A stretch of DNA of 64,000 bases from contig CAZAQA010000008.1 of assembly GCA_964487375.1 (NCBI GenBank), positions 61,402 through 125,401 on the forward strand, read 5' to 3'. The notes below the pieces were generated by a model, which was not told the origin of the DNA, made no database searches, and saw nothing but the letters and a program-made list of their open reading frames with translations. The stretch comes from an uncultured Anaerolineae bacterium. Its GTDB lineage: Bacteria > Chloroflexota > Anaerolineae > JAADDB01. Position numbers and translations under genes: made by a program. Below, piece by piece: positions 1 through 64,000 of this stretch (position 1 is its first letter; every line of letters begins with the position of its first letter).

Positions 1-19
1 CGACACACCGGGAGGTGAG

Positions 20-1360
20 ATGATGCATGTGGATCTGTTGGCAGAACACGCGACCGAACTGGTCACGTGCGCGACGGGAAATGGGCGTCCTAAGCGCGGA
101 GTGGAGATGGACGATGTGGGCATTATTCACGATGGTGCCGTGGCCATCCATCGGGGGCGCATCGTAGCCGTCGGACCGACCGCGGAAGTTCACGCCCAGG
201 TAGAGTCCGCCGATAGGGTCATTGACGCTCATGGGCACTCAGTCATTCCCGGTTTGGTCGATCCACACACCCACGCGGTGTGGGCGGGGGACCGCGCGGC
301 GGAGTTCGAAATGCGGCTCAAAGGCGCGAGCTACCTGGAAATTCTGGAAGCGGGCGGCGGCATCCTGCGCACAGTGCGGGACACACGCGAGGCCTCTCTG
401 GACGACCTCGTCCTGGAAACACGCCAACGCCTGGACCGGATGCTCCTCTCCGGCACAACGACAGCAGAGGTGAAAACGGGCTACGGTCTCGATGAGGAGA
501 CCGAGTTGAAGATGCTGGACGCGATTCGGGCGCTGGATGAGTCCAACGCCATCGACTTGATCCCCACGTTTCTGGGCGCGCACGCCGTGCCCCCCGAGTA
601 CGCGGACAACCCGGACGCTTATGTGGACTTCCTCGTGGAGGAGATGATCCCCCACGTTGCCTCGCTCCAGTATCGGGTGGAGGAAAGGGATGAGGCCGGG
701 GACATGGTGTACGCGGGGTACGAGCGGGCAGCCTGGTTCTGCGATGTGTTTTGTGAACGGGGTGCGTTCAGCCTGGAACAAACCCGGCGCATCCTCGAGG
801 CTGCGAAAGCCGCGGGCATGGACCTGAAAGTGCATGTGGATGAATTCGAACCCTCCCTGGGTGCCGTGCCCCTCGCTGTGGAACTGGGTGCGGTCAGCGT
901 GGACCACCTGCTAAGCACGCCGGAGGAGCACTTGCGCCTCCTGGCTCAGTCCGAGACGGCCGCGGTGGGTCTGCCGGGGACGCCCTTTGGCCTGGCCGAG
1001 CAGCACTACACGCGGGGACGCTTCATCATCGATGCGGGGGGCATCCTCGCCATTGCCACGGACCTCAATCCGGGCACCACGTGGTGTGAGTCCATGCCCA
1101 TGATGATGGCCCTGGCCACCCGCTACATGGGGCTCACCCCCGCGGAGGCGCTGAACGCGGCCACCACCAACGCGGCCTACGCCATTAAAATGAGCCGCTA
1201 TGTGGGCTCTATTGAGGTAGGCAAACAAGGGGATCTCGTCATCCTCGACGTGCCCGACTATCGCCATCTTTCCTATCGCTACGGGAGCAATCTGGTACAC
1301 ACGGTGATCAAAACAGGACGAGTTGTCGTCGAAGACCACAAACTGACCACAAGCCCATGA
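20..1360 (+). CDS. hutI: Imidazolonepropionase (histidine utilization)
   Basis: 446-aa ORF with metal-dependent amidohydrolase signature (DPHTHAVWAGDR; HVDEFEP) and overall similarity to HutI from memory; GGAGG-like RBS (gggaggtgaga) upstream of ATG at 20. Confidence 0.88.
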   Translation: MMHVDLLAEHATELVTCATGNGRPKRGVEMDDVGIIHDGAVAIHRGRIVAVGPTAEVHAQVESADRVIDAHGHSVIPGLVDPHTHAVWAGDRAAEFEMRLKGASYLEILEAGGGILRTVRDTREASLDDLVLETRQRLDRMLLSGTTTAEVKTGYGLDEETELKMLDAIRALDESNAIDLIPTFLGAHAVPPEYADNPDAYVDFLVEEMIPHVASLQYRVEERDEAGDMVYAGYERAAWFCDVFCERGAFSLEQTRRILEAAKAAGMDLKVHVDEFEPSLGAVPLAVELGAVSVDHLLSTPEEHLRLLAQSETAAVGLPGTPFGLAEQHYTRGRFIIDAGGILAIATDLNPGTTWCESMPMMMALATRYMGLTPAEALNAATTNAAYAIKMSRYVGSIEVGKQGDLVILDVPDYRHLSYRYGSNLVHTVIKTGRVVVEDHKLTTSP

Positions 1361-1431
1361 GGTAAACTAACGTAGCGTTTCCTCGGCATGGCTTGGTAGA
1401 GGTACGCTTTGAGAATCTAATGGTGTTCTGG

Positions 1432-1470
1432 GGCAGGGGCGGGCATGAACCGTCCCTGCCCTATTTGATA
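1432..1470 (+). terminator. Putative intrinsic terminator after hutI
   Basis: ggcaggg / ccctgcc 7-bp stem with 15-nt loop followed by ctatttgatatcttc T-rich tract, 70 nt past the hutI stop. Confidence 0.35.
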
Positions 1471-1520
1471 TCTTCAAGGTAAAACATTCGCAACAAGCTA
1501 AGGCATAAAGTTTCACGGCC

Positions 1521-2084
1521 CTAATGCTTCTGCGAACGGGCCTCCTGAAGAACAGTCTCAAAACGCTCAATCAAGGGTTCTTGTAAAGCCAATGAGAACT
1601 CTTGCAGCCACCGGCGTATATATTCCTCATCGAATTGATCGTGTTTGATAAGTATTGACCTTACATCTTCGATATCGCGCGCTCTACCGGCGACTATTTT
1701 ATGTATAATCACATCCTCAAGTGAGGCGAAGCGTACTTGAGCCTGCCCTATCTGAACACGATTGACGCGCTCCATAGCTTGGCGTTCGTAGGGGGAAAAC
1801 GAAAAAACAAAATCAACTCGTATACCTGTTTCTGGGTCCTCGCAGGGTAACACAAAGGTCTGGCGTGTAAAAACATCCGGATCAACCAAAACCCGCAGCC
1901 CAATGGATTGGGCCAGATCTCTTATTGCACGCACTTGAGAAAGCCCAACACCTAATGTGATATCGATATCTTTGGTCAGTCTGGGTTCTCCATACAAGAG
2001 CACGGCCTGACCACCTATAATCATGTAGGGAATATGCGTTTTCTCTAAGGCGTCTGCTACCTTTTCAATGAGTCGAATGAACAT
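1521..2084 (-). CDS. Nucleotidyltransferase-fold protein (minimal NTase / DUF6036-like)
   Basis: 187 aa; the motif IIGGQAVLLYGEPRLTKDIDITLGV fits the G[GS]x9-13Dh[DE]h minimal nucleotidyltransferase signature. Confidence 0.5.
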   Translation of the reverse strand: MFIRLIEKVADALEKTHIPYMIIGGQAVLLYGEPRLTKDIDITLGVGLSQVRAIRDLAQSIGLRVLVDPDVFTRQTFVLPCEDPETGIRVDFVFSFSPYERQAMERVNRVQIGQAQVRFASLEDVIIHKIVAGRARDIEDVRSILIKHDQFDEEYIRRWLQEFSLALQEPLIERFETVLQEARSQKH

Positions 2085-2286
2085 TTATCGCTTTCGCCCA
2101 ACGAATGTCAACCTCAATGCCATCTAGTGGATCCTTTAGAGGAAATGCACCCAACATTCGCGCTTGTTGATAGAGCCCTTCAACGATACGAACATTGGCC
2201 TTGTAGTTAGGACGTTGTCGCCGCATAAGGTCCGCTTCAAACTTTTCCAATATGTTCTGCTTCTGGCGAAGTTCTTGAATTCCCAT
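2065..2286 (-). CDS. Small hypothetical protein coupled to the NTase gene
   Basis: 73 aa from the internal ATG (MGIQELRQ...) with a GGAAGGAG RBS; overlaps the NTase start by 20 nt. The longer ORF-track start at 2322 has no RBS. Confidence 0.4.
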   Translation of the reverse strand: MGIQELRQKQNILEKFEADLMRRQRPNYKANVRIVEGLYQQARMLGAFPLKDPLDGIEVDIRWAKAINVHSTH

Positions 2287-2345
2287 CCTCTTTCTCCTTC
2301 CACACAACACACATTTTAGCACGCATGTTCATATCACACAACTGG

Positions 2346-3533
2346 TCACGTAGCCACCTGAAGGCAAATTGTTTCCACGTGTTGGGCTGTCTGTTCAATG
2401 CGGAATATGCTCTGGACGCGTTGGTACCCGGCCCACCCCATTCGATGCATCGCTGTCACATTCCCCAGCAATTGTTCTATGGCCTTGGCCAATGCGTGCT
2501 CGTCACAGGACGGCACAAGCCGTCCTGTCTCCCCGTCCACCACGATCTCAGGCAGGGCTCCGTGGGCAAACGCGACGACGGGCCGGGCCATGGCCATGGC
2601 TTCCACCACCACCAATCCGAAGGGCTCCGGGTCTCCTGCGTGCACGAACACATCCATAGCAGCCAGTGCCGGGCGTACATCGTCCAGGTGACCGGTGAAA
2701 ACCACCTGCTCGGCCAGTTCCAACTCCCGGGTCAGCATCTGCAGCCGTTGGGGATAATCGTCCTTGACCTGGAATGGCGTCCCCCCAACGACCACACCCC
2801 ACACATCCGGCCGTTGGCGGCGCACACGGGCCAGGGCGCGCAGGAAGCGATCGTGCCCTTTCCAGGGACGCAGGCGTCCTACTGTGCCCACCAGGGGCAC
2901 ATCCCGTGGAATGCCGTACTGGTCGCGAAAGAGGGTACCGTCCATACTGGGGTCGTACTTCTCCACCTCGATACCGTTGTAGACGACGCTCACCCGGCCG
3001 GGACAGGGGAGGTGGCGGGCCGTGGCTTGGGAGTTGGCAATCACCCGGGCAGCCGCATGGCAAAGGAGCCGCTTCCCCACGTGGTCGGGCCACAAATGGC
3101 GCGGCCTGGATTCGGACAGCCAGAAATCGCGCATGTGCCAGATGAAAGGGCGTCTGGCCAGGCGGGCCGCGAGGGCCGCGTAGAGGCTGGCGCGCACGGT
3201 ATTGCCGTAGATGACCTGAACATTCATCTCACGAGCCTGATAAGCGAGAGCTCGCGCGCCTCGCATCATATCCAGGGGGGAACGAGGGGAACGGCGCAGA
3301 CGGGGTAAAGGGAGGGGATGAACGGATATTCCCAGGGCTCGGGCACGCTGGGCCAGCGCGCCTTCAGGGCAGGTGAGGTGAGGCTGGACGCGTGTCCGGT
3401 CCAAATGTTTGAGCAAAAGGAGCAAACTATGTTCCGCGCCACCCAGCGCGGTGGCGTGATCGAGGAAGAGGGCCACCCTCGACACGGGCACGGACGTGTT
3501 CTGCTCGGCATCTTGGGACATGGGCGCTCTCAT
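2346..3533 (-). CDS. Glycosyltransferase family 4 (GT4/GT1 fold)
   Basis: GGAEHSLLLL N-terminal motif and C-terminal EPFGLVVVEAMAMARPVVA (EX7E-type) motif. Start set at the internal ATG 3533 (alternative 3521); the ORF-track start is 3617. Confidence 0.75.
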   Translation of the reverse strand: MRAPMSQDAEQNTSVPVSRVALFLDHATALGGAEHSLLLLLKHLDRTRVQPHLTCPEGALAQRARALGISVHPLPLPRLRRSPRSPLDMMRGARALAYQAREMNVQVIYGNTVRASLYAALAARLARRPFIWHMRDFWLSESRPRHLWPDHVGKRLLCHAAARVIANSQATARHLPCPGRVSVVYNGIEVEKYDPSMDGTLFRDQYGIPRDVPLVGTVGRLRPWKGHDRFLRALARVRRQRPDVWGVVVGGTPFQVKDDYPQRLQMLTRELELAEQVVFTGHLDDVRPALAAMDVFVHAGDPEPFGLVVVEAMAMARPVVAFAHGALPEIVVDGETGRLVPSCDEHALAKAIEQLLGNVTAMHRMGWAGYQRVQSIFRIEQTAQHVETICLQVAT

Positions 3534-4159
3534 CGGGTATTTCTCACCGATCACAGCCAGGCAAGTGCATGCAGCCTCATCATATGCCGTGACGTAGCGG
3601 GCGTGAGGCATGCCCAATACCGTCCGGCATCTCGTTTCATGGATGATACGCCTAACGTGTGGCTCAGCGGCAGCGGCGGCGACTGCACAACCACCATGGC
3701 CAACTTGCTACATCCTTTGCAAATCGCGCCCGCTTTCGCGAGCGGCGAAGCCGCTGTCCGCTGCAATCCCCCAATACGGCGGGCCGTCTTGTTGTTCGGA
3801 TGAAACAGGCTGGTACCGCCCGTGGTCTATTGAGGTCAGGCCGGACACGCAAGCCGAACATTCGCATTGGTGGCTCAGGCCCCGTCTAGAAATCTGGGCC
3901 GCGGCTCGGACGATTCCTTCATTGGTGGCACGGGTTGGCGAGACCCGGTGACCCCGCTCAGTAACGTGTCGATTTCGAGTGAGCCGTATGGTTCATCCCA
4001 TGGTTGACGTGGTGACGACATTCGCCCTTCTTCTTCCCTGTTCGCAAGGGGTTCCTGCTTACAGGTGTTTCCTGCTGCCCTGAATCCGGTTTCCGGCCTC
4101 AAAACGACCTCTTTCACTGTTTCTCAGTACGCGGGGTTAGGTGGGCAATCTTGCCCCTC

Positions 4160-4552
4160 TCACTCTAACCCTACCATGTGCTTTTCAATCCATGCCTCCA
4201 ACGCCTTCCGCCCTATTCGCCCAGCCGCCACCCCTCTCAAAACCTCCTCCTGCTCTGCCACATCCGCTTCTATCTCATATCCGTTCAGCATCAAAAACGT
4301 TTCCATTGCGGCGTGGGCTATCCGCTTATTTCCATCCACAAATGGGTGATTCTTTACTAAACTGTAAACCAACGTCCCTGCCTTCGCTGCCAAACTCGGA
4401 TAGAGATACTCGCCTCCAAACGTCATCCGAGGTTGCGCAAGCGCCGACTGCAATGCTCCCAAGTCACGGATCCCCTCCTCGCCGCCCCCTATTTTCATCA
4501 CGCCGTGATAAAGCACCAACACCTCACTCAAAGTGAGGTAGCGAATCACCAT
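4160..4552 (-). CDS. doc: Doc (death-on-curing) Fic-family toxin
   Basis: 130 aa carrying HPFVDGNKR, the Fic/Doc HxFx(D/N)GNKR motif; sits 5 nt downstream of a small antitoxin-like ORF. Confidence 0.85.
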   Translation of the reverse strand: MVIRYLTLSEVLVLYHGVMKIGGGEEGIRDLGALQSALAQPRMTFGGEYLYPSLAAKAGTLVYSLVKNHPFVDGNKRIAHAAMETFLMLNGYEIEADVAEQEEVLRGVAAGRIGRKALEAWIEKHMVGLE

Positions 4553-4557
4553 CCGCT

Positions 4558-4764
4558 TCAGACCCCCACCGCCAACCGACGATAAAGTTCACTATTCTTC
4601 TGCAGGACATACTCCATTGCCTGCAGAAACTCCTCATCAGGGCGACTAAGTAAATCTTCCACGATGGCCGCTAGAAGCGTTTCCGGGGGAACCCGCAACC
4701 GCTGGGCTTTTTCTTGAAGTTTTGCAAACTGCTCTTCGGTTAGGGGAATAGTGACCACGGTCAT
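4558..4764 (-). CDS. phd: Phd/RHH-like antitoxin of the Doc module
   Basis: 68 aa starting MTVVTIPLTEEQFAKLQEKAQRLRV (ribbon-helix-helix style N-terminus); GGAGCAGG RBS upstream of the ATG at 4764; the ORF-track N-terminal extension to 4902 is unsupported. Confidence 0.65.
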   Translation of the reverse strand: MTVVTIPLTEEQFAKLQEKAQRLRVPPETLLAAIVEDLLSRPDEEFLQAMEYVLQKNSELYRRLAVGV

Positions 4765-4891
4765 TGTCCTGCTCCGATCCCAACGAAAGGAATGCGCCTG
4801 GTTTCTCCTCTTTTTATTGTACACCACTTTGCCTGTGAGTGTTTCTACCCAACTATATGATTGACCTGTAAAATTGAAGCTAAAGACCATG

Positions 4892-4954
4892 TTATCCGAC
4901 AAATCTGTCGGATAAAGCCCCAGAGAAGGGGTTATCCAACAGATTTGCAGGATA
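4892..4954. promoter_or_regulatory. Putative Phd/Doc operator repeats
   Basis: Perfect palindrome TTATCCGACAAATCTGTCGGATAA (4892-4915) and a second related site TTATCCAACAGATTTGCAGGATA (4932-4954), ~130-190 nt upstream of phd on the minus strand. Confidence 0.4.
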
Positions 4955-5163
4955 TGGGCGTGTGTAGCAACAAAACGGCCGAATAGTGTTCCCTATCGGG
5001 GATATGACTTGCACTCCTACCAAAGCCCAACTGCGCCCGCTGCTCACCCAAAGTATATCATATCAACAAGCATACCCCAAATATTGCAGACATCACTCCA
5101 GGCATTGGCAGTACGCCCGGCCAATAACCGGCAAATGGGGTTGAACAGCCGCACCCACCGCGG

Positions 5164-6219
5164 TCATTCACCGCTGAGGGCCTCCTCCATCCGCTCGGCG
5201 GCATGCTCCCACGTCATGTGCGTTTCCACCCAACGACGGCCCGCCTGCCCCATGGCTTCACGCAGATGGGCATCCCTGAGCAAGTCGAGCAAGACGGCGG
5301 CCAGGGCAGCCGGGTCATCCGGAGGGACCAAACGTCCCGTTTCTCCGGGTACGAGAGCTTCTTCGGCTCCGCTCCCCCACGTCGTGACCACTGGCAGGCC
5401 ACTGGCCGCGGCCTCCAGAAAGACAATACCGAAGCCTTCCACACTGGCCCCACCCTGTTCTTCCCGAACGGGCATCACGAAGATATGGGCATTCTGATAA
5501 ACCCCCGGCAGGCCAGACTCAGGAACCCGCCCCACAAATTCCACCATCCCCTGAACATCAAGCTGGTGGCTTAATTTCATCAAGCGCTCCAGGTATGGGC
5601 CGGAACCGACGACCCGGTAGCGCAAATCCGGGAAGGACGTCCGCAGGAGGGGCAGCGCACGCAGGACGGTATCCACGCCCTTGCGGGGCACCAGGCGTCC
5701 CACCGTGAGCAAGACGGGGGGAAAGGAGGGGCGAGCGACGGGCGGCGTAAAGCGGGCCGGATCCGTGCCCGGATAAATGACGATGGGCAAAGGCAAGCCC
5801 AGACTTTGTAGATGACGGGCATTGGCTCGGGTGATGGTGATGAGCGGATGGGCGTGTGCCAAAAGCCGATTGAACAGGGGGCGATGCCATCGACGCTGTG
5901 CGGCGCGATAGTCGTTGCCGTAAGCCACGGCCGCGTAACGATTCGGAGCGACAAGCATCGCCAGGAGCAACAGCCGTGGGTGGGCGTGTCCCACGAGCAC
6001 CCGGTCGGGGTGGGAAGCGACCAGCGCACGCAACCAGAGGTCCCAGCGTGAGCGAGGAACGACCACGCGACGATAGGGTTCAGGGCCGGGGGCGGGCACC
6101 GGCGTGATAACCGTCACCGGATGATGCCGGGCGATCCGGCGCAGGATCTCGTACAAGTAGCGCTGCACGCCCCCCACGCCGGGAGGAAAGTCGAAGGTGA
6201 GACAGGTCAGGCGGCTCAT
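5164..6219 (-). CDS. Glycosyltransferase family 4
   Basis: Start MSRLTCLTFDFPPGVGGVQRY; C-terminal EGFGIVFLEAAASGLPVV motif. The ATG at 6219 overlaps the upstream gene's stop (ATGA); the ORF-track 5' extension to 6426 is rejected. Confidence 0.8.
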   Translation of the reverse strand: MSRLTCLTFDFPPGVGGVQRYLYEILRRIARHHPVTVITPVPAPGPEPYRRVVVPRSRWDLWLRALVASHPDRVLVGHAHPRLLLLAMLVAPNRYAAVAYGNDYRAAQRRWHRPLFNRLLAHAHPLITITRANARHLQSLGLPLPIVIYPGTDPARFTPPVARPSFPPVLLTVGRLVPRKGVDTVLRALPLLRTSFPDLRYRVVGSGPYLERLMKLSHQLDVQGMVEFVGRVPESGLPGVYQNAHIFVMPVREEQGGASVEGFGIVFLEAAASGLPVVTTWGSGAEEALVPGETGRLVPPDDPAALAAVLLDLLRDAHLREAMGQAGRRWVETHMTWEHAAERMEEALSGE

Positions 6220-7316
6220 GAGGTGTCCCTTTTGAAACGCTTTGGCTTCACTTTGGAGGAGGCAATCTCCCGAAAGAGGGCCTCGTAAGCATCCACCACT
6301 CGCTCCAGTGAGAAATCGCGGACCCGGCGGAGGCCCTGCTGTGCCCAATAGTGCCGTTCCTCCTCGCGGGACAGCAGTCGCACCAGCGTTTGACCTATCT
6401 CCTTCAGCGGGACAAGGAGGCCCCATCGGCCCTCATCCAGAACTTCGCGGGCACCATCGTTGGGTGTCGCTACGACCGGCGTACCGCTTGCCATGGCCTC
6501 GATGTAAGGAACGCCGAAGCCTTCATAGCTACTGGGCAGACAAAACACCCACGCCTGTCGGTACAAATCGGCCAGTTGCCGGGTTGAAGGATGCAAGAAC
6601 GAACGAATGTGGGGGACGGTTTCCACTTTCTCCCCAGAGACGAGCCACAGTTCCGCGTCCGGCCGCGCGGGGAGGACTTCCTGTCGGAAGATGCGGATCA
6701 ATTCATTGCCCCGTTTACGGCCACGCAGTGTGCCCACAAACAAGATAGAAGGATGCTCATTCTTGGTGTGACCGGGATGAAACAGTGACAGATCCACCCC
6801 GTTGGGAATAACTCGATCGATAAAGGGCAGATAGCGTCGGGTATTGGCACTGACGGCCACCGCGATCGTGGCCTTTGCCGCCTCCCACACTTCACGAGGG
6901 ACGAAGGTAAGGTACCACAGGCGTTTCTTCCAGGTCGGCGCGTGAATAGCTTCCCCCAGAGCCGCGCCGTGAAACGTGCGTACGAGGGGAATGCCGGGAC
7001 GCACGACCAGGGCGTCATCCCCGTGAGCGTGCAAAACGTCAAACGAACTAAAATCTTGTCGGGCGAATTTGCGAACAACGGTCCAGTTCCAGCGCCAACG
7101 GGACCAGGGCGTCTGGGGGTATGGGAGGACCACCTGCTTCACTTCGTAGCGAGCACCTGGTGGACGAGGATCGACGCTGAAGATGGTCACTCGGTGGCCT
7201 CGGTCCACCAGGGCGTTGGCGAGACGATGGGCCACGTAAGCCACTCCTCCTCGCTTCTCCTGACTCTGGGGCAGGTGCAGGGAAAGCACGGCAATCCGCA
7301 GTGAGGCGAGGCTCAT
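6216..7316 (-). CDS. Glycosyltransferase family 4
   Basis: MSLASLRIAVLSLHLP... with YEGFGVPYIEAMASGTPVV motif; start at 7316 overlaps the stop of the upstream GT2 gene (ATGA). Confidence 0.8.
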   Translation of the reverse strand: MSLASLRIAVLSLHLPQSQEKRGGVAYVAHRLANALVDRGHRVTIFSVDPRPPGARYEVKQVVLPYPQTPWSRWRWNWTVVRKFARQDFSSFDVLHAHGDDALVVRPGIPLVRTFHGAALGEAIHAPTWKKRLWYLTFVPREVWEAAKATIAVAVSANTRRYLPFIDRVIPNGVDLSLFHPGHTKNEHPSILFVGTLRGRKRGNELIRIFRQEVLPARPDAELWLVSGEKVETVPHIRSFLHPSTRQLADLYRQAWVFCLPSSYEGFGVPYIEAMASGTPVVATPNDGAREVLDEGRWGLLVPLKEIGQTLVRLLSREEERHYWAQQGLRRVRDFSLERVVDAYEALFREIASSKVKPKRFKRDTS

Positions 7317-8215
7317 GTTCCTGGCCTCCTTCCCGCCGCCCACCATCCATCCCACAAGCCAAGCAGAGAGGGGAGAACTAAATGCAACTGCCTTTGCCCC
7401 AGCCCACGCTTGACCAGAATCCAGCCAAGCTCCCGTTTTAGAAACCAGGGTAAATATCGATGTGAGATATTCTTGCGGAAGAAATAGGCGTTGTTGTAAT
7501 GACTTTCATAGTAGAAGCGCCCGGCATCCTCCTCCAGACTCGTCCGCACCCCACCGCGATTGTGCATCAGGTGGACGACCGCGGCCTCCGGGTCATACAT
7601 GATGATGTAGCCACGCTCACGGATGCGAAAGGAGAAATCCGTTTCCTCCCAGTTCGCCTTGCCAATATACCCTTCATCGAACAGACCCACGTCCAGGGCC
7701 AGGGTCCTGGGCACCGACATGTTACATCCAATCAAGCTGTCGGTCTCCCCGCGGGGCACCGGATGTTCCCAGTAGGAGTACATCCGCCCATCAGGGCGAA
7801 TGACGCAAACCTTGGGCTTCGGGGGCAAAGCCTTTTTCTCCGGTCGAATCCCACCGGTGACCGCGCCCACTTTCGGGTCTCTATAATTCCTGAGGTGCAA
7901 TTCAACCAGGTTGGGAGGGGGAATGATATCATCATCACAGTAAAGCAAATAGGCGCCGCGCGCCAGGCGCGCGCCCACGTTGCGAGCATGCGGCAGGCCG
8001 GGCGTGCTCAGGCGATGGTAGTGAAAATGAGGATGGCGGCCCAACGCTTGCAGGCACGCCTCCGTTGCCGGCCGGTGATGCGGCGTCTGGTCGATAACGA
8101 TCAGCTCGAGGTTCGAGTAGGTTAGTGAGAGCAGGTGATGAAGTGTCTGGCACAAAATCGCTTCCCGCTTGTAGGTGGGAACAATGATGGAGACGAGAGG
8201 CTTCTCAGCGGCCAT
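7313..8215 (-). CDS. Glycosyltransferase family 2
   Basis: VSIIVPTYKREAILCQTL N-terminus and LLYCDDDIIP (DxD) motif, as in GT-A fold GT2 enzymes. Confidence 0.8.
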   Translation of the reverse strand: MAAEKPLVSIIVPTYKREAILCQTLHHLLSLTYSNLELIVIDQTPHHRPATEACLQALGRHPHFHYHRLSTPGLPHARNVGARLARGAYLLYCDDDIIPPPNLVELHLRNYRDPKVGAVTGGIRPEKKALPPKPKVCVIRPDGRMYSYWEHPVPRGETDSLIGCNMSVPRTLALDVGLFDEGYIGKANWEETDFSFRIRERGYIIMYDPEAAVVHLMHNRGGVRTSLEEDAGRFYYESHYNNAYFFRKNISHRYLPWFLKRELGWILVKRGLGQRQLHLVLPSLLGLWDGWWAAGRRPGT

Positions 8216-9122
8216 CGCGCCCCCCTTCCTGAAGCCAGTTCGCTGACGAATGACGAACCCTGACCCCGGCCAAGAATCCTGCGGCCATCCCCAGCAAGCT
8301 GGGACCTAACAGACGAACCTTCCGCTGCTGCCAGACGACGCGATAGGCCAGGTGAACCAGGTGACGCCGCAAAAAAGGCAACAATCCCCACACTCGGCAG
8401 TGCTTAGCGAAGAAGTAAGCGTTGTTGTGAAACCAACCATAGACGTACCTGGACTCGTCCTCCTGATCACTGCGACTTCCTCCGCTGGGCCAGGCCAAAT
8501 GTTCGACGCGGGCCGCGGGGTCATAGAGCAGCCGATACCCCAGATCACGAACTCGCCAGGACGCGTCCGTCTCCTCACGATGGGCCCGTCCGATGAACCC
8601 TTCATCAAAGCCCCCTACCTCAACAAGAGCACGCCGTCGGAAGGACATATTACAGCCGACGACGCTGTCCACGGAAATCGCGGTGTCCGGCACCGGACGT
8701 ACTGCAACTTCACAATCGGATTGCATGTACAGCGGCCCCTTAGCACGCTTCAGATCAAGATGATCGGGGCCGGTGACGCCCCCCACACGGGGATCACCGT
8801 AGTGCCGAGCGTGTGCGACCAGCAAATCCTTCCCGGGAATGACATCATCGTCGCAAAAAAGCACCACGTCTCCTCGCGTTTCCAAAATCCCCCGGTTCCT
8901 GGCATAGCACATCCCCGTCCGGTCCAAATGGAGGACACGCGCCGGTGGGGGTAATGCCGCCAGGAAAGCGCGCGTCTCCGGCTCATGAAAGGGACTTTGA
9001 TCCACAATCAACAACTCCCACTCGGGATAGGCTTGCTGCAGAAGTCCTTTGATGGTGTCTCGCAGCACCTTCTCACGCCGATAGGTAACCACAATGACAG
9101 AAAGCGAGGGTAACGCTGTCAT
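8205..9122 (-). CDS. Glycosyltransferase family 2
   Basis: LSVIVVTYRREKVLRDTI and VVLFCDDDVIP motifs; paralog of the preceding GT2; 11-nt overlap with the upstream gene. Confidence 0.8.
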   Translation of the reverse strand: MTALPSLSVIVVTYRREKVLRDTIKGLLQQAYPEWELLIVDQSPFHEPETRAFLAALPPPARVLHLDRTGMCYARNRGILETRGDVVLFCDDDVIPGKDLLVAHARHYGDPRVGGVTGPDHLDLKRAKGPLYMQSDCEVAVRPVPDTAISVDSVVGCNMSFRRRALVEVGGFDEGFIGRAHREETDASWRVRDLGYRLLYDPAARVEHLAWPSGGSRSDQEDESRYVYGWFHNNAYFFAKHCRVWGLLPFLRRHLVHLAYRVVWQQRKVRLLGPSLLGMAAGFLAGVRVRHSSANWLQEGGRDGR

Positions 9123-10714
9123 GAGTCACCTCGCATGAATTCGAGCACACGAGCATATCCCCATGCTATCGGACTTGGCAGATACCGTTCTAGCCCGGCC
9201 AGAATGTCGTAATCGGCAGGCGAGAGGGCTTGTAGCCGGACGAGCCCGACCACATAAAGTCCCGCGGCAACGGCCACTGCCGCCAGAAGCCCTCCATACG
9301 TCCTCCAGGACGCATACGTCACCCAAGCGCTTGCCGCGGCCAGCAGGGAAGCGAGAACAATGCGCAAAATGGCATTGAGGGGAAATTCCACCTCAAGCAG
9401 TTTCACCGCGTAGTAGATGCCGACCACCCCAGAAATTGTTTGGCTAATGGAATTCGCCAGTGCGGCCCCCAGAGCTCCCAAGGGAGGAATCAGGATAAGA
9501 GCTAAGATCAGGTTGATGACAGCCATCAAAGAGCCCACACGCACGATGAGAAACTGCTTCTCAACGCTGTACAACGCGCTCGAGCTGACGGACGCCAGCG
9601 CGCCGACGGAACCCAACGTCAACATGATGGAGAGGGGCAGGGCCAGGGGTTGAAAGCCGGGACCGTAAAACGACGCCAGGCCGGTGGCCAGAGCCCCTCC
9701 GCCCAAACCGATAGGAATGGCAATAAAGGCCACAATTCGGTTGGCCGACGCATAAAGCCGGGCCAGGGTGGCATGAGCTTGCGCGCCGTTGAGCGCAGAA
9801 AAGGTCGGCAGCAGCACCCCTGAGAACATGGCCGGGATCGACATCAGTTTGATCGTGAGGTCAAAGGCGATGGTGTAGAAGGCGATATCGGCGTTGGTGG
9901 CGAACCACTTCAGGAATAGGACCTCAAATCGCTCATAGAGAATGGCATTCAGGAGAAGAATGAGCATCGCATCTCGACTGTAACGCAAAATCCGTCGCCG
10001 CAAGGCGGGGTGTATCCCACCTTTAAGGGAGAAACGAGGTTGAGGGTAATGGATCCGCAAGGGGCGAAGCAGCAGGGTGAGGACCACCGTGTGACGCAGC
10101 GCCAGGACAACCAACAATCCTGCCACCCCCCATCCCAGGGAGAGAACGAGCACCCCGGCCACGAGGTAGACCAAAGAACCGGCCACGTTGGCCTGTGCCA
10201 CAAAACGATAATCCTGCGTTCCCTTGCTCGCGGCCAGGGCAAATGTCGCGAGGGTGAAAGGCAAAATGGAGAGACCGATAAGGAGCCAGTACAGTCGTTG
10301 GGGGGGAGAGAGCAGGAATGTGTAGAGTCCAAGGAGTCCCCATACGAGTAAGCCAAGGAGGAATTCGTATGTGAACAACTGCCAGACGATTGAGGCGGCC
10401 ACATTGTGCTGCTTCTTGCCCAGGTATTCCGCACCGAACTTCACCGCGGCATTGGGCAACCCCATGTGAGTGAACAGGGCCGCGATGCTCAACACCCAGA
10501 GGAAATAGCCGTACTGCCCCATCCTGTCCGGCCCCAGCCAGCGAGAAAGAATGATGCTGGTGATGATGCCCAACAGCATCCCGCCGGTCATACTGATCGT
10601 GTTCCAAAATGTGTTCCGAGTGATTGTCCGTCCAACCCCCAAGGCGTCCACCTCACTCTCGGACTGCATACACATACCAACTGCGAGGAAACAGGTGATT
10701 TCCAACCCAGACAA
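9119..10714 (-). CDS. Polysaccharide biosynthesis protein / Wzx-like oligosaccharide flippase (MOP superfamily)
   Basis: ~12 predicted TM helices over 500+ aa with the typical Wzx layout; start ambiguous among 10714, 10669 and 10663. Confidence 0.7.
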   Translation of the reverse strand: MSGLEITCFLAVGMCMQSESEVDALGVGRTITRNTFWNTISMTGGMLLGIITSIILSRWLGPDRMGQYGYFLWVLSIAALFTHMGLPNAAVKFGAEYLGKKQHNVAASIVWQLFTYEFLLGLLVWGLLGLYTFLLSPPQRLYWLLIGLSILPFTLATFALAASKGTQDYRFVAQANVAGSLVYLVAGVLVLSLGWGVAGLLVVLALRHTVVLTLLLRPLRIHYPQPRFSLKGGIHPALRRRILRYSRDAMLILLLNAILYERFEVLFLKWFATNADIAFYTIAFDLTIKLMSIPAMFSGVLLPTFSALNGAQAHATLARLYASANRIVAFIAIPIGLGGGALATGLASFYGPGFQPLALPLSIMLTLGSVGALASVSSSALYSVEKQFLIVRVGSLMAVINLILALILIPPLGALGAALANSISQTISGVVGIYYAVKLLEVEFPLNAILRIVLASLLAAASAWVTYASWRTYGGLLAAVAVAAGLYVVGLVRLQALSPADYDILAGLERYLPSPIAWGYARVLEFMRGDS

Positions 10715-11375
10715 GAGGGAGAGCCAGCCGCGTCTTCACCAACGCCCGCCAGACAAGCCAAAAATAGCGGTCAGCCTGTTCATGGTTCCTCAGATGTCCC
10801 GTATGATCGAGGCGAGAGCGCAGCAGATTATGATAGAGTCCCCACATGCCCCACTCGAAGTTCTCCCCCCGCACATACTCGACGCGAAATCCACGCTCGG
10901 TCAGAATGGACTTCAGCGCGTGGAGGGAGCGCGGGGACGGGGGATGCGTGCTGTCCTGGTAATACCAGGGATTCAGCCGCCCGAACAGCTTTTCTGTCCC
11001 TATCGTCGGGTAGCCGACACACAATCGTCCGCCCGGGCGTAGAACCCGTCGCAACTCCGCTACGGCCTGGTCGATGTCCGGGAGGTGCTCCAGCACCTCA
11101 ATGGCCGTCGCTCCGTCAAAAACCTCGTCTGGGAAAGGCAAGGTCAGGGCATCTCCCTGGACGGCAAAATACGTCCTCTCGCCCGTCGATGAGTTGTTGT
11201 AAGGTCCACGACGGAGCAAATCCCCCGCGTAGTCCAGACCGAACACGGTGAAGCCATGACGCGCCAGCGCCTGTGCGATGGCCCCCCAGGAGCAACCGAT
11301 GTCCAGTACCGACTGGCCGGGCTGCAGTCCAAACAACGAGAGCCGTATTTTGCCTGCTCGTGCCGACTTAGCCAT
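10653..11375 (-). CDS. Class I SAM-dependent methyltransferase (Methyltransf_11-like)
   Basis: VLDIGCSWG (motif I), FGLDYAGDL, LRPGGRLCVGYP (motif post II); embedded in the glycan locus. Confidence 0.8.
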   Translation of the reverse strand: MAKSARAGKIRLSLFGLQPGQSVLDIGCSWGAIAQALARHGFTVFGLDYAGDLLRRGPYNNSSTGERTYFAVQGDALTLPFPDEVFDGATAIEVLEHLPDIDQAVAELRRVLRPGGRLCVGYPTIGTEKLFGRLNPWYYQDSTHPPSPRSLHALKSILTERGFRVEYVRGENFEWGMWGLYHNLLRSRLDHTGHLRNHEQADRYFWLVWRALVKTRLALPLVWVGNHLFPRSWYVYAVRE

Positions 11376-12624
11376 GTTTTCGCTCCTCTACCAAAACCTT
11401 GCGATAGACGGCCATCGTCCGGGCGACCATCTTCTCCCGCGAGAATTGGGATAATGCCCGCTCACGTCCGGCCTCGCCCATCTTTCGCCGCCGTTCCGGC
11501 TCTCTTGCCAATGCGACAATCGCCTCGGCCAGACCGGCCACATTCCCCGACCGAACCAATATCCCCGTCTGTCCGTCCACGATGATCTCCTCCGCAGCGC
11601 CGGCGCGAAAAGCCACAACTGGCTTGCCCCATCCCATGGCTTCCAGGTAGATCAGCCCAAAAGATTCGAACAGGGAAGGGGCCACAAAAATATCACAGGA
11701 AGCGTAGAGGCGTTCCAATGTTTCTTGAGAAACAAACCCGACAAATGTGGTGGCTTGGAGAGCTCGGGGATCAGCAAAGCTACGGAAATATTCCTGAAAA
11801 CTGCCAAAGTTCTCCGGAGCCATGCCTGTCTCACGTCCCACTATCAAGAATCGAACATTTGCTTCTGCCCTCAGAACCCGGGGAATGGCTTGCAGGAGGA
11901 ACTGAATACCTTTACGCGGTTCTAAGCGGCCGACAAAGAGAACCGTAACCAAGGATCCCGACCTCTCAGAAGGACGGGGAGTCTTCCCAGAGGGCATCCG
12001 CATCCCGTGTGGAACTACCGAAATCTTATGGGGGGAAATCCCCACGTTGTTCGTAAAGTACTCGGCTATATAATTGCTGTTGGCGATCACGTATGCCGCG
12101 TGGCGTACCGGCCAGTTCTCCAAAAAAGAGTGGAGACGAAATCCTACTCGCCGCGTGTTGACACCACTCATCTGGCCAACCACTGCCATGGGAGTGGAGA
12201 GACGGACGACAAGCGGCGCGCGAGGAAATAGACTGTAAACGAGCCCTTCGGCGCCCCAGTTTGGCATCTCGACGATGTCGAACGGACCGGACGCGTTTTC
12301 GATGCGACGGATAGCCCGATAGACCGCCAGACTGCGTTCCAGCAGGTGCCAGATCCCTCGTCCCTTGCGGCGGAGCGGCGCGGGCAACGGGAACCTGGCA
12401 GGCCAGATGCGGTGCACCATGACCGGACCGTCCCGGCGCTCGCCGCTATCACCCGCCGTCGCCTCGGCGATGACGTGAACAGTCTGCCCCGTCTCGGCCA
12501 GGCCATGAGCGAGTTCGTACACATATCTGGCGATGCCTCCGCTGCCTACCGGAGGATAAGCCCGGCTTACCAGGCAAATCTTTAGAGGCCTTCCTGCGCC
12601 GGTTTCCTCTTCGCTCTGCACCAT
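11368..12624 (-). CDS. Glycosyltransferase family 4
   Basis: KICLVSRAYPPVGSGGIARYV and ESFGLIYLEAMGWGKPVVA motifs. Start at the ATG 12624 with an AAGGAGGGG RBS; the ORF-track start 12696 lacks an RBS. Confidence 0.8.
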   Translation of the reverse strand: MVQSEEETGAGRPLKICLVSRAYPPVGSGGIARYVYELAHGLAETGQTVHVIAEATAGDSGERRDGPVMVHRIWPARFPLPAPLRRKGRGIWHLLERSLAVYRAIRRIENASGPFDIVEMPNWGAEGLVYSLFPRAPLVVRLSTPMAVVGQMSGVNTRRVGFRLHSFLENWPVRHAAYVIANSNYIAEYFTNNVGISPHKISVVPHGMRMPSGKTPRPSERSGSLVTVLFVGRLEPRKGIQFLLQAIPRVLRAEANVRFLIVGRETGMAPENFGSFQEYFRSFADPRALQATTFVGFVSQETLERLYASCDIFVAPSLFESFGLIYLEAMGWGKPVVAFRAGAAEEIIVDGQTGILVRSGNVAGLAEAIVALAREPERRRKMGEAGRERALSQFSREKMVARTMAVYRKVLVEERKHG

Positions 12625-12637
12625 ACCCCTCCTTGAC

Positions 12638-14209
12638 TCACCCTTCCTCCGCCTTCCGGGTCCCCTTATTATCCCTGTTCCGGTCCAATCGTGCACGTCC
12701 GGGCAGGATCTCTCGCAAGAAGCCCGGCATTCGCTTCAACTCATGCCACTCCATCATCACAAGAACCAGGACGAAAAGCGTGGGGAAAAGGAGGCCCTTC
12801 GCCCCAAGCCGCCAGCCGACTTGGGGCGTCCCCAGACTTTGGACACCCAGGAATCCTATCACCGAAGCCATGGCCACCGTGCCCGCCACCAGAGGGGGCA
12901 CCCACATGCGGAACAGGGAGTAGGTCACCACGATGCGCGTGTGGCGGTGCAAAAGCAGGAGCCCCAACAAGAGCATGGCATCCGCGGCCAGAGCGACGCC
13001 ATTGATCTGCCACAGTCGGGCACCGATAACCACCGCGGGGACGAAGAAGAACAGTTGCGCAAGCCGTACCCGGGCCACCGGTTCCGGCTTGCCCACGGCA
13101 AAAAGAAGGTTATTGCCGATGATGAGCAAGGGGTCGAGCACCATGTAGAGAGCCATCAATTGCAGGGTGAAGGCCATGGGCATCCACTTCTCGCCCAGCA
13201 GGTAAAAGACGAATTCGGGTGTCAGCAGGACGATCACACCGCCGGCCAGGAAACCCACGCGAATCAGCAGGCTTATCACTCGAAAATACGCCCTGGACAA
13301 GCGTTGGCGATCGTTCTGGAGACGGGCGAAAACGGGAGCCATCACGCTGAGCAGAGACGTGGCCAACAACCGGCGAGGATAACGAGCAAACTCGTAGGCC
13401 CGGTTGTAGTAGCCTAAGGCGGTGTTCCCCAGCGCGGTCCCCACCCAAAAGTCATCGAAACGGTCCAGGGCATAGCCGGTGTTCGCGCCCACCCAGCTCG
13501 CCCGCCCAAATCGCCAAAACCAGCGCGCGGCCTCCCGGTCAAACCCGAACGTCATCCGTCCCAAACGCCACACCCCCCAGAGGAGCAACGCCCGCATGAG
13601 AATGCCGCTCGCCTGTTCCGCCACCAGGCTCCACACACCCCAGCCACGCCAGGCCAGATAGGGCGCAACTGCCAGCATGGCTAATGACGCTGCCACGTTG
13701 ACCAGGGCCAGTTTTCCGAACTGAAAGTGCATGCGAATGAGCGTTTCTTGAACCTGATTAAACGCTGCCAGAGCCGTCACCAGGATCAGAGCGATCATGA
13801 CGGGTCTCAGGAACGGGCGCCCCGGGTAAAAGCGAGCAATGGGGAACGTGAGCAGGACGAGGAAGAGGGCAGAGCCGATGATCGTTACAGCCTTCAATGT
13901 CAGGTACGTGGCGTATAGGGGGCCGCGGTCGACTTGTTTGTGCAGGAGCGCCCGGTCCAGCCCCAGGGTCCGCAGACGATTTCCCAGGACGACGAAGACC
14001 ATGGCCAGGGTCATGGTCCCGTAATGATCGGGCAGCAAAAATCGGGCCATCAACACCGAACGCACAAATCCCAGGCCGATTGTGACTGCGGAACCGCCCA
14101 CTGTGTAGAGAGAGCCTTGCACGGCCACCCGGGCCATGCTCAGAGGGGCACCTGTGTCCTTTGTCCTGTCCACCTGGTCCTTCCCACCCGTTTTGCCAGA
14201 ATCCTTCAC
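12638..14209 (-). CDS. Polysaccharide biosynthesis protein / Wzx-like flippase (second copy)
   Basis: ~520 aa multi-TM protein with the same organisation as the 9119-10714 gene; start could be 14209 or 14137. Confidence 0.7.
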   Translation of the reverse strand: MKDSGKTGGKDQVDRTKDTGAPLSMARVAVQGSLYTVGGSAVTIGLGFVRSVLMARFLLPDHYGTMTLAMVFVVLGNRLRTLGLDRALLHKQVDRGPLYATYLTLKAVTIIGSALFLVLLTFPIARFYPGRPFLRPVMIALILVTALAAFNQVQETLIRMHFQFGKLALVNVAASLAMLAVAPYLAWRGWGVWSLVAEQASGILMRALLLWGVWRLGRMTFGFDREAARWFWRFGRASWVGANTGYALDRFDDFWVGTALGNTALGYYNRAYEFARYPRRLLATSLLSVMAPVFARLQNDRQRLSRAYFRVISLLIRVGFLAGGVIVLLTPEFVFYLLGEKWMPMAFTLQLMALYMVLDPLLIIGNNLLFAVGKPEPVARVRLAQLFFFVPAVVIGARLWQINGVALAADAMLLLGLLLLHRHTRIVVTYSLFRMWVPPLVAGTVAMASVIGFLGVQSLGTPQVGWRLGAKGLLFPTLFVLVLVMMEWHELKRMPGFLREILPGRARLDRNRDNKGTRKAEEG

Positions 14210-14256
14210 CCTGGAGATCGCTCAAGCACGCTCCCCCTTCACCCACCATCCCCCTG

Positions 14257-14955
14257 TTATCGTCCCGCTTCCTTCCCCAGGAAGCACGCAATCCCCTGGG
14301 CGATGCCCATGGCCGCGAGCTGGGGCTTCCGCGTCAAGAGTCGCCGGTCCCCCCCCAGGTAACCGGTTTCGACGATGGCAGCCGGGGTTCCCGGATCGAG
14401 CTTACGGAACGCATGGTACTGAAGCATGTCAGCGGTCACATGCCTGGCGTCGAAATTCAGGCCCGTGTTGAGCCAGTAGTAGTAGCGTAAGCAGCTCACC
14501 AGCCGATCGTCCCGCCCCGGGTGGGAGCTCTGTTCCCAACGGGCTACCTTGAAGCCGCTCAGCGGGAGGCAAGAATCCGCATGAATGGAGAGGAAGACGT
14601 CGGCTCGCAGGCCCTCCAAACGCGGATCGTACTCTTGCAATACCGTGACTTGGGCGCCGGCTGCCGCCAGGATGGTACCCAACGCGCGAGTCACCGTCCG
14701 GTTCACCTGGACCTCCGCCAGACCGTCGGCACAAACGGCCCCGCTATCGAATCCTAGATGCCCCGAGACCAGATCTATCTTTTGGCCACGCACGTGTGCG
14801 GCGTCGCCGGCGGGAAGCCGCGCGGGCAATGGAGAGGGACGGTCCTCCACGCGCAGGCGATGTTCATAAGACCGCACCCATAAGATCAGGACGATCAGGG
14901 CGAAGAGGAACATCCAGGTGGGAATGCGAGGCCGAGACACCCGTTTGGGGGCCAT
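14257..14955 (-). CDS. N-acetylmuramoyl-L-alanine amidase (Amidase_3 family) with N-terminal TM/signal anchor
   Basis: IDLVSGHLGFDSGAV (cf. IDPGHGG.DPGA) and DVFLSIHADS (cf. SIHADA) motifs; hydrophobic N-terminus MFLFALIVLILWV; start moved to the ATG 14955. Confidence 0.65.
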   Translation of the reverse strand: MAPKRVSRPRIPTWMFLFALIVLILWVRSYEHRLRVEDRPSPLPARLPAGDAAHVRGQKIDLVSGHLGFDSGAVCADGLAEVQVNRTVTRALGTILAAAGAQVTVLQEYDPRLEGLRADVFLSIHADSCLPLSGFKVARWEQSSHPGRDDRLVSCLRYYYWLNTGLNFDARHVTADMLQYHAFRKLDPGTPAAIVETGYLGGDRRLLTRKPQLAAMGIAQGIACFLGKEAGR

Positions 14956-14960
14956 TGGTG

Positions 14961-15683
14961 CTACCGCACACGAATCCGCACACACGCCTGCACGAACGTT
15001 CGGAAAAGGTGCATTTGAGCTTCTCGGGATTCTCCCTCGAACTCGTGAAAGCGCTCCGGGTGCCACTGGACCCCCACGATCCAGTGATGGTGCGGACTCT
15101 CCACCCCCTCCACCAGGGGAATCTCCCCGTCCAGGAAGGCCGATGCCTGAAGCGAAGGGGCCTTTTCTCGTTCACCAAGCCCCTGGTGATGGTGAGAATT
15201 GACGACAAGGCGCTCGTGCCGGCCTAATGCTTCCCACAGGCGCGTGTGGGGGCGAATGCGCACGACATGGCGCACGAGCGCCGTGTGGGCCTCGGTCATG
15301 TGGCCGGAAAGATGCTGGATGAGCGAACCACCAAAAGCGACGTTGAGCACTTGAATGCCCCGGCAAATGGCCAGTACGGGTAAATCCCGTTCACGCGCCA
15401 GTTGCAAGAGGCGGAATTCCATCTGGTCCCGCCCCTCGTGAATGCTATCGACATTGGTCCCGTCAATCTCCGCCCTGTAGTAGCGAGGATGAACGTCTCC
15501 GCCCCCGGCGAGGAGGATGCCGTCCAGCGCGTCCAGCCGTCGGGGGTCGAAGCGACAGGTGTCGGGGTGCAGGAAAATCACCTCTCCTCCACCCAGCTCA
15601 ATGGCCCGAACATAGTAACGCAACTTCTCGGGATTTTCTTCCGGGTCATATAGGGTGCTCAGGGCAATTCGAGGGGAAGACAT
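14961..15683 (-). CDS. Class I glutamine amidotransferase / gamma-glutamyl-GABA hydrolase family (peptidase C26)
   Basis: LAICRGIQVLNVAFGGSL (catalytic Cys), VNSHHHQG, VQWHPE motifs. Confidence 0.8.
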   Translation of the reverse strand: MSSPRIALSTLYDPEENPEKLRYYVRAIELGGGEVIFLHPDTCRFDPRRLDALDGILLAGGGDVHPRYYRAEIDGTNVDSIHEGRDQMEFRLLQLARERDLPVLAICRGIQVLNVAFGGSLIQHLSGHMTEAHTALVRHVVRIRPHTRLWEALGRHERLVVNSHHHQGLGEREKAPSLQASAFLDGEIPLVEGVESPHHHWIVGVQWHPERFHEFEGESREAQMHLFRTFVQACVRIRVR

Positions 15684-15711
15684 AGTGTGTTTTTCTCCCT
15701 GGCCATGGAAT

Positions 15712-16770
15712 TCACGATGCCGAGTCGTTTTTCAGGTCGAACAGGGGGCCCTGGGAAGCCTCCTCTGAAACGTTGGGGACAGGGATGTCCAGATGCCGAT
15801 AGGCGGCGTGAGTGGCCATCCGCCCTCGCGGAGTGCGTTCCAGGAATCCCAGTTGGAGCAAGTAAGGTTCGACCACATCCATGATGGTATCGGCCTCCTC
15901 ACTGATGGACGCTGCGATCGTCTCCAACCCTACCGGTCCCCCGCCAAACTTTTCGATGATGGTGCGCAAGACGCGGCGGTCGATATCATCGAGCCCCAAC
16001 TCATCCACATCCAGAAGTGCCAGGGCTTGACCGGCCACCCGAGCGTCGATAACCCCGTCCGCGCGCACCTGAGCATAATCGCGCACGCGGCGCAGCAAGC
16101 GCAGCGCGACGCGCGGGGTTCCTCGAGAGCGCCCGGCCACGACACGGGCTCCCTCTTCGGAGATGTCCACGTGAAGCAACCGGGCTGCCCGTTTGACAAT
16201 GGCGACCATAGCGTCCACATCATAAAAATCCAGGCGGAAGATGGCGCCAAAGCGAGCCCGCAAGGGAGCCGTAACCAAAGCCAGGCGTGTTGTGGCGCCG
16301 ATGACCGTGAAGCGGGGCAACTTCAGGCGGATGGAACGCGCACTCGGCCCCTTGCCCACGACAATGTCCAGGGCAAAATCCTCCATGGCCGGGTACAAAA
16401 TCTCCTCCACCGCCCGCCCCAGACGATGCACCTCGTCGATGAAAAGGATATCTCCTCCGCGCAGATTGGTGAGAATGGCGGCCAGGTCGCCGGCGCGTTC
16501 AATGGCCGGTCCTGCCGTGATCTTCAGGTTGACTCCCATCTCGCGAGCCAACACGTGAGCCAACGTCGTCTTCCCCAGCCCCGGCGGACCGTAAAAAAGC
16601 ACGTGATCGAGCGCTTCATTGCGAGCACGTGCGGCCTCCACGAGGATGCGCAGGTTCTCTTTTAGTCGCTCCTGACCGATGACCTCATCGAGTGTTTGAG
16701 GCCGCAATGCCGCGTCCAGAGGCATATCTTCAGCGCGTTCTTGCGGCGCAACGACACGATTGCTATCCAT
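15712..16770 (-). CDS. ruvB: Holliday junction branch migration helicase RuvB
   Basis: [12 protein letters not shown]...[20 protein letters not shown] (Walker A), IDEVHRL, typical RuvB C-terminal winged helix; start at ATG 16770 (MDSNRV...). Confidence 0.9.
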
Positions 16771-16821
16771 GGCATTCTTTGACCACCCGCCCCGACAGGG
16801 GCACACTCGACCAACCAGAGA

Positions 16822-17217
16822 TTAGAAAGGAATGTCCTCGCCGATAAAATCCCCTCCCTGCTCAGGGGCACTGGGAACATCCGCCTGGGAGGAACGGCCA
16901 CCCAAAAAGCGAACGTTGCGGGCTGTCAGTTCCAGCGTGGCCCGGGGATTGCCCTGGCTGTCGGCCCAGGCGTTGGCCTCGACTTCTCCTTCCACCAGCA
17001 CCAATCGCCCCTTGCTCAAGTACTGATTGCACAATTCCGCCAGCTTGCGCCAGGCCGTTACACGGAACCAGGTCGTCTTTTCCTGGGGTTCGCCGTTGCT
17101 GTTCGTCCAGCGCCGGTTGACGGCGACGCTAAACGAGGTCACGGGAACCCCTGAGGGGGTAAAACGCATCTCCGGATCCGAGCCCAAATTGCCCACAATA
17201 ACTACTCGTTGGTACAT
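16822..17217 (-). CDS. ssb: Single-stranded DNA-binding protein
   Basis: MYQRVVIVGNLGSDPEMRFTPSG OB-fold N-terminus and acidic C-terminal tail ending DIPF. Confidence 0.9.
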   Translation of the reverse strand: MYQRVVIVGNLGSDPEMRFTPSGVPVTSFSVAVNRRWTNSNGEPQEKTTWFRVTAWRKLAELCNQYLSKGRLVLVEGEVEANAWADSQGNPRATLELTARNVRFLGGRSSQADVPSAPEQGGDFIGEDIPF

Positions 17218-17592
17218 GGCCAGCCTCCATAGAAAAGGTCAACAAACATGTCGGACAAGTCGTCCTTCACCCCGCGTCCTCAAAATCAGGGTCCAGGGAA
17301 GCGGTAACACGAACATGCGACACCGGCAGGAATACCCGACTCCCCAACAACCTGAGGGGAAACCCCATATCGGACCTCTGGGACACTTGCTGCCGGGATT
17401 GTACCCCAGGCCCCCAAGGATGTCAATCGTCAGATTTCGGCTCCGAGAGATGATCGCTGTCGCGAAGCCCGGCAACCTAGCAGGATCGGGGCACAACCGG
17501 ACGATACGTTACGGTGGCCTGGAGAATGCCGTCCCACAGGCGCAATTCCCGTTGAGCGGGCGCCTGTGTCCGACCAAATGCCCCGTGACCGT

Positions 17593-18327
17593 TCAACGCG
17601 CGCGCCGATACACCCCCACAAGAACCGAACGAAATGGCCGGAAAGGAGGCAATGAAAGAAAGCGGCTGTAAAGGAGTCCAAGCACGTAGAGGGGACGGTT
17701 GAAAGCAAAATAACCGAACGTGCCATCGACCCGCAGTAGCCACTCCGGCTCCATCCCCGCCTCACGAAGGCAGGCGTCCAGTGACGAAGGCGTGTTACAG
17801 CGAAACGCCGTGGGGAACACGTGGTCCACCGGGACACCCAGGAGCCGTTTCACACGCCGATGCCAGACATACGGGAACAGGTGCGTCAGGAGAGAAGAAG
17901 GGGCGTAAAGGCAGGGGGTCTTGAAAAAGAATAGGCCCCCATCCTTCGCCCCGCGCCGGGACGGAGGAGACAGCACTCGGGCCACTTCGGCCATGCTCTG
18001 ATAGGGATGCACCAGGTGTTCGATGACATCGTTACAGACGATAACGTGAAAGGTGCCATCGGGAAAAGGCAACGCCTCGAGGGTTCCCTGGACGAACGCG
18101 TCCAGAATGTGGTGGGCGGGGCGCTGTGTGTCCACTCCGATGACCTGCCGCGCTTGCCCCACGAGAGAACGGAGAAACCAGGACCCCTGGCCGCCGCCCG
18201 CGTCGAGCACCAGCGTCTCCGGGGTCACGTGCGCGGCCAGTTCGCTGCGAAAACGGCCCCAGAGCTGCTTTTGAGCATCCGGAAACCAACGTCTTTCCAA
18301 TTCGGCGCGGTCGTTCCAGGTCAGCAT
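17593..18327 (-). CDS. Class I SAM-dependent methyltransferase
   Basis: VLDAGGGQGSW (motif I), FPDGTFHVIVCNDVIEHL; start at ATG 18327 (MLTWNDRAELER). Confidence 0.7.
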   Translation of the reverse strand: MLTWNDRAELERRWFPDAQKQLWGRFRSELAAHVTPETLVLDAGGGQGSWFLRSLVGQARQVIGVDTQRPAHHILDAFVQGTLEALPFPDGTFHVIVCNDVIEHLVHPYQSMAEVARVLSPPSRRGAKDGGLFFFKTPCLYAPSSLLTHLFPYVWHRRVKRLLGVPVDHVFPTAFRCNTPSSLDACLREAGMEPEWLLRVDGTFGYFAFNRPLYVLGLLYSRFLSLPPFRPFRSVLVGVYRRAR

Positions 18328-18522
18328 GGCAGAAGTATAACACGAGGGTGGCCGCCCTCCCCAATTCGCGACGCATCTGGTCGTCCGGCCGGCGGAACGT
18401 GGGGAACACGAGTTCCGATCGATGACCATCAGAGGGGCGGCGCGCCGCGCATGTGCTCATGCCGGACAAAGGCCATGCCCCTCCTGTCACCTCCCATCCA
18501 CCGAAACGAGTTCGACAGGCCG

Positions 18523-19212
18523 TCAGAGGCACACAGGAATGGCCTCGGCCAGTTGGATGACACCAGGGTGGACCCTGCAGCGGTAGGCATAAACGCGTAC
18601 TCCCCGGGTTGCGGCCCGGCGCAAGGCGTGTGCGAAGGCCGGGTCGGCCTCCTCGTGAGGCCGGAAGCGGAGGGCGTCCGGTCTCTGGACGACAAAGACA
18701 ATGGCCGCACACGCCCCTTGCCCCAGGACCATCGCCAACTCCTCCACATGTCGCTTTCCCCGGGCTGTGATGGCGTCGGGGAAGAGAGCCGTGCCCCGCT
18801 CCACCAAAGTCACCGACTTGGTCTCGACCCAACACCGACCCGCCTCCCCCTCCAGCAAAAGGTCGATACGACTACGTCCCAACCGAACCTCCCGCCGCAC
18901 ACGGCGGTAGGCGCGGAATTGGGGCAAACGTCCTTCCTGCACCGCCTCGGCGAAAAGAGCGTTGGGTAGGCGTGAGTCGAGGGAGACAAGTACATCATCC
19001 ACCCACACCATGAGCAGATCATAGGAAGTTTTGCGTCGGGGATTCTTCGCAGGGCGGACGAGCACCTGACGTCCGGGCACAAACAACTCGTGCAGGCGGC
19101 CGGAATTGGGCACATGAGCGGCCACTTCGACGTCATCCAGGCGGACGGTGGCCCGAAAGCGGTTGTCCCTTCGGACGAAAACCGCACTCAGCAGAGGCCC
19201 GGGAACGTTCAC
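18523..19212 (-). CDS. sfsA: Sugar fermentation stimulation protein SfsA (DNA/RNA nuclease SfsA family)
   Basis: Full-length similarity to SfsA from memory (RDNRFRATV...HVPNSGRL...VETKSVTL...DAITARGKRH); overlaps the downstream gene's stop (ATGA). Confidence 0.8.
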   Translation of the reverse strand: MNVPGPLLSAVFVRRDNRFRATVRLDDVEVAAHVPNSGRLHELFVPGRQVLVRPAKNPRRKTSYDLLMVWVDDVLVSLDSRLPNALFAEAVQEGRLPQFRAYRRVRREVRLGRSRIDLLLEGEAGRCWVETKSVTLVERGTALFPDAITARGKRHVEELAMVLGQGACAAIVFVVQRPDALRFRPHEEADPAFAHALRRAATRGVRVYAYRCRVHPGVIQLAEAIPVCL

Positions 19213-19874
19213 CGGGAAACGCCTCCCGAATGTCCGTTCTCTGCCTCCTCAACCACACGATAGGAATAGACGAAGAGCACCAACACAACCACGCCCAGCC
19301 CTCCCAACAAGACCCAGGGCAGGACGTGGGCGGAGAGGAGAGCGGTCAGGAGGAGGAGAATCCCCAGCCCTTGGAAGAGTCGGCTTCCCAACTGATGAGT
19401 CTTTCGCCAGCTCTCCTCATTGCTCAAGGTCCAGGGAGTGCGGATGCCGACGAACCAGTTAGGACGAACACGCGCCAGGAAGGATCCGATGAAGAGGAAG
19501 AGAAAGCCCGTTCCCAGGGAAAAGATGACATTCGGGTCCAGGTGGATCCCCACCCCCCACAACATGACGAAACTCTCTATACTGATCATGTAAAGCGTGA
19601 GCAAGATGGCAAATGCTTCATATGCGGAACGAAATGCAGCATAGTTCTGGCGTCGGGGATCGATGTGCGGCAGCAGCATGAACAGTGCGGCCAAGGCGAC
19701 GAGAAGAAAGGGAACCAGAAAAGCGGCCCAGAATCGAGGCATGGACCCGTCCACCTCTCCTCGAGCATTCCAATGCGTGGCCACCTGTGGCGTCAACTGA
19801 GGATAGAATTTCGCCCCAATCAGGAAAGAAAGGAGCACAAGGCTCCACATGATCAACGTCCCTCGCTTACTCAT
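19209..19874 (-). CDS. SdpI/YhfL-family membrane protein (DUF1648 + SdpI)
   Basis: Four-plus TM helices; WNARGEVDG and NWFVGIRTPWTLSNEESWRKTH motifs typical of the SdpI immunity-protein family. Confidence 0.65.
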   Translation of the reverse strand: MSKRGTLIMWSLVLLSFLIGAKFYPQLTPQVATHWNARGEVDGSMPRFWAAFLVPFLLVALAALFMLLPHIDPRRQNYAAFRSAYEAFAILLTLYMISIESFVMLWGVGIHLDPNVIFSLGTGFLFLFIGSFLARVRPNWFVGIRTPWTLSNEESWRKTHQLGSRLFQGLGILLLLTALLSAHVLPWVLLGGLGVVVLVLFVYSYRVVEEAENGHSGGVSR

Positions 19875-20142
19875 AGGTTCTCCCCACGGGGATCATCCCC
19901 CGTCTGCCTTCTTCCCCACCAAGCCCCTCGCGAAGAACCAACCTCTCACTTCACCGGATAAATTCTAGCACACGCCGCCTCTCCCTGTCACTTCCCCCCG
20001 GACACCGAAAAAACCGCTCGGATTCACGGACATATCACAAGCATGGACGGCATCCGACCACATCCCTTTGAGGATTTGCTCGCATCCGAAGACATGTTAG
20101 AATTCTTTCAGCCTGCTTGAACATGACGAGGAGGAGTTTCTA

Positions 20143-21348
20143 ATGGCACGAACATTTCGGCAAATGCCCCCCCATGGCGGAACGCTCATCGACAGGCTCT
20201 TACGCGGGAATCTGCGAGAGGCGGCCCTCGAGCGCGCCCGACGCCTGCCCACGGTCTACCTGGACCGGGTGCGTGTCTCCGATCTGGAGCTCATCGCCGT
20301 AGGGGCATACAGTCCTCTTACCGGTTTCATGGACCGGGAGACCTACGAAACGGTAGTCGAGGACATGCGCCTGCCCAACGGCCTCGCCTGGACCATTCCC
20401 ATCGTTCTGCCTGTCGACAGGACCACCGCGGACGCCCTCAAGGTCGGCCAGGAAATTGCCCTGGTGGAGCGAACCGAGTCCGGTGAAGACAACATCATGG
20501 GCATCCTGGAGCTGTCGGAGAAATACGAGTACGACAAAGAAAACGAGGCGGAGAAAGTCTACCGCACCACCGAGGACAAGCATCCCGGTGTGGCCCGCGT
20601 GTACCGCCAGGGAGATGTCTACCTGGCCGGGGACATCTGGCTGCTTAATCGGCCTAGCAAACTGGAATTCCCCGAGTTCCGTCATGACCCTGCCCAATCT
20701 CGGCGCTTGTTTGCAGCTCGGGGCTGGCGACGGGTCGTCGCCTTCCAAACACGTAACCCCATCCACCGCGCTCACGAGTACATTCAGAAGGTCGCCCTGG
20801 AGATCGTAGACGGCCTCTTCCTGCACCCCCTGGTGGGTGAAACGAAGAAGGACGACATCCCCGCGGATGTGCGCATGGCCAGCTACCAGGCGATCCTCCG
20901 CGACTACTATCCGGCCGAACGGGTCTTGTTGGGTGTGTTCCCGGCCGCGATGCGCTACGCCGGCCCGCGCGAGGCCATCTTCCATGCCATCTGCCGCCAG
21001 AACTACGGCTGCACCCACATGATTATCGGGCGAGACCACGCGGGCGTGGGCCACTACTATGGCACCTACGACGCCCAGTACATCTTCGACGAGTTCCTGC
21101 CTCACGAGCTCGCTATCACCCCCCTCTTTTTCGAGCACGCGTTTTACTGCACCAAGTGCCAGGCCGTCACCACCCGCAAGACATGCCCCCATGACCCGAA
21201 GTATCATATCTACCTGAGCGGCACACAAGTGCGCAAAATGTTGGAAGAGGGCACCCCCCTGCCGGAGGAATTCACCCGCCCCGAGGTCAGCCGCATTCTC
21301 ATGGACGCGGTGCAGAAGCGTAAGGCGGAGGAACAGGCGGGAAAATAG
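20143..21348 (+). CDS. sat: Sulfate adenylyltransferase (ATP sulfurylase), stand-alone catalytic form
   Basis: QTRNPIHRAHE, GRDHAGVG motifs; GAGGAGG RBS; no fused or adjacent APS kinase. Confidence 0.9.
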   Translation: MARTFRQMPPHGGTLIDRLLRGNLREAALERARRLPTVYLDRVRVSDLELIAVGAYSPLTGFMDRETYETVVEDMRLPNGLAWTIPIVLPVDRTTADALKVGQEIALVERTESGEDNIMGILELSEKYEYDKENEAEKVYRTTEDKHPGVARVYRQGDVYLAGDIWLLNRPSKLEFPEFRHDPAQSRRLFAARGWRRVVAFQTRNPIHRAHEYIQKVALEIVDGLFLHPLVGETKKDDIPADVRMASYQAILRDYYPAERVLLGVFPAAMRYAGPREAIFHAICRQNYGCTHMIIGRDHAGVGHYYGTYDAQYIFDEFLPHELAITPLFFEHAFYCTKCQAVTTRKTCPHDPKYHIYLSGTQVRKMLEEGTPLPEEFTRPEVSRILMDAVQKRKAEEQAGK

Positions 21349-21428
21349 CCGCGCCCGCGACGCGCGGGCCGGGGATCAGGGGCAGGACATCGCCCCAACG
21401 CAAAGTCTTCGTCATCGGTCTGGACTGC

Positions 21429-22742
21429 GTGGACCCGCGCCTGGTGTTCGACCAGTGGCGAGAGGACCTGCCCACTCTGCGCCAGCTCATGAGTGAAGGC
21501 ATGTACGGACCGCTGCGTTCCTCAGAACCGCCTATTACCGTGCCCGCGTGGGCCTCGATGCTCTCCGGAAAGGATCCGGGCGAACTGGGCATCTACGGCT
21601 TCCGCAACCGGGCCGATTACTCCTACAGCCACATGCAGATCGCCACCTCCCGCTCGATAACCCACCCCCGCATTTGGGACACCTTGGGCAACCGGGGCCT
21701 GACCTCCGTGGTCGTGGGCGTGCCTCAGACCTATCCGGTGCAGCCGGTCAACGGCTGGCTTATTTCTTCCTTCCTCACCCCACCCGGTGCGAAACAATGG
21801 ACGTATCCTGCCTCCCTGGCCGCGGAGGTGGAACACGTGTTGGGCGGCGAGCCCTACGAGTTCGACGTGATGAACTTTCGCACCGAGGACAAGGCCCGGC
21901 TCCTGGAGGACATTTACCGCATGACCGCGAAACGCTTTCGGCTTCTTCACCATCTGCTGAGAAAGCCGTGGGACTTTTTCATCTTCGTAGAGATAGGGAC
22001 GGACCGCATTCACCACGGTCTGTGGAAAGCCATGGACCCCCGCCACCCCAAGCACGTGCCCGGCAACCCCTTCCAGAACGCCATCCACGACTACTATGTC
22101 TATCTGGACCGGGAGATCGGTCGGCTGATAGACCAATTGGACAGGAACACCCGAGTCCTCGTGGTCAGCGACCACGGCGCCCGCCCCATGCTGGGGGGTT
22201 TTGCCATCAATGAGTGGCTCATCCGAGAGGGCTATCTGGTTCTCAAGGAATACCCGGAGCGCATCGTGCCCCTGGAGAAAGTGGAAGTGGACTGGAGTCG
22301 CACCCGGGCCTGGGGATCGGGCGGCTACTACGCGCGAGTACACCTCAACGTGAGAGGCCGCGAGCCACAGGGCATCATCCCGGCGGAGAAGTACGAAGAG
22401 GAACGGAATCTCCTCAAAGCGAAACTGGAGGCCACCCGAGACGAAAAGGGCCAGCTCATGGGCACGGTGGTGCGCAAGCCTGAGGAGATCTACCGAGAGG
22501 TGAACAATATCCCACCCGACCTCATCGTCTACCTGGGAGATCTGGCCTGGCGTTCTGTGGGCAGCGTGGGCCTGGGGCGAGTCCACACGTTCGAGAATGA
22601 CACCGGGCCGGACGATGCCAACCACGACTGGGAAGGCATCTTCATCGCCTGGGATCCGGAGGAACGCTGGGGAGGTCGGAGGGTGACCAGCTTGCAATTG
22701 CAGGCCATTGCCGGCATGATCGCGGACTGGCTGCAGCCTTGA
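21429..22742 (+). CDS. Alkaline phosphatase superfamily protein (type I phosphodiesterase/nucleotide pyrophosphatase-like)
   Basis: [27 protein letters not shown] and VVSDHGA motifs. The conserved KVFVIGLDC start of the family lies upstream (21402-21428) in frame, with no ATG/GTG/TTG before it, so the true start is unresolved. Confidence 0.75.
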
Positions 22743-22752
22743 GGAGGAAAAC

Positions 22753-23352
22753 GTGTACAAACGCTTGCTCATCGCAACCCATAATCGCGGCAAGCTGCGA
22801 GAATACCGTCATTTGCTGGAGGATTTGCCCGTCGACTTGACGTACCTCGACGACGTGGGCATCCAGGAGGACGTGCCCGAAACCGGCAGCACTTTCGAGG
22901 AAAACGCCGTGCAGAAAGCTCGGGCCTATGCAGCCATGAGCGGCATGCTTACCCTGGCTGATGATTCCGGCCTGGAGGTAGATGCTCTGAATGGAGCCCC
23001 CGGCGTGCGGTCAGCCCGTTATGCCGGCCCGCACGCCGGCGACCAGGAGCGCATTGACAAGGTGCTTCGCGCCCTGGCCGGCCTCCCCCCCCAGAAGCGG
23101 CAGGCTCGTTTCCGCTGTGTGATCGCTGTGGCCACACCAGAAGGAGAGGTCTACACCGCGGAGGGAACCGTAGAAGGCGTCATCGTCGAGAGGCCACGAG
23201 GGAATCACGGATTCGGCTACGACCCCATCTTCCTGTTGCCCGACCGGGGACAGACCATGGCCGAACTTCCCCCGGAGGAGAAAAACCGCATCAGCCACCG
23301 GGCTCGAGCGGCAGCGGCCATCAAGCCTACGTTGCGCCGCCTCATTGGTTAG
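22753..23352 (+). CDS. rdgB: Non-canonical purine NTP pyrophosphatase RdgB/HAM1
   Basis: [14 protein letters not shown]...[27 protein letters not shown]...FGYDPIF motifs. Confidence 0.9.
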
Positions 23353-23911
23353 ACGTGATCTCCTCCTCTCGGTCGATAAGGACGTCGACCCGCATAAGTC
23401 CCTGCTCCACCTGGACGCGCGTGGGAAAATGGGCCCGACGAATGACCCGCAAAATGCGGTGATTGTCGGGCTGGACATATGCGTACAATACCCGAACACC
23501 CTGGTCACGAGCCAGAACCGCCATCTCCGCAAGCAGGCGTGTGCCGATCCCTTGACCCTGCCAATCGTCTCGCACTACCACCGCGGCCTCGGCCTCTGAC
23601 TGGCCGGGGGCATGCGCAAAGCGGGCGCTGCCCACGATGATCCCCGCGTGCAAAGCGACCAGGGCTGCCCCCCGCCCCGGAGGAATGCCCTCGAGCTCGC
23701 CGGTGCGCCGCAGCAGTTGTTCTGATGGGGGATCGGGAACAGGGATATGAAAACGCCGGTAACGAGTTTCGGGAGAAAGGCGGCCAATGAACTCCACCAT
23801 TCGCTCCTCGTCGTCCGGGGCCAGGGGACGAATGAGGATATCCAACCCCCGACGAGTGCGGAAGACTTTCGGCCACCCTTCCCCAATCGTGGAAGTCATG
23901 CGCCTTTCCAC
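23342..23911 (-). CDS. GNAT family N-acetyltransferase
   Basis: Acetyl-CoA binding region [17 protein letters not shown] (Q/RxxGxG/A) and GNAT-like length. Confidence 0.7.
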
Positions 23912-24675
23912 CGGGGTTCGCGCTTTTCCACGAATGCCCTCATGCCTTCTTTCTGGTCCTGAGTGCCAAAAAGGGCGTAGAACAGAAGCCGCTCATGCTG
24001 GAGCCCGGCATCCAAAGTGCTGTTGAGCGCGTACAGAACCGCTTCTTTGCCGTACTGAATGGCCAGGGGAGCCCGTGCAGCCAGTTTGGCCGCCAGGCTG
24101 ATGGCTTCGTCCAGATAACGATCCTGAGGGTAGACATGATTGACCAGCCCGAGCTGCCGAGCCTCCTCCGCGGTCAGGCGTCGATCGTTCAGGATCATCT
24201 CCATGGCCAGGTATTTCCCGATGGTACGCGTCAAACGCTGGCTGCCGCCTGCCCCTGGGATGATGCCCAGGTTGATCTCCGGCTGGCCGAAGACGGCGCT
24301 TTCGCTGGCAATAATCATGTCGCAGGCCCAGGCCAGCTCAGCGCCCCCGCCCAGGGCATACCCGGACACGGCCGCGATGACCGGTTTGCGGGCCAGGGCC
24401 ACCGCGTCCCACCCGCGAATGAAGGGAGCGCTCTTCATTTCGGCCGGTGTCTTGGCCATCATCTCCTTGATATCCGCGCCGGCAGCGAAGGCCTTATCAC
24501 TGCCCGTGAGCACCACCGCACGCACGTCCGGATCCGCGTCCAGCATCGCGAACGCCTGGGCCAGCTCTTGCAAAACGGCCAGGTTCAACGCGTTGTACTG
24601 CCTGGGGCGATTCAACCGTACCAGAGCCACTCCATCAGCAGGGTGTTCAATGAGCAGAAATTCGAATGGGGACAT
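23896..24675 (-). CDS. Enoyl-CoA hydratase/isomerase (crotonase family)
   Basis: VALVRLNRPRQYNALN...VVLTGSDKAFAAGADIKEM oxyanion-hole motif. Confidence 0.85.
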   Translation of the reverse strand: MSPFEFLLIEHPADGVALVRLNRPRQYNALNLAVLQELAQAFAMLDADPDVRAVVLTGSDKAFAAGADIKEMMAKTPAEMKSAPFIRGWDAVALARKPVIAAVSGYALGGGAELAWACDMIIASESAVFGQPEINLGIIPGAGGSQRLTRTIGKYLAMEMILNDRRLTAEEARQLGLVNHVYPQDRYLDEAISLAAKLAARAPLAIQYGKEAVLYALNSTLDAGLQHERLLFYALFGTQDQKEGMRAFVEKREPRWKGA

Positions 24676-24729
24676 ACGTCACCTCCTCGTGACAAGATTG
24701 GACCTCAGCCGAAATGGGTCTTGGTCGCT

Positions 24730-25494
24730 TCACACCATCACCTTGCCGCCATCCACATGGTAGGCCTGGCCGGTGATGTACGTCGCGCCGTCGGAGGCCA
24801 GGAAGAGGACGAGGGCAGCGACCTCCTCCGGCTCGCCCAGACGGCGCAGGGGGATCTCTCGCATCCACTTCTCCATCATGGCCGGGTCTTGGCGAGCAGC
24901 CGCGGTCATCGGCGTGACGATGACTCCCGGACAGATGGCGTTGACCCGAACGCCGTAGGCCGCGAACTCTCGCGCGGCCTCTTTGGTAAATCCGGCGATG
25001 GCCGCTTTGCTGGCCGCATAGGCACTCCGGTGGTAAAGCGGTGTGGCCTTGCCGGCAATGCTGCTCATGTTGATGATTACGCCCGATCCCTGCTCCTTCA
25101 TCACCCGCCCCGCGGCCTGGGTGCCGAGAAAAACCCCCCGAGCGTTGATCGCCATGACTCGATCCCAGACATCGACCGTCATATCGAGAATGGAGGCGTG
25201 AGGTTCAACGCCCGCGTTATTGACCATCACGTCCAACCGACCCCAGCGGGCCATCACGGCCTGCACCAACGCCACGACATCTTCCGGTCGAGACACATCT
25301 CCCTCGTGCACCAGGGCCTCTCCGCCCAGGGATTCGATCTGGGAACCCGTTTCCTCAGCTTTTGTCCGAACCACATCGTTGACGGCCACGCGCATACCCT
25401 GCCGGGCCGCGGCCAGGGCAATGGCCCGACCGATGCCCTGGCCGGCGCCGGTCACCGCCAGGACCTTCCCTTCCAATTCCGGATAAACAGGCAT
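24730..25494 (-). CDS. SDR family oxidoreductase (3-oxoacyl-ACP reductase-like)
   Basis: VTGAGQGIGRAIA (TGxxxGxG), NNAG, YxxxK (YAASKAA) motifs; start at the ATG 25494. Confidence 0.85.
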   Translation of the reverse strand: MPVYPELEGKVLAVTGAGQGIGRAIALAAARQGMRVAVNDVVRTKAEETGSQIESLGGEALVHEGDVSRPEDVVALVQAVMARWGRLDVMVNNAGVEPHASILDMTVDVWDRVMAINARGVFLGTQAAGRVMKEQGSGVIINMSSIAGKATPLYHRSAYAASKAAIAGFTKEAAREFAAYGVRVNAICPGVIVTPMTAAARQDPAMMEKWMREIPLRRLGEPEEVAALVLFLASDGATYITGQAYHVDGGKVMV

Positions 25495-25516
25495 GATTCT
25501 CTCCCTCCTTATAAAC

Positions 25517-26434
25517 TCAGCGAGAACGCCGCCGGCGGGGCGTGTAGGCCCGCGCGCCTCCCACCGCAAAAGGAGCTTCCGCCTGCATCTCGGAACGCAC
25601 GTATGGATGAGGGTGAGCCAGATAGCGCTCTGCCGCCTGGCGTCCCGCTTCGATCATCTCGTCAATGTGAGAAAAATCGTTGAACGGCAGGTCTTTGAAG
25701 GCAGTAATGTGGATATGGTGGAGCTCGATGTGGGGGTCGGCCTGGGCATGATCCAGATCGTCCAGCAATGACTGGACGGTGAACGTATCCAGGACGCGCT
25801 TGAGCACGTTGAGCACGCCGTGGACAGGTTTGCGTTTTTCGCCGCCATATCCCACGTTGACCACGTAAAGGGTCGTCGCCCCTTTGTCCATGGCCACACC
25901 GGCAGGCGCGGCAGCCACGACGCCGCCGTCCACCAGTTGCAGACCGTGATACGCCACCGGAGGATGAATGCCCGGGACAGACACACTGGCAAGCACGGCT
26001 TCCACTAAAGGCGCCTGGGGATCCTCGCCAAACAGGTACAACCGGCTGGTTTGCAAGTCTACAGCCGTCAAATAGCACGGCATTTTCAGATCCCCGAACG
26101 TCCGTACACCCACGGGCAGGTTGCGTCGGATGAGTTCGCGGATTCCGTAGCTGGGGAAGAAGCTGTCCGCGCCGATGAGAAGACGCCAGGCCAGGGTCAG
26201 GGCATTGCCCGGGTAAACGGTGGAACGGTCCGCTTGATGCCAGAGTGCAGCCAGCTCGTCCATATTGGCCTCGCGGCCGCGTGCGGCCACATACGTCGCG
26301 TTGACGGCCCCAGCAGACGTTCCCACGAGGAAATCCGGCCAGATGCCGGCCCGAAACAACGCATCCATGGCCCCGACCTGCAAGGGGCCCCGATTGCCTC
26401 CACCGCTAAGCACCAGTGCGATCATCGTCTTCAC
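25517..26434 (-). CDS. Patatin-like phospholipase
   Basis: LSGGGNRG (oxyanion), GTSAG (GxSxG serine), DGG (Asp dyad) motifs. Confidence 0.85.
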   Translation of the reverse strand: MKTMIALVLSGGGNRGPLQVGAMDALFRAGIWPDFLVGTSAGAVNATYVAARGREANMDELAALWHQADRSTVYPGNALTLAWRLLIGADSFFPSYGIRELIRRNLPVGVRTFGDLKMPCYLTAVDLQTSRLYLFGEDPQAPLVEAVLASVSVPGIHPPVAYHGLQLVDGGVVAAAPAGVAMDKGATTLYVVNVGYGGEKRKPVHGVLNVLKRVLDTFTVQSLLDDLDHAQADPHIELHHIHITAFKDLPFNDFSHIDEMIEAGRQAAERYLAHPHPYVRSEMQAEAPFAVGGARAYTPRRRRSR

Positions 26435-26757
26435 CTGTGTGGGCCGCGAATGGCCGCGGATGTTTCTGGTCTGTCCTCATGTCCCCCCAAGGGCTCGCCG
26501 ACCAATGTGGTCCCTCGAGCAATCCCCCTATTTTCCTATGGTCTTTTTGTTCATCCAGATGTATGATTAGGCCAGATGTGCCAGATGCAAAGAAATCGGC
26601 CCGCTCGACCCGGTGGGGACCGTCCTGTGCTCCCCATCATATCACACGGGCTGCCCGGGGTTCAAAATCCTTGCGCCCCGGCCAACGACTCAAAAAACTT
26701 GGCTCGACATTGGGCTGATGAAACACCAGAGGCATTATCATCAGAAGGACGGACTCT

Positions 26758-29487
26758 ATGACCATTCCGACGTTTATTTCCAGAATGCGCGTGTGGGTAG
26801 GTAGTTTCATCCTCCTGCTCTTGCTCCTGGCAGCCGGGGGAGGCCTCTATGGAGCGCCTCTGTCCGCACAACCAGGAGGGGCATGGCCACATGGGCCACA
26901 GCCCGGCCACAGCCCGATCAGGACCGTTCCTTTTGTCCCGGGCCGCGTTTTGGTGAAACTCCGCTCATCGCCGGAAGGTCTCCGTTTCTTGGCCCGCCAA
27001 CCGGGTGTGTTGGCCGCGGCGTCCCTCCCTGCCCTGCACCTGGAAGTCCTCACGGTGCCGGTAGGCCACGAGCAGGAGATGGCCGAGCGCCTGCAAAGGG
27101 ACTCACGAGTCCTCTACGCGGAGCCGGATTACATTTACCAGGCCCTATCGACTCGGCCCAACGATCCTTTCTACACCCAGTACCAGTGGCAACTTCCTCA
27201 CATCGGTCTGGAAACCGCCTGGGACACCACACAAGGCAAGGACAGCGTTATTGTCGCCATCGTCGATTCCGGCGTCGATTTGAGCCACCCGGACCTGGCG
27301 AGCCACGTGATCCAGGGGCGCAACGTCATCGCCGGCAACAACACCCCTGAGGATGATCAGGGACACGGAACGCACGTGGCCGGCATTGTCGGCGCCATGA
27401 CGAACAACCACCTCGGCATCGCGGGGATCGCCTGGCACGTGAAACTCATGCCCGTAAAGGTCCTGGACAGCAGCGGCAGCGGGACCTCCACCCAGGTGGC
27501 CACGGGAGTCCGCTGGGCCGTGGACCACGGGGCCCGGGTGATCAACTTGAGTTTGGGCGGAAAGTCATCGTCCGCCACACTGCGCGACGCTATCGACTAC
27601 GCGTACGCCCATGACGTCCTGGTGGTGGCCGCGGCGGGGAACGCCTACCAAGATGGCAATCCTCCCATCTACCCCGCGGCCTATCCTCATGTCCTCGCTG
27701 TCGCGGCCACGGATGACCAGGACCGGCATGCCAGCTATTCCAGCAGCGGGCCTTTTGTAGATGTCGCTGCTCCCGGGGGCGACCCCAGCAGCAATGCCGA
27801 CCAGAATGATAGACATTGGATCCTCAGCACATACTGGCGCGGATCCAATTACGCTTACGCCTTCCTCGCGGGCACAAGTCAGGCCGCTCCCCACGTCTCC
27901 GGTCTGGCTGCGCTCCTCCTCTCCCTGAACCCGCGCCTCTCCGTGGACGATCTGACTCAGATCATCACCGGCACCGCGGTGGATGTGGAGTCCCCCGGCC
28001 GGGACGATCTGACGGGCTATGGGCGTATTAACGTGGCCGCGGCCGTTGCTGCAGTCCTGAGCACGCCCACGCCGACCAAGACGGCCACGGCGTCGCCCAC
28101 CCCGACCCTCACACCTACCCCCACGGCGACGGAGACGCCCAGCCCAACGCCAACGTTGACACCGACGCCCACGGCCTCTGCAACGCCTACGTGGACGTCG
28201 ACGCCAACGTTCACGGCGTCGCCGACTCCTACGCTAACGCCCTCTCCGACCGTCGGGAGCACGGTGACTCCCACCGCAACGCCGACGCCAACGCCATCGT
28301 CGACCCCCGCCCTGTACCCCTTGCACGACACACGTGTCAATAATGATTCGGGCAATGCTGCCCAGCGCCATCCCCATGTGCTTGTGGACGAGACGGGCGC
28401 GGTGTGGGTCGTCTGGCGCGACAACCGGAGCACACCGGCGGGCATCTATGTCGGAGTGCTCCACCCACATCAGGCGGGCTGGACGTCTAACGAGAGGGTG
28501 TCCCCCGTGTACGACTCCGACCTGATGGCCGTACGCCCGGTTCTTACCCGCCAGGAGAGAGAGACAGCTATCGTGTGGCAGGATACCCGCGGCCAGGATG
28601 AGAACGTCTACGTCTCCCTCTCCCTGGCGAATCCTTCTGTCTGGACGGCGCTTCAGCAGGTCAATGACGATTCCACGCCGCCTGCACAACAGTTCTCTCC
28701 CGACGCGGTCATGGATGCTGCGGGACGGCTCTACGTGGTTTGGACGGACACGCGTCACGGGAACCGCGATCTGTATTGGCGCACGCGCACATCGGGACAG
28801 GGAGCGCACTGGCAGCCGGCCGCGCCGGTGCCGCCCGCCAGCGGACCGGGTGTGCAGATGCAACCGGCGCTTGCTGTAGACGCGGCCGGCAAGGTGTACC
28901 TGGCCTGGGCCAACGAAACACCGGGGCGCATCGAGGTGGCCGTCTTCGACCCGAACACCCGGGTCTGGCAGACGCTGCCCGGGGTCGGCGGTGGATTCAC
29001 CCCCGGGGCCCAGCCGATTCTGCCCGACATCGTCGTGGAGAAAGGCCGTATCCACGTCATCTGGCAAGAAGTGCGCCGGCCGGAACAAGGGTTCGACATC
29101 TACCACAGCGTCTTCGAGAACGGAGCCTGGACCCCGGCCCAACGGGTGAACACGGACATCGGTGGGGCCATCCAGAGCGCTCCCCGTATCGCCAGAGCAC
29201 CGGACGGGGTGGTCGCGGTGTGGGAGGATTGGCGCTTGGGGCGACCTGACATCTACATGAGCTGGTGGACGCCGGAGAAGGGCTGGCTGCCAGAACGCCG
29301 GGTCGCGGACGAGTCCGTTTTTGCCCTTCGCTCTGAGCCGGATGTCGCGACCGACGCCCAGGGCGGAACGCACATTGTTTGGGTCGATGCCCGGAGCCTC
29401 GCTTCTGGTCCAGACATCTACTACCGTTACATTCCGCTCAGCTACCGTTACGCCACGTATGTGCCCGTAATGTGGGTACAGAGGTGA
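26758..29487 (+). CDS. Secreted S8 subtilisin-like serine peptidase fused to a Thr/Pro-rich linker and a C-terminal 7-repeat beta-propeller-like domain
   Basis: Signal peptide; catalytic triad motifs VAIVDSGVD, HGTHVAG, GTSQAAPHVSG; ~85-aa TPTPT linker; seven ~50-aa repeats each with V(V/I)WxDxR...G.(D)IY. Confidence 0.85.
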   Translation: MTIPTFISRMRVWVGSFILLLLLLAAGGGLYGAPLSAQPGGAWPHGPQPGHSPIRTVPFVPGRVLVKLRSSPEGLRFLARQPGVLAAASLPALHLEVLTVPVGHEQEMAERLQRDSRVLYAEPDYIYQALSTRPNDPFYTQYQWQLPHIGLETAWDTTQGKDSVIVAIVDSGVDLSHPDLASHVIQGRNVIAGNNTPEDDQGHGTHVAGIVGAMTNNHLGIAGIAWHVKLMPVKVLDSSGSGTSTQVATGVRWAVDHGARVINLSLGGKSSSATLRDAIDYAYAHDVLVVAAAGNAYQDGNPPIYPAAYPHVLAVAATDDQDRHASYSSSGPFVDVAAPGGDPSSNADQNDRHWILSTYWRGSNYAYAFLAGTSQAAPHVSGLAALLLSLNPRLSVDDLTQIITGTAVDVESPGRDDLTGYGRINVAAAVAAVLSTPTPTKTATASPTPTLTPTPTATETPSPTPTLTPTPTASATPTWTSTPTFTASPTPTLTPSPTVGSTVTPTATPTPTPSSTPALYPLHDTRVNNDSGNAAQRHPHVLVDETGAVWVVWRDNRSTPAGIYVGVLHPHQAGWTSNERVSPVYDSDLMAVRPVLTRQERETAIVWQDTRGQDENVYVSLSLANPSVWTALQQVNDDSTPPAQQFSPDAVMDAAGRLYVVWTDTRHGNRDLYWRTRTSGQGAHWQPAAPVPPASGPGVQMQPALAVDAAGKVYLAWANETPGRIEVAVFDPNTRVWQTLPGVGGGFTPGAQPILPDIVVEKGRIHVIWQEVRRPEQGFDIYHSVFENGAWTPAQRVNTDIGGAIQSAPRIARAPDGVVAVWEDWRLGRPDIYMSWWTPEKGWLPERRVADESVFALRSEPDVATDAQGGTHIVWVDARSLASGPDIYYRYIPLSYRYATYVPVMWVQR

Positions 29488-29542
29488 GCCCCTGGACCGC
29501 TTTCTCGCCTGACCGGTCCAGGACTTCGGCGCTCAGAGAGTC

Positions 29543-30031
29543 TCACCAGCCGAACAATTTCAGCCGGATCCGTGTCCAGAGGGAAGATTCCTTTCCAGGA
29601 CGCTGCAAGGAGAAGGACCATCCTTCCTCTCCTGGACCCTCCCGAATGTAAGCACGGATTCGGGCAACCTCCTCCGCATGTCCTCTGATGAGATCCAACC
29701 GCGGACGGGGAAACCAGTACGGGCAGCCGACGCACCAGGAGAGATCTCGGGGCAGGCGTTCCGGGGGAGCCAGCCGGTAAAAGTAGCGACAGGCAAAGTA
29801 AGCTGGCGGGTGAGGCGGATCGTCGATGAAACGAATGGGGCGCAGATACAAGCAGGCGCGCGGGTGACGAAGAGCCTCTGGGATGGGGCAGGCCCCACAC
29901 ACGCGCTCCAGGGCGGATGTCTCCTCCCCAACCCGGGCCAGAAAGGTGTCCCCGGCCACTGTACACACGAACTCTTCTCCCTGACCGTCTTTTGCTGGTC
30001 GACGCTGGCGGAACTCACATTCCGGTATCAT
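29543..30031 (-). CDS. Small Cys-rich hypothetical protein (third gene of an uncharacterised operon)
   Basis: 162 aa from ATG 30031 (MIPECEFRQ...), which overlaps the stop of the upstream gene (ATGA); 8 Cys including CGAC and CVGC pairs. An alternative frame (29560-30018) is also open, so the call is tentative. Confidence 0.4.
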   Translation of the reverse strand: MIPECEFRQRRPAKDGQGEEFVCTVAGDTFLARVGEETSALERVCGACPIPEALRHPRACLYLRPIRFIDDPPHPPAYFACRYFYRLAPPERLPRDLSWCVGCPYWFPRPRLDLIRGHAEEVARIRAYIREGPGEEGWSFSLQRPGKESSLWTRIRLKLFGW

Positions 30032-30822
30032 GGCTCCTCTCGCCTTTCTCCCGCGTAGAACGCCACCGCACGCACCCAGGAACGGGCTTCCTCCGACAAG
30101 TGAGGTTCCTCTCGGTGTTGCCATCCATGCTTACGGATGTACTGACTCAGGTGATCTCGCTGATCCAGAATTCGTCGACGCGCGTCCTGGGCCAGGAGCA
30201 AGGCCACGTTCGCATCCCGCTCCTCGGCCAGGAGAAGCGCACGGCGTAAATGAGGCAGACAGAGGCCATCAGAACTCTCGTACAAGGAGCGGAAAGAGGC
30301 CTCGGGATATCGTTTGATCAGCCAGATGAGGTGCGTGGTCTCCTGCTCCTGCCCGATCGCACAGGCCCGGCAGACGCCACGCGGGGCCAATCCGAACGGG
30401 AGATCCCCGGCTCGGCTGCCGGCGAAGAGTCGGAGCCAGACGTTGCGCAGGCGCCACCACCAACGAGGGGCTTGCCGCGCCTTGTGGCGCTGCATCTCGA
30501 TATAGGCGTCGATCCCGTCCAGGGTGTGCCGGAGCAAGTCCTCGTACAGGATGCCCACGCCTAAACCGTCTTCCCAGATTTGGGCCTCCAACCGCTGCAC
30601 GTACCAGGCGTGGGTGGGGCAAAACCCCAGCGCGGGGACGATGTGTCGCCGCGTGGCTCCGTCGTTGACATGTTCTCGCAACAACGAGAGCAAATAGCGG
30701 TGTTCGGCCTGATAGCGTAACCGACAGAGGGGACAACCCGGTTCCCGGAAAGCTACCTTCAGATCCAATGTGATGAGATCGCCATGTCCTGGCATCATCT
30801 GCTTCCTAAACGGCCTGGGCAA
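30028..30822 (-). CDS. Hypothetical protein with CxxC...CxxH...CxxC...CxxH motifs (putative Zn/redox site)
   Basis: 264 aa; GCPLCR, GFCPTHAW, GVCRACAIG, GLCLPHL; 17-nt overlap with the upstream gene and ATGA overlap with the downstream gene. Confidence 0.5.
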   Translation of the reverse strand: MPRPFRKQMMPGHGDLITLDLKVAFREPGCPLCRLRYQAEHRYLLSLLREHVNDGATRRHIVPALGFCPTHAWYVQRLEAQIWEDGLGVGILYEDLLRHTLDGIDAYIEMQRHKARQAPRWWWRLRNVWLRLFAGSRAGDLPFGLAPRGVCRACAIGQEQETTHLIWLIKRYPEASFRSLYESSDGLCLPHLRRALLLAEERDANVALLLAQDARRRILDQRDHLSQYIRKHGWQHREEPHLSEEARSWVRAVAFYAGERREEP

Positions 30823-32263
30823 TCATGCATCGCCGCGTTCGCTCGGCCAGGCTATAAAAGGCACGAATGGCCCCATGGGGAAAGCTGAAGCGCACGCCCT
30901 TCCCGCGCGTGTGGGGAAGGCGTACTTCGAGATAGGCGTTGAGGATGGAGTCCTGGAACACCAGGGTTCCCACATCTTTCAAAGCCCATTTTCTCGGCGA
31001 GGAGACGGACGCGGCCTGAGGATCCGGGATCTGCCACAGGGTCGACGGGGTGACGAGGAGCAGATGGGCCACAGCGGAGGGATGGGCCCAGGCCGGGAGC
31101 AAGGCCCACGTCTGCACCGGCTCGGAGAGATGGTCCTCAAGCCACTGCGAAAACCGGTCCTGCAGCGCAGTCACCTGCGCCGGATCGTTCGTGGCCGGGT
31201 CGACCAAAGGGGGCAAGGGGTCGAGGGGAGGCGGCACGTGGGCGCGGCGCAGGATGTAGCCGTTGCCGGCCCCGGGGAGGAACGATCTTAAGTGGACAAG
31301 AAGCTCCTCCAGGGCGGCATGTTGGGCTGCAGGGAACTCCCACACCACTTCCTCATCCCCCCGGGCCGTCCGCCAACGAGTGCGCAGGAGGAGCACATCG
31401 CCACTCAGCTCGTCCACACGGACATCGTTCAATCGCTCCAGGACCCCCATGTGAGACGTAAAACCGTAACGCACCCCGGCGCTGTCGGGTGGGACGAGTT
31501 CGGTCAGGTGCAGCAAACGCTGGTCCGTAAGAATGAGCACGCCTTCGTAAATGATCGGCCGTCGCCAGAAGGTCCCTTGCAGATGGCTGCGCAAGCGGGG
31601 ACGCCAAAGTGCGATGAGGATGCGCTCGTCCGGGGCTAAATGAGAGGCCACGTACCCTTGGAAACGCCGCGGAAGCCGGAAGAAGGTGTATTCGGCCTCC
31701 GTGTAATGTTCCACCCGGGCAAAGGCCAGTCGGCCCCGGTAGGGTGCGGGAGGACGCCAGAGGGGAGACGCTTCGTCTGTTGCCCGGGCATTCAGGGCCA
31801 GGCGATAGGCGCGCTGCGCCTCTTGAATCTGCGGCCACACCTGATCTCGCTCCAGCCAGGCATGCACATCCACGGCCGCGAAGACCTGCAACCCGGCCAT
31901 CACCTGCTGCCGCTGTTCCGCATCCAGGTCGGGGATGTCGGACAAGGAGGCACAGGTGGGATCGGCATCGGCAACCGCCACAAGTACCGGAGGCCGACCT
32001 TCCATGCCGTTGTGGATCCCGCCGATGATGCGGGCGAACAGCCGAGTTCCCGGCGGATGAGAAGCGGTGCCCAGGAGGAGAACGGGCAAAGGGGTATTCT
32101 CGACCGTCAGGGTGCGCAGTACAATGGCGTGGTCGACCGAAACCCGCCGATCGGGCATATGAATTTCTTGCAGGTGAAGACGTTCGTCCTCGGGATCAGG
32201 ACGGTACACTCCAACCGGTCGTCCCGGGCGCACGATCTCTATCTGCACGATACCCCGACTCAT
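30806..32263 (-). CDS. Hypothetical protein with a degenerate family-I inorganic-pyrophosphatase-like N-terminal domain
   Basis: 485 aa from ATG 32263. Residues ~5-130 (IVQIEIV...ENTPLPVLLLGTASHPPGTRLFARIIGGIHNGMEGRPPVLVAVADADP) parallel the PPase core (VVIEIP...DGDPLDVLV...[29 protein letters not shown]), but most metal-binding Asp residues are replaced. The remainder is unassigned. Confidence 0.5.
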   Translation of the reverse strand: MSRGIVQIEIVRPGRPVGVYRPDPEDERLHLQEIHMPDRRVSVDHAIVLRTLTVENTPLPVLLLGTASHPPGTRLFARIIGGIHNGMEGRPPVLVAVADADPTCASLSDIPDLDAEQRQQVMAGLQVFAAVDVHAWLERDQVWPQIQEAQRAYRLALNARATDEASPLWRPPAPYRGRLAFARVEHYTEAEYTFFRLPRRFQGYVASHLAPDERILIALWRPRLRSHLQGTFWRRPIIYEGVLILTDQRLLHLTELVPPDSAGVRYGFTSHMGVLERLNDVRVDELSGDVLLLRTRWRTARGDEEVVWEFPAAQHAALEELLVHLRSFLPGAGNGYILRRAHVPPPLDPLPPLVDPATNDPAQVTALQDRFSQWLEDHLSEPVQTWALLPAWAHPSAVAHLLLVTPSTLWQIPDPQAASVSSPRKWALKDVGTLVFQDSILNAYLEVRLPHTRGKGVRFSFPHGAIRAFYSLAERTRRCMIAQAV

Positions 32264-32863
32264 GGAATCTTCCTCGCGAACGTTTCTGCCTTGAAGCGCG
32301 TGTCTGCCCCCAAATCCGGCAAACAAAAAGCCTCTACCGAGCCAGGTCGGTAGAGGCCATCAGTCCCCACGGACACTTCCGGCGAGCCTCATCGCCATCG
32401 CAGGGAGTATACCATCAATTTGCCCCACCGCGCAACCCCATCAAGCGCGCAGGCAACCAGCCCCACGTCGCCAGTAACAGGTCCTGTCCTGGCATGAGGG
32501 CCGCCTTGCGGTGGCTCTGGCAGAATCATGCCTCCCCCGGGAAGTGCCTGAGCGTGACCATCGAACGAGAATTCCCGGAACGCGACGAGGCCGCCTCCGT
32601 GTTCCCGGAAACGGCCTCGTGCTCCCCACGCACCCACTGCCTGTAGCTCTATTATATACTCGATCCTGTTGCTTTTTTCTGTAAGCTTCCTTACATTACA
32701 GACTTACTGAATCGGGTTTTGGTCCGAAACGTCGCCAGCAGATCCCGGGGCCCGCTCCGAAGATCGAACCTGTGGATCATGATGCGGGGGTTCGCCCAAA
32801 CGGCCGGAGCAAGGTATACTTGAGCAAGAATCACCATCCGAAATGTCACCGGAGGAGAGCGCC

Positions 32864-35767
32864 ATGTCCGAGGAACTCATTCGTCAGGTGGCTGATGAAC
32901 TGACTCGCCGCACCACCGCGGAAGTCCGTTTCGACGATCTCACCCGTGTCCTTTACAGCACGGATGCCAGCATCTATCAGATAGAGCCTCTTGGAGTTGT
33001 CATTCCTCGCACGGAAGAGGATTTGATTGCAGCCGTGGAGATCGCGACGCAACAACGCATTCCTATTCTGCCCCGAGGCGGAGGCAGCAGCCTGGCCGGT
33101 CAAGCTGTTGGCGAAGCCCTGATCATTGATCTGAGCAAATATCTTAACCGCGTCCTCGACATCGACCCGGAGCGACGTCAGGTGACCGTACAGCCAGGTC
33201 TCACCCTCAACTTTCTCAATCGGGCTGTGGCCCCCTACGGGCTCATGTACGGTCCCGACCCCGCATCCGGGGAGCGAGCCACCCTGGGCGGCATTGTGGG
33301 CAATAACAGCACCGGCGCTCATTCCATCCTCTACGGCATGACTGTCAACCACGTTGTCGCCCTCGATGTCGTCCTCTCCGACGGCAGCCTGGCCCGGTTC
33401 GATTCGGTCGATGGGAAGGCGCTCAACACCCGCGCCCGAGGAAACAGCCTGGAGGCCCGTCTGTACCGCGAGGTTCCGGCGTTGCTCGACGACGCAGCCG
33501 AAGCCATCCGAGAGCGATTTCCTAAACACTGGCGTCGGGCCAGTGGCTATAACCTGGACTTCCTGCTCAAAGGATTAGAAGAAGGCCATTTCAACCTGGC
33601 TCAGGCTATTGTCGGCTCGGAAGGAACCCTGGCCGTGGTCCGGTCCATCACTTTGGGACTGGTAGACCGTCCTCGGCACAAGGGGTTATGTGTGGTCCAC
33701 TGCGACGATCTGATTCAGGCTATGCACGTCAACCTGGCCGCTCTGGAGTGCTGCCAACCTTCCGCGGTGGAGCTGCTCGACCGGAAAGTCATCGAGCTGG
33801 CACGGACTGTTCCTGAATATGCCCGGCAGCTCTCTTTTGTCCGAGGGAACCCCGAAGCGCTGATCATCGTGGAGTTCTATGGAGAAAGCGAAGAAGAAGT
33901 CAGGAGCCGAATCGATCAATTAGAAGCTCACCTGCGCCGGCGCAAATTGGCCGATACCTTCGTGCGCGCCCTGAGCCCCGAACAGCAAGCTCAGGTGTGG
34001 AATGTGCGCAAGGTCGGGTTAGGGCTACTCATGAGCACCCGAGGGGATTATAAGCCCATCGCATTCATCGAGGATGCGTCGGTGCCGCCGCAAGCGTTGC
34101 CCGATTATGTCACGGACATTCTCGACCTGATGCAGCGGACGAACACCCGGGTGGCCATGTACGCCCATGCCAGTGCGGGCTGCCTTCACATCCGCCCCTT
34201 GATCAACCTGAAAGACGTCCGCGACGTGGACAAGATGGCCGCCATCTCCCGCACCGTCGCCGATCTGATGGCGAAGTACGGGGGGGCCATGAGCGGCGAA
34301 CACGGCGACGGCTTGGCCCGCTCTCAGTTCATCGAACGCATTTTCGGTCCCGAGCTCTACCAGGCCTTCCGTCGTCTCAAAGGGACGTTTGACCCCCAGA
34401 ACCTCATGAACCCGGGCAAGATCGTAGACGCCCCGGCCATGACGGAACATTTGCGCTACGGGGCCGATTACTTCGTACGTCTGATCCCGACCACGTATGC
34501 CTGGGACGATTTTCAGGGATTCGATCGGGCGGTGGAACAGTGCAACGGCGCCGGCGTCTGCCGCAAACTCGACGCCGGGACCATGTGTCCAACGTTCATG
34601 GCCACCCGGGATGAAAAGGAGAGCACGCGCGGTCGAGCCAACACCCTACGAGCCTGGATGAGCGGCAAGCCTCTCAGTCCTTCGGACGAAGAAGTGTACG
34701 GCGTGCTGGACCTTTGCCTGGGATGCAAGGGGTGCAAATCTGAATGTCCCTCCGCCGTGGACATGAATAAGATCAAGACGGAGTGGATGGCCTGGTACTA
34801 CGATACTCACGGTCTGCCCCTGCGTAACTGGATCTTTGGCCACATCCACCAACTAAACGCCCTTGCTGCTCCGGTTGCGCCCCTGGCCAACCGCATTTTG
34901 AACGCCCGGGCCTTCAAGTGGGCAGCAGCTCGAGTGCTGAAAATCCACCCCCGGCGCACTCTGCCTGATCTGGCCGACGAAACGTTCCCGGCCTGGTGGC
35001 ATCGGCGACCGAAGAGAGTTCGCCAGGCCTCTCGAGGGCAGGTGGTTCTCTTCCCTGACACGTTCGTCACCTACAACGATCCGCACATTGGCCGGGCTGC
35101 CGTTCGCCTGCTGGAAACGGCCGGGTATGAGGTCATTGTGGCGGAAAAGCGAGTGTGTTGCGGGCGTCCCCTCCTTTCCAAAGGACTGCTGAAGGAAGCC
35201 CAGAAGAACGCCGCCTACAACGTGAATCTCCTGCTCCCCTATGCTCGCCAGGGTCTTCCCATCATCGGCCTGGAACCTTCCTGCATCCTGACCATGAGAG
35301 ACGAGTATCCTGATTTGGTAGCGGGCCAAGACGCCAAGACGGTGGCAGGACAATGCCTCACCATTGACGAATTCCTGGCCGACCTGCTCCGTCGGGAACC
35401 GGATGCCTTACACTTCGACGCACCCGAGCGTCCGGTCTACGTCCATGGCCACTGCCATCAGAAAGCCCTGGTCGGAACGGGGCCGACTCTGGAGGTGCTG
35501 AGAGCGGCCGGGTTCCGTGTGGAAGAAATTCCCTCGGGATGTTGTGGCATGGCCGGGAGCTTCGGCTATGAGCTGGAGCATTTCGACCTCAGCGTGGCCA
35601 TCGCGGAGGACCGACTGCTACCCACGCTACGCCAGGCCCCAGACGACGCCATCATCGTCGCTGATGGCACCTCTTGCCGCCATCAGATTGCCGACCTGAG
35701 CGAACGGACGGGTGTGCATCTGGTGGAGGTGCTGGCCGACGCGCTCCGGTCTCCTGCAGCTTCCTGA
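32864..35767 (+). CDS. FAD-binding oxidase fused to 4Fe-4S and CCG (GlcF-like) domains (YdiJ-like 2-hydroxyacid dehydrogenase)
   Basis: GlcD-like FAD-binding N-terminus (ILPRGGGSSLAGQAV), CxxCxxC motifs (CLGCKGCKSECP), C-terminal CCG repeats; start at ATG 32864 with a GGAGGAG RBS. Confidence 0.8.
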   Translation: MSEELIRQVADELTRRTTAEVRFDDLTRVLYSTDASIYQIEPLGVVIPRTEEDLIAAVEIATQQRIPILPRGGGSSLAGQAVGEALIIDLSKYLNRVLDIDPERRQVTVQPGLTLNFLNRAVAPYGLMYGPDPASGERATLGGIVGNNSTGAHSILYGMTVNHVVALDVVLSDGSLARFDSVDGKALNTRARGNSLEARLYREVPALLDDAAEAIRERFPKHWRRASGYNLDFLLKGLEEGHFNLAQAIVGSEGTLAVVRSITLGLVDRPRHKGLCVVHCDDLIQAMHVNLAALECCQPSAVELLDRKVIELARTVPEYARQLSFVRGNPEALIIVEFYGESEEEVRSRIDQLEAHLRRRKLADTFVRALSPEQQAQVWNVRKVGLGLLMSTRGDYKPIAFIEDASVPPQALPDYVTDILDLMQRTNTRVAMYAHASAGCLHIRPLINLKDVRDVDKMAAISRTVADLMAKYGGAMSGEHGDGLARSQFIERIFGPELYQAFRRLKGTFDPQNLMNPGKIVDAPAMTEHLRYGADYFVRLIPTTYAWDDFQGFDRAVEQCNGAGVCRKLDAGTMCPTFMATRDEKESTRGRANTLRAWMSGKPLSPSDEEVYGVLDLCLGCKGCKSECPSAVDMNKIKTEWMAWYYDTHGLPLRNWIFGHIHQLNALAAPVAPLANRILNARAFKWAAARVLKIHPRRTLPDLADETFPAWWHRRPKRVRQASRGQVVLFPDTFVTYNDPHIGRAAVRLLETAGYEVIVAEKRVCCGRPLLSKGLLKEAQKNAAYNVNLLLPYARQGLPIIGLEPSCILTMRDEYPDLVAGQDAKTVAGQCLTIDEFLADLLRREPDALHFDAPERPVYVHGHCHQKALVGTGPTLEVLRAAGFRVEEIPSGCCGMAGSFGYELEHFDLSVAIAEDRLLPTLRQAPDDAIIVADGTSCRHQIADLSERTGVHLVEVLADALRSPAAS

Positions 35768-35800
35768 CGTCAGCGGAGGCCTCAGAGTATGATGTCCGCT

Positions 35801-37060
35801 TCAGCCTAGCAAATCCCGGAGTCGATGTCCCAGTTGGGCGCTGCGAGCCCGTCTGGCCTTGCAGGTGAAGCAGAGGGGAGGGTCGCCCGGCGTTGTAGGC
35901 TGACCGCAATCCTCACAAGGGACCAACTCGCCCTCGTGAAGAAGGGCTTCCTCCCGAGTGGCCAGCCACTCCGTGTACGTCATATTGACGTAAGAAAGGG
36001 CCTCCTCCGGGCAGGCCAGGATGCAGACGCCACAGTCCACACAGTCCGGTGGTACGAAAGTAAGGGTGAAATGCCCTGGGTGCTCCTCTGAGGGAAACTG
36101 GGTATAGAAGCGAATGGCCGCGGTGGGACAAAATCGGGCGCACAGACCGCAGGCCGTACACGCCTCACCGATCTGAACGACGGTCCAGGGCAACCCCTCC
36201 AGGTCAATGGTCTCCTGCTGGGGGGAGCCCAAGCGTTGCAACGCGGCCGTCAGATGACGCCGTTGGGGCGGCAGGTGATAGGACAGGCGCTCCCGTGGTG
36301 ACAAGGCGCGAGGCTCAGGCGCAGGAGGATTCCACTTTTCAGCGGCAACGGCCGCAGCCACACGGGTCACGTTCCCCCGGAATACATCGAACAGTTGGCG
36401 TCGGGAAAGGGCCGAGACATGCCCCTTGTAGACCGGGACCGCGTGGTTCTCCCCCAAATCGTCCGGGGCAAGCGTGTGGGTGCGCACACGGGCCGGATGC
36501 CCCCACGCTTCCAAGAGGCGGTTGGCTTGCTGCGCGATCTCCAGGATATCGTCGTGTACAGCCGCGAGGGGACAGGTGGCGCAGGCCCGATCGTCCAGCC
36601 ACAAGTCCTCCGGCTGACGACGGACCATGTCGATGAGATCGCCCAGGGAAAGGGCGGCCAGGCAACGTCCGGTCTGCAAGCGGGCAGCTACCGGCGCGTC
36701 CGTCTCCCCTTGCTCCTGAACCGGGCAAAGCAGTTCGAGTGCGGAAGGAGCCAAAGCCCGGACATTCTCGTGCAGACGCCGCTGCCACACGGGCCGGGCA
36801 GGATGTTGGAAAGCGCCGGTCGGGCAGGCGTGTAGGCAAAGGCCACAGCGAGCGCATGCCTCCTCATCCAATGTGACCTTCGGCGGAGCCAACGCTTTCG
36901 TCTCTCCCAGGAAAACGGTGATAGCCCCAACCGGACACACATCCTGGCAAATGGTACACGCCCGCTGGCGAAAGCGGGTGTTCAAGCAGAGAGACTGCCG
37001 GACTTGCGGGGCGTCTCCGGTATCCAGCCCCAACTTCTGCGCAAGCTCCAGTAAATCCAT
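35801..37060 (-). CDS. 4Fe-4S dicluster (ferredoxin-type) domain protein
   Basis: Four CxxCxxCxxxCP motifs (CTICQDVCP, CARCGLCLHACP, CTACGLCARFCP, CVDCGVCILACP). Confidence 0.7.
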   Translation of the reverse strand: MDLLELAQKLGLDTGDAPQVRQSLCLNTRFRQRACTICQDVCPVGAITVFLGETKALAPPKVTLDEEACARCGLCLHACPTGAFQHPARPVWQRRLHENVRALAPSALELLCPVQEQGETDAPVAARLQTGRCLAALSLGDLIDMVRRQPEDLWLDDRACATCPLAAVHDDILEIAQQANRLLEAWGHPARVRTHTLAPDDLGENHAVPVYKGHVSALSRRQLFDVFRGNVTRVAAAVAAEKWNPPAPEPRALSPRERLSYHLPPQRRHLTAALQRLGSPQQETIDLEGLPWTVVQIGEACTACGLCARFCPTAAIRFYTQFPSEEHPGHFTLTFVPPDCVDCGVCILACPEEALSYVNMTYTEWLATREEALLHEGELVPCEDCGQPTTPGDPPLCFTCKARRARSAQLGHRLRDLLG

Positions 37061-37077
37061 ACCTTTTCCCCCGGGAT

Positions 37078-37980
37078 TCAGACAGTGCCACGATGCCGAA
37101 TCAACCGACGAATAGCGTATATCACAAGCGCTATCGGCAGCAAAATCAATCCCAGGAGTGGCAGGACAACGACCAGCAAGTAAATAGCCAGGTCGGCGAG
37201 GAGCTGGAACCCTCGCAGGAGCGTTCCCCAGGCCTGTCGCAAGGTGAAGCGGGGGTCCCAGTGGGTGTTCAGGGGCCGACTGAGTTCATAAGGGCTCAGG
37301 GTAATGGTGATTGTCGCCAGGGTGGTCAATTTGTCCAGCATCTGTAGCCGTCCCTGGATTTGCTCGATGTCCCCTCGTACTCGTGTCAGCTCTTGGTAGA
37401 CCTCCATGATATCCGACGCGCGCTGGCTGCGTTTACGCACTTCGCTGAGAAGGGTGCGCAATTCCTGTTCGGTCGCTTCCAGGTTCTTGAGCCTGGCCTG
37501 GAGGTCCACGTACTCCTGTGTGACATCGTTGGTCCGCAGTGATTCCCGGTCCACCCGAACGGCCAGACGGCGAAAGCGCTGCATGGCTTCGTCGAAACGT
37601 TTCTGGGGGACGCGAACTGTAATGGAGCCGGCCAGTTGCCCGTCTGAGCGATAGAGGGTGGATCGGGACACGTACCCTCCCATCTCTTCCGCAATTTGAG
37701 CGATCTGGTCCGCGACTTGCCGGGCGTCGACGACGACCAGGGTCAGGTTGGCGTCGTAGACGATACGTCGCGTCGTCTCGGGCTGGGAAGGCGCAAGACG
37801 TTCATTGTTCTGAACAGCACCAGTCGAGGGAGGCGTGGATCTCTCGGTCGGCGCAGGGACGGGAGGAGCGACTTTGAGCGTTCCTCCATGTCGCAAAGGC
37901 GCAGGTGCCGCGCAGGCGACGAGGAGAAGAAGCAACAACAAGCTCGATAGCAGGAAAGGGATGGATTTTGAAGGGTTCAT
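37078..37980 (-). CDS. DUF4349-domain lipoprotein
   Basis: Lipobox LLLVACAAP, coiled-coil rich middle and C-terminal TM helix; layout recalled as DUF4349. Confidence 0.65.
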   Translation of the reverse strand: MNPSKSIPFLLSSLLLLLLLVACAAPAPLRHGGTLKVAPPVPAPTERSTPPSTGAVQNNERLAPSQPETTRRIVYDANLTLVVVDARQVADQIAQIAEEMGGYVSRSTLYRSDGQLAGSITVRVPQKRFDEAMQRFRRLAVRVDRESLRTNDVTQEYVDLQARLKNLEATEQELRTLLSEVRKRSQRASDIMEVYQELTRVRGDIEQIQGRLQMLDKLTTLATITITLSPYELSRPLNTHWDPRFTLRQAWGTLLRGFQLLADLAIYLLVVVLPLLGLILLPIALVIYAIRRLIRHRGTV

Positions 37981-38240
37981 GAGCTACAGGTTCCCCTTTC
38001 TATGCCGTTTCTGTCCGGCGTCGGACGGAATCATGCGACCATGGCCCCCTCCCGGGAGGGCCAATGCCATGCTCTCGCGGGACGACACGATTTGCATCGG
38101 ACTCTGATCCCCGCGTCGTGGCCCGACGGCACTGAGCCTCGTATCCAAAGGATTCCTCTTCTGGTGGACGTCCTGACGCCCATCGGGGTTCCCCTTTTCG
38201 GAGATCCGGCGGAGGGATAGATCGTCACCCATGGACTTCT

Positions 38241-38990
38241 TCACCACCCGTAAGAGAGGCGGACGATGAGTCGGAGCGGCAGACCGGCCTGTCGCATGAG
38301 GTACTGCGTTCGCTCGATATCGTAGGGAATCCGGTAGTACGCCCAACGCCGTTCTTCCACATCCAGCAGGGCAAAGGCTGCGCGCGGATCCCGGTCGCGC
38401 GGCTGGCCAACGCTCCCCGGATTCACCAGCCAGCGGTCTGGATCGCGCAGGGTATACACTTCCTCCGGTTCCGGAACGTGCCAGGCGGTCATCCAACGAC
38501 CGCTTTCGTCCGCGAAATGATGGTACAAGGCGGGGATATGGGTGTGGCCTGTCAGGCAGACCGGCGTCTGGAAGTACTCGAACTGGGCGTGGGCCATGGT
38601 CGGGGTCAGGATATACTCCCAGACAGGGTCACGCGGGCTCCCATGGACGATGGTGTAATCTCCTTCGATCTGCTGTTCGGACAGGGAAGCGAGATAGGCC
38701 CGGGCATCGGGGGTCAATTGTGTCTGTGTCCATTCGACGGCACGACGGGCATCGGGGTTGAAGTCATTGACACGCACGCGACCAAGAGCGGCGGCGTCGT
38801 GATTTCCAAGGACGGCCAGGGCGTTGAGTTCACGCATTCGGGCAACACACTCATTGGGGTTCGGGCCATAGCCGACGATGTCGCCCAAGCACCAAAGACG
38901 GTCAAACCCTCCTTCCTGGCGAGCTGCTTCGAGGACTGTGTCCAGGGCTTCCAGGTTGGCGTGGATATCCGAGAGAACCAGAACACGCAT
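38241..38990 (-). CDS. Metallophosphoesterase (calcineurin-like phosphoesterase)
   Basis: VLSDIHAN, GDIVGYGP, GNHD motifs. Confidence 0.8.
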   Translation of the reverse strand: MRVLVLSDIHANLEALDTVLEAARQEGGFDRLWCLGDIVGYGPNPNECVARMRELNALAVLGNHDAAALGRVRVNDFNPDARRAVEWTQTQLTPDARAYLASLSEQQIEGDYTIVHGSPRDPVWEYILTPTMAHAQFEYFQTPVCLTGHTHIPALYHHFADESGRWMTAWHVPEPEEVYTLRDPDRWLVNPGSVGQPRDRDPRAAFALLDVEERRWAYYRIPYDIERTQYLMRQAGLPLRLIVRLSYGW

Positions 38991-39496
38991 TACTCCAGAT
39001 CTTCCTCCTCGGGCAAGATGTCCCAGGTGTCCAGCAGCCAGGCATCGGCAGCGATAAGGAGGGTCTCCGTTCCGGGGGCAGATTCAAAGATGAAGATGGG
39101 AACGCCCGTGTCCTCCTCTTCAGCGATCTCAACCAGTTGCATTCCACGATGGACTCGTTCGCTCAACAAGGACCGGATTTGCCGGAGTCCTTGCACATAA
39201 GGCTCCTGTTCGCTGGGGTAAATCATGGCGCTGTACAGCTCCAAGAGGTCACTGTCCTCGAAGTAGAGGTCCAGGTCGATGACGCTCTCGGAAGATTCCA
39301 GTTCCTCATCAGCGAGCTCCTCATCAGAGAGCTCCTCGGCCACGGTCGCGGCCAATGGCTCGGTCCAGAGGGTCACGCTCAAGACGAGCTGGCCGATCAA
39401 CTCTTCCAGTTGCAGCAACTGTTCCTCATCCAAAAGGGTCTCCAGAGAGAGATCGACGTCATCCGGAGGACCGTTGCCGTTGCTAGAGGCCGTCAT
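38990..39496 (-). CDS. Acidic hypothetical protein coupled to the phosphoesterase
   Basis: 168 aa from ATG 39496 with an AAAGGAG RBS; highly acidic (many E/D, e.g. EELSDEELADEELESSESVIDLDLYFEDSDLLE); the stop overlaps the phosphoesterase start (TAATG). Confidence 0.5.
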   Translation of the reverse strand: MTASSNGNGPPDDVDLSLETLLDEEQLLQLEELIGQLVLSVTLWTEPLAATVAEELSDEELADEELESSESVIDLDLYFEDSDLLELYSAMIYPSEQEPYVQGLRQIRSLLSERVHRGMQLVEIAEEEDTGVPIFIFESAPGTETLLIAADAWLLDTWDILPEEEDLE

Positions 39497-39865
39497 GGTG
39501 CTGCTCCTTTCTCCCTCACACCGCCTTCCACTCCGACATCGCCTGCTATCCTTGCTGCACCCAACGAGGTCACGAGAACCCGATGGGGCATAAGGGTTCA
39601 TGGACGCCGTCACGTCACTCCTATTCTACCACAGGTATGCCAGATCCTACGGACAATTGCATGCCGGGCCCACGATCGGCCGCACGTGGACCGGTATGCC
39701 GCCCGGGACCGGTACAACGCGGGGCGGGGCGAAGGGAAAAGGGTAAGCGAGAAGGTACTGCTCACACAAGGGAAAAGGCCTGCCTCCCCTTCATCGGGGA
39801 CAGCAGGCCTTGGTGTATCACGAATCATAGGGGATTGGCCATCCCCCCTATGTGATGCCGACGGT

Positions 39866-41521
39866 TTACTGGCCTATGGACAGGAAGGTGGCCGGCGCGG
39901 CCTTGGGCGTTACGAAGTGAATGTACGGATGGCCCGTGCCGGCGTGACAGGCGTTGCAACCCTGTACGGCCGCTTTGTAATCCTTCTCAAACGTCGTCTG
40001 GTCCTTCTCTTCAATGGCTTCGGCAAGCGGGTCCAGATAGGTGTGTTCGAAGTTCTTGAGCAGCTCAGCCTTCCCCGGCCGGGTGACCTCCCCGACCTCC
40101 TGGATCTCCCTCTGTTCCTTGAGCTCGTAAGCCGCCAAATCCCACTGTCCGGCTTCCGCCGCTGCCCAGACGTTGCCGAAGCGATAGGAGTATTCCATCA
40201 TTACCGTACCCAAACCCGGTTGAATGTTCCACAGGGCCAGGCTGCGGTCGGGCTTGTTGAAGAGGCCGTCGATCAGTGTCTTGGCATCCTCCAGGGTGGG
40301 ACGACCGGAGGGATAGGAGGGCTTGGTTGCCTGCGGGTGCTCTTCTTCTTCAGCCTTCTCCGGTTGGCTGGCTTTCAGTTGCAGGAACGGTTCCGGCGAG
40401 GTCGGCGGCATCTGGAAGTGGATGTACGGATGGCCGGTGCCGGCATGGCAGGCGTTGCAGCCTTCGATCGCGTCGGCGTAGGCTTTGTCGAACGCTGTCT
40501 TGTCCTGCGCCTCGACGGCTTTCATAACCGGGACCAGATAGGTGTGTTCGAAGTTCTTGAGCAGCTCGGCCTTCCCCGGGCGGGTGGTCTCACCCACTTC
40601 CTGGATCTCGGTCTGTTCCTTAAGCTCGTACTGCGCCAAGCCCCAGTCACCGGCGTCGGCCGCCTTTTTGGCCAAAGCGAAGCGCCGACTGTATTCCATC
40701 ATCACTGTGCCCAGACCCGGCTGGATGTCCCACAAGAGCAGACGGCGGTCGGGCTTGTTGAAGTAGCTACGGACCATCTGGTCCAGCTCTTGCCAGGTAA
40801 GCGGCTTGTCCGGTGCCGGGGTCGGTTTGGCTGTGGCCTTGTGTTCCTCTTCGGCGGCCGTCGGCTTGCTTGCCTCCAGCTTCAGGAAGTCCTCCGGGCT
40901 GACTTTCGGCGGGGTGTACTTAATGTACGGATGACCAGTCATGCCGTGACACCCGTTACATCCCCCTATAGCTGCGTTGTAGGCGTTGTCGAACGCCGTC
41001 TTGTCTTGCGCTTCGATTGCCTTCATGACCGGGTCCAGGTAGGCGTGCTCGAAGTTTTTCAGCAGGTCAGCCTTCTTCGGGCGGGTGGCCTCACCCACCT
41101 CTTGAATCTCGGTCTGCTCTTTGAGCTCGTACTGCGCCAGGCCCCAATCACCGGCGTCGGCTGCCGCCTTGACCTGGGCGAAACGCCGGGCGTACTCCAT
41201 CATCACGGTGCCCAGGCCGGGCTGAATGTCCCAGAGGGTTAGCTTGGGATCAATGTTATTGAACCTTTCCTCCAGAAGTTTTTGGACTTGGGCGGCCGTC
41301 ACGTCATTAGCCGCCGGAGCCTTGGTGGGGGCTGCTTTCGTTGGTGGCGCCTTTGTCGGCGCCTTTGTCGGCGGAATTTCGGTTGGCTTAGCCCGTGTAA
41401 CCGGAGCCTTCGTGGGCTGCGATGCGGGCGTTGAGGTGGCACCGCAGCCGGCAGCCAGTGTCGCCACCAGTGCGATGGACAACGTGACGATGAGAAATAT
41501 CCATTTCTTTTTCCTCATCAC
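39866..41521 (-). CDS. Lipoprotein composed of three tandem cytochrome c'-like (class II cytochrome c, C-terminal CxxCH) domains
   Basis: Lipobox LAAGCG; three ~165-aa repeats each ending with CNGCHGMTGH / CNACHAGTGH / CNACHAGTGH; the domain length and C-terminal heme motif match cytochrome c'. Confidence 0.75.
   Translation of the reverse strand: MMRKKKWIFLIVTLSIALVATLAAGCGATSTPASQPTKAPVTRAKPTEIPPTKAPTKAPPTKAAPTKAPAANDVTAAQVQKLLEERFNNIDPKLTLWDIQPGLGTVMMEYARRFAQVKAAADAGDWGLAQYELKEQTEIQEVGEATRPKKADLLKNFEHAYLDPVMKAIEAQDKTAFDNAYNAAIGGCNGCHGMTGHPYIKYTPPKVSPEDFLKLEASKPTAAEEEHKATAKPTPAPDKPLTWQELDQMVRSYFNKPDRRLLLWDIQPGLGTVMMEYSRRFALAKKAADAGDWGLAQYELKEQTEIQEVGETTRPGKAELLKNFEHTYLVPVMKAVEAQDKTAFDKAYADAIEGCNACHAGTGHPYIHFQMPPTSPEPFLQLKASQPEKAEEEEHPQATKPSYPSGRPTLEDAKTLIDGLFNKPDRSLALWNIQPGLGTVMMEYSYRFGNVWAAAEAGQWDLAAYELKEQREIQEVGEVTRPGKAELLKNFEHTYLDPLAEAIEEKDQTTFEKDYKAAVQGCNACHAGTGHPYIHFVTPKAAPATFLSIGQ
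39890..41390. repeat. Three ~500-bp tandem direct repeats inside the cytochrome gene
   Basis: e.g. gtgttcgaagttcttgagcagctc at 40044 and 40544, with a diverged copy near 41048; protein repeats 1 and 2 are ~80% identical. Confidence 0.7.
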
Positions 41522-41983
41522 GGGACTTCCTCCTTTTGCCTCAGATGTTAGGGGACCTTCGCCCTATACGATAAATAGTTTATTGCTCACACGTTGATGT
41601 TTCTCCTCGGACTACTCGATTCAGAGACAAAGCCGGACCGGCTCTTCTCGCTGGCAAGTCTGGACAACATTTTGGATACGTTCACCTCCTTTCCTCTCCT
41701 CGTTAATCGTCTGCTTGCCAGCAATTTTCAACGGTCCGTACCAGGGCATGGCAAACAAATGTACCCGCGGCGGAGATCGGCCTGTATCTAGTGTAGGAGG
41801 CTCAAGGTTCCCTGACTAGTCGTAAAATCCCCTATTTTTCGTGGGGAATTCTACGACCCAAGGAGGGCGTAGTGCTCTTCTTTTCACGGAAGAGGTGGAT
41901 TGGGATATCGTCTGTTGAGAAGAGTACGTGGAGGTGGAGGGGAAAGAAGACACGTGCAAGCAGGCCAACGTATTTCCACAAAA

Positions 41984-42649
41984 TCAGGTGACGTCGAGGA
42001 GTCCCTTGCGTACCGCGTAGCGGATTAACTCAGCGCGATCACGGAGGTTGAGTTTCTCCAGGAGGACGTTGCGGTATTTTTCGACTGTGCGGGGGCTAAT
42101 GTTGAGCTTTGCCCCAATCTCCCGATAGGTCAGACCCTGAGCAATGAGCCGTAACACTTCGCGCTCGCGCTCGGTCAAGCGGGCCAGGCGGTCGAATTCG
42201 TCGCCCGACTGGGCACGACGGATGTAATCGTCCAGGAGTAGTCTGGCGACGGAGGGATAGAGAAATACCCCGCCGGCAGCCACAACTCGTACTGCGGAGA
42301 AGAGTTCTTCCGGCGACGCTTCCTTGAGCACATAGCCGGAGGCGCCGGCGTTGATGGCCTGGAAGAAGTACCCTTCATCTTCATGCATGGTGAGGACCAC
42401 CACCTTGACCGGCCGCGGGAGGCTGAGGGACATAATCCGACGGGTTGCTTCCAGACCGTTGATATCGGGCATGCCCAGGTCCATGAGCACGATGTCCGGT
42501 TGTAATTCTTGTACTTTGGTCAATACGTCCCGACCGTTGTGGGCTTCGCCGATCACCTCGATATCCAATTGCGATTCCAGAAGCAAGCGGATTCCGGCCC
42601 GTACCACCGCGTGATCGTCGGCGATAAGAACCCGGATTTTAGTCGTCAT
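41984..42649 (-). CDS. Response regulator transcription factor, NarL/FixJ (LuxR-type HTH) family
   Basis: REC domain (IRVLIADDH...D...) plus C-terminal LuxR HTH (LTEREREVLRLIAQGLTYREIGAKLNISPRTVEKY). Confidence 0.9.
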   Translation of the reverse strand: MTTKIRVLIADDHAVVRAGIRLLLESQLDIEVIGEAHNGRDVLTKVQELQPDIVLMDLGMPDINGLEATRRIMSLSLPRPVKVVVLTMHEDEGYFFQAINAGASGYVLKEASPEELFSAVRVVAAGGVFLYPSVARLLLDDYIRRAQSGDEFDRLARLTEREREVLRLIAQGLTYREIGAKLNISPRTVEKYRNVLLEKLNLRDRAELIRYAVRKGLLDVT

Positions 42650-44622
42650 GAGGAGGACTCCTTAGTTCCTAACGGGAGGTCAACGACTATGGTGGTGCCG
42701 GCCCCAGGCGCTGATTTGATCTCAACAGTGCCGTCAAAGAGAGCGGCACGTTCTTGCATCCCCAGCAATCCCCATCCGCGACCGCTCTCATCGGACGGCA
42801 GGACGGAGGAGGGGACAAACCCCTGACCATCGTCTGAAACGGTCACATGCAACCGGGAATCGACTCGCCGGAGGGAAATTTCAACGCGAGAGGCCTTCGC
42901 ATGAAGGGCAACATTCATAATCGCCTCCTGGAGGATACGAAAGACCACTGTTTCCAGTTGAGGCGGCAGGCGGCCCTGTAGGCCCTCGGCGATCACCGAT
43001 ATTTTCAAGCCGGCGCGACGAGAGATGTGGTTGCTGTAGCGGCGTAATGCCTGAACCAGGCCCAAATCATCCAGGGCCGCCGGGCGCAGATCCAGGATAA
43101 TGGAACGCAGAGTGCCCATCATTGACGTGGCGATCTCGGAAGCATCCTCAAGGATGGTGACGGCACGCTCCGGGTCGGCGGGGAGGGCCGTGGCGGCGGC
43201 GCCGATTGTCATGCTCAGGCCGCTGAGTTCCTGTCCCAACTGGTCATGGAGATCACGAGCCACGCGGCGGCGTTCTTCTTCCTGGGCGGTGATGATCTTG
43301 TCCAGCAGCCGACCGCGTAAGGCATCCTTCTTTCGAATCTCCTCGTACAAACTGATATTCTCGATAGCCACGCCGATTTGCCGACCAATGGCCTTGAGCA
43401 AGCCCCAGTCGCCTTCGTCAAAAGGTTGGCCCTTGGAGTTCATCAAGTTGAGCACGCCAAGAGAGTTGTCCCTGGCCACAAGAGGGACAGAAACTCCATG
43501 CTGGAGGGGCATCCCGTCGATCTCCAGGGTGGACATGGGTGGACAGAAGTATGTTTCTAGGGGCGGGCTGACTTCACGAGTCTCCATGACATAGTGGCAA
43601 AGACAGCCCTCCACCCCTCCGTTGCAGGAGAGAACGGGTTCGGGAATGTGCAATTGACAGACAATGTGCATCCGGCCTTCTGAATCGGGCATGGTGATCC
43701 AACCGGCCGGTATACCCAACTCTTCCAGCACGCAGATCAGGGCGTCCCTCAGCATCTCTTGCATCCCCAGCGGCCGGGTCACGGTCAAAGCAACAGCGTT
43801 GAGAATTGTGCGATCGCGATCAGCAATTTCGTACTTTTGACGCTCGGCTGCCTCCAGGCGACGATCTGTTTCCACAACGAACACTTCTTGGCTAAGCCGG
43901 ATGAAATATGTCAGTCCCATCCCGATAATCGATCGCAAAAGGGGTACGGGGAAGCCAAGAGTACTGCTGAAGATCTGGTCATGCAGCCAACGGGTCCAGA
44001 GAATGTCATGGGGGGGTGTGATTAACCCGGAAAGCAGGGCGTAGGCGAAGAAAAGATAAGCAACGCGAGACATGTACGTCGCGATGCGCGGCAGAGCCAT
44101 ATCGCGTACGCGCCGTGACTGGCGTAAAAAGCCCACGCCACTGAGCAGAGAGCCTGGAAACCCCAGAAGCACGCGTACCCATATCTCCCCCGTAATGCGC
44201 AAATGGGCCAGGCTAAACGGTTCAACCATGTTGTTGATGCTTAAGACGACGAGCCATAACACAGTCATAGCAAGGGTGGGCACCCAGCGCCATCTTTGAT
44301 CGTAAGTGTCCGGTACGGTCAAACTCAAGCCAAACTGGAAGAGTGCGACAAACGACACGGACATCAAAAACAACTGTACAAGATTGAGGACCTGGACTAC
44401 AGAGGAGGGGAGATAACGAGCCTGAATGGGAATGAAAAGGTATCCCCATTCTGTCAGGCCGTGGGTCATGCCGAAGACCGCCAGCCAGGGCAAATAGCGG
44501 GCTATTTCCAGTTGGCTGTACTTGCGACTTTGTAGGACAACAGAAAGGCCCAGCGTGAAAAAGGCGAGCCCGTAAATGAAAAAGATAACCGGTTCGTTGA
44601 TTTCAAAGAACTGGTTTATCAT
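42646..44622 (-). CDS. Sensor histidine kinase: large N-terminal membrane domain, GAF, HisKA_3, HATPase_c
   Basis: ~250-aa multi-TM N-terminus, a GAF-like middle, H-box RVARDLHDQLGQ (HisKA_3), and G-boxes in the C-terminus; ATGA overlap with the response regulator gene. Confidence 0.85.
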   Translation of the reverse strand: MINQFFEINEPVIFFIYGLAFFTLGLSVVLQSRKYSQLEIARYLPWLAVFGMTHGLTEWGYLFIPIQARYLPSSVVQVLNLVQLFLMSVSFVALFQFGLSLTVPDTYDQRWRWVPTLAMTVLWLVVLSINNMVEPFSLAHLRITGEIWVRVLLGFPGSLLSGVGFLRQSRRVRDMALPRIATYMSRVAYLFFAYALLSGLITPPHDILWTRWLHDQIFSSTLGFPVPLLRSIIGMGLTYFIRLSQEVFVVETDRRLEAAERQKYEIADRDRTILNAVALTVTRPLGMQEMLRDALICVLEELGIPAGWITMPDSEGRMHIVCQLHIPEPVLSCNGGVEGCLCHYVMETREVSPPLETYFCPPMSTLEIDGMPLQHGVSVPLVARDNSLGVLNLMNSKGQPFDEGDWGLLKAIGRQIGVAIENISLYEEIRKKDALRGRLLDKIITAQEEERRRVARDLHDQLGQELSGLSMTIGAAATALPADPERAVTILEDASEIATSMMGTLRSIILDLRPAALDDLGLVQALRRYSNHISRRAGLKISVIAEGLQGRLPPQLETVVFRILQEAIMNVALHAKASRVEISLRRVDSRLHVTVSDDGQGFVPSSVLPSDESGRGWGLLGMQERAALFDGTVEIKSAPGAGTTIVVDLPLGTKESSS

Positions 44623-45205
44623 GGATAAACTCTAACGTATCCTCGTTCAGAGGTCAAAAAGGACATTCACTTCCCCCAATTTTACTCTCACTCCCCCTGG
44701 GCAGCAAGGAGCAAGACGGTACAAGAGACCACATTCGATTGCCGGTGTCCGGTCCGGATAGTGATAGGATCGCCCCCCTCCCTCGGGGCTTTTGCCTATG
44801 GCCCTGAGGGGGTGAGGGATGAGGGCTTGAACCTCATCCTCTTCCCTTCGCGACAAGACGGCCCCCCACACGCCCAGCGCCCCGTGGATTTTAGCATGGA
44901 GAAGCCCTAGTACCTGGTCAATCATGGAGTGATGGATAAGCCATGGACTTTCCTGAGCCAGGATCTCCAAGAACGGGGAGGCGAAAGCACTGCCTTCGTC
45001 CACCTCTGGCCGTACAGGCAAATGAATTCGGCAGCCCTGACCCTGTAGCGGGTCGCTTTTACTATCAGGAGACTTTTGACCGAGTCCTCGTTTCTGATCT
45101 GCCTCATTGGACAATCGGTTGCTCTCGGACTATAATGTAGGGCGTGGGGTAAATCTCCACGGACAACCTATTCGGGTGTCACTACCTTCAAAGGGGAGGG
45201 TTATC

Positions 45206-46471
45206 ATGAGTGACAAAGTAGTCGTGCAGGAATTGAATCCTTTCGCCATTGCACAAAGGCAGTTCGACGAAGCTGCCGATTTCCTCAAGCTGGACCGGGC
45301 CACACGTGAATTGCTCCGATGGCCCATGCGAGAGTTCCACTTCCAGATCCCCGTACGGATGGATGACGGATCGGTTCGTGTCTTCAAAGGATTCCGGGTC
45401 CAGTACAACGACGCCCGTGGACCGGCCAAGGGGGGCATCCGTTTCCATCCTAAAGAGACGATCGATACCGTACGAGCACTGGCCGCGTGGATGACCTGGA
45501 AGACAGCCGTTTTGGATCTGCCCTTGGGAGGCGGCAAAGGCGGCGTCATTTGTAATCCCAAGGAGCTGTCCGAGAAGGAGTTGGAGCGCTTGAGCCGGGG
45601 CTACATCCGCCAGGTCGCCCGCTTCATCGGGGCCAACGTGGATGTGCCTGCACCGGACGTGTACACCAACCCGCAGATTATGGCCTGGATGATGGACGAA
45701 TACGACACCATCGTGGGCCACAGTGAGCCCGGGGTGATCACCGGCAAGCCGGTGGAACTTGGAGGTTCGAAAGGACGCAACGATGCCACAGCACGAGGAG
45801 GCATTTACGCGGTCCGTGAGGCCGCGAAAGTCCTGGGGCTGGAGCTGAAGGGACAGCCTGTGGCCATTCAGGGGTACGGCAATGCCGGCTCCTATGCCCA
45901 CAAGCTGGCCGTGGAAATCCTGGGCATGAAAGTCGTTGCCGTCTCCGATTCTAAGGGCGGCATCTACGACCCGGATGGGCTCGACTACGAGCAGGTATTC
46001 GAGCACAAGATGCGCACCGGGTCGGTAGTGAATTTCCCCGACACCACACCCATCTCCAACGGGGAATTGCTGGAGCTGCCGGTCATGGTTCTTTTCCCGG
46101 CCGCGTTGGAGGATGTGATCACGCAGGAGAACGCGGGGCGCATCAAAGCCAAGATCGTCGCCGAGCTGGCCAACGGGCCGACGACGCCGGACGCCGACGT
46201 CATCCTGCACAAGAACGGCGTGTTCGTTATCCCCGACTTCCTCTGCAATGCCGGTGGGGTCACAGTGTCCTACTTCGAGCAAGTTCAGGATGCCATGAAC
46301 TATTACTGGACAGAGGAGGAAGTCTACCGTCGCCTGGACGAGAAGATGACCCGGGCCTTCCACGACGTGTATAACAAACTGGAGGAGACGGGCGTTCATC
46401 CTCGCCTGGCAGCCTATCTGGTTGCCGTTGACCGAGTCGCCAAGGCAACTCGGTTACGTGGCTGGGTGTGA
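45206..46471 (+). CDS. gdhA: Glu/Leu/Phe/Val dehydrogenase (glutamate dehydrogenase)
   Basis: KGGIRFHP (GGxK catalytic Lys region), GYGNAGSY Rossmann motif; start at ATG 45206 with an AAGGGGAGGG RBS. The ORF-track start 45107 is unsupported. Confidence 0.9.
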
Positions 46472-46707
46472 GGCCTCCTCGAACATAGGTCCACCCGACC
46501 GAGAAACCTTCGAAAGGGAGATCAACCAAGGGCCTGCAATGCAGGCCCTTTCTGTGTTCTCACTGGGCCTGGAGCAACTGCTCTCTATGATCCATATCAT
46601 GGCTGGAAGTCCGAAATCAATGGTATGCTACAGGTGGTTGCAGGGAATTGCCCGTTGCCGAATCTCATGTCGTAGCGCACCTTGCCTGAAATGAGCGAAG
46701 GAATTCC

Positions 46708-47220
46708 ATGAGACAACGCATCCTCGTCCCGTTGGACGGTTCCAAGCCCGCGGAAGAAGCGATTCGTTATTTGCAGGCATTCGTTGCGCCGGAGGCCAAT
46801 GAGGTTCATCTTCTGACGGTTCTACCGGACATCGATCGGCTGGAAAACGTGGTGCAATTTCCTTTTGTGAACTCGGAATTGCAGGAGGCTGGCAAAGTCG
46901 CACGGGAACACCAGGAACAGTTCACTCGCGCCTATCTGGACATGGTGGCATGGGGTCTGGAAGACCAAGGATATCAAGTGCAGAGCCACATCGCCTACGG
47001 GCAACCGGCCATGGGCATTGTCCATATGGCGCAAGCACTGGACGTCCACTTGATCATCATGACCAGCCACGGGCGAGGGGAAAACGTCCAGTGGCATTAT
47101 GGGGGGGTGGCCCAGCGGGTGCTGGATGCCTGTGCGTGTCCTATCCTGATCGTGCCGGTGAGGGAAAGCATTCTCAAGGCTTCTACTGCCTCTTCGGAAG
47201 AAGGGCAGATGGCAGCATAA
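46708..47220 (+). CDS. Universal stress protein (UspA family)
   Basis: ILVPLDGS N-terminus and C-terminal GSHGRG...VAQRV ATP-binding motif. Confidence 0.8.
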   Translation: MRQRILVPLDGSKPAEEAIRYLQAFVAPEANEVHLLTVLPDIDRLENVVQFPFVNSELQEAGKVAREHQEQFTRAYLDMVAWGLEDQGYQVQSHIAYGQPAMGIVHMAQALDVHLIIMTSHGRGENVQWHYGGVAQRVLDACACPILIVPVRESILKASTASSEEGQMAA

Positions 47221-47355
47221 AAAGGGCAATTCTCGAAGCGATCGCCCGCTTCGGTGATGCTTTTAGAATTGCGGCCGGGTACACTGTTGTTCCTCCCTGA
47301 CGGGAGGAGAGGGGGGAAATTTCCCCCACCCTGACAACCGACGCCGCGCTTGGGG

Positions 47356-47398
47356 AAGGCATGGACTTTCGGTCCATGCCTTTCTCTTTGTCTCTTCG
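47356..47398 (+). terminator. Putative intrinsic terminator downstream of usp
   Basis: 11-bp stem aaggcatggac/gtccatgcctt with tttc loop followed by ttctctttgtctcttc; a second hairpin tcctccc-tgac-gggagga at 47291-47308. Confidence 0.5.
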
Positions 47399-47650
47399 CT
47401 GTCATGAGAGGATTTTCGAAGCAGACCGAAAGCCTAAGGGTGTCTCAGGAGCCTCTTCCACACTCCTGAAGCAGGTCTCGGCGCCCTATGGGGGAGTAAT
47501 AGAGAGTGAGGTTCTGGAGGTTCCCGGGGGCCGTAGAGTTTCCGGGAATGGTTCCAATTTCCCTCGAGGGATACTGCGCGCGGCTGGTCGAGAGGCAAAG
47601 GGGGGGCCGTCTGTGCAAGACGATACGGCCCCTGCCAGCGCCTGAGTCTG

Positions 47651-47941
47651 CTACAGCAGTTTCTCGTCCCAGCCGCTCAGAACGTCGAGGGTAGTGATGA
47701 TGCCTTTGGGGAAGGTGGCGAAGTACTGGATGTGCACTTTCGCCTGGCGTCCATCCTGAAGGGCCAGGTACAAGGTATCTCCCTTGAACAACGCCAGGTT
47801 CTTCCGGGGGACATGGTCCAGGGTGAAGGTCACCCGATCACGCGGCTTTCTGTCCGGCGTGTGGACCCAGGTTGTAATCTCGGCATTTCCCTCAGCCAGG
47901 GGCTCTTTGAGGCGCTTGGGATCCCATAACGTTCCCCGCAT
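47651..47941 (-). CDS. Small hypothetical protein (96 aa)
   Basis: Strong GAGGAGG RBS 7 nt upstream of the ATG; no recognisable motif. Confidence 0.45.
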   Translation of the reverse strand: MRGTLWDPKRLKEPLAEGNAEITTWVHTPDRKPRDRVTFTLDHVPRKNLALFKGDTLYLALQDGRQAKVHIQYFATFPKGIITTLDVLSGWDEKLL

Positions 47942-48440
47942 TGGTCAGCCTCCTCGTCGAATCGGGATGCGCAAGCCAGCTAAAAGCGCAAGGTTATTGT
48001 AATCCTGGCCCGGTGCTCTGACAAATTCACCTCTCACTTGGGGAGGAGTGCCTCCCAATCCCAGAGCGACCAATTCTTCGCGCCCTTCCTCACCCTGATA
48101 CAAAAGGCGCTCGACATAAGTGACAAAACGAAAAACCGGCATAATGGCCCGGTCGACTCGCCTTCACCTTTCTGCATTGATTCTAATTCTAAGGGAATCC
48201 CAAAACTTGTCCGTATTTGCATGAAATGGTATAAACGACTATACTCCGAATGAGGGTAAAATATGGGCATGACAAAGGACATGTGGGCTACGTCTATCGT
48301 CCAAAAGCAAATGGCCTGTGCTTTCACCTATGAGGGTAATTGGTCACTTTAGTTGTTTACCGAACTGGCGATGAGATTCCGGTCTGCATCCGTAATGACC
48401 TATCAGGCACACTGTATCATGTACAAGGAGGATATGAATC

Positions 48441-48761
48441 ATGTCAAAGGTAAGAAAAGTAAGTGCCAAAGAACTCGATTCCATGCTGCAACCCAAGATG
48501 CCGTCACCAAGGACTATAGAGCGCCGCAAAGCCATCGAACGCTTTAAGGAATTCCTCCTCACTTTGGCCCCGGGCGAAGGTGGAGAGATCAAACTGGAAC
48601 CGAACGAGAACCGCCAATTGATCAAGAAACGTCTCCTGCGGGCTGCAGAAGAACTGAACATGGAACTCGAGTTTATCCGCAAGCGCAAGCGTATCGTGTT
48701 CCGGGTGGTCCCCCCTGCCGGAGAGAACAGGTCGGAGGATTCCGACGCAGAGAAAGCGTAG
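48441..48761 (+). CDS. Small basic/acidic hypothetical protein (106 aa)
   Basis: AAGGAGG RBS 7 nt upstream of the ATG; Lys/Arg/Glu-rich, predicted helical; no family recognised. Confidence 0.5.
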   Translation: MSKVRKVSAKELDSMLQPKMPSPRTIERRKAIERFKEFLLTLAPGEGGEIKLEPNENRQLIKKRLLRAAEELNMELEFIRKRKRIVFRVVPPAGENRSEDSDAEKA

Positions 48762-49002
48762 GGAAATCGTCAGGTTAGCGTCAAGCATCCTGTCCGCCTT
48801 CTGCGTAGGATAGAGGTGAAGCACCTTCTTCTCCTCCTTTCTGATAGGGGGCACTGGCAAGGGCGGGCCAGTGCCCCCGGTCGATCTGCGGCCTTTCCCA
48901 TCCTACCGACGCCCGCGAAAAAATAGCCTTTCCCCTGACTCTGCTGTATCATGCCTACGTTTTCCATCTATCTTGAAATGTGCGCGTTATGAGGAGGTTG
49001 TC

Positions 49003-50262
49003 ATGGCTTCAGAGGAGAAGCGTCGGAGCGCCTACGAGGTCGCCAAAGCCCAGTTTCACGCGGCAGCTCAGTACTTGAATCTCCCCGAGGATATTCAGGA
49101 ATTCCTGTTGACCCCCAAACGAGAACTCATTGTCCACTTCCCCGTCATCATGGACGATGGCAAGCTGCGTATGTTCACCGGCTATCGGGTCCACCACAGC
49201 ACCGTCAAGGGGCCCACCAAAGGGGGGATCCGCTACCATCCCAGTGTGACCCTGGACGAAGTGCGGGCCCTGGCCATGTGGATGACCTGGAAGTGTGCCC
49301 TGATGGATCTCCCTTACGGCGGGGCCAAAGGAGGGGTTGCCGTCGACCCCTACAGCCTCTCCGAAGGGGAACTCAAACGGCTGACCCGACGCTATACGTC
49401 CGAGATTAGCATCCTCATTGGACCGGAACGAGATATCCCTGCACCCGACGTGGGCACAAATCCCAAAATCATGGGCTGGATGATGGACACCTATTCCATC
49501 CACCAGGGCTACGCGGTGCCCGCGGTCGTGACCGGCAAGCCTATCCCTGTGGGAGGGTCCAAGGGCCGTGTGGATGCCACCGGCCTGGGCGTCATGTACA
49601 CAACCCGGGAGACACTCCACCGCAAGGGTATTCACATGCATGATGTCACCGTCGCCGTCCAGGGCTTCGGCAACGTGGGATCTGTCGCTGCCATGGCCAT
49701 GCACCGTGAAGGAGCAAAGATCGTAGCAGTGAGCGACGTGAACGGCGGTATCTACAACCCCAACGGGCTCGACCCGTTCGACCTCAAACGCCATGTGGAG
49801 AACACAGGCACCGTGGTCAGTTATCCCCTGGCCGACCCCATCACCAACCGGGAATTGCTGACCCTGGATGTAGACGTCCTGGTGCCGGCCGCGCTGGAAG
49901 GGGTTATCGATGGCGATCTGGCCCAGGAGGTCAAAGCACGCTTCATCGCCGAAGGGGCCAACGGCCCTCTGACCGTCGACGCGGACCGGATCTTGCTGGA
50001 CAAGGGGACGACCATTATCCCCGACATTCTCTGCAATGCCGGCGGTGTGGTGGTCTCTTACTTCGAATGGGTCCAGGACTTGCAATCCTTTTTCTGGACC
50101 GAGGACGAAATTCGGCGTCAGCTCAAGCGTATTATGCTGACGAACTTCGACGCGGTGTGGAACCAGGCCATCGGAAAGGGCATCGACCTGCGGACCGCGG
50201 CCTACACGCTGGCCATCAGCCGGGTGGCCGAAGCCCTGGAAGCTCGCGGGGTCTACCCCTAA
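49003..50262 (+). CDS. Glu/Leu/Phe/Val dehydrogenase (second glutamate dehydrogenase paralog)
   Basis: [15 protein letters not shown] motifs; start at ATG 49003 with a GAGGAGG RBS; ~50% identical to the 45206 copy. Confidence 0.9.
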
Positions 50263-50332
50263 AAAGCTCCTCGAATTCTCGTGTGCCGTCCACGGCTCCC
50301 CGTCGGACGGTACACGATGACTTTTCGTTCTT

Positions 50333-51247
50333 CTAGGCGGAAGGGGTCTCTGAACGGGGCTCCTCCTGGCCTGAAGCTGCCCGAAGGCGTGAGCGAGCCA
50401 GGGTCACGTAATCCTGGTTCACCTCGTAACCCACGTAGTGGCGTCCGGCCCGAAGCGCGGCCAGCGCCGTCTGCCCACTGCCCATGAAAGGATCCAGCAC
50501 GACTTCGCCGGCAAAGGTGTAAAGTTGCAGGCAACGATAGGGAAGTTCCACCGGGAACGGGGCCGGGTGTCCCACGCGCCGGGCTTTCTCCGCCGGAAAG
50601 GTCCACACACTGCGGGTAAATTCCAGGAATTCATCCCGGCTAATGGTACTTTCCCGTTTGGTCGGGTTCGGACGTCGGAACATATCCTTGCAGAACACCA
50701 GGATGTACTCGTGCACATCACGCAGAGTGGGGTTACTGGCCGAACGCCAGCTTCCCCAGGCCGTGGACGGGCTGGCGCTGCTGGCCTTGTTCCAGATGAT
50801 CTCCCCCCGCATGAGGAAGCCCAGGCTCGTCATATCTTCGATGATGAACGCGTGCAGGGGCAGATAGGGCCGGCGTCCCAAATTGGCCACGTTGATGCAA
50901 GCCCGGCCACCGGGCACGAGGACTCGATAGACCTCGGACCAGACACGGCGCAAGAAGGCCCGGTACTCCTCCAGGGTCAGGTCCTCGTCGTACTCCTTGC
51001 CCACATTGTAAGGGGGAGACGTGACCATCAGGTGGATGCTGTGGTCCGGCAAGGCGCTCATGTCCTCCGCCGAGGCCTGCAAAATATGGTCGCGCACCTC
51101 AGCAGGAAGGGGTGTTTCTTCATAGGGGACAAGGTGCTCTTGAGGAATGCCCGCGTAAAGCCGTCCCGTGTAGAATCGGGTCGCATCGTGGCTCTCGCGA
51201 GCAGGCGCGCCAAAGGCGCTTGTCTGCGAACGTTTGCGCCGTCCCAT
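50333..51247 (-). CDS. Site-specific DNA methyltransferase (N4-cytosine/N6-adenine, PF01555 family), apparently solitary
   Basis: Catalytic TSPPY motif and C-terminal SAM-binding DPFMGSGQTALAA (FxGxG) motif; no restriction endonuclease gene adjacent. Confidence 0.8.
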   Translation of the reverse strand: MGRRKRSQTSAFGAPARESHDATRFYTGRLYAGIPQEHLVPYEETPLPAEVRDHILQASAEDMSALPDHSIHLMVTSPPYNVGKEYDEDLTLEEYRAFLRRVWSEVYRVLVPGGRACINVANLGRRPYLPLHAFIIEDMTSLGFLMRGEIIWNKASSASPSTAWGSWRSASNPTLRDVHEYILVFCKDMFRRPNPTKRESTISRDEFLEFTRSVWTFPAEKARRVGHPAPFPVELPYRCLQLYTFAGEVVLDPFMGSGQTALAALRAGRHYVGYEVNQDYVTLARSRLRAASGQEEPRSETPSA

Positions 51248-51342
51248 GAATGAACCGCCCCGGACCGCAGATAAGGCGGGCAGGCAGGATATCTCTCACC
51301 CACGCCTACCCGCCTTCCATGAAAAAAATCAGAAATCGCCGC

Positions 51343-52509
51343 TTACTGGCTCTTGATTTCCGTCCAGATCTGATCGTACGTGGTCAACGCATCTCCAACG
51401 GGCTTCAACCATTCCAGCTTCGCCATGACATCGGCAGGTGGGTAGATGGCCGGCTCGTTGATGATCTCCTTCTTGATGTACTTCTTGGCCGCCTCGGACG
51501 GGCTGGCGTAATAGGTGTAGTTGCTGATCGCCGCCTGGCTCTTGGCAGCCAGCAGGAAATTGATGAAATGTTCGGCCGTGCGCTTGTGTTTGCTGGAGGC
51601 GGGTATGGCCATGTTGTCCACCCACTTGACCCCGCCTTCCTTGGGGATGGCATACCACCACACAGCCTTGTCATTCTTCTTGTCGTACGTCTCCCAGACC
51701 GCGGAGAAAGCATCCCCTGACCAAGCGTGGGAGAGGACGACTTCCCCGGGGACAAGCAAGGTGTTGTCGTAATCCGAGGAGTTGAAGGTCTTCCAGTACG
51801 GCTTGGCCTTCAGGATAAGATCGCGGGCCTTGAACAAGTGATCTTTGTTCGTGTCGTTGACAGAATATCCCAGGTACTTGAGCGCTGCGCCGATCAACTC
51901 ACGCTCGTCATCCAGAACGTTGATGCCCTTGTCCGAATACTTCTTGAGGTGCCCGGGATCGAACAAGTACGCCCAGGAGTCCGGCGGAGTATCACCGAAG
52001 ACGGCCACCTGGTAAGCCAGGCCCGTGGTACCCCACTGGTAAGGGACAGAATACTGATTGCCTGGGTCAAAGGGAGGATTCTTGAAATCCTTCATCACAT
52101 CCTTGAAGTTAGGGATATGGCTCATGTCCAGCTTCGCCAACAGCCCCAGTTTAATCATCTGCGCCACCATGTAGTCTGAAGGGAAGATGACATCATAACC
52201 GGTGGCCCCGGCCTGCAGTTTGGCCAACAGTTCTTCGTTGGAGGCGTAGGTATCGTAATTGATTTTCACGCCATAGGTCTTCTCATACTGTTTCAAGAGG
52301 GATTCGTCAATATAGTCCGTCCAGTTGAACACGTTGAGTTCCGGGGCCAGCTTCGGCCCGGCCTTGCTGCTTGCGGTGGGTCCGGCGGCCGGCGCGGCCT
52401 GTTTAGGCGTCGGCGTAGGAGGGACCGGGGTCGGCGTAGGCGCGGCGCCTGGTCCACACGCGGCAACAATAAGCATGACGGCGAGCAGTATCCCCAGGGT
52501 GTACTTCAT
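51343..52509 (-). CDS. ABC transporter substrate-binding lipoprotein, spermidine/putrescine (PotD/PotF) family
   Basis: Lipobox LIVAACGP; LNVFNWTDYIDESLL...GYDVIFPSDYMV typical of polyamine SBPs; start at ATG 52509 with a GGAGGAGAGG RBS; no permease or ATPase genes nearby. Confidence 0.8.
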   Translation of the reverse strand: MKYTLGILLAVMLIVAACGPGAAPTPTPVPPTPTPKQAAPAAGPTASSKAGPKLAPELNVFNWTDYIDESLLKQYEKTYGVKINYDTYASNEELLAKLQAGATGYDVIFPSDYMVAQMIKLGLLAKLDMSHIPNFKDVMKDFKNPPFDPGNQYSVPYQWGTTGLAYQVAVFGDTPPDSWAYLFDPGHLKKYSDKGINVLDDERELIGAALKYLGYSVNDTNKDHLFKARDLILKAKPYWKTFNSSDYDNTLLVPGEVVLSHAWSGDAFSAVWETYDKKNDKAVWWYAIPKEGGVKWVDNMAIPASSKHKRTAEHFINFLLAAKSQAAISNYTYYASPSEAAKKYIKKEIINEPAIYPPADVMAKLEWLKPVGDALTTYDQIWTEIKSQ

Positions 52510-52968
52510 GACCTCTCCTCCTTCCGCAAGTGATTTATGGTGATCTTCATCCAAAGCGAGGTTAGCCCCAATAGTACATGAATCCATCTCATTTGCCAAA
52601 CCGCTGAACCCTTGAGCTCCGTCCCCAACGTCGGCTCGGGCCTCCGAGGATGGCCATGGATGCGTGAACATGCCCCGCTGCCCCCTGTGGCGTAGAGCTT
52701 TTCCATGTTCCAACTTTTAGCAAGTCCATGGAGGTGTCGTTCCGGCCATCAAGCCGTTGTATGGCTGTGGAAAGATCGTCGGGTGGACGATGCCATCGCC
52801 TACCCTTTGACGATACGCGTAAAAACTTTGAGAAGCCCTACTGTGGCGAGCGCAAGGTTGCCTCTCCCCAACAGAGGGTGTATTATGATAGAAGGAAGGG
52901 CAACGGTGCTCTCCTTCCCGGCTGCGGTCTTCCGTGCCGACAACTGAAAAAACTCAAAGGAGAGTGCG

Positions 52969-54015
52969 ATGAACATACCCGGCAAGATGCGTGCTGTGGT
53001 CAAGGCCCGCCCCGGTCCGGGCCTGAAGCTGGCCATGGTGGATGTCCCTACCATAGGCCCCCGAGACGTCCTCATCAAAGTCCGCGCCGCCTCCATTTGT
53101 GGCACCGACCTCCACATTTACCGCTGGGACCCCTGGGCCCAACAACGCATTCACCCGCCCATCATCATCGGCCACGAATTCTGTGGCGACGTCGTGGCCG
53201 TGGGCGAAGAAGTTCACGACGTCAAAGTGGGCGATTATGTCTCCGCAGAGAGCCACATTGTCTGCGGCACCTGCGCTTACTGCCGCACGGGGCGGGGCCA
53301 CCTCTGCCCTCATACCCAGATCATCGGTGTGGACCGAGATGGCGCCTGGGCCGAATATGTGGCCATCCCGGCGGTCAATGCCTGGCCCAATCCCCCCAGC
53401 GTGCCCCCACACATTGCCACCCTGGAGGAGAACTTCGGCAACGCGGTGCACACCGCGTTTGCTATTGACTTGCGGGCGAAGAAAGTCCTGGTCACCGGTT
53501 GCGGACCAGTGGGCGTCATGGCCATCGCCGTGGCCCGAGCCATTGGGGCTCGGGCCATCTACGCCACCGACATCTCAGAATATCGCCTGGGCCTGGCCCA
53601 CAAGATGGGCGCGGACGTCACGATCAACGCCCGTGAGGAGGACGTGATCGCCCGGGTTCTTGCCCTGACCGAGGGCGAGGGCGTGGACGCCTGGTTGGAG
53701 ATGTCTGGTGCGCCCGCAGCCATCCGCCAGGGGTTCGAGGTCCTCAAGCCGGGCGGAGACGTGGCCATGCTGGGCCTGCCGCCCCAGCCCGTACAAATGG
53801 ACCTGAACAACTGGGTGATCTTCAAGGGGGCCAGTATCCACGGCATTATTGGACGGCGCCTCTGGGAAACCTGGTTCCAGATGCGAGGTCTGCTCCGCAG
53901 CGGCGCGGTGAATCTGGAAACCATCGTCACCCACCAGTTTCCTCTGGAGGACTTCGAAAAGGCCCTGGAGACGATGGCTTCGGGCGAGAGTGGCAAAGTG
54001 GTCCTGATCCCCTGA
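52969..54015 (+). CDS. tdh: L-threonine 3-dehydrogenase (Zn-dependent MDR)
   Basis: ICGTDLHIY (cf. ICGTDVHIY), [15 protein letters not shown] Rossmann motif. Confidence 0.9.
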
Positions 54016-54041
54016 GGGTCGAGCACAAGGAGGGTATCATC

Positions 54042-55226
54042 ATGAGCGATCCATTAGCCTGGATTGACGAGGCGTTGCAGGACTTGAAAAATCGTGGTCT
54101 TTATATCACCATCCGCACGGTGGAATCCCCACAGGGTGCCTGGCTGGTGGTGGATGGCAAGCGCGTGTTGAACTTCTGCTCCAACAACTACCTGGGCTTG
54201 GCCGACGATCCTCGACTGGTCCAGGCTGCCCGGGAGGCGACCGAACGCTTGGGGGTGGGGCCGGGTGCGGTGCGCACCATTGCCGGCACGATGAAATTGC
54301 ACATCGAGCTGGAAAAAGCTCTGGCCGAGTTCAAAGAAGCGGAGGCGGCCATCTCCTTCCAGTCCGGCTTCAACGCCAACCTGGCAACTATTCCGGCCAT
54401 CGTGGGACGTGGGGATGCCATCTTTTCTGACGAGCTCAACCACGCCAGCATCATTGACGGCTGTCGCCTGAGCCGGGCGCAGATCATCCGCTATCCTCAC
54501 ACCGACGCTGAGGCCCTGCGGCGGCTCCTGCAAGAGCGCCGCGACCAGTACAAGCGAGCGCTCATCGTCACCGACGGCGTGTTCAGCATGGATGGCGACA
54601 TCGCCCCCCTGCCCGAACTGACGGCATTGGCCGAGGAGTTCGACTGCATGATAATGGTCGACGACGCCCACGGCGAAGGTGTGCTGGGCCATGGGGGACG
54701 CGGTATTGTCCATCACTTCGGGCTGCAAGGACGCGTGCACATCGAAGTAGGCACCATGTCCAAGGCGTTTGGAGTTGTCGGCGGCTATGTGGCCGGGAAC
54801 GCTCGGGTGGTGGAATGGCTGCGACAACGGGGACGGCCCTTCCTCTTCTCATCGGCCATGACCGTGCCCGACACGGCAGCCTGCCTGGCCGCGGTGAACA
54901 TCCTCCAGGAGAGCACCGAGTTGGTGGACCGATTGTGGGAGAACACGCGCTACTTCAAGAACAAGATGAAGGAACTCGGCTTTGACATCGGGCACAGCGA
55001 GACCCCCATCACGCCGGTCATGCTGGGGGAGGAAAAACTGACGCAGAGGTTCAGCAAACGCTTGTTCGAGGAAGGGATCTTCGGCACGGCCATCGTGTAC
55101 CCCACCGTTCCTCAGGGCAAGGCTCGCATCCGGGTGATGATCTCCGCCGCACACAGTAAGAAGGACCTGGATCGAGGGCTAGAGGCGTTCGCCAAGGTGG
55201 GACGGGAACTGGGGGTCATTTCCTAA
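54042..55226 (+). CDS. kbl: Glycine C-acetyltransferase (2-amino-3-ketobutyrate CoA ligase)
   Basis: Class-II aminotransferase fold with PLP lysine region GTMSKAFG; adjacent to tdh as in the threonine degradation operon. Confidence 0.9.
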
Positions 55227-55278
55227 GCAGGCGTTGTTCCGGCAGTCGCGCCGTGACGTGTGCGCCCTGAAGACCGCC

Positions 55279-55330
55279 GGGTAGGTGAGGGCAGTGCCCT
55301 CGCCTACCCTTTAACCATCCTGACTTTTCT
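55279..55330. terminator. Putative terminator hairpin between convergent kbl and HD genes
   Basis: gggtaggtgagggc-agtg-ccctcgcctaccc imperfect 13-bp stem followed by tttaaccatcctgacttttctattcc. Confidence 0.4.
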
Positions 55331-55916
55331 ATTCCCGTCGTCCGGCCAGACCCAGATCCTCAGCGATGCTCTTCATAGACTCCAGGACCGTTGCCACATG
55401 TTCCCACAGGTCCATGCCCAGTTCACGGGCTCCCATCTCGATGTCGGATCGACTCACTCCGGCCGCGAAGGACTTATCCTTCCACTTCTTCTTCACGCTC
55501 TTCACCTTCACATCGCGGATATCCTTGCTGGGGCGCACCAGCGCCACCGCCGTGATTAACCCGGTAAGCTCATCCACGGCAAAGAGCGCCTTGGCCAGCA
55601 GACTCTCCCGAGGGACGCCCAAATGCGGCGCGTGCCCGGCCACTGCCTCGATGAGTTCCTCCGGCCAGCCCCACTCGCGAAAGAGGCGCAATTCTGTGCG
55701 CGGGTGTCCGGCCTCCTCGTCGTCCATGTTAGGATGACGCTCGTAATCCAGGTCATGGACAAGGCCGGTAATCCCCCAAAGTTCCTCGTCCTCGCCAAAC
55801 TTGCGCGCGTAAGCCCGCATGGCCGCTTCCACGGCCAACGCGTGTTTACGCAAATTGGGGGATTGAATCCACTCCTGCACCAAGGCCCATGCTTCCTCTC
55901 GTGTTGGCAATGGCAT
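55329..55916 (-). CDS. HD-domain phosphohydrolase
   Basis: H...HD motif (GLVHDLDYERHP), metal-binding His/Asp pattern of the HD superfamily; start at ATG 55916. Confidence 0.65.
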   Translation of the reverse strand: MPLPTREEAWALVQEWIQSPNLRKHALAVEAAMRAYARKFGEDEELWGITGLVHDLDYERHPNMDDEEAGHPRTELRLFREWGWPEELIEAVAGHAPHLGVPRESLLAKALFAVDELTGLITAVALVRPSKDIRDVKVKSVKKKWKDKSFAAGVSRSDIEMGARELGMDLWEHVATVLESMKSIAEDLGLAGRRE

Positions 55917-55926
55917 CGCTATCCTC

Positions 55927-56703
55927 CTATCGATCCAAGAATTGAGCAAAGGCATTCCGCCCCGCTCGGTTTCCTTGTTCGTCCGCTTCTCGCACTGCCT
56001 CCTGCTGCACCCGCAAAAGCTCTTGAATCCCCTTCCAAGCCAGATCGAGCAAGGTGTTCAACGTGTCGCGGGAGAAGGGCTCTCCCTCCGCAGTGCCCTG
56101 GACTTCGACAAAGTCCCCCACCGCGTTCATGACGATGTTCATATCCACTGCGGCGCGCACATCTTCCTCGTAAGCCAGGTCCAGCATAGGAACGCCATCG
56201 ACGACCCCCACGCTGACCGCAGCCACCGCGGGCTTGAAGACGCGCGCGGACACATCACCGGCCTCCACCAGGCGACGCAAGGCCAGGGCCAGGGCCACAT
56301 ATCCCCCGGTGATGGCGGCCGTCCGTGTTCCGCCGTCGGCCTGGAGCACATCCGCGTCGATGATGATCTGGCGTTCGCCCAGGGCTTCCAGGTCGACGGA
56401 GGCGCGCAGGGCCCGCCCGATGAGCCGCTGGATCTCCTGCGTGCGCCCCCGAGCGCCCCTCCGTTCCCGGGACGTACGGATCGGCGTGCTGCGAGGGAGC
56501 AACGCATACTCCGCGGTGACCCATCCCTTCCCGTGACCTTGCAACCAGGGAGGCACTCGCTCCTCCACCGTAGCCGTACAGAGCACAACCGTGTTTCCGG
56601 CGCGGATCAGGACGGAGCCCTCCGCGTGCATGGTGGCCCCCGTCTCTATCACCACAGGCCGCAACCGGTCTGCTCGACGGCCATCCCCTCGCGTGTGAGT
56701 CAT
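55927..56703 (-). CDS. rph: Ribonuclease PH
   Basis: 258 aa: [13 protein letters not shown]...[16 protein letters not shown]...RTSRERRG...[17 protein letters not shown]...VAAVSVGVV, a classic RNase PH. Only this part of the 647-aa ORF-track entry is real. Confidence 0.9.
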
Positions 56704-56753
56704 GATTCTGCACTCTCGACTGCACGTATTTTTATGATCACCATGATAAAAAT

Positions 56754-56782
56754 TTGCACCCTCCCAGGAATACAGATATAAT
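56754..56782 (+). promoter_or_regulatory. Sigma70-like promoter upstream of the radical SAM array
   Basis: TTGCAC -17 nt- TATAAT, ~78 nt upstream of the first radical SAM ATG (56860), in an AT-rich spacer. Confidence 0.5.
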
Positions 56783-56859
56783 AGCCTCGCTTGCAGAAGG
56801 TGACAAAGAATAGTCGACGCGCTTGTGTTTTCAACACACACACTTGAGGAAGGAGAACG

Positions 56860-58356
56860 ATGCGGGTTCTGCTGATCAACCCCAAATTTCGGTTGCCCAT
56901 CGACACACGGACGACGCCTCACCTGGGCCTGGCGTACCTGGGTGCAGTCTCGGAGGAAGCGGGCTACGAGGTTCGCATTTTCGACGCCGACATCGAGGAT
57001 CAACCTCTGGGGGACTTCATCCGTGAATTCCGCCCCCACGTGGTCGGTATCACGGCCAACACGCCCCAGGTGATGCAGGCCTGGCGCACGGCCGAGCGCA
57101 TCAAGGCCGTGCACGATGTGCCCATCGTCCTCGGTGGCCCCCATGTCAGTGTCCTGCCCGAGGAGTCCGTGGCTCGGCCCGAGGTGGACATGGTGGTCCG
57201 CGGGGAGGGCGAGGAAACCTGGTTGCACATCTGTCGCACTGTCGAATCCTACCTGAAGGACCAGCCGACATTCAGCACAGAAGCGTTGATGAACCCGGCC
57301 CTGGGCTTGTGGAAGGATGTGCAGGGCATCACCTACCAGACCAGCGACGGCAAAGTGCACTCCAACCCGGACCGACCGGCCATTCGGGACTTGGACAGCC
57401 TTCCCTGGCCGGCCTATCACCTCTTTAAGATGGAGAAGTATACCAATCTGCAGCCGGCGATGGACAAGGTGGATGGTTCCCGCTCTTTCTCTATCATGAC
57501 CAGTCGCGGCTGTCCTTATCGTTGCACGTTCTGCTCCCAGTCTATCATGCCGATTCGCTGGCGGGCGCGCTCGCCGGAGAACGTGCTGGAGGAGTGGCGG
57601 CATCTGGTCGTGGACCTGGGCGCGGAGGAAATCGGCGTGTTGGACGATTCGGCCAACATCCGCATGGACCGGTTGATGACGCTGGCCGACTTGCTGATCG
57701 AAAACCGATTGAACCACGTCCCCTGGATCTTCGTCAACGGCATTCGCGCCAACCTGGCCATGAAGGAACTGTTGCGCAAGTTGAAAGAGGCCGGGCTCAA
57801 GCGTACCGCCTTCGGTGTGGAAACCGGAGACCCTGAACTTCTCCTCTCGGTGGACAAGCGAGTGGACCACGATACCATTCGACGGGCGTTCAAGAATGCC
57901 AAGGAGGTGGGGCTAGAGACCATCGGCTTCTTCATCATCGGCCTGCCGGGGGACACCCGAGAGAGCATGCAGAAGACCATCGATTTCGCCATTGAGTTGG
58001 ACCCGCTCATCGCCAACTTCAGCATGATGACGCCGTACCCGGGGACGATTGTGTACGAGATTGTGAAACGACAGGGACGATTGCTGGTGCAGAACTGGGA
58101 GGATTACGTGTTCTTCGACAATCGGGCCCGCTTCGAGATGGGAGACCTGACCGCGGAGTTGATGGAGGAGATGTTCCGCAAGGCGTACCGCCAGTTCTAC
58201 TGGCGGCCCAAGTACATCCTGCGAGCCATCCGGCGACCTGACTTCTGGCTGAACTTCGGCCGTAATCTGCGCATCGCCTATCGTACGGTGTTCCCACGCA
58301 AGGAGAAGACGGAACTGCGCCGTCAGATCGAGGCGGAGGCCCTTTCCGCCTCTTGA
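56860..58356 (+). CDS. B12-binding domain-containing radical SAM protein (copy 1)
   Basis: N-terminal cobalamin-binding Rossmann region (RVLLINPKF...[20 protein letters not shown]) and radical SAM CxxxCxxC ([11 protein letters not shown]); GAAGGAG RBS. Confidence 0.85.
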
Positions 58357-58425
58357 ACGCATATCCTGAATCAGGCCATGTTCGTCTAGTTTGTACCGGG
58401 ACCATATCGAGACAAGGAGCCAACC

Positions 58426-59898
58426 ATGCGCATATCGTTCATTGAGCCCAAGTGGAACCAGTTGGTCAACAGCTACCCATCGCTGGGATTGGGCTACCTG
58501 GCCGCGGTCGCGGAACAGGAAGGCCATGAGTGCCGCATCCACGATTTTGGCCTGCGCCCTCAGGTGCCCGTCGAGGAGGACGTGAAATCAGTGCTGGACT
58601 TCAAGCCGGACCTGGTGGCCTTCACTTCCATGACCACGTCGTACTACAGTGTGGAAAAGGCCGCGCAGATTATCAAAGAGGAACTTGGGGTCCCCATTAT
58701 TATTGGTGGCCCCCACGCCACGACCCTGCCGGAGGAGACCCTAAAGAATCCGAACATCAATTTCCTCATTTTTGGCGAGGGAGAGGTCGCCTGGCGCAAT
58801 TTCATCCAAGCCCTCGCCGCGGGAGACGACCGTTGGGACATGATCGCCGGGCTCTGGTATAAGACGGAAGACGGCACGATTGTGAGCGGGGGCAACGCGC
58901 CCCTGGTGAAGAACCTGGATGAGCTTCCTTTCCCGGCCCGACACCTGTTTGACCTGGAGGCATATCCCCTGTACGCGCCTAACGGGGAACGGATGATCAC
59001 TCTCATGTCCAGCCGGGGATGCCCGTATAACTGTTCGTTCTGCTTCAAGGGCATTGTAGGGCGCACCTACCGCCAGCGCAGCCCGGCGAATATCGTGGCC
59101 GAAATTCGCCAGATCATGGAATCGTATGGTACCCGCAATTTCTACTTCATCGATGACCTGTTCACCATCAACGTAAAACGGTTGGAGAAAATCCTCGATT
59201 ACATGATCGAAAGCGGGCTGGACATTCGTTTTCGCTGCCTGGCCCGGGTGGATCGGGTCACCCCGGAGCTGTTGAAGAAGATGTACAAGGCCGGATGTCG
59301 CCAAATTCACTACGGCATCGAGTCGGGCAACGAGGAGGTGCTGAAGCGCACGGCCAAGCACATCAACCTGGAGCAGGTGCGCCAGGCCGTGCAGTGGACG
59401 GAAGAAGCGGGCATTGCCAGCAAGGGGTATTTCATCCTCGGCCTGCCGGGAGACAACGAGCAGACCATCCAGGAGACCATCGAGTTCGCGGCCAGCCTGC
59501 CACTGACCGAGGCCATGTTCTCCATTGCCACGCCTTTCCCGGGCACCAAGCTGTGGCAAGAGCTCATCCGGCGACGACCGGAGTTGAAGTACAACGCGGA
59601 CTTCACCAAGGCCTACTATTATAACTCTTACACCTCAGAGATCGCCCCCTTTATGAACGTGTCGGATGTGTCGGACGAGGAGCTGAGCACACTGGCCATC
59701 AAGGCCCGGCAGCGTTTCCTGGAAGCCAAAGCGCGACGCACGTACCACAAGGCCTTTGGGCCCACCCTGGGCGAGGTCTTCTGGAAAGTCAGTCGCAACG
59801 AGGCTGTTCGATCCATGGGCCGTGGCCTGATGAACCTGGGCATGTTCAAGCGCTTCAAATATTACAAGACGGTTGGGGAGGCTGAATTGTGGTCGTAA
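58426..59898 (+). CDS. B12-binding domain-containing radical SAM protein (copy 2)
   Basis: MRISFIEPKW...[20 protein letters not shown] and SRGCPYNCSFC; AAGGAG RBS. Confidence 0.85.
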   Translation: MRISFIEPKWNQLVNSYPSLGLGYLAAVAEQEGHECRIHDFGLRPQVPVEEDVKSVLDFKPDLVAFTSMTTSYYSVEKAAQIIKEELGVPIIIGGPHATTLPEETLKNPNINFLIFGEGEVAWRNFIQALAAGDDRWDMIAGLWYKTEDGTIVSGGNAPLVKNLDELPFPARHLFDLEAYPLYAPNGERMITLMSSRGCPYNCSFCFKGIVGRTYRQRSPANIVAEIRQIMESYGTRNFYFIDDLFTINVKRLEKILDYMIESGLDIRFRCLARVDRVTPELLKKMYKAGCRQIHYGIESGNEEVLKRTAKHINLEQVRQAVQWTEEAGIASKGYFILGLPGDNEQTIQETIEFAASLPLTEAMFSIATPFPGTKLWQELIRRRPELKYNADFTKAYYYNSYTSEIAPFMNVSDVSDEELSTLAIKARQRFLEAKARRTYHKAFGPTLGEVFWKVSRNEAVRSMGRGLMNLGMFKRFKYYKTVGEAELWS

Positions 59899-61049
59899 AT
59901 GGAAACGGCAAGAAGCCGAAATCCACGCTGACGTTCGAACAGAAGTTACAACGAAAGTTCCGCTATTACCGACGCAAGGCCCTGCAGCCGGTACGCTGGC
60001 TGACGTACGAAAGCGGCCAGACACGCCTGGTGCCCCCCCCGGACCGGATGTACATCGAATCGACGAACATTTGCAACCTGAATTGCATTATGTGCCCCAC
60101 GGGCCTGAAGCAGATCACCCGGCCCCACGGGTTCATGGACTTTGAGGTGTTCAAGCAAATTGTGGACGAGATGGCGCCCTGGGTGAGTGCAACCACGTTG
60201 CACATCTGGGGCGAACCGTTGATGCACAAGCGCATTTTCGACATGGTGGCCTACTGCCGCCAAAAGGGGCTGCGGGCGGAAATCAGCACCAACGCTACGT
60301 TGCTGACGGAGGAGAAATCACGACGGCTACTGGACGCGGGTCTGGACGCGATTTACCTCTCCATCGATGGCCTGCGCCCGGAGACGTACGAGAACATTCG
60401 CGTCAGAGCGGATTTCGAGCGCACAAACACAAATATCCGCCGCTTCATCGAGCTGAAGGTGCAAGGGGACTATCACACCTACGTCAACATCCAGATCATC
60501 AAGATGAAGCAAACCCTGGACGAGATCCAGGAGTTCGTGCAGGTCTGGAGTCTGCCGGGAGTCGACCGCATCAACGTCAAGCCCTTCGACTCCTGGGCCG
60601 ACCAGATCGAGGAAATCTCGGAGTTGCGTCCGAACGAGGTGAAGCTGCCCCCTAGGCGCTGGGCCTGTCCCAACCTCTGGTATCACGTGCACATTTACTG
60701 GGATGGCTCCATTGCCATGTGCGACCGGGATTTCAACCTGGAATTCCCCCTGGGCAATGTCATCGACGAGGACGGCAAGGTCCGGGTCATGAAGAACTGG
60801 AACGGTCCGCAGATGCAGGAACTGCGGCGCCGCCATCTGGAGAACGACATGGCCGATGTGTCGCCCTGCAATTCCTGCACCGAATGGGCCTGGTGGAAGC
60901 CGGCACCCTTCTTCTCCCAGGGCAACCGCCCCGTGGAAGAGGGGAGCGCCCAGCGGCGGTTGAACACGTCGCCCAACGGCTCAGGGCCTATCGTCATCGG
61001 GCTGGATGAAATCGGGATGGTGGACGGGACGCAGGGAAGCAGTCAGTAG
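59889..61049 (+). CDS. Radical SAM protein with C-terminal SPASM/twitch-like Cys cluster
   Basis: CNLNCIMC (CxxxCxxC) and a C-terminal Cys-rich region (CPNLW...MCDRD...PCNSCTEW). The in-frame start is either GTG 59889 (10-nt overlap with the upstream gene) or ATG 60048. Confidence 0.75.
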   Translation: MVVNGNGKKPKSTLTFEQKLQRKFRYYRRKALQPVRWLTYESGQTRLVPPPDRMYIESTNICNLNCIMCPTGLKQITRPHGFMDFEVFKQIVDEMAPWVSATTLHIWGEPLMHKRIFDMVAYCRQKGLRAEISTNATLLTEEKSRRLLDAGLDAIYLSIDGLRPETYENIRVRADFERTNTNIRRFIELKVQGDYHTYVNIQIIKMKQTLDEIQEFVQVWSLPGVDRINVKPFDSWADQIEEISELRPNEVKLPPRRWACPNLWYHVHIYWDGSIAMCDRDFNLEFPLGNVIDEDGKVRVMKNWNGPQMQELRRRHLENDMADVSPCNSCTEWAWWKPAPFFSQGNRPVEEGSAQRRLNTSPNGSGPIVIGLDEIGMVDGTQGSSQ

Positions 61050-61099
61050 GAAACGAGACCAGCAAATGAGGACCACGTCTAGAGCCGAGGAGGAAGGCG

Positions 61100-62551
61100 A
61101 TGAAGACGACATTACTGTACGCGGGGATTGCCGGATACGGCTTCAACTCCTTGAGCCGCGGCATGGAAGCGGGATGGATTTCCCATGGGTTGGCCTCTAT
61201 CAGTGCGGCCGCCAAGGCGGAGGGATTCGAGATTGATTTAATCGACTTGCGAGCGCTGCAGGGCTGGGACCACTTTCGCGAGGAATTCAAGAAGCGAGAC
61301 CCGGATGTGGTCGGCGTGACGATGATGTCCGTGGACTACAATCCGGTCAAGCGCGCCTTGGCGATCATGAAGGAGGTCAAGCCGGAGGTGGTGATCGTCC
61401 TGGGCGGTGCCCATGTGACTTTGGCCCTGGACGACGCCCTGCGCATGCCCAACGTGGACTATCTGATCCTGCACGAGGGCGAAATCACCTTTCCCCGGCT
61501 CCTGCACGCGCTCAAGGATGGACGCCCACCGCGCCAGAAGGTCCTGCGGGGCATCACGCCCGACCTGGACAAGATCCCTTTCTCCGACCGCGATTTGTTC
61601 CTGCACGAATGGCGCAAGTGGGGCTACACCCTGGACAGCCCGGAGGTGCCCTTTGTCAAGGAGCTGCCGCCTCCTTTTGTGACGATCATCGCCGGGCGCG
61701 GGTGTGCGTACAAGTGCTCCTTCTGCAAGCCGGGTGAGGACTTGATTTTCGGCAAGCGGGTGCGTCGACGCTCGGTAGAGAATGTCATCGAAGAGCTGAA
61801 GATGCTGCGGGACAAGTACCATTTCGCCTCTTTCATGTTCCACGATGACTGCATCACCGAGGACCGGGAGTGGGTGATCGAGTTCTCCCGGCGCTACAAG
61901 GAGGAGGGATTCACTCAGCCCTTCTTCTGCCAGTCGCGCGCCGACATCATCACCCGTCACGAGGACATGGTGGCGCTGATGGCCGATGCCGGGTTGGCCG
62001 GGTACTTCATCGGCTTCGAGTCGGGCAACCAGCGGGTGCTCAACTTCCTGCGCAAGGGGACCACGGTCGAGCGCAACATCCGGGCCGCGAAGACGTGCAA
62101 GAAATACGGGCTGGCCATTTGGGCCAACTACATGATGGGCATTCCCACCGAGACCAGGGAAGAGGTCATGGACACGGTGCGGATGATCCGGGAGATCGAC
62201 CCGGACTACTTCAGCCCCTCCTTTTTCACGCCCCATCCGGGCACGGACCTGTACGATTACGTCATGGAGCACAACCTGAGCCTGATCACCGACTACGACC
62301 AGTATCGGCGCAACCCAACCGAACCCAAGATCAAGGGGCAGGACTATGAGTTCCTGAAGTGGGCGCGCGATTTCAGCCAGAAGCGCAAGTTCAAGAACCG
62401 CTTGCGCCGCGGGTTCCGGGCCTTCCGGGACAAGTGGCTGGACCCGCGTCGGTACATACGTAAGCTGCGCCGCATGTTGGGGCTTGACCGACCCGACACG
62501 CCCAGCCGTCCGCCGCAAACGGGCCAGCCTCATTGGCAGGTGACGGGATAG
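61100..62551 (+). CDS. B12-binding domain-containing radical SAM protein (copy 3)
   Basis: LGLASISAAAKAEGFEIDLIDL B12-like N-terminus and GRGCAYKCSFC; GAGGAAGG RBS. Confidence 0.85.
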   Translation: MKTTLLYAGIAGYGFNSLSRGMEAGWISHGLASISAAAKAEGFEIDLIDLRALQGWDHFREEFKKRDPDVVGVTMMSVDYNPVKRALAIMKEVKPEVVIVLGGAHVTLALDDALRMPNVDYLILHEGEITFPRLLHALKDGRPPRQKVLRGITPDLDKIPFSDRDLFLHEWRKWGYTLDSPEVPFVKELPPPFVTIIAGRGCAYKCSFCKPGEDLIFGKRVRRRSVENVIEELKMLRDKYHFASFMFHDDCITEDREWVIEFSRRYKEEGFTQPFFCQSRADIITRHEDMVALMADAGLAGYFIGFESGNQRVLNFLRKGTTVERNIRAAKTCKKYGLAIWANYMMGIPTETREEVMDTVRMIREIDPDYFSPSFFTPHPGTDLYDYVMEHNLSLITDYDQYRRNPTEPKIKGQDYEFLKWARDFSQKRKFKNRLRRGFRAFRDKWLDPRRYIRKLRRMLGLDRPDTPSRPPQTGQPHWQVTG

Positions 62552-62574
62552 GATGTCATTCTCGGATCGAGCCG

Positions 62575-62898
62575 ATGAGCACAACATTCGAAAGAATACA
62601 ACACTTGGTAGCAAACGGAGATGTCCTGATTTCGCGTCACGGATATAACGAATTAGCACAGGATGGGATTTCCGTTCAGGAGGTGGTTGAGGGACTTTAT
62701 GAGGCTATCTTGGTGGAGGACTACCCTGAGTATTACAAGGGGCCGTGCGTGTTAGTCCTCCAATACGATAAGAAAGGTTGTCCCATTCACGTCGTATGGG
62801 GAATACCTCGGGGCAAAGATTCTCCCGCTGTTCTCGTAACAGCGTACAGACCGGATCCTGAAAAGTGGGATAAGACGTTTCGGAGACGAAAGAAATGA
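62575..62898 (+). CDS. DUF4258-family toxin-like protein
   Basis: 107 aa from ATG 62575: ...ISRHGYNELAQDGISVQEV...HVVWGIP...VLVTAYRPD matches the DUF4258 profile from memory; noticeably AT-richer than its flanks. Confidence 0.6.
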   Translation: MSTTFERIQHLVANGDVLISRHGYNELAQDGISVQEVVEGLYEAILVEDYPEYYKGPCVLVLQYDKKGCPIHVVWGIPRGKDSPAVLVTAYRPDPEKWDKTFRRRKK

Positions 62899-63113
62899 AG
62901 AAGGTCAGACGTCAGAAGGAATTTGTGCACGTCGGTGACTATGTGGCAGAAGTCGACATTGGCGTTATTTACACAGATGATGAATGGTCTCCTTATATTT
63001 CCTTGGAGGATGCGCGACGGTTGGATGAAGTGCGAGAAGCCTTAAGAGCAGGAGACCTGAAAAGGGCTGCTACAATGGCGCGAGTTTATAAGCTCGTTCC
63101 TGTGGCCGCGTAA
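62895..63113 (+). CDS. Small partner protein of the DUF4258 gene (putative antitoxin)
   Basis: 72 aa; ATGA overlap with the DUF4258 stop; no motif recognised. Confidence 0.45.
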   Translation: MKKVRRQKEFVHVGDYVAEVDIGVIYTDDEWSPYISLEDARRLDEVREALRAGDLKRAATMARVYKLVPVAA

Positions 63114-63177
63114 CTCGGAGTGCTTATATTCGGAGCGATTGGAAATCGTGAATCTCTTTCCGTGGGGAATCCTATAA

Positions 63178-64000
63178 ATGCGCGTTTTGTTAGCCAGTCC
63201 AGAAAGTAAGGTCTGGAGTTCGAGGAAACATATTCCGTTGGGCCTGGGCTACCTGGCCGCGGTGCTGCGCGAGGCCGGCCACGAGCCCATGATCTACGAC
63301 GCCGCGGTGGAGGATGTGCCCATCACCTATTACCTCGACCGGGCCGAGGAAGAAGGACGCCCCTACCGCATGGTGGGCATCACCGCCACCACGCCCCTCA
63401 TCGAGGAGGCGTGGGACATGGCCCTGGAGGTGAAGAAGCGTTACGGCGTTTACACCATCCTCGGCGGCCCCCACCTGACCATCATGCCGATGGAAACCAT
63501 GGAACAAAAGCCGTGGGTGGATTTTGTCTTTCGCGGGGAAGCGGAGCACGGCCTTGTGGAGCTTGTAGACGCACTGGAATCAGGGCGTGACTACGGGGGC
63601 ATCCCGGGACTTTTCTTCCGCCATGGCGAGGACATCATTCCCTCCTCGGAATCGCCCATGATCGAGGATTTGGACGCGCTCCCCTTTCCCGCACACGACC
63701 TGTTCAAAATCGAACGCTACACCAACCTCCAGCCCTTGACCGACGGGCTGGACCCACACGCGCGTTCTTACACTATTCTCACCAGTCGCGGTTGCCCCTT
63801 CCAATGCACCTTCTGCTCCAAGCCCGTCACCGGAGACACGTGGCGGGGGCGGTCGGTGGAGAACGTCATCGCCGAGTGGCGCTGGCTGGTGCGCGACCTG
63901 GGCGCGACGGAAATCGGCATTACCGACGACATCTGGAACTTGAAACTGGACCGGGCTAAGGCCATCTGTAAGCGATTGATCGAGGAGGACCTGAATGCCG
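63178..64000 (+). CDS. B12-binding domain-containing radical SAM protein (copy 4), 3'-truncated by the window end
   Basis: ATG at 63178; [13 protein letters not shown]...[20 protein letters not shown], then [12 protein letters not shown]; the frame stays open to position 64000. Confidence 0.8.

Follow-up and report, generated by a model that had tools for sequence, protein, structure and literature searches.

Architecture of the Radical SAM Array

The 3′ end of the window (the whole 64,000 nt stretch of DNA that was analysed) carries five radical SAM genes, all in the same orientation on the plus strand. Four of them, rS1 (56860–58356, 498 aa), rS2 (58426–59898, 490 aa), rS3 (61100–62551, 483 aa) and rS4 (from 63178 to beyond 64000), are paralogues that encode class-B-type radical SAM proteins with a B12-binding domain. 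The fifth, a SPASM/twitch-type radical SAM gene (59889–61049, 386 aa, GTG start), lies between rS2 and rS3, and its start overlaps the rS2 stop by 10 nt. Gaps between the array genes are just 50–70 nt, and we infer that the five genes are co-transcribed as an operon-like cassette. An earlier note on this DNA had described the same genes at this place, and Pfam matches and CxxxCxxC motifs bear this out. It had also described an array of at least five genes that runs past the window and a cluster that continues beyond 64000. Indeed rS4 crosses this position, and a longer copy of the contig holds the complete gene (482 aa, stop at window-equivalent position 64626). The array, however, ends with the rS4 stop, about 630 bp beyond the window, and from there to the contig end only interspersed repeats and toxin-antitoxin genes follow, the latter as a DUF433/DUF5615 and a DUF4160/DUF2442 pair.

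rS3 and rS4 are separated by two plus-strand genes that the earlier note does not mention, a DUF4258 toxin-like gene (62575–62898, 107 aa, PF14076, 66 bits) and a 72-aa ORF (62895–63113) that overlaps the DUF4258 stop by 4 nt. The DUF4258 gene is probably an insertion that stands outside the pathway; in the close relatives L009 and L011 no such gene lies between rS3 and rS4. The 72-aa ORF had no match in Pfam or NCBIfam and is presumed, from its position alone, to be the antitoxin partner.

Upstream, the array adjoins rph (RNase PH, 55927–56703), as the earlier note had stated, but rph is on the minus strand and diverges from the array. A sigma-70-like site (TTTGCA-18 nt-TATAAT, 10/12 consensus matches) is present on the plus strand at 56753–56782, about 78 nt 5′ of rS1, in line with the promoter-like site noted before. 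By consensus match alone it is a candidate promoter of the array. Another candidate, located on the minus strand (56806–56778), faces rph, and the region contains 7 consensus-like promoter sites compared to 2.3 expected from shuffles.

Four B12-Domain Paralogues without a Curated Family

rS1–rS4 match the Pfam B12-binding domain at 62–80 bits (cut-off 32) and also Radical_SAM (79.7 and 93.9 bits, respectively, for rS1). In rS1 an N-terminal B12-binding Rossmann domain is followed by the CxxxCxxC core (C218/C222/C225); each paralogue has one such motif and lacks auxiliary-cluster cysteines. Pairwise identity is 26–41%, with rS4 and rS1 as the nearest pair (41%) and rS3 (pI 9.05) as the most divergent member (26–28% to the others). 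All four proteins have basic, aromatic-rich C-terminal tails (tail pI 10.4–11.6). Their domain content suggests that they use cobalamin, although cobalamin binding is unreadable from sequence, and methylation, dehydration and rearrangement are indistinguishable at this level. Iterative C-methylation by these paralogues is possible. A B12-type domain can also be cobalamin-free, as in AprD4, which binds no cobalamin (PMC12931638).

None of the five array proteins reached a curated-family cut-off (HpnJ, BchE, HpnR, RiPP methylases, ladderane, Tes). HpnJ was the best curated family for rS1 (201 bits) and rS3 (158 bits); the complete paralogues scored 158–201 bits and the truncated rS4 97 bits, against a cut-off of 577. 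Values were 75–113 bits for HpnR (cut-off 650), 145–185 bits for BchE with the complete paralogues, 89–117 bits for the RiPP C-methyltransferase model (cut-off 282) and 190 bits for rS2 with the model of the RiPP enzyme ApyD. The bacteriochlorophyll or hopanoid context and the BchE-like membership that the earlier note had considered were thus not found: no such genes lie near the array, and scores stay below the cut-offs.

The HpnJ matches would fit tailoring of membrane lipids, with hydrocarbon chains or head groups modified as by the archaeal Tes/Gms enzymes (SPASM-type) plus GrsA/GrsB and Gmm (B12-domain type), or as hopanoids are by HpnJ/HpnP/HpnR. A SPASM-type gene together with several B12-domain genes is also precisely what the gms/grs/gmm neighbourhood of Thermococcus shows (PMC13459092), Chloroflexota have been proposed as makers of unassigned branched tetraethers (PMC11868695), and the basic aromatic tails, with the Trp-rich motif of the SPASM-type protein, would suit binding to a membrane surface. 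Nevertheless, we regard lipid tailoring as unlikely. The scores are far below the cut-offs for HpnJ, HpnR, ladderane (360 bits) and Tes (450 bits), no recurrent fatty-acid, isoprenoid or glycerolipid gene was found beside the arrays, and the wider SPASM family occurs in glycan loci instead. A lipid-linked sugar head group would suit a lipid and a sugar substrate alike.

The best solved relative of rS2 by sequence was MgmA (9ccb, 96.7 bits); AprD4 scored 93 bits. MgmA is a protein glutamine C-methyltransferase, and AprD4 acts on an aminoglycoside sugar. An AF2 model of rS2 (pLDDT 78.8) consists of Rossmann, TIM-barrel and C-terminal helical parts. Foldseek returned the cobalamin methylases MgmA and TsrM together with AprD4 as top matches of this model, AprD4 being nearest by TM-score and MgmA by E-value, with MiaB-type enzymes among the more distant matches.

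The SPASM-Type Protein

The SPASM-type protein matches Radical_SAM (76.8 bits) and SPASM (39.9 bits, cut-off 21.5) in Pfam. The SPASM/twitch label given before is supported by this match, but besides the core (C62/C66/C69) the protein has just four invariant cysteines (C260, C278, C327, C330). Their spacing, C-x17-C-x48-C-x2-C, would presumably supply all ligands of one auxiliary cluster, as in the BtrN twitch cluster. The protein also has a conserved N-terminal helix of its own, and its C-terminus carries the Trp-rich motif EWAWWKP. Among solved structures, BlsE (39 bits), DesII and BtrN are nearest to it in sequence, and BlsE, DesII, SuiB and BtrN in fold, with SkfB also among the fold matches. 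In BtrN, DesII and BlsE a 5′-deoxyadenosyl radical abstracts a hydrogen from a sugar carbon, while SuiB is a peptide maturase. With a TM of about 0.5 the fold matches are generic, and SuiB scores nearly as high as the sugar enzymes. Top curated matches were cofactor-type maturases and AhbD/NirJ; the BlsE family model gave 45 bits (cut-off 400) and the Tes model 40.6 bits.

SuiB and SkfB as fold matches, the ApyD score of rS2 and its proximity to MgmA, the nearest solved relative in both sequence and E-value, could indicate C-methylation or cross-linking of a peptide or conserved protein encoded elsewhere; very high conservation would suit a conserved protein substrate. The earlier note had drawn an analogy to proteusin-type RiPPs while seeing no precursor peptide in the window. 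A precursor-like ORF was found neither within or beside the array in the window nor in the following 5.7 kb, and YcaO, LanB, protease and transporter genes are likewise absent. The SPASM-type protein has no RiPP recognition domain, since its CxxxCxxC starts at residue 62 and its N-terminal extension measures only about 50 residues, and no PqqD domain was found. Some related arrays contain a conserved 68-aa ORF, but it is absent here and conserved end to end, unlike precursor cores. As neither a precursor peptide nor a RiPP recognition domain was found, the proteusin-like reading lacks support, and with every score below the RiPP family cut-offs we consider a peptide or protein substrate improbable.

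A Modular Cassette Conserved in Anaerolineae

The distribution of the cassette was followed in 80 retained loci, derived from 157 GTDB species with a relative. The loci are all labelled Chloroflexota, nearly all Anaerolineae, Caldilineales or Ardenticatenales, and each of the 80 holds the cassette. Orthologues of the SPASM-type protein were present in 80/82 related loci (59–82% identity), of rS2 in 74/82 (56–84%), of rS1 in 59/82 (53–88%) and of rS4 in 44/82 (57–90%). rS3 is an optional module, since orthologues were found in only 18/82 loci (72–92% identity). In 72 of 82 loci the rS2 and SPASM genes are direct neighbours, and the median distance between them is −10 nt. The two genes are the universal core of the cassette, their reading frames usually overlapping, and around it the number of radical SAM genes varies from 2 to 8 per locus. 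Protein lengths are constant across the Anaerolineae loci.

These constant lengths and an identity of 60–80% throughout the class are unlike secondary metabolism, and neither scaffold, resistance or export genes nor tetrapyrrole genes are linked to the array. Tailoring of a small molecule, such as a sugar-derived or tetrapyrrole cofactor or secondary metabolite with scaffold genes elsewhere, therefore has a low probability, although the paralogues have BchE among their best matches over the full length, cofactor-type maturases and AhbD/NirJ are the top curated hits of the SPASM-type protein, and AprD4, BtrN, DesII and BlsE all come from antibiotic pathways.

Gene Neighbourhoods

The RNA ligase gene rtcB is the commonest upstream neighbour; in about 30 loci it precedes the array in the same orientation, either directly or with a rhodanese gene in between. 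Together with the genes before it, it forms a block, ArsR-MoaA-IscA-DUF2203-RtcB, that has the look of conserved housekeeping synteny. Together with the promoter region common to the array and rph, the basic tails of rS1–rS4, which could bind nucleic acid, and the MiaB-type fold matches, RtcB could point to a tRNA or rRNA nucleoside that is decorated in several radical steps. This is very improbable: RtcB is not upstream in the window or in the deep-branching loci, its block resembles housekeeping synteny, the context of the wider family is glycan rather than RNA, and we know of no class-B radical SAM enzyme that acts on RNA.

In deep-branching Anaerolineae loci (L006, L082, L084) several PMT_2 GT-C glycosyltransferase genes lie directly 3′ of the rS2-SPASM pair, in L006 alongside genes for an EamA-type small membrane protein and YfhO. 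L074–L078 have a gene for an initiating sugar transferase (Bac_transf) downstream. Only 3 PMT_2, 2 Bac_transf and 2 GT2 genes occurred among 106 sampled downstream neighbours, and in the window, as in most Anaerolineae loci, the array has no glycosyltransferase or sugar-nucleotide gene next to it.

The wider SPASM family comprises 1133 representatives at E<1e-30. Its members are 33–49% identical to the SPASM-type protein and share its cysteine pattern; some are fused to hexapeptide acyltransferase domains. Seven members were sampled regardless of gene context, chosen by the length of their contigs except for the nearest outgroup, which was added. Sugar- or glycan-pathway genes adjoin the family gene in all seven, and glycosyltransferases occur within about 9 kb in six. 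The Kuenenia locus has a sugar epimerase/dehydratase and GT2, while other loci contain a Wzm/Wzt exporter with three GT1 and Acyl_transf_3; PMT, GT4, GT2 and DegT; GT2 and DegT immediately flanking, with a Wzx-type flippase; or four GT4. The nearest outgroup (49% identical) has Wzz/Wzy/Wzx and a PIG-L deacetylase gene that overlaps the family gene, and a weaker locus has an adjoining hexapeptide acyltransferase without glycosyltransferase. B12-binding radical SAM genes, with products 27–34% identical to rS1–rS4, are nearby in 5/7 members.

Proposed Function in Sugar Tailoring

This comparative evidence from related loci and the wider family, which is invisible from the window sequence alone, points to sugar or glycan tailoring. 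Our favoured explanation, held tentatively at somewhat less than an even chance, is an uncharacterised radical SAM cassette that tailors a cell-envelope sugar or glycan in Anaerolineae, a class of filamentous bacteria, and does not serve to make a peptide antibiotic. The glycan-gene context of the wider family and the PMT_2 and Bac_transf genes beside some Anaerolineae arrays support this view. The four invariant post-core cysteines and the relationship to BlsE, DesII and BtrN would be in agreement with it, as would the predicted fold of rS2, nearest by TM-score to an enzyme of aminoglycoside sugars. Against it stand the many arrays, the window included, without adjoining glycosyltransferase or sugar-nucleotide genes, the upstream neighbours RtcB and rph, and the generic matches of the predicted SPASM-type structure, with SuiB nearly as high. 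Function could also have shifted within the wider family, since identity is only 33–49%. That the system is uncharacterised, as claimed before, agrees with our results: no known primary-metabolism pathway accounts for the array, and the literature searched held no characterised member of either protein family.

The substrate would be a sugar unit, linked to a nucleotide or polyprenyl phosphate or already part of an envelope glycan or glycolipid. The SPASM/twitch-type enzyme and rS2 would be made together from their overlapping frames. A 5′-deoxyadenosyl radical formed by the SPASM enzyme would take a hydrogen off a sugar carbon, with its single auxiliary Fe-S cluster handling the electron, and the outcome may be oxidation, epimerisation, deamination or decarboxylation. 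On this sugar scaffold, each of the four B12-domain paralogues would then perform a single radical reaction of its own, most likely the transfer of a methyl group from methylcobalamin to an unactivated carbon, or alternatively an AprD4-like dehydration or HpnJ-like ring rearrangement. As module sets differ among Anaerolineae (2 to 8 genes), the final decoration would differ by lineage.

Comparison with Known Systems

Proteusin clusters likewise hold several B12-domain radical SAM paralogues side by side (the C-methyltransferases PoyB/PoyC), but the array, unlike these clusters with PoyD, has no precursor, leader-recognition domain, epimerase, protease or transporter. MgmA, TsrM, TokK, CysS, OxsB and AprD4 share the three-part architecture of the rS2 model and include its top fold and sequence matches. 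Like the array paralogues, the solved class B enzymes have just one CxxxCxxC cluster and lack cysteines for an auxiliary one; the array proteins are, however, only 17–23% identical to them and below every curated class-B cut-off. BtrN (2-deoxy-scyllo-inosamine dehydrogenase), DesII and BlsE are closest to the SPASM protein in sequence and fold. It differs from them by its low identity (16–19%; TM about 0.5), its own N-terminal helix, its Trp-rich C-terminus and its B12-domain partner. In the hopanoid pathway HpnJ acts after HpnK, a PIG-L-type deacetylase, and in the nearest outgroup locus a PIG-L gene pairs with the SPASM gene. Unlike archaeal GDGT and hopanoid sets, the array has no linked lipid genes and scores below the HpnJ, HpnR and Tes cut-offs, but with the archaeal GDGT set (Tes/Gms with GrsA/GrsB and Gmm) it would share the logic of co-encoded radical SAM enzymes of two classes that each make one modification on a shared scaffold (PMC13459092).

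Organization of the radical SAM gene array

The array at the end of the window is read here, tentatively, as a modular cassette for the radical tailoring of a sugar or glycan of the cell envelope, with rS2 and the SPASM/twitch-type enzyme as its core; this is the best-supported of the interpretations considered. ORFs and Pfam domains confirm the five co-directional radical SAM genes recognized in the earlier note. All are on the plus strand: four genes with a radical SAM and a B12-binding domain (rS1, 56860-58356; rS2, 58426-59898; rS3, 61100-62551; rS4, from 63178 past the window end), and one gene for a radical SAM core with a SPASM domain (59889-61049). The whole rS4 protein has 482 aa, with the stop at window-equivalent position 64626. 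Pairwise identity among rS1-rS4 is 26-41%, with rS1 and rS4 as the closest pair. The gaps measure 69 nt (rS1-rS2), -10 nt (rS2-SPASM gene) and 50 nt (SPASM gene-rS3), and predicted terminators within the array are at chance level. It is therefore plausible that the array forms one transcript. The promoter proposed ahead of the array was found as a candidate site (TTTGCA-18-TATAAT, 56753-56782, plus strand; 10/12 consensus matches), and a second promoter-like site on the opposite strand is oriented toward rph (RNase PH). The array had been described as immediately following rph. This gene is indeed the neighbour, but it lies on the minus strand (55927-56703, seen in the longer contig copy), so that it is divergent from the array and not upstream of it. 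A 647-aa minus-strand ORF (55927-57870) covers rph and continues antisense across rS1; it is genuine only in its rph part, the remainder being a high-G+C shadow ORF.

Between rS3 and rS4 sit a DUF4258 toxin-like gene (62575-62898, plus strand; PF14076, 66 bits) and a 72-aa ORF that overlaps it by 4 nt. With a DUF4258 gene beside a small partner, the pair has the composition of a type II toxin-antitoxin system. Since the 72-aa ORF has no family match, we refer to it as a putative antitoxin. Both genes are missing at this position in the close relatives L009 and L011.

A JGI metagenome contig of 69,685 bp is identical to the window and reaches 5.7 kb further. Downstream of rS4 it holds only DUF433/DUF5615 and DUF4160/DUF2442 toxin-antitoxin pairs and interspersed repeats before the contig ends. 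The array therefore consists of five radical SAM genes, and the continuation beyond 64 kb that had been expected does not exist on this contig. The repeat (locus L001 13532-16563, past the window end) occurs in seven copies, whose core spans about 63 nt within units of 136-212 nt, interleaved with these gene pairs, and has no occurrence within the window.

An Rfam search of the window returned no cobalamin or SAM riboswitch. The sole match was a fluoride riboswitch unrelated to the array (32344-32405, minus strand; RF01734, 34.4 bits, gathering score 34), directly upstream of a 505-aa ORF (30806-32326, minus strand) whose only Pfam match, to an inorganic pyrophosphatase domain at the N-terminus, is marginal (24.2 versus 23.5 bits). 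A DUF6062 gene (30028-30822, minus strand) follows; the two are unusual cargo for a fluoride riboswitch. Two paralogous Glu/Leu/Phe/Val dehydrogenase genes (45107-46471 and 48871-50262, both plus strand) lie 2.4 kb apart.

The B12-domain proteins

All four B12-type proteins matched the B12-binding domain (PF02310) with 61.8-79.7 bits (cut-off 32.1), and the three complete paralogues matched Radical_SAM (PF04055) with 77.6-99.6 bits. In each of rS1-rS4 the CxxxCxxC motif occurs once and no membrane segment is predicted, and the order of a B12-binding Rossmann domain followed by a CxxxCxxC core is that of class B radical SAM enzymes. The predicted structure of rS2 shows both domains in this architecture. 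Its nearest folds include the cobalamin methylases MgmA (PDB entry 9ccb, identified as MgmA from the literature), TsrM, TokK and CysS and, with the top TM-score, the cobalamin-free sugar dehydratase AprD4; AprD4 is also among the top sequence matches. A related domain occurs in AprD4 and ArsL but lacks cobalamin there (PMC12931638), and a sequence test for cobalamin binding yielded no usable motif. With both cobalamin methylases and AprD4 as fold neighbours of the model, methylation by rS2 is predicted to be likely.

None of the five array proteins reached an NCBIfam curated cut-off. For the three complete paralogues rS1-rS3 we obtained 158-201 bits with HpnJ (TIGR03471; cut-off 577.6), 145-185 bits with BchE (TIGR02026; cut-off 481), 103-113 bits with HpnR (TIGR04367; cut-off 650), 105-140 bits with the ladderane-type model TIGR04072 (cut-off 360) and up to 190 bits with ApyD (cut-off 750). 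The truncated rS4 scored lower on every model (HpnJ 97, BchE 115, HpnR 75, TIGR04072 72). Membership in HpnJ, BchE, HpnR and TIGR04072 was rejected, as all scores are under the cut-off. The HMM comparison named beforehand thus gave no BchE-like housekeeping assignment, and no hopanoid or bacteriochlorophyll genes were found in the context. That the array is an uncharacterised biosynthetic system agrees with these results, since no curated family is reached. In JGI annotations, rS2 orthologues are named 'anaerobic magnesium-protoporphyrin IX monomethyl ester cyclase' or 'YgiQ'. With 185 versus 481 bits on the BchE model these automatic names are unsupported, and the annotation of these genes as bacteriochlorophyll cyclases is hereby corrected.

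Tailoring of a lipid by the array is the main rival to the sugar reading. The C-terminal tails of rS1-rS4 are basic and aromatic, which would fit a membrane-bound, lipid-linked substrate, and would also fit RNA. From lipid biosynthesis, the literature searched offered analogies only. For a lipid-linked sugar as substrate the two readings overlap.

The SPASM/twitch-type protein

The SPASM domain (PF13186) was detected at residues 260-331 with 39.9 bits (cut-off 21.5). Among 16 orthologues the only invariant cysteines behind the core are C260, C278, C327 and C330, spaced C-x17-C-x48-C-x2-C, and the seven-cysteine motif for two auxiliary [4Fe-4S] clusters is absent. By their sequence pattern the four cysteines are consistent with one auxiliary cluster, for which they would be enough, in a twitch-like arrangement; the predicted structure has low confidence around them. 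The CxxxCxxC motif starts at residue 62, and the preceding ~50 residues are modelled as a single long basic helix.

Among solved structures, the best matches in sequence are BlsE, DesII and BtrN, and those in fold are BlsE, DesII, SuiB and BtrN (TM 0.47-0.55, rmsd 6-11 Å). With a model pLDDT of 72 and TM values of about 0.5, the likeness in fold is suggestive only. On the BlsE model (TIGR04466) the protein scored 45 bits against a cut-off of 400; with this score and the loose superposition, assignment to the BlsE, BtrN and DesII families was rejected, and the relation is one of resemblance, not membership. A tungsten-cofactor maturase model (113, cut-off 380) and the tetraether synthase Tes (NF045702) gave the best curated matches; Tes was rejected with a score far under the cut-off (40.6 versus 450).

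Peptide substrates

The earlier note had compared the array to proteusin-type RiPP clusters. This analogy failed on family score, precursor and leader recognition: rS1-rS4 reach 89-117 bits on the RiPP C-methyltransferase model TIGR03975 (cut-off 281.85; 93-117 for the complete rS1-rS3), and no precursor candidate was found in the array, its gaps, or the 5.7 kb downstream. Gaps of 50-70 nt leave no space for a precursor. The array proteins contain no RRE or PqqD domain, and there is a ~50-residue N-terminus where RiPP maturases hold the recognition domain. The search for YcaO, LanB or transporter genes revealed none of them, and no PqqD or protease gene. Of the earlier interpretation, the uncharacterised radical SAM system stands, while its RiPP-like and open-ended character does not.

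In related arrays a conserved 68-aa ORF (MSSFSNPHYMYLF...) follows the gene of B12-domain group B3 wherever this ORF is found (for example L023 10752-10958 and L055 18121-18656), and an ORF of ~108 aa with a weak AF2212-like match often comes after it. Neither has a family assignment. The 68-aa ORF was rejected as a RiPP precursor: its conservation extends over the full length, no family matches it, and the window lacks it.

Distribution across Anaerolineae

Orthologues of the SPASM protein with 59-82% identity occur in many metagenomes, and when a single genome was scanned for each GTDB species, 157 species encoded a relative. The retained loci (80/80) are from Chloroflexota: Anaerolineae, Caldilineales, Ardenticatenales, Ca. 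Amarolinea and one labelled Chloroflexia. Genes were called in all loci by a GC3-based choice of ORFs and then grouped by BLAST. An orthologue of the SPASM protein is present in 80/82 loci and one of rS2 in 74/82, followed by rS1 (59/82), rS4 (44/82) and rS3 (18/82). In 72 loci the SPASM gene sits next to rS2, and the median gap is -10 nt. This pair is the minimal, universal core of the array. The rS2 orthologues have a near-constant length (489-490 aa) and 62-95% identity, a degree of sequence conservation typical of a core function, unlike variable secondary metabolism.

Further B12-domain groups (B2, B3, B5, B6, B7) and three further SPASM/twitch-type groups are variably present, and array size ranges from 2 to 8 radical SAM genes. 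Eight proteins of related arrays (five accessory radical SAM groups and two small ORFs), scanned with NCBIfam and Pfam, reached no cut-off, and the additional groups likewise match no curated family. None of the accessory genes of the relatives (S2, p68, p108, RtcB, MoaA, IscA) occurs in the window. In ~30 Anaerolineae loci the gene directly upstream of the array is RtcB (e.g., L004 5479-6990, L005 3927-6929), in ~9 of them with an intein (1000 aa versus about 500), and there is a conserved upstream block ArsR-MoaA-IscA-DUF2203-RtcB.

Genomic context of the wider family

An exhaustive search at E<1e-30 identified 1133 representatives of the wider family of the SPASM protein, about 340 aa long and 33-49% identical to it. 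They share its cysteine pattern and are covered by no curated model; some are fused to hexapeptide-repeat acyltransferase domains. Equivalents of C260, C278, C327 and C330 are likewise invariant, and many members have a second Cys beside the C278 equivalent, which the window protein does not have.

We inspected the context of seven members, six picked for long contigs and one as the nearest outgroup, none for its context. Sugar- or glycan-pathway genes adjoin the family gene in 7/7, and glycosyltransferases are nearby in 6/7. The neighbours are an epimerase/dehydratase and GT2 in the first member; a Wzm/Wzt exporter, three GT1 and an O-acyltransferase in the third; PMT, GT4, GT2 and DegT in the fourth; directly flanking GT2 and DegT with a Wzx flippase in the fifth; and four GT4 in the sixth. 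The second is the weakest case, with an adjoining hexapeptide acyltransferase and no glycosyltransferase. The nearest outgroup (49% identity) lies in a Wzz/Wzy/Wzx locus that also has three methyltransferase genes and a PIG-L deacetylase gene overlapping the family gene. B12-domain radical SAM genes are nearby in five of the seven; they are 27-34% identical to rS1-rS4, which is about the similarity of the window paralogues to one another. In the deepest-branching Anaerolineae loci (L006, L082, L084) the rS2-SPASM pair is directly followed by several PMT_2 GT-C glycosyltransferases, in L006 additionally with a small EamA-type protein and YfhO, and in the loci L074-L078 an initiating sugar transferase is located downstream.

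Several observations count against the glycan reading. Most Anaerolineae arrays, including that of the window, stand alone, and a Pfam census of 106 downstream neighbours showed no dominant family, with glycan enzymes in 7/106. Upstream, the RNA ligase RtcB is the most frequent neighbour, and in the window the neighbour is RNase PH. The window has a polysaccharide locus on the minus strand (6216-14209: GT4, two GT2, two Wzx-type flippases, a class I methyltransferase and another GT4), 43 kb from the array.

Discussion

Beyond the cassette itself, the SPASM/twitch enzymes and their B12 partners may represent an unrecognised class of glycan-tailoring systems in many bacterial and archaeal phyla, expanded in Anaerolineae, a generalization that we regard as rather unlikely. 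The expansion would consist of the stand-alone arrays with up to eight radical SAM genes, which would make a sugar (or cyclitol) of the cell envelope that is multiply C-alkylated or ring-rearranged and would be without known counterpart. If the glycan reading is right, envelope sugars of an entire bacterial class, abundant in wastewater sludge, sediments and hot springs, would arise from undescribed chemistry, and more than 1000 diverged family representatives in polysaccharide loci would gain a working hypothesis. Whatever the substrate, the universal rS2-SPASM pair is a compact, well-defined target for biochemistry.

Our literature searches yielded nothing relevant on this cluster or on radical SAM enzymes in glycan loci, and no description of radical SAM tailoring of cell-surface glycans. 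Radical SAM tailoring is well studied in antibiotics and peptides, to which archaeal and hopanoid lipids have been added more recently, and sets of class B and SPASM radical SAM enzymes are a known kind of system. Orphan radical SAM clusters are numerous; what sets the present array apart is its class-wide conservation, its modularity, and a family context that links it to a kind of substrate with no characterised radical SAM tailoring in the literature searched.
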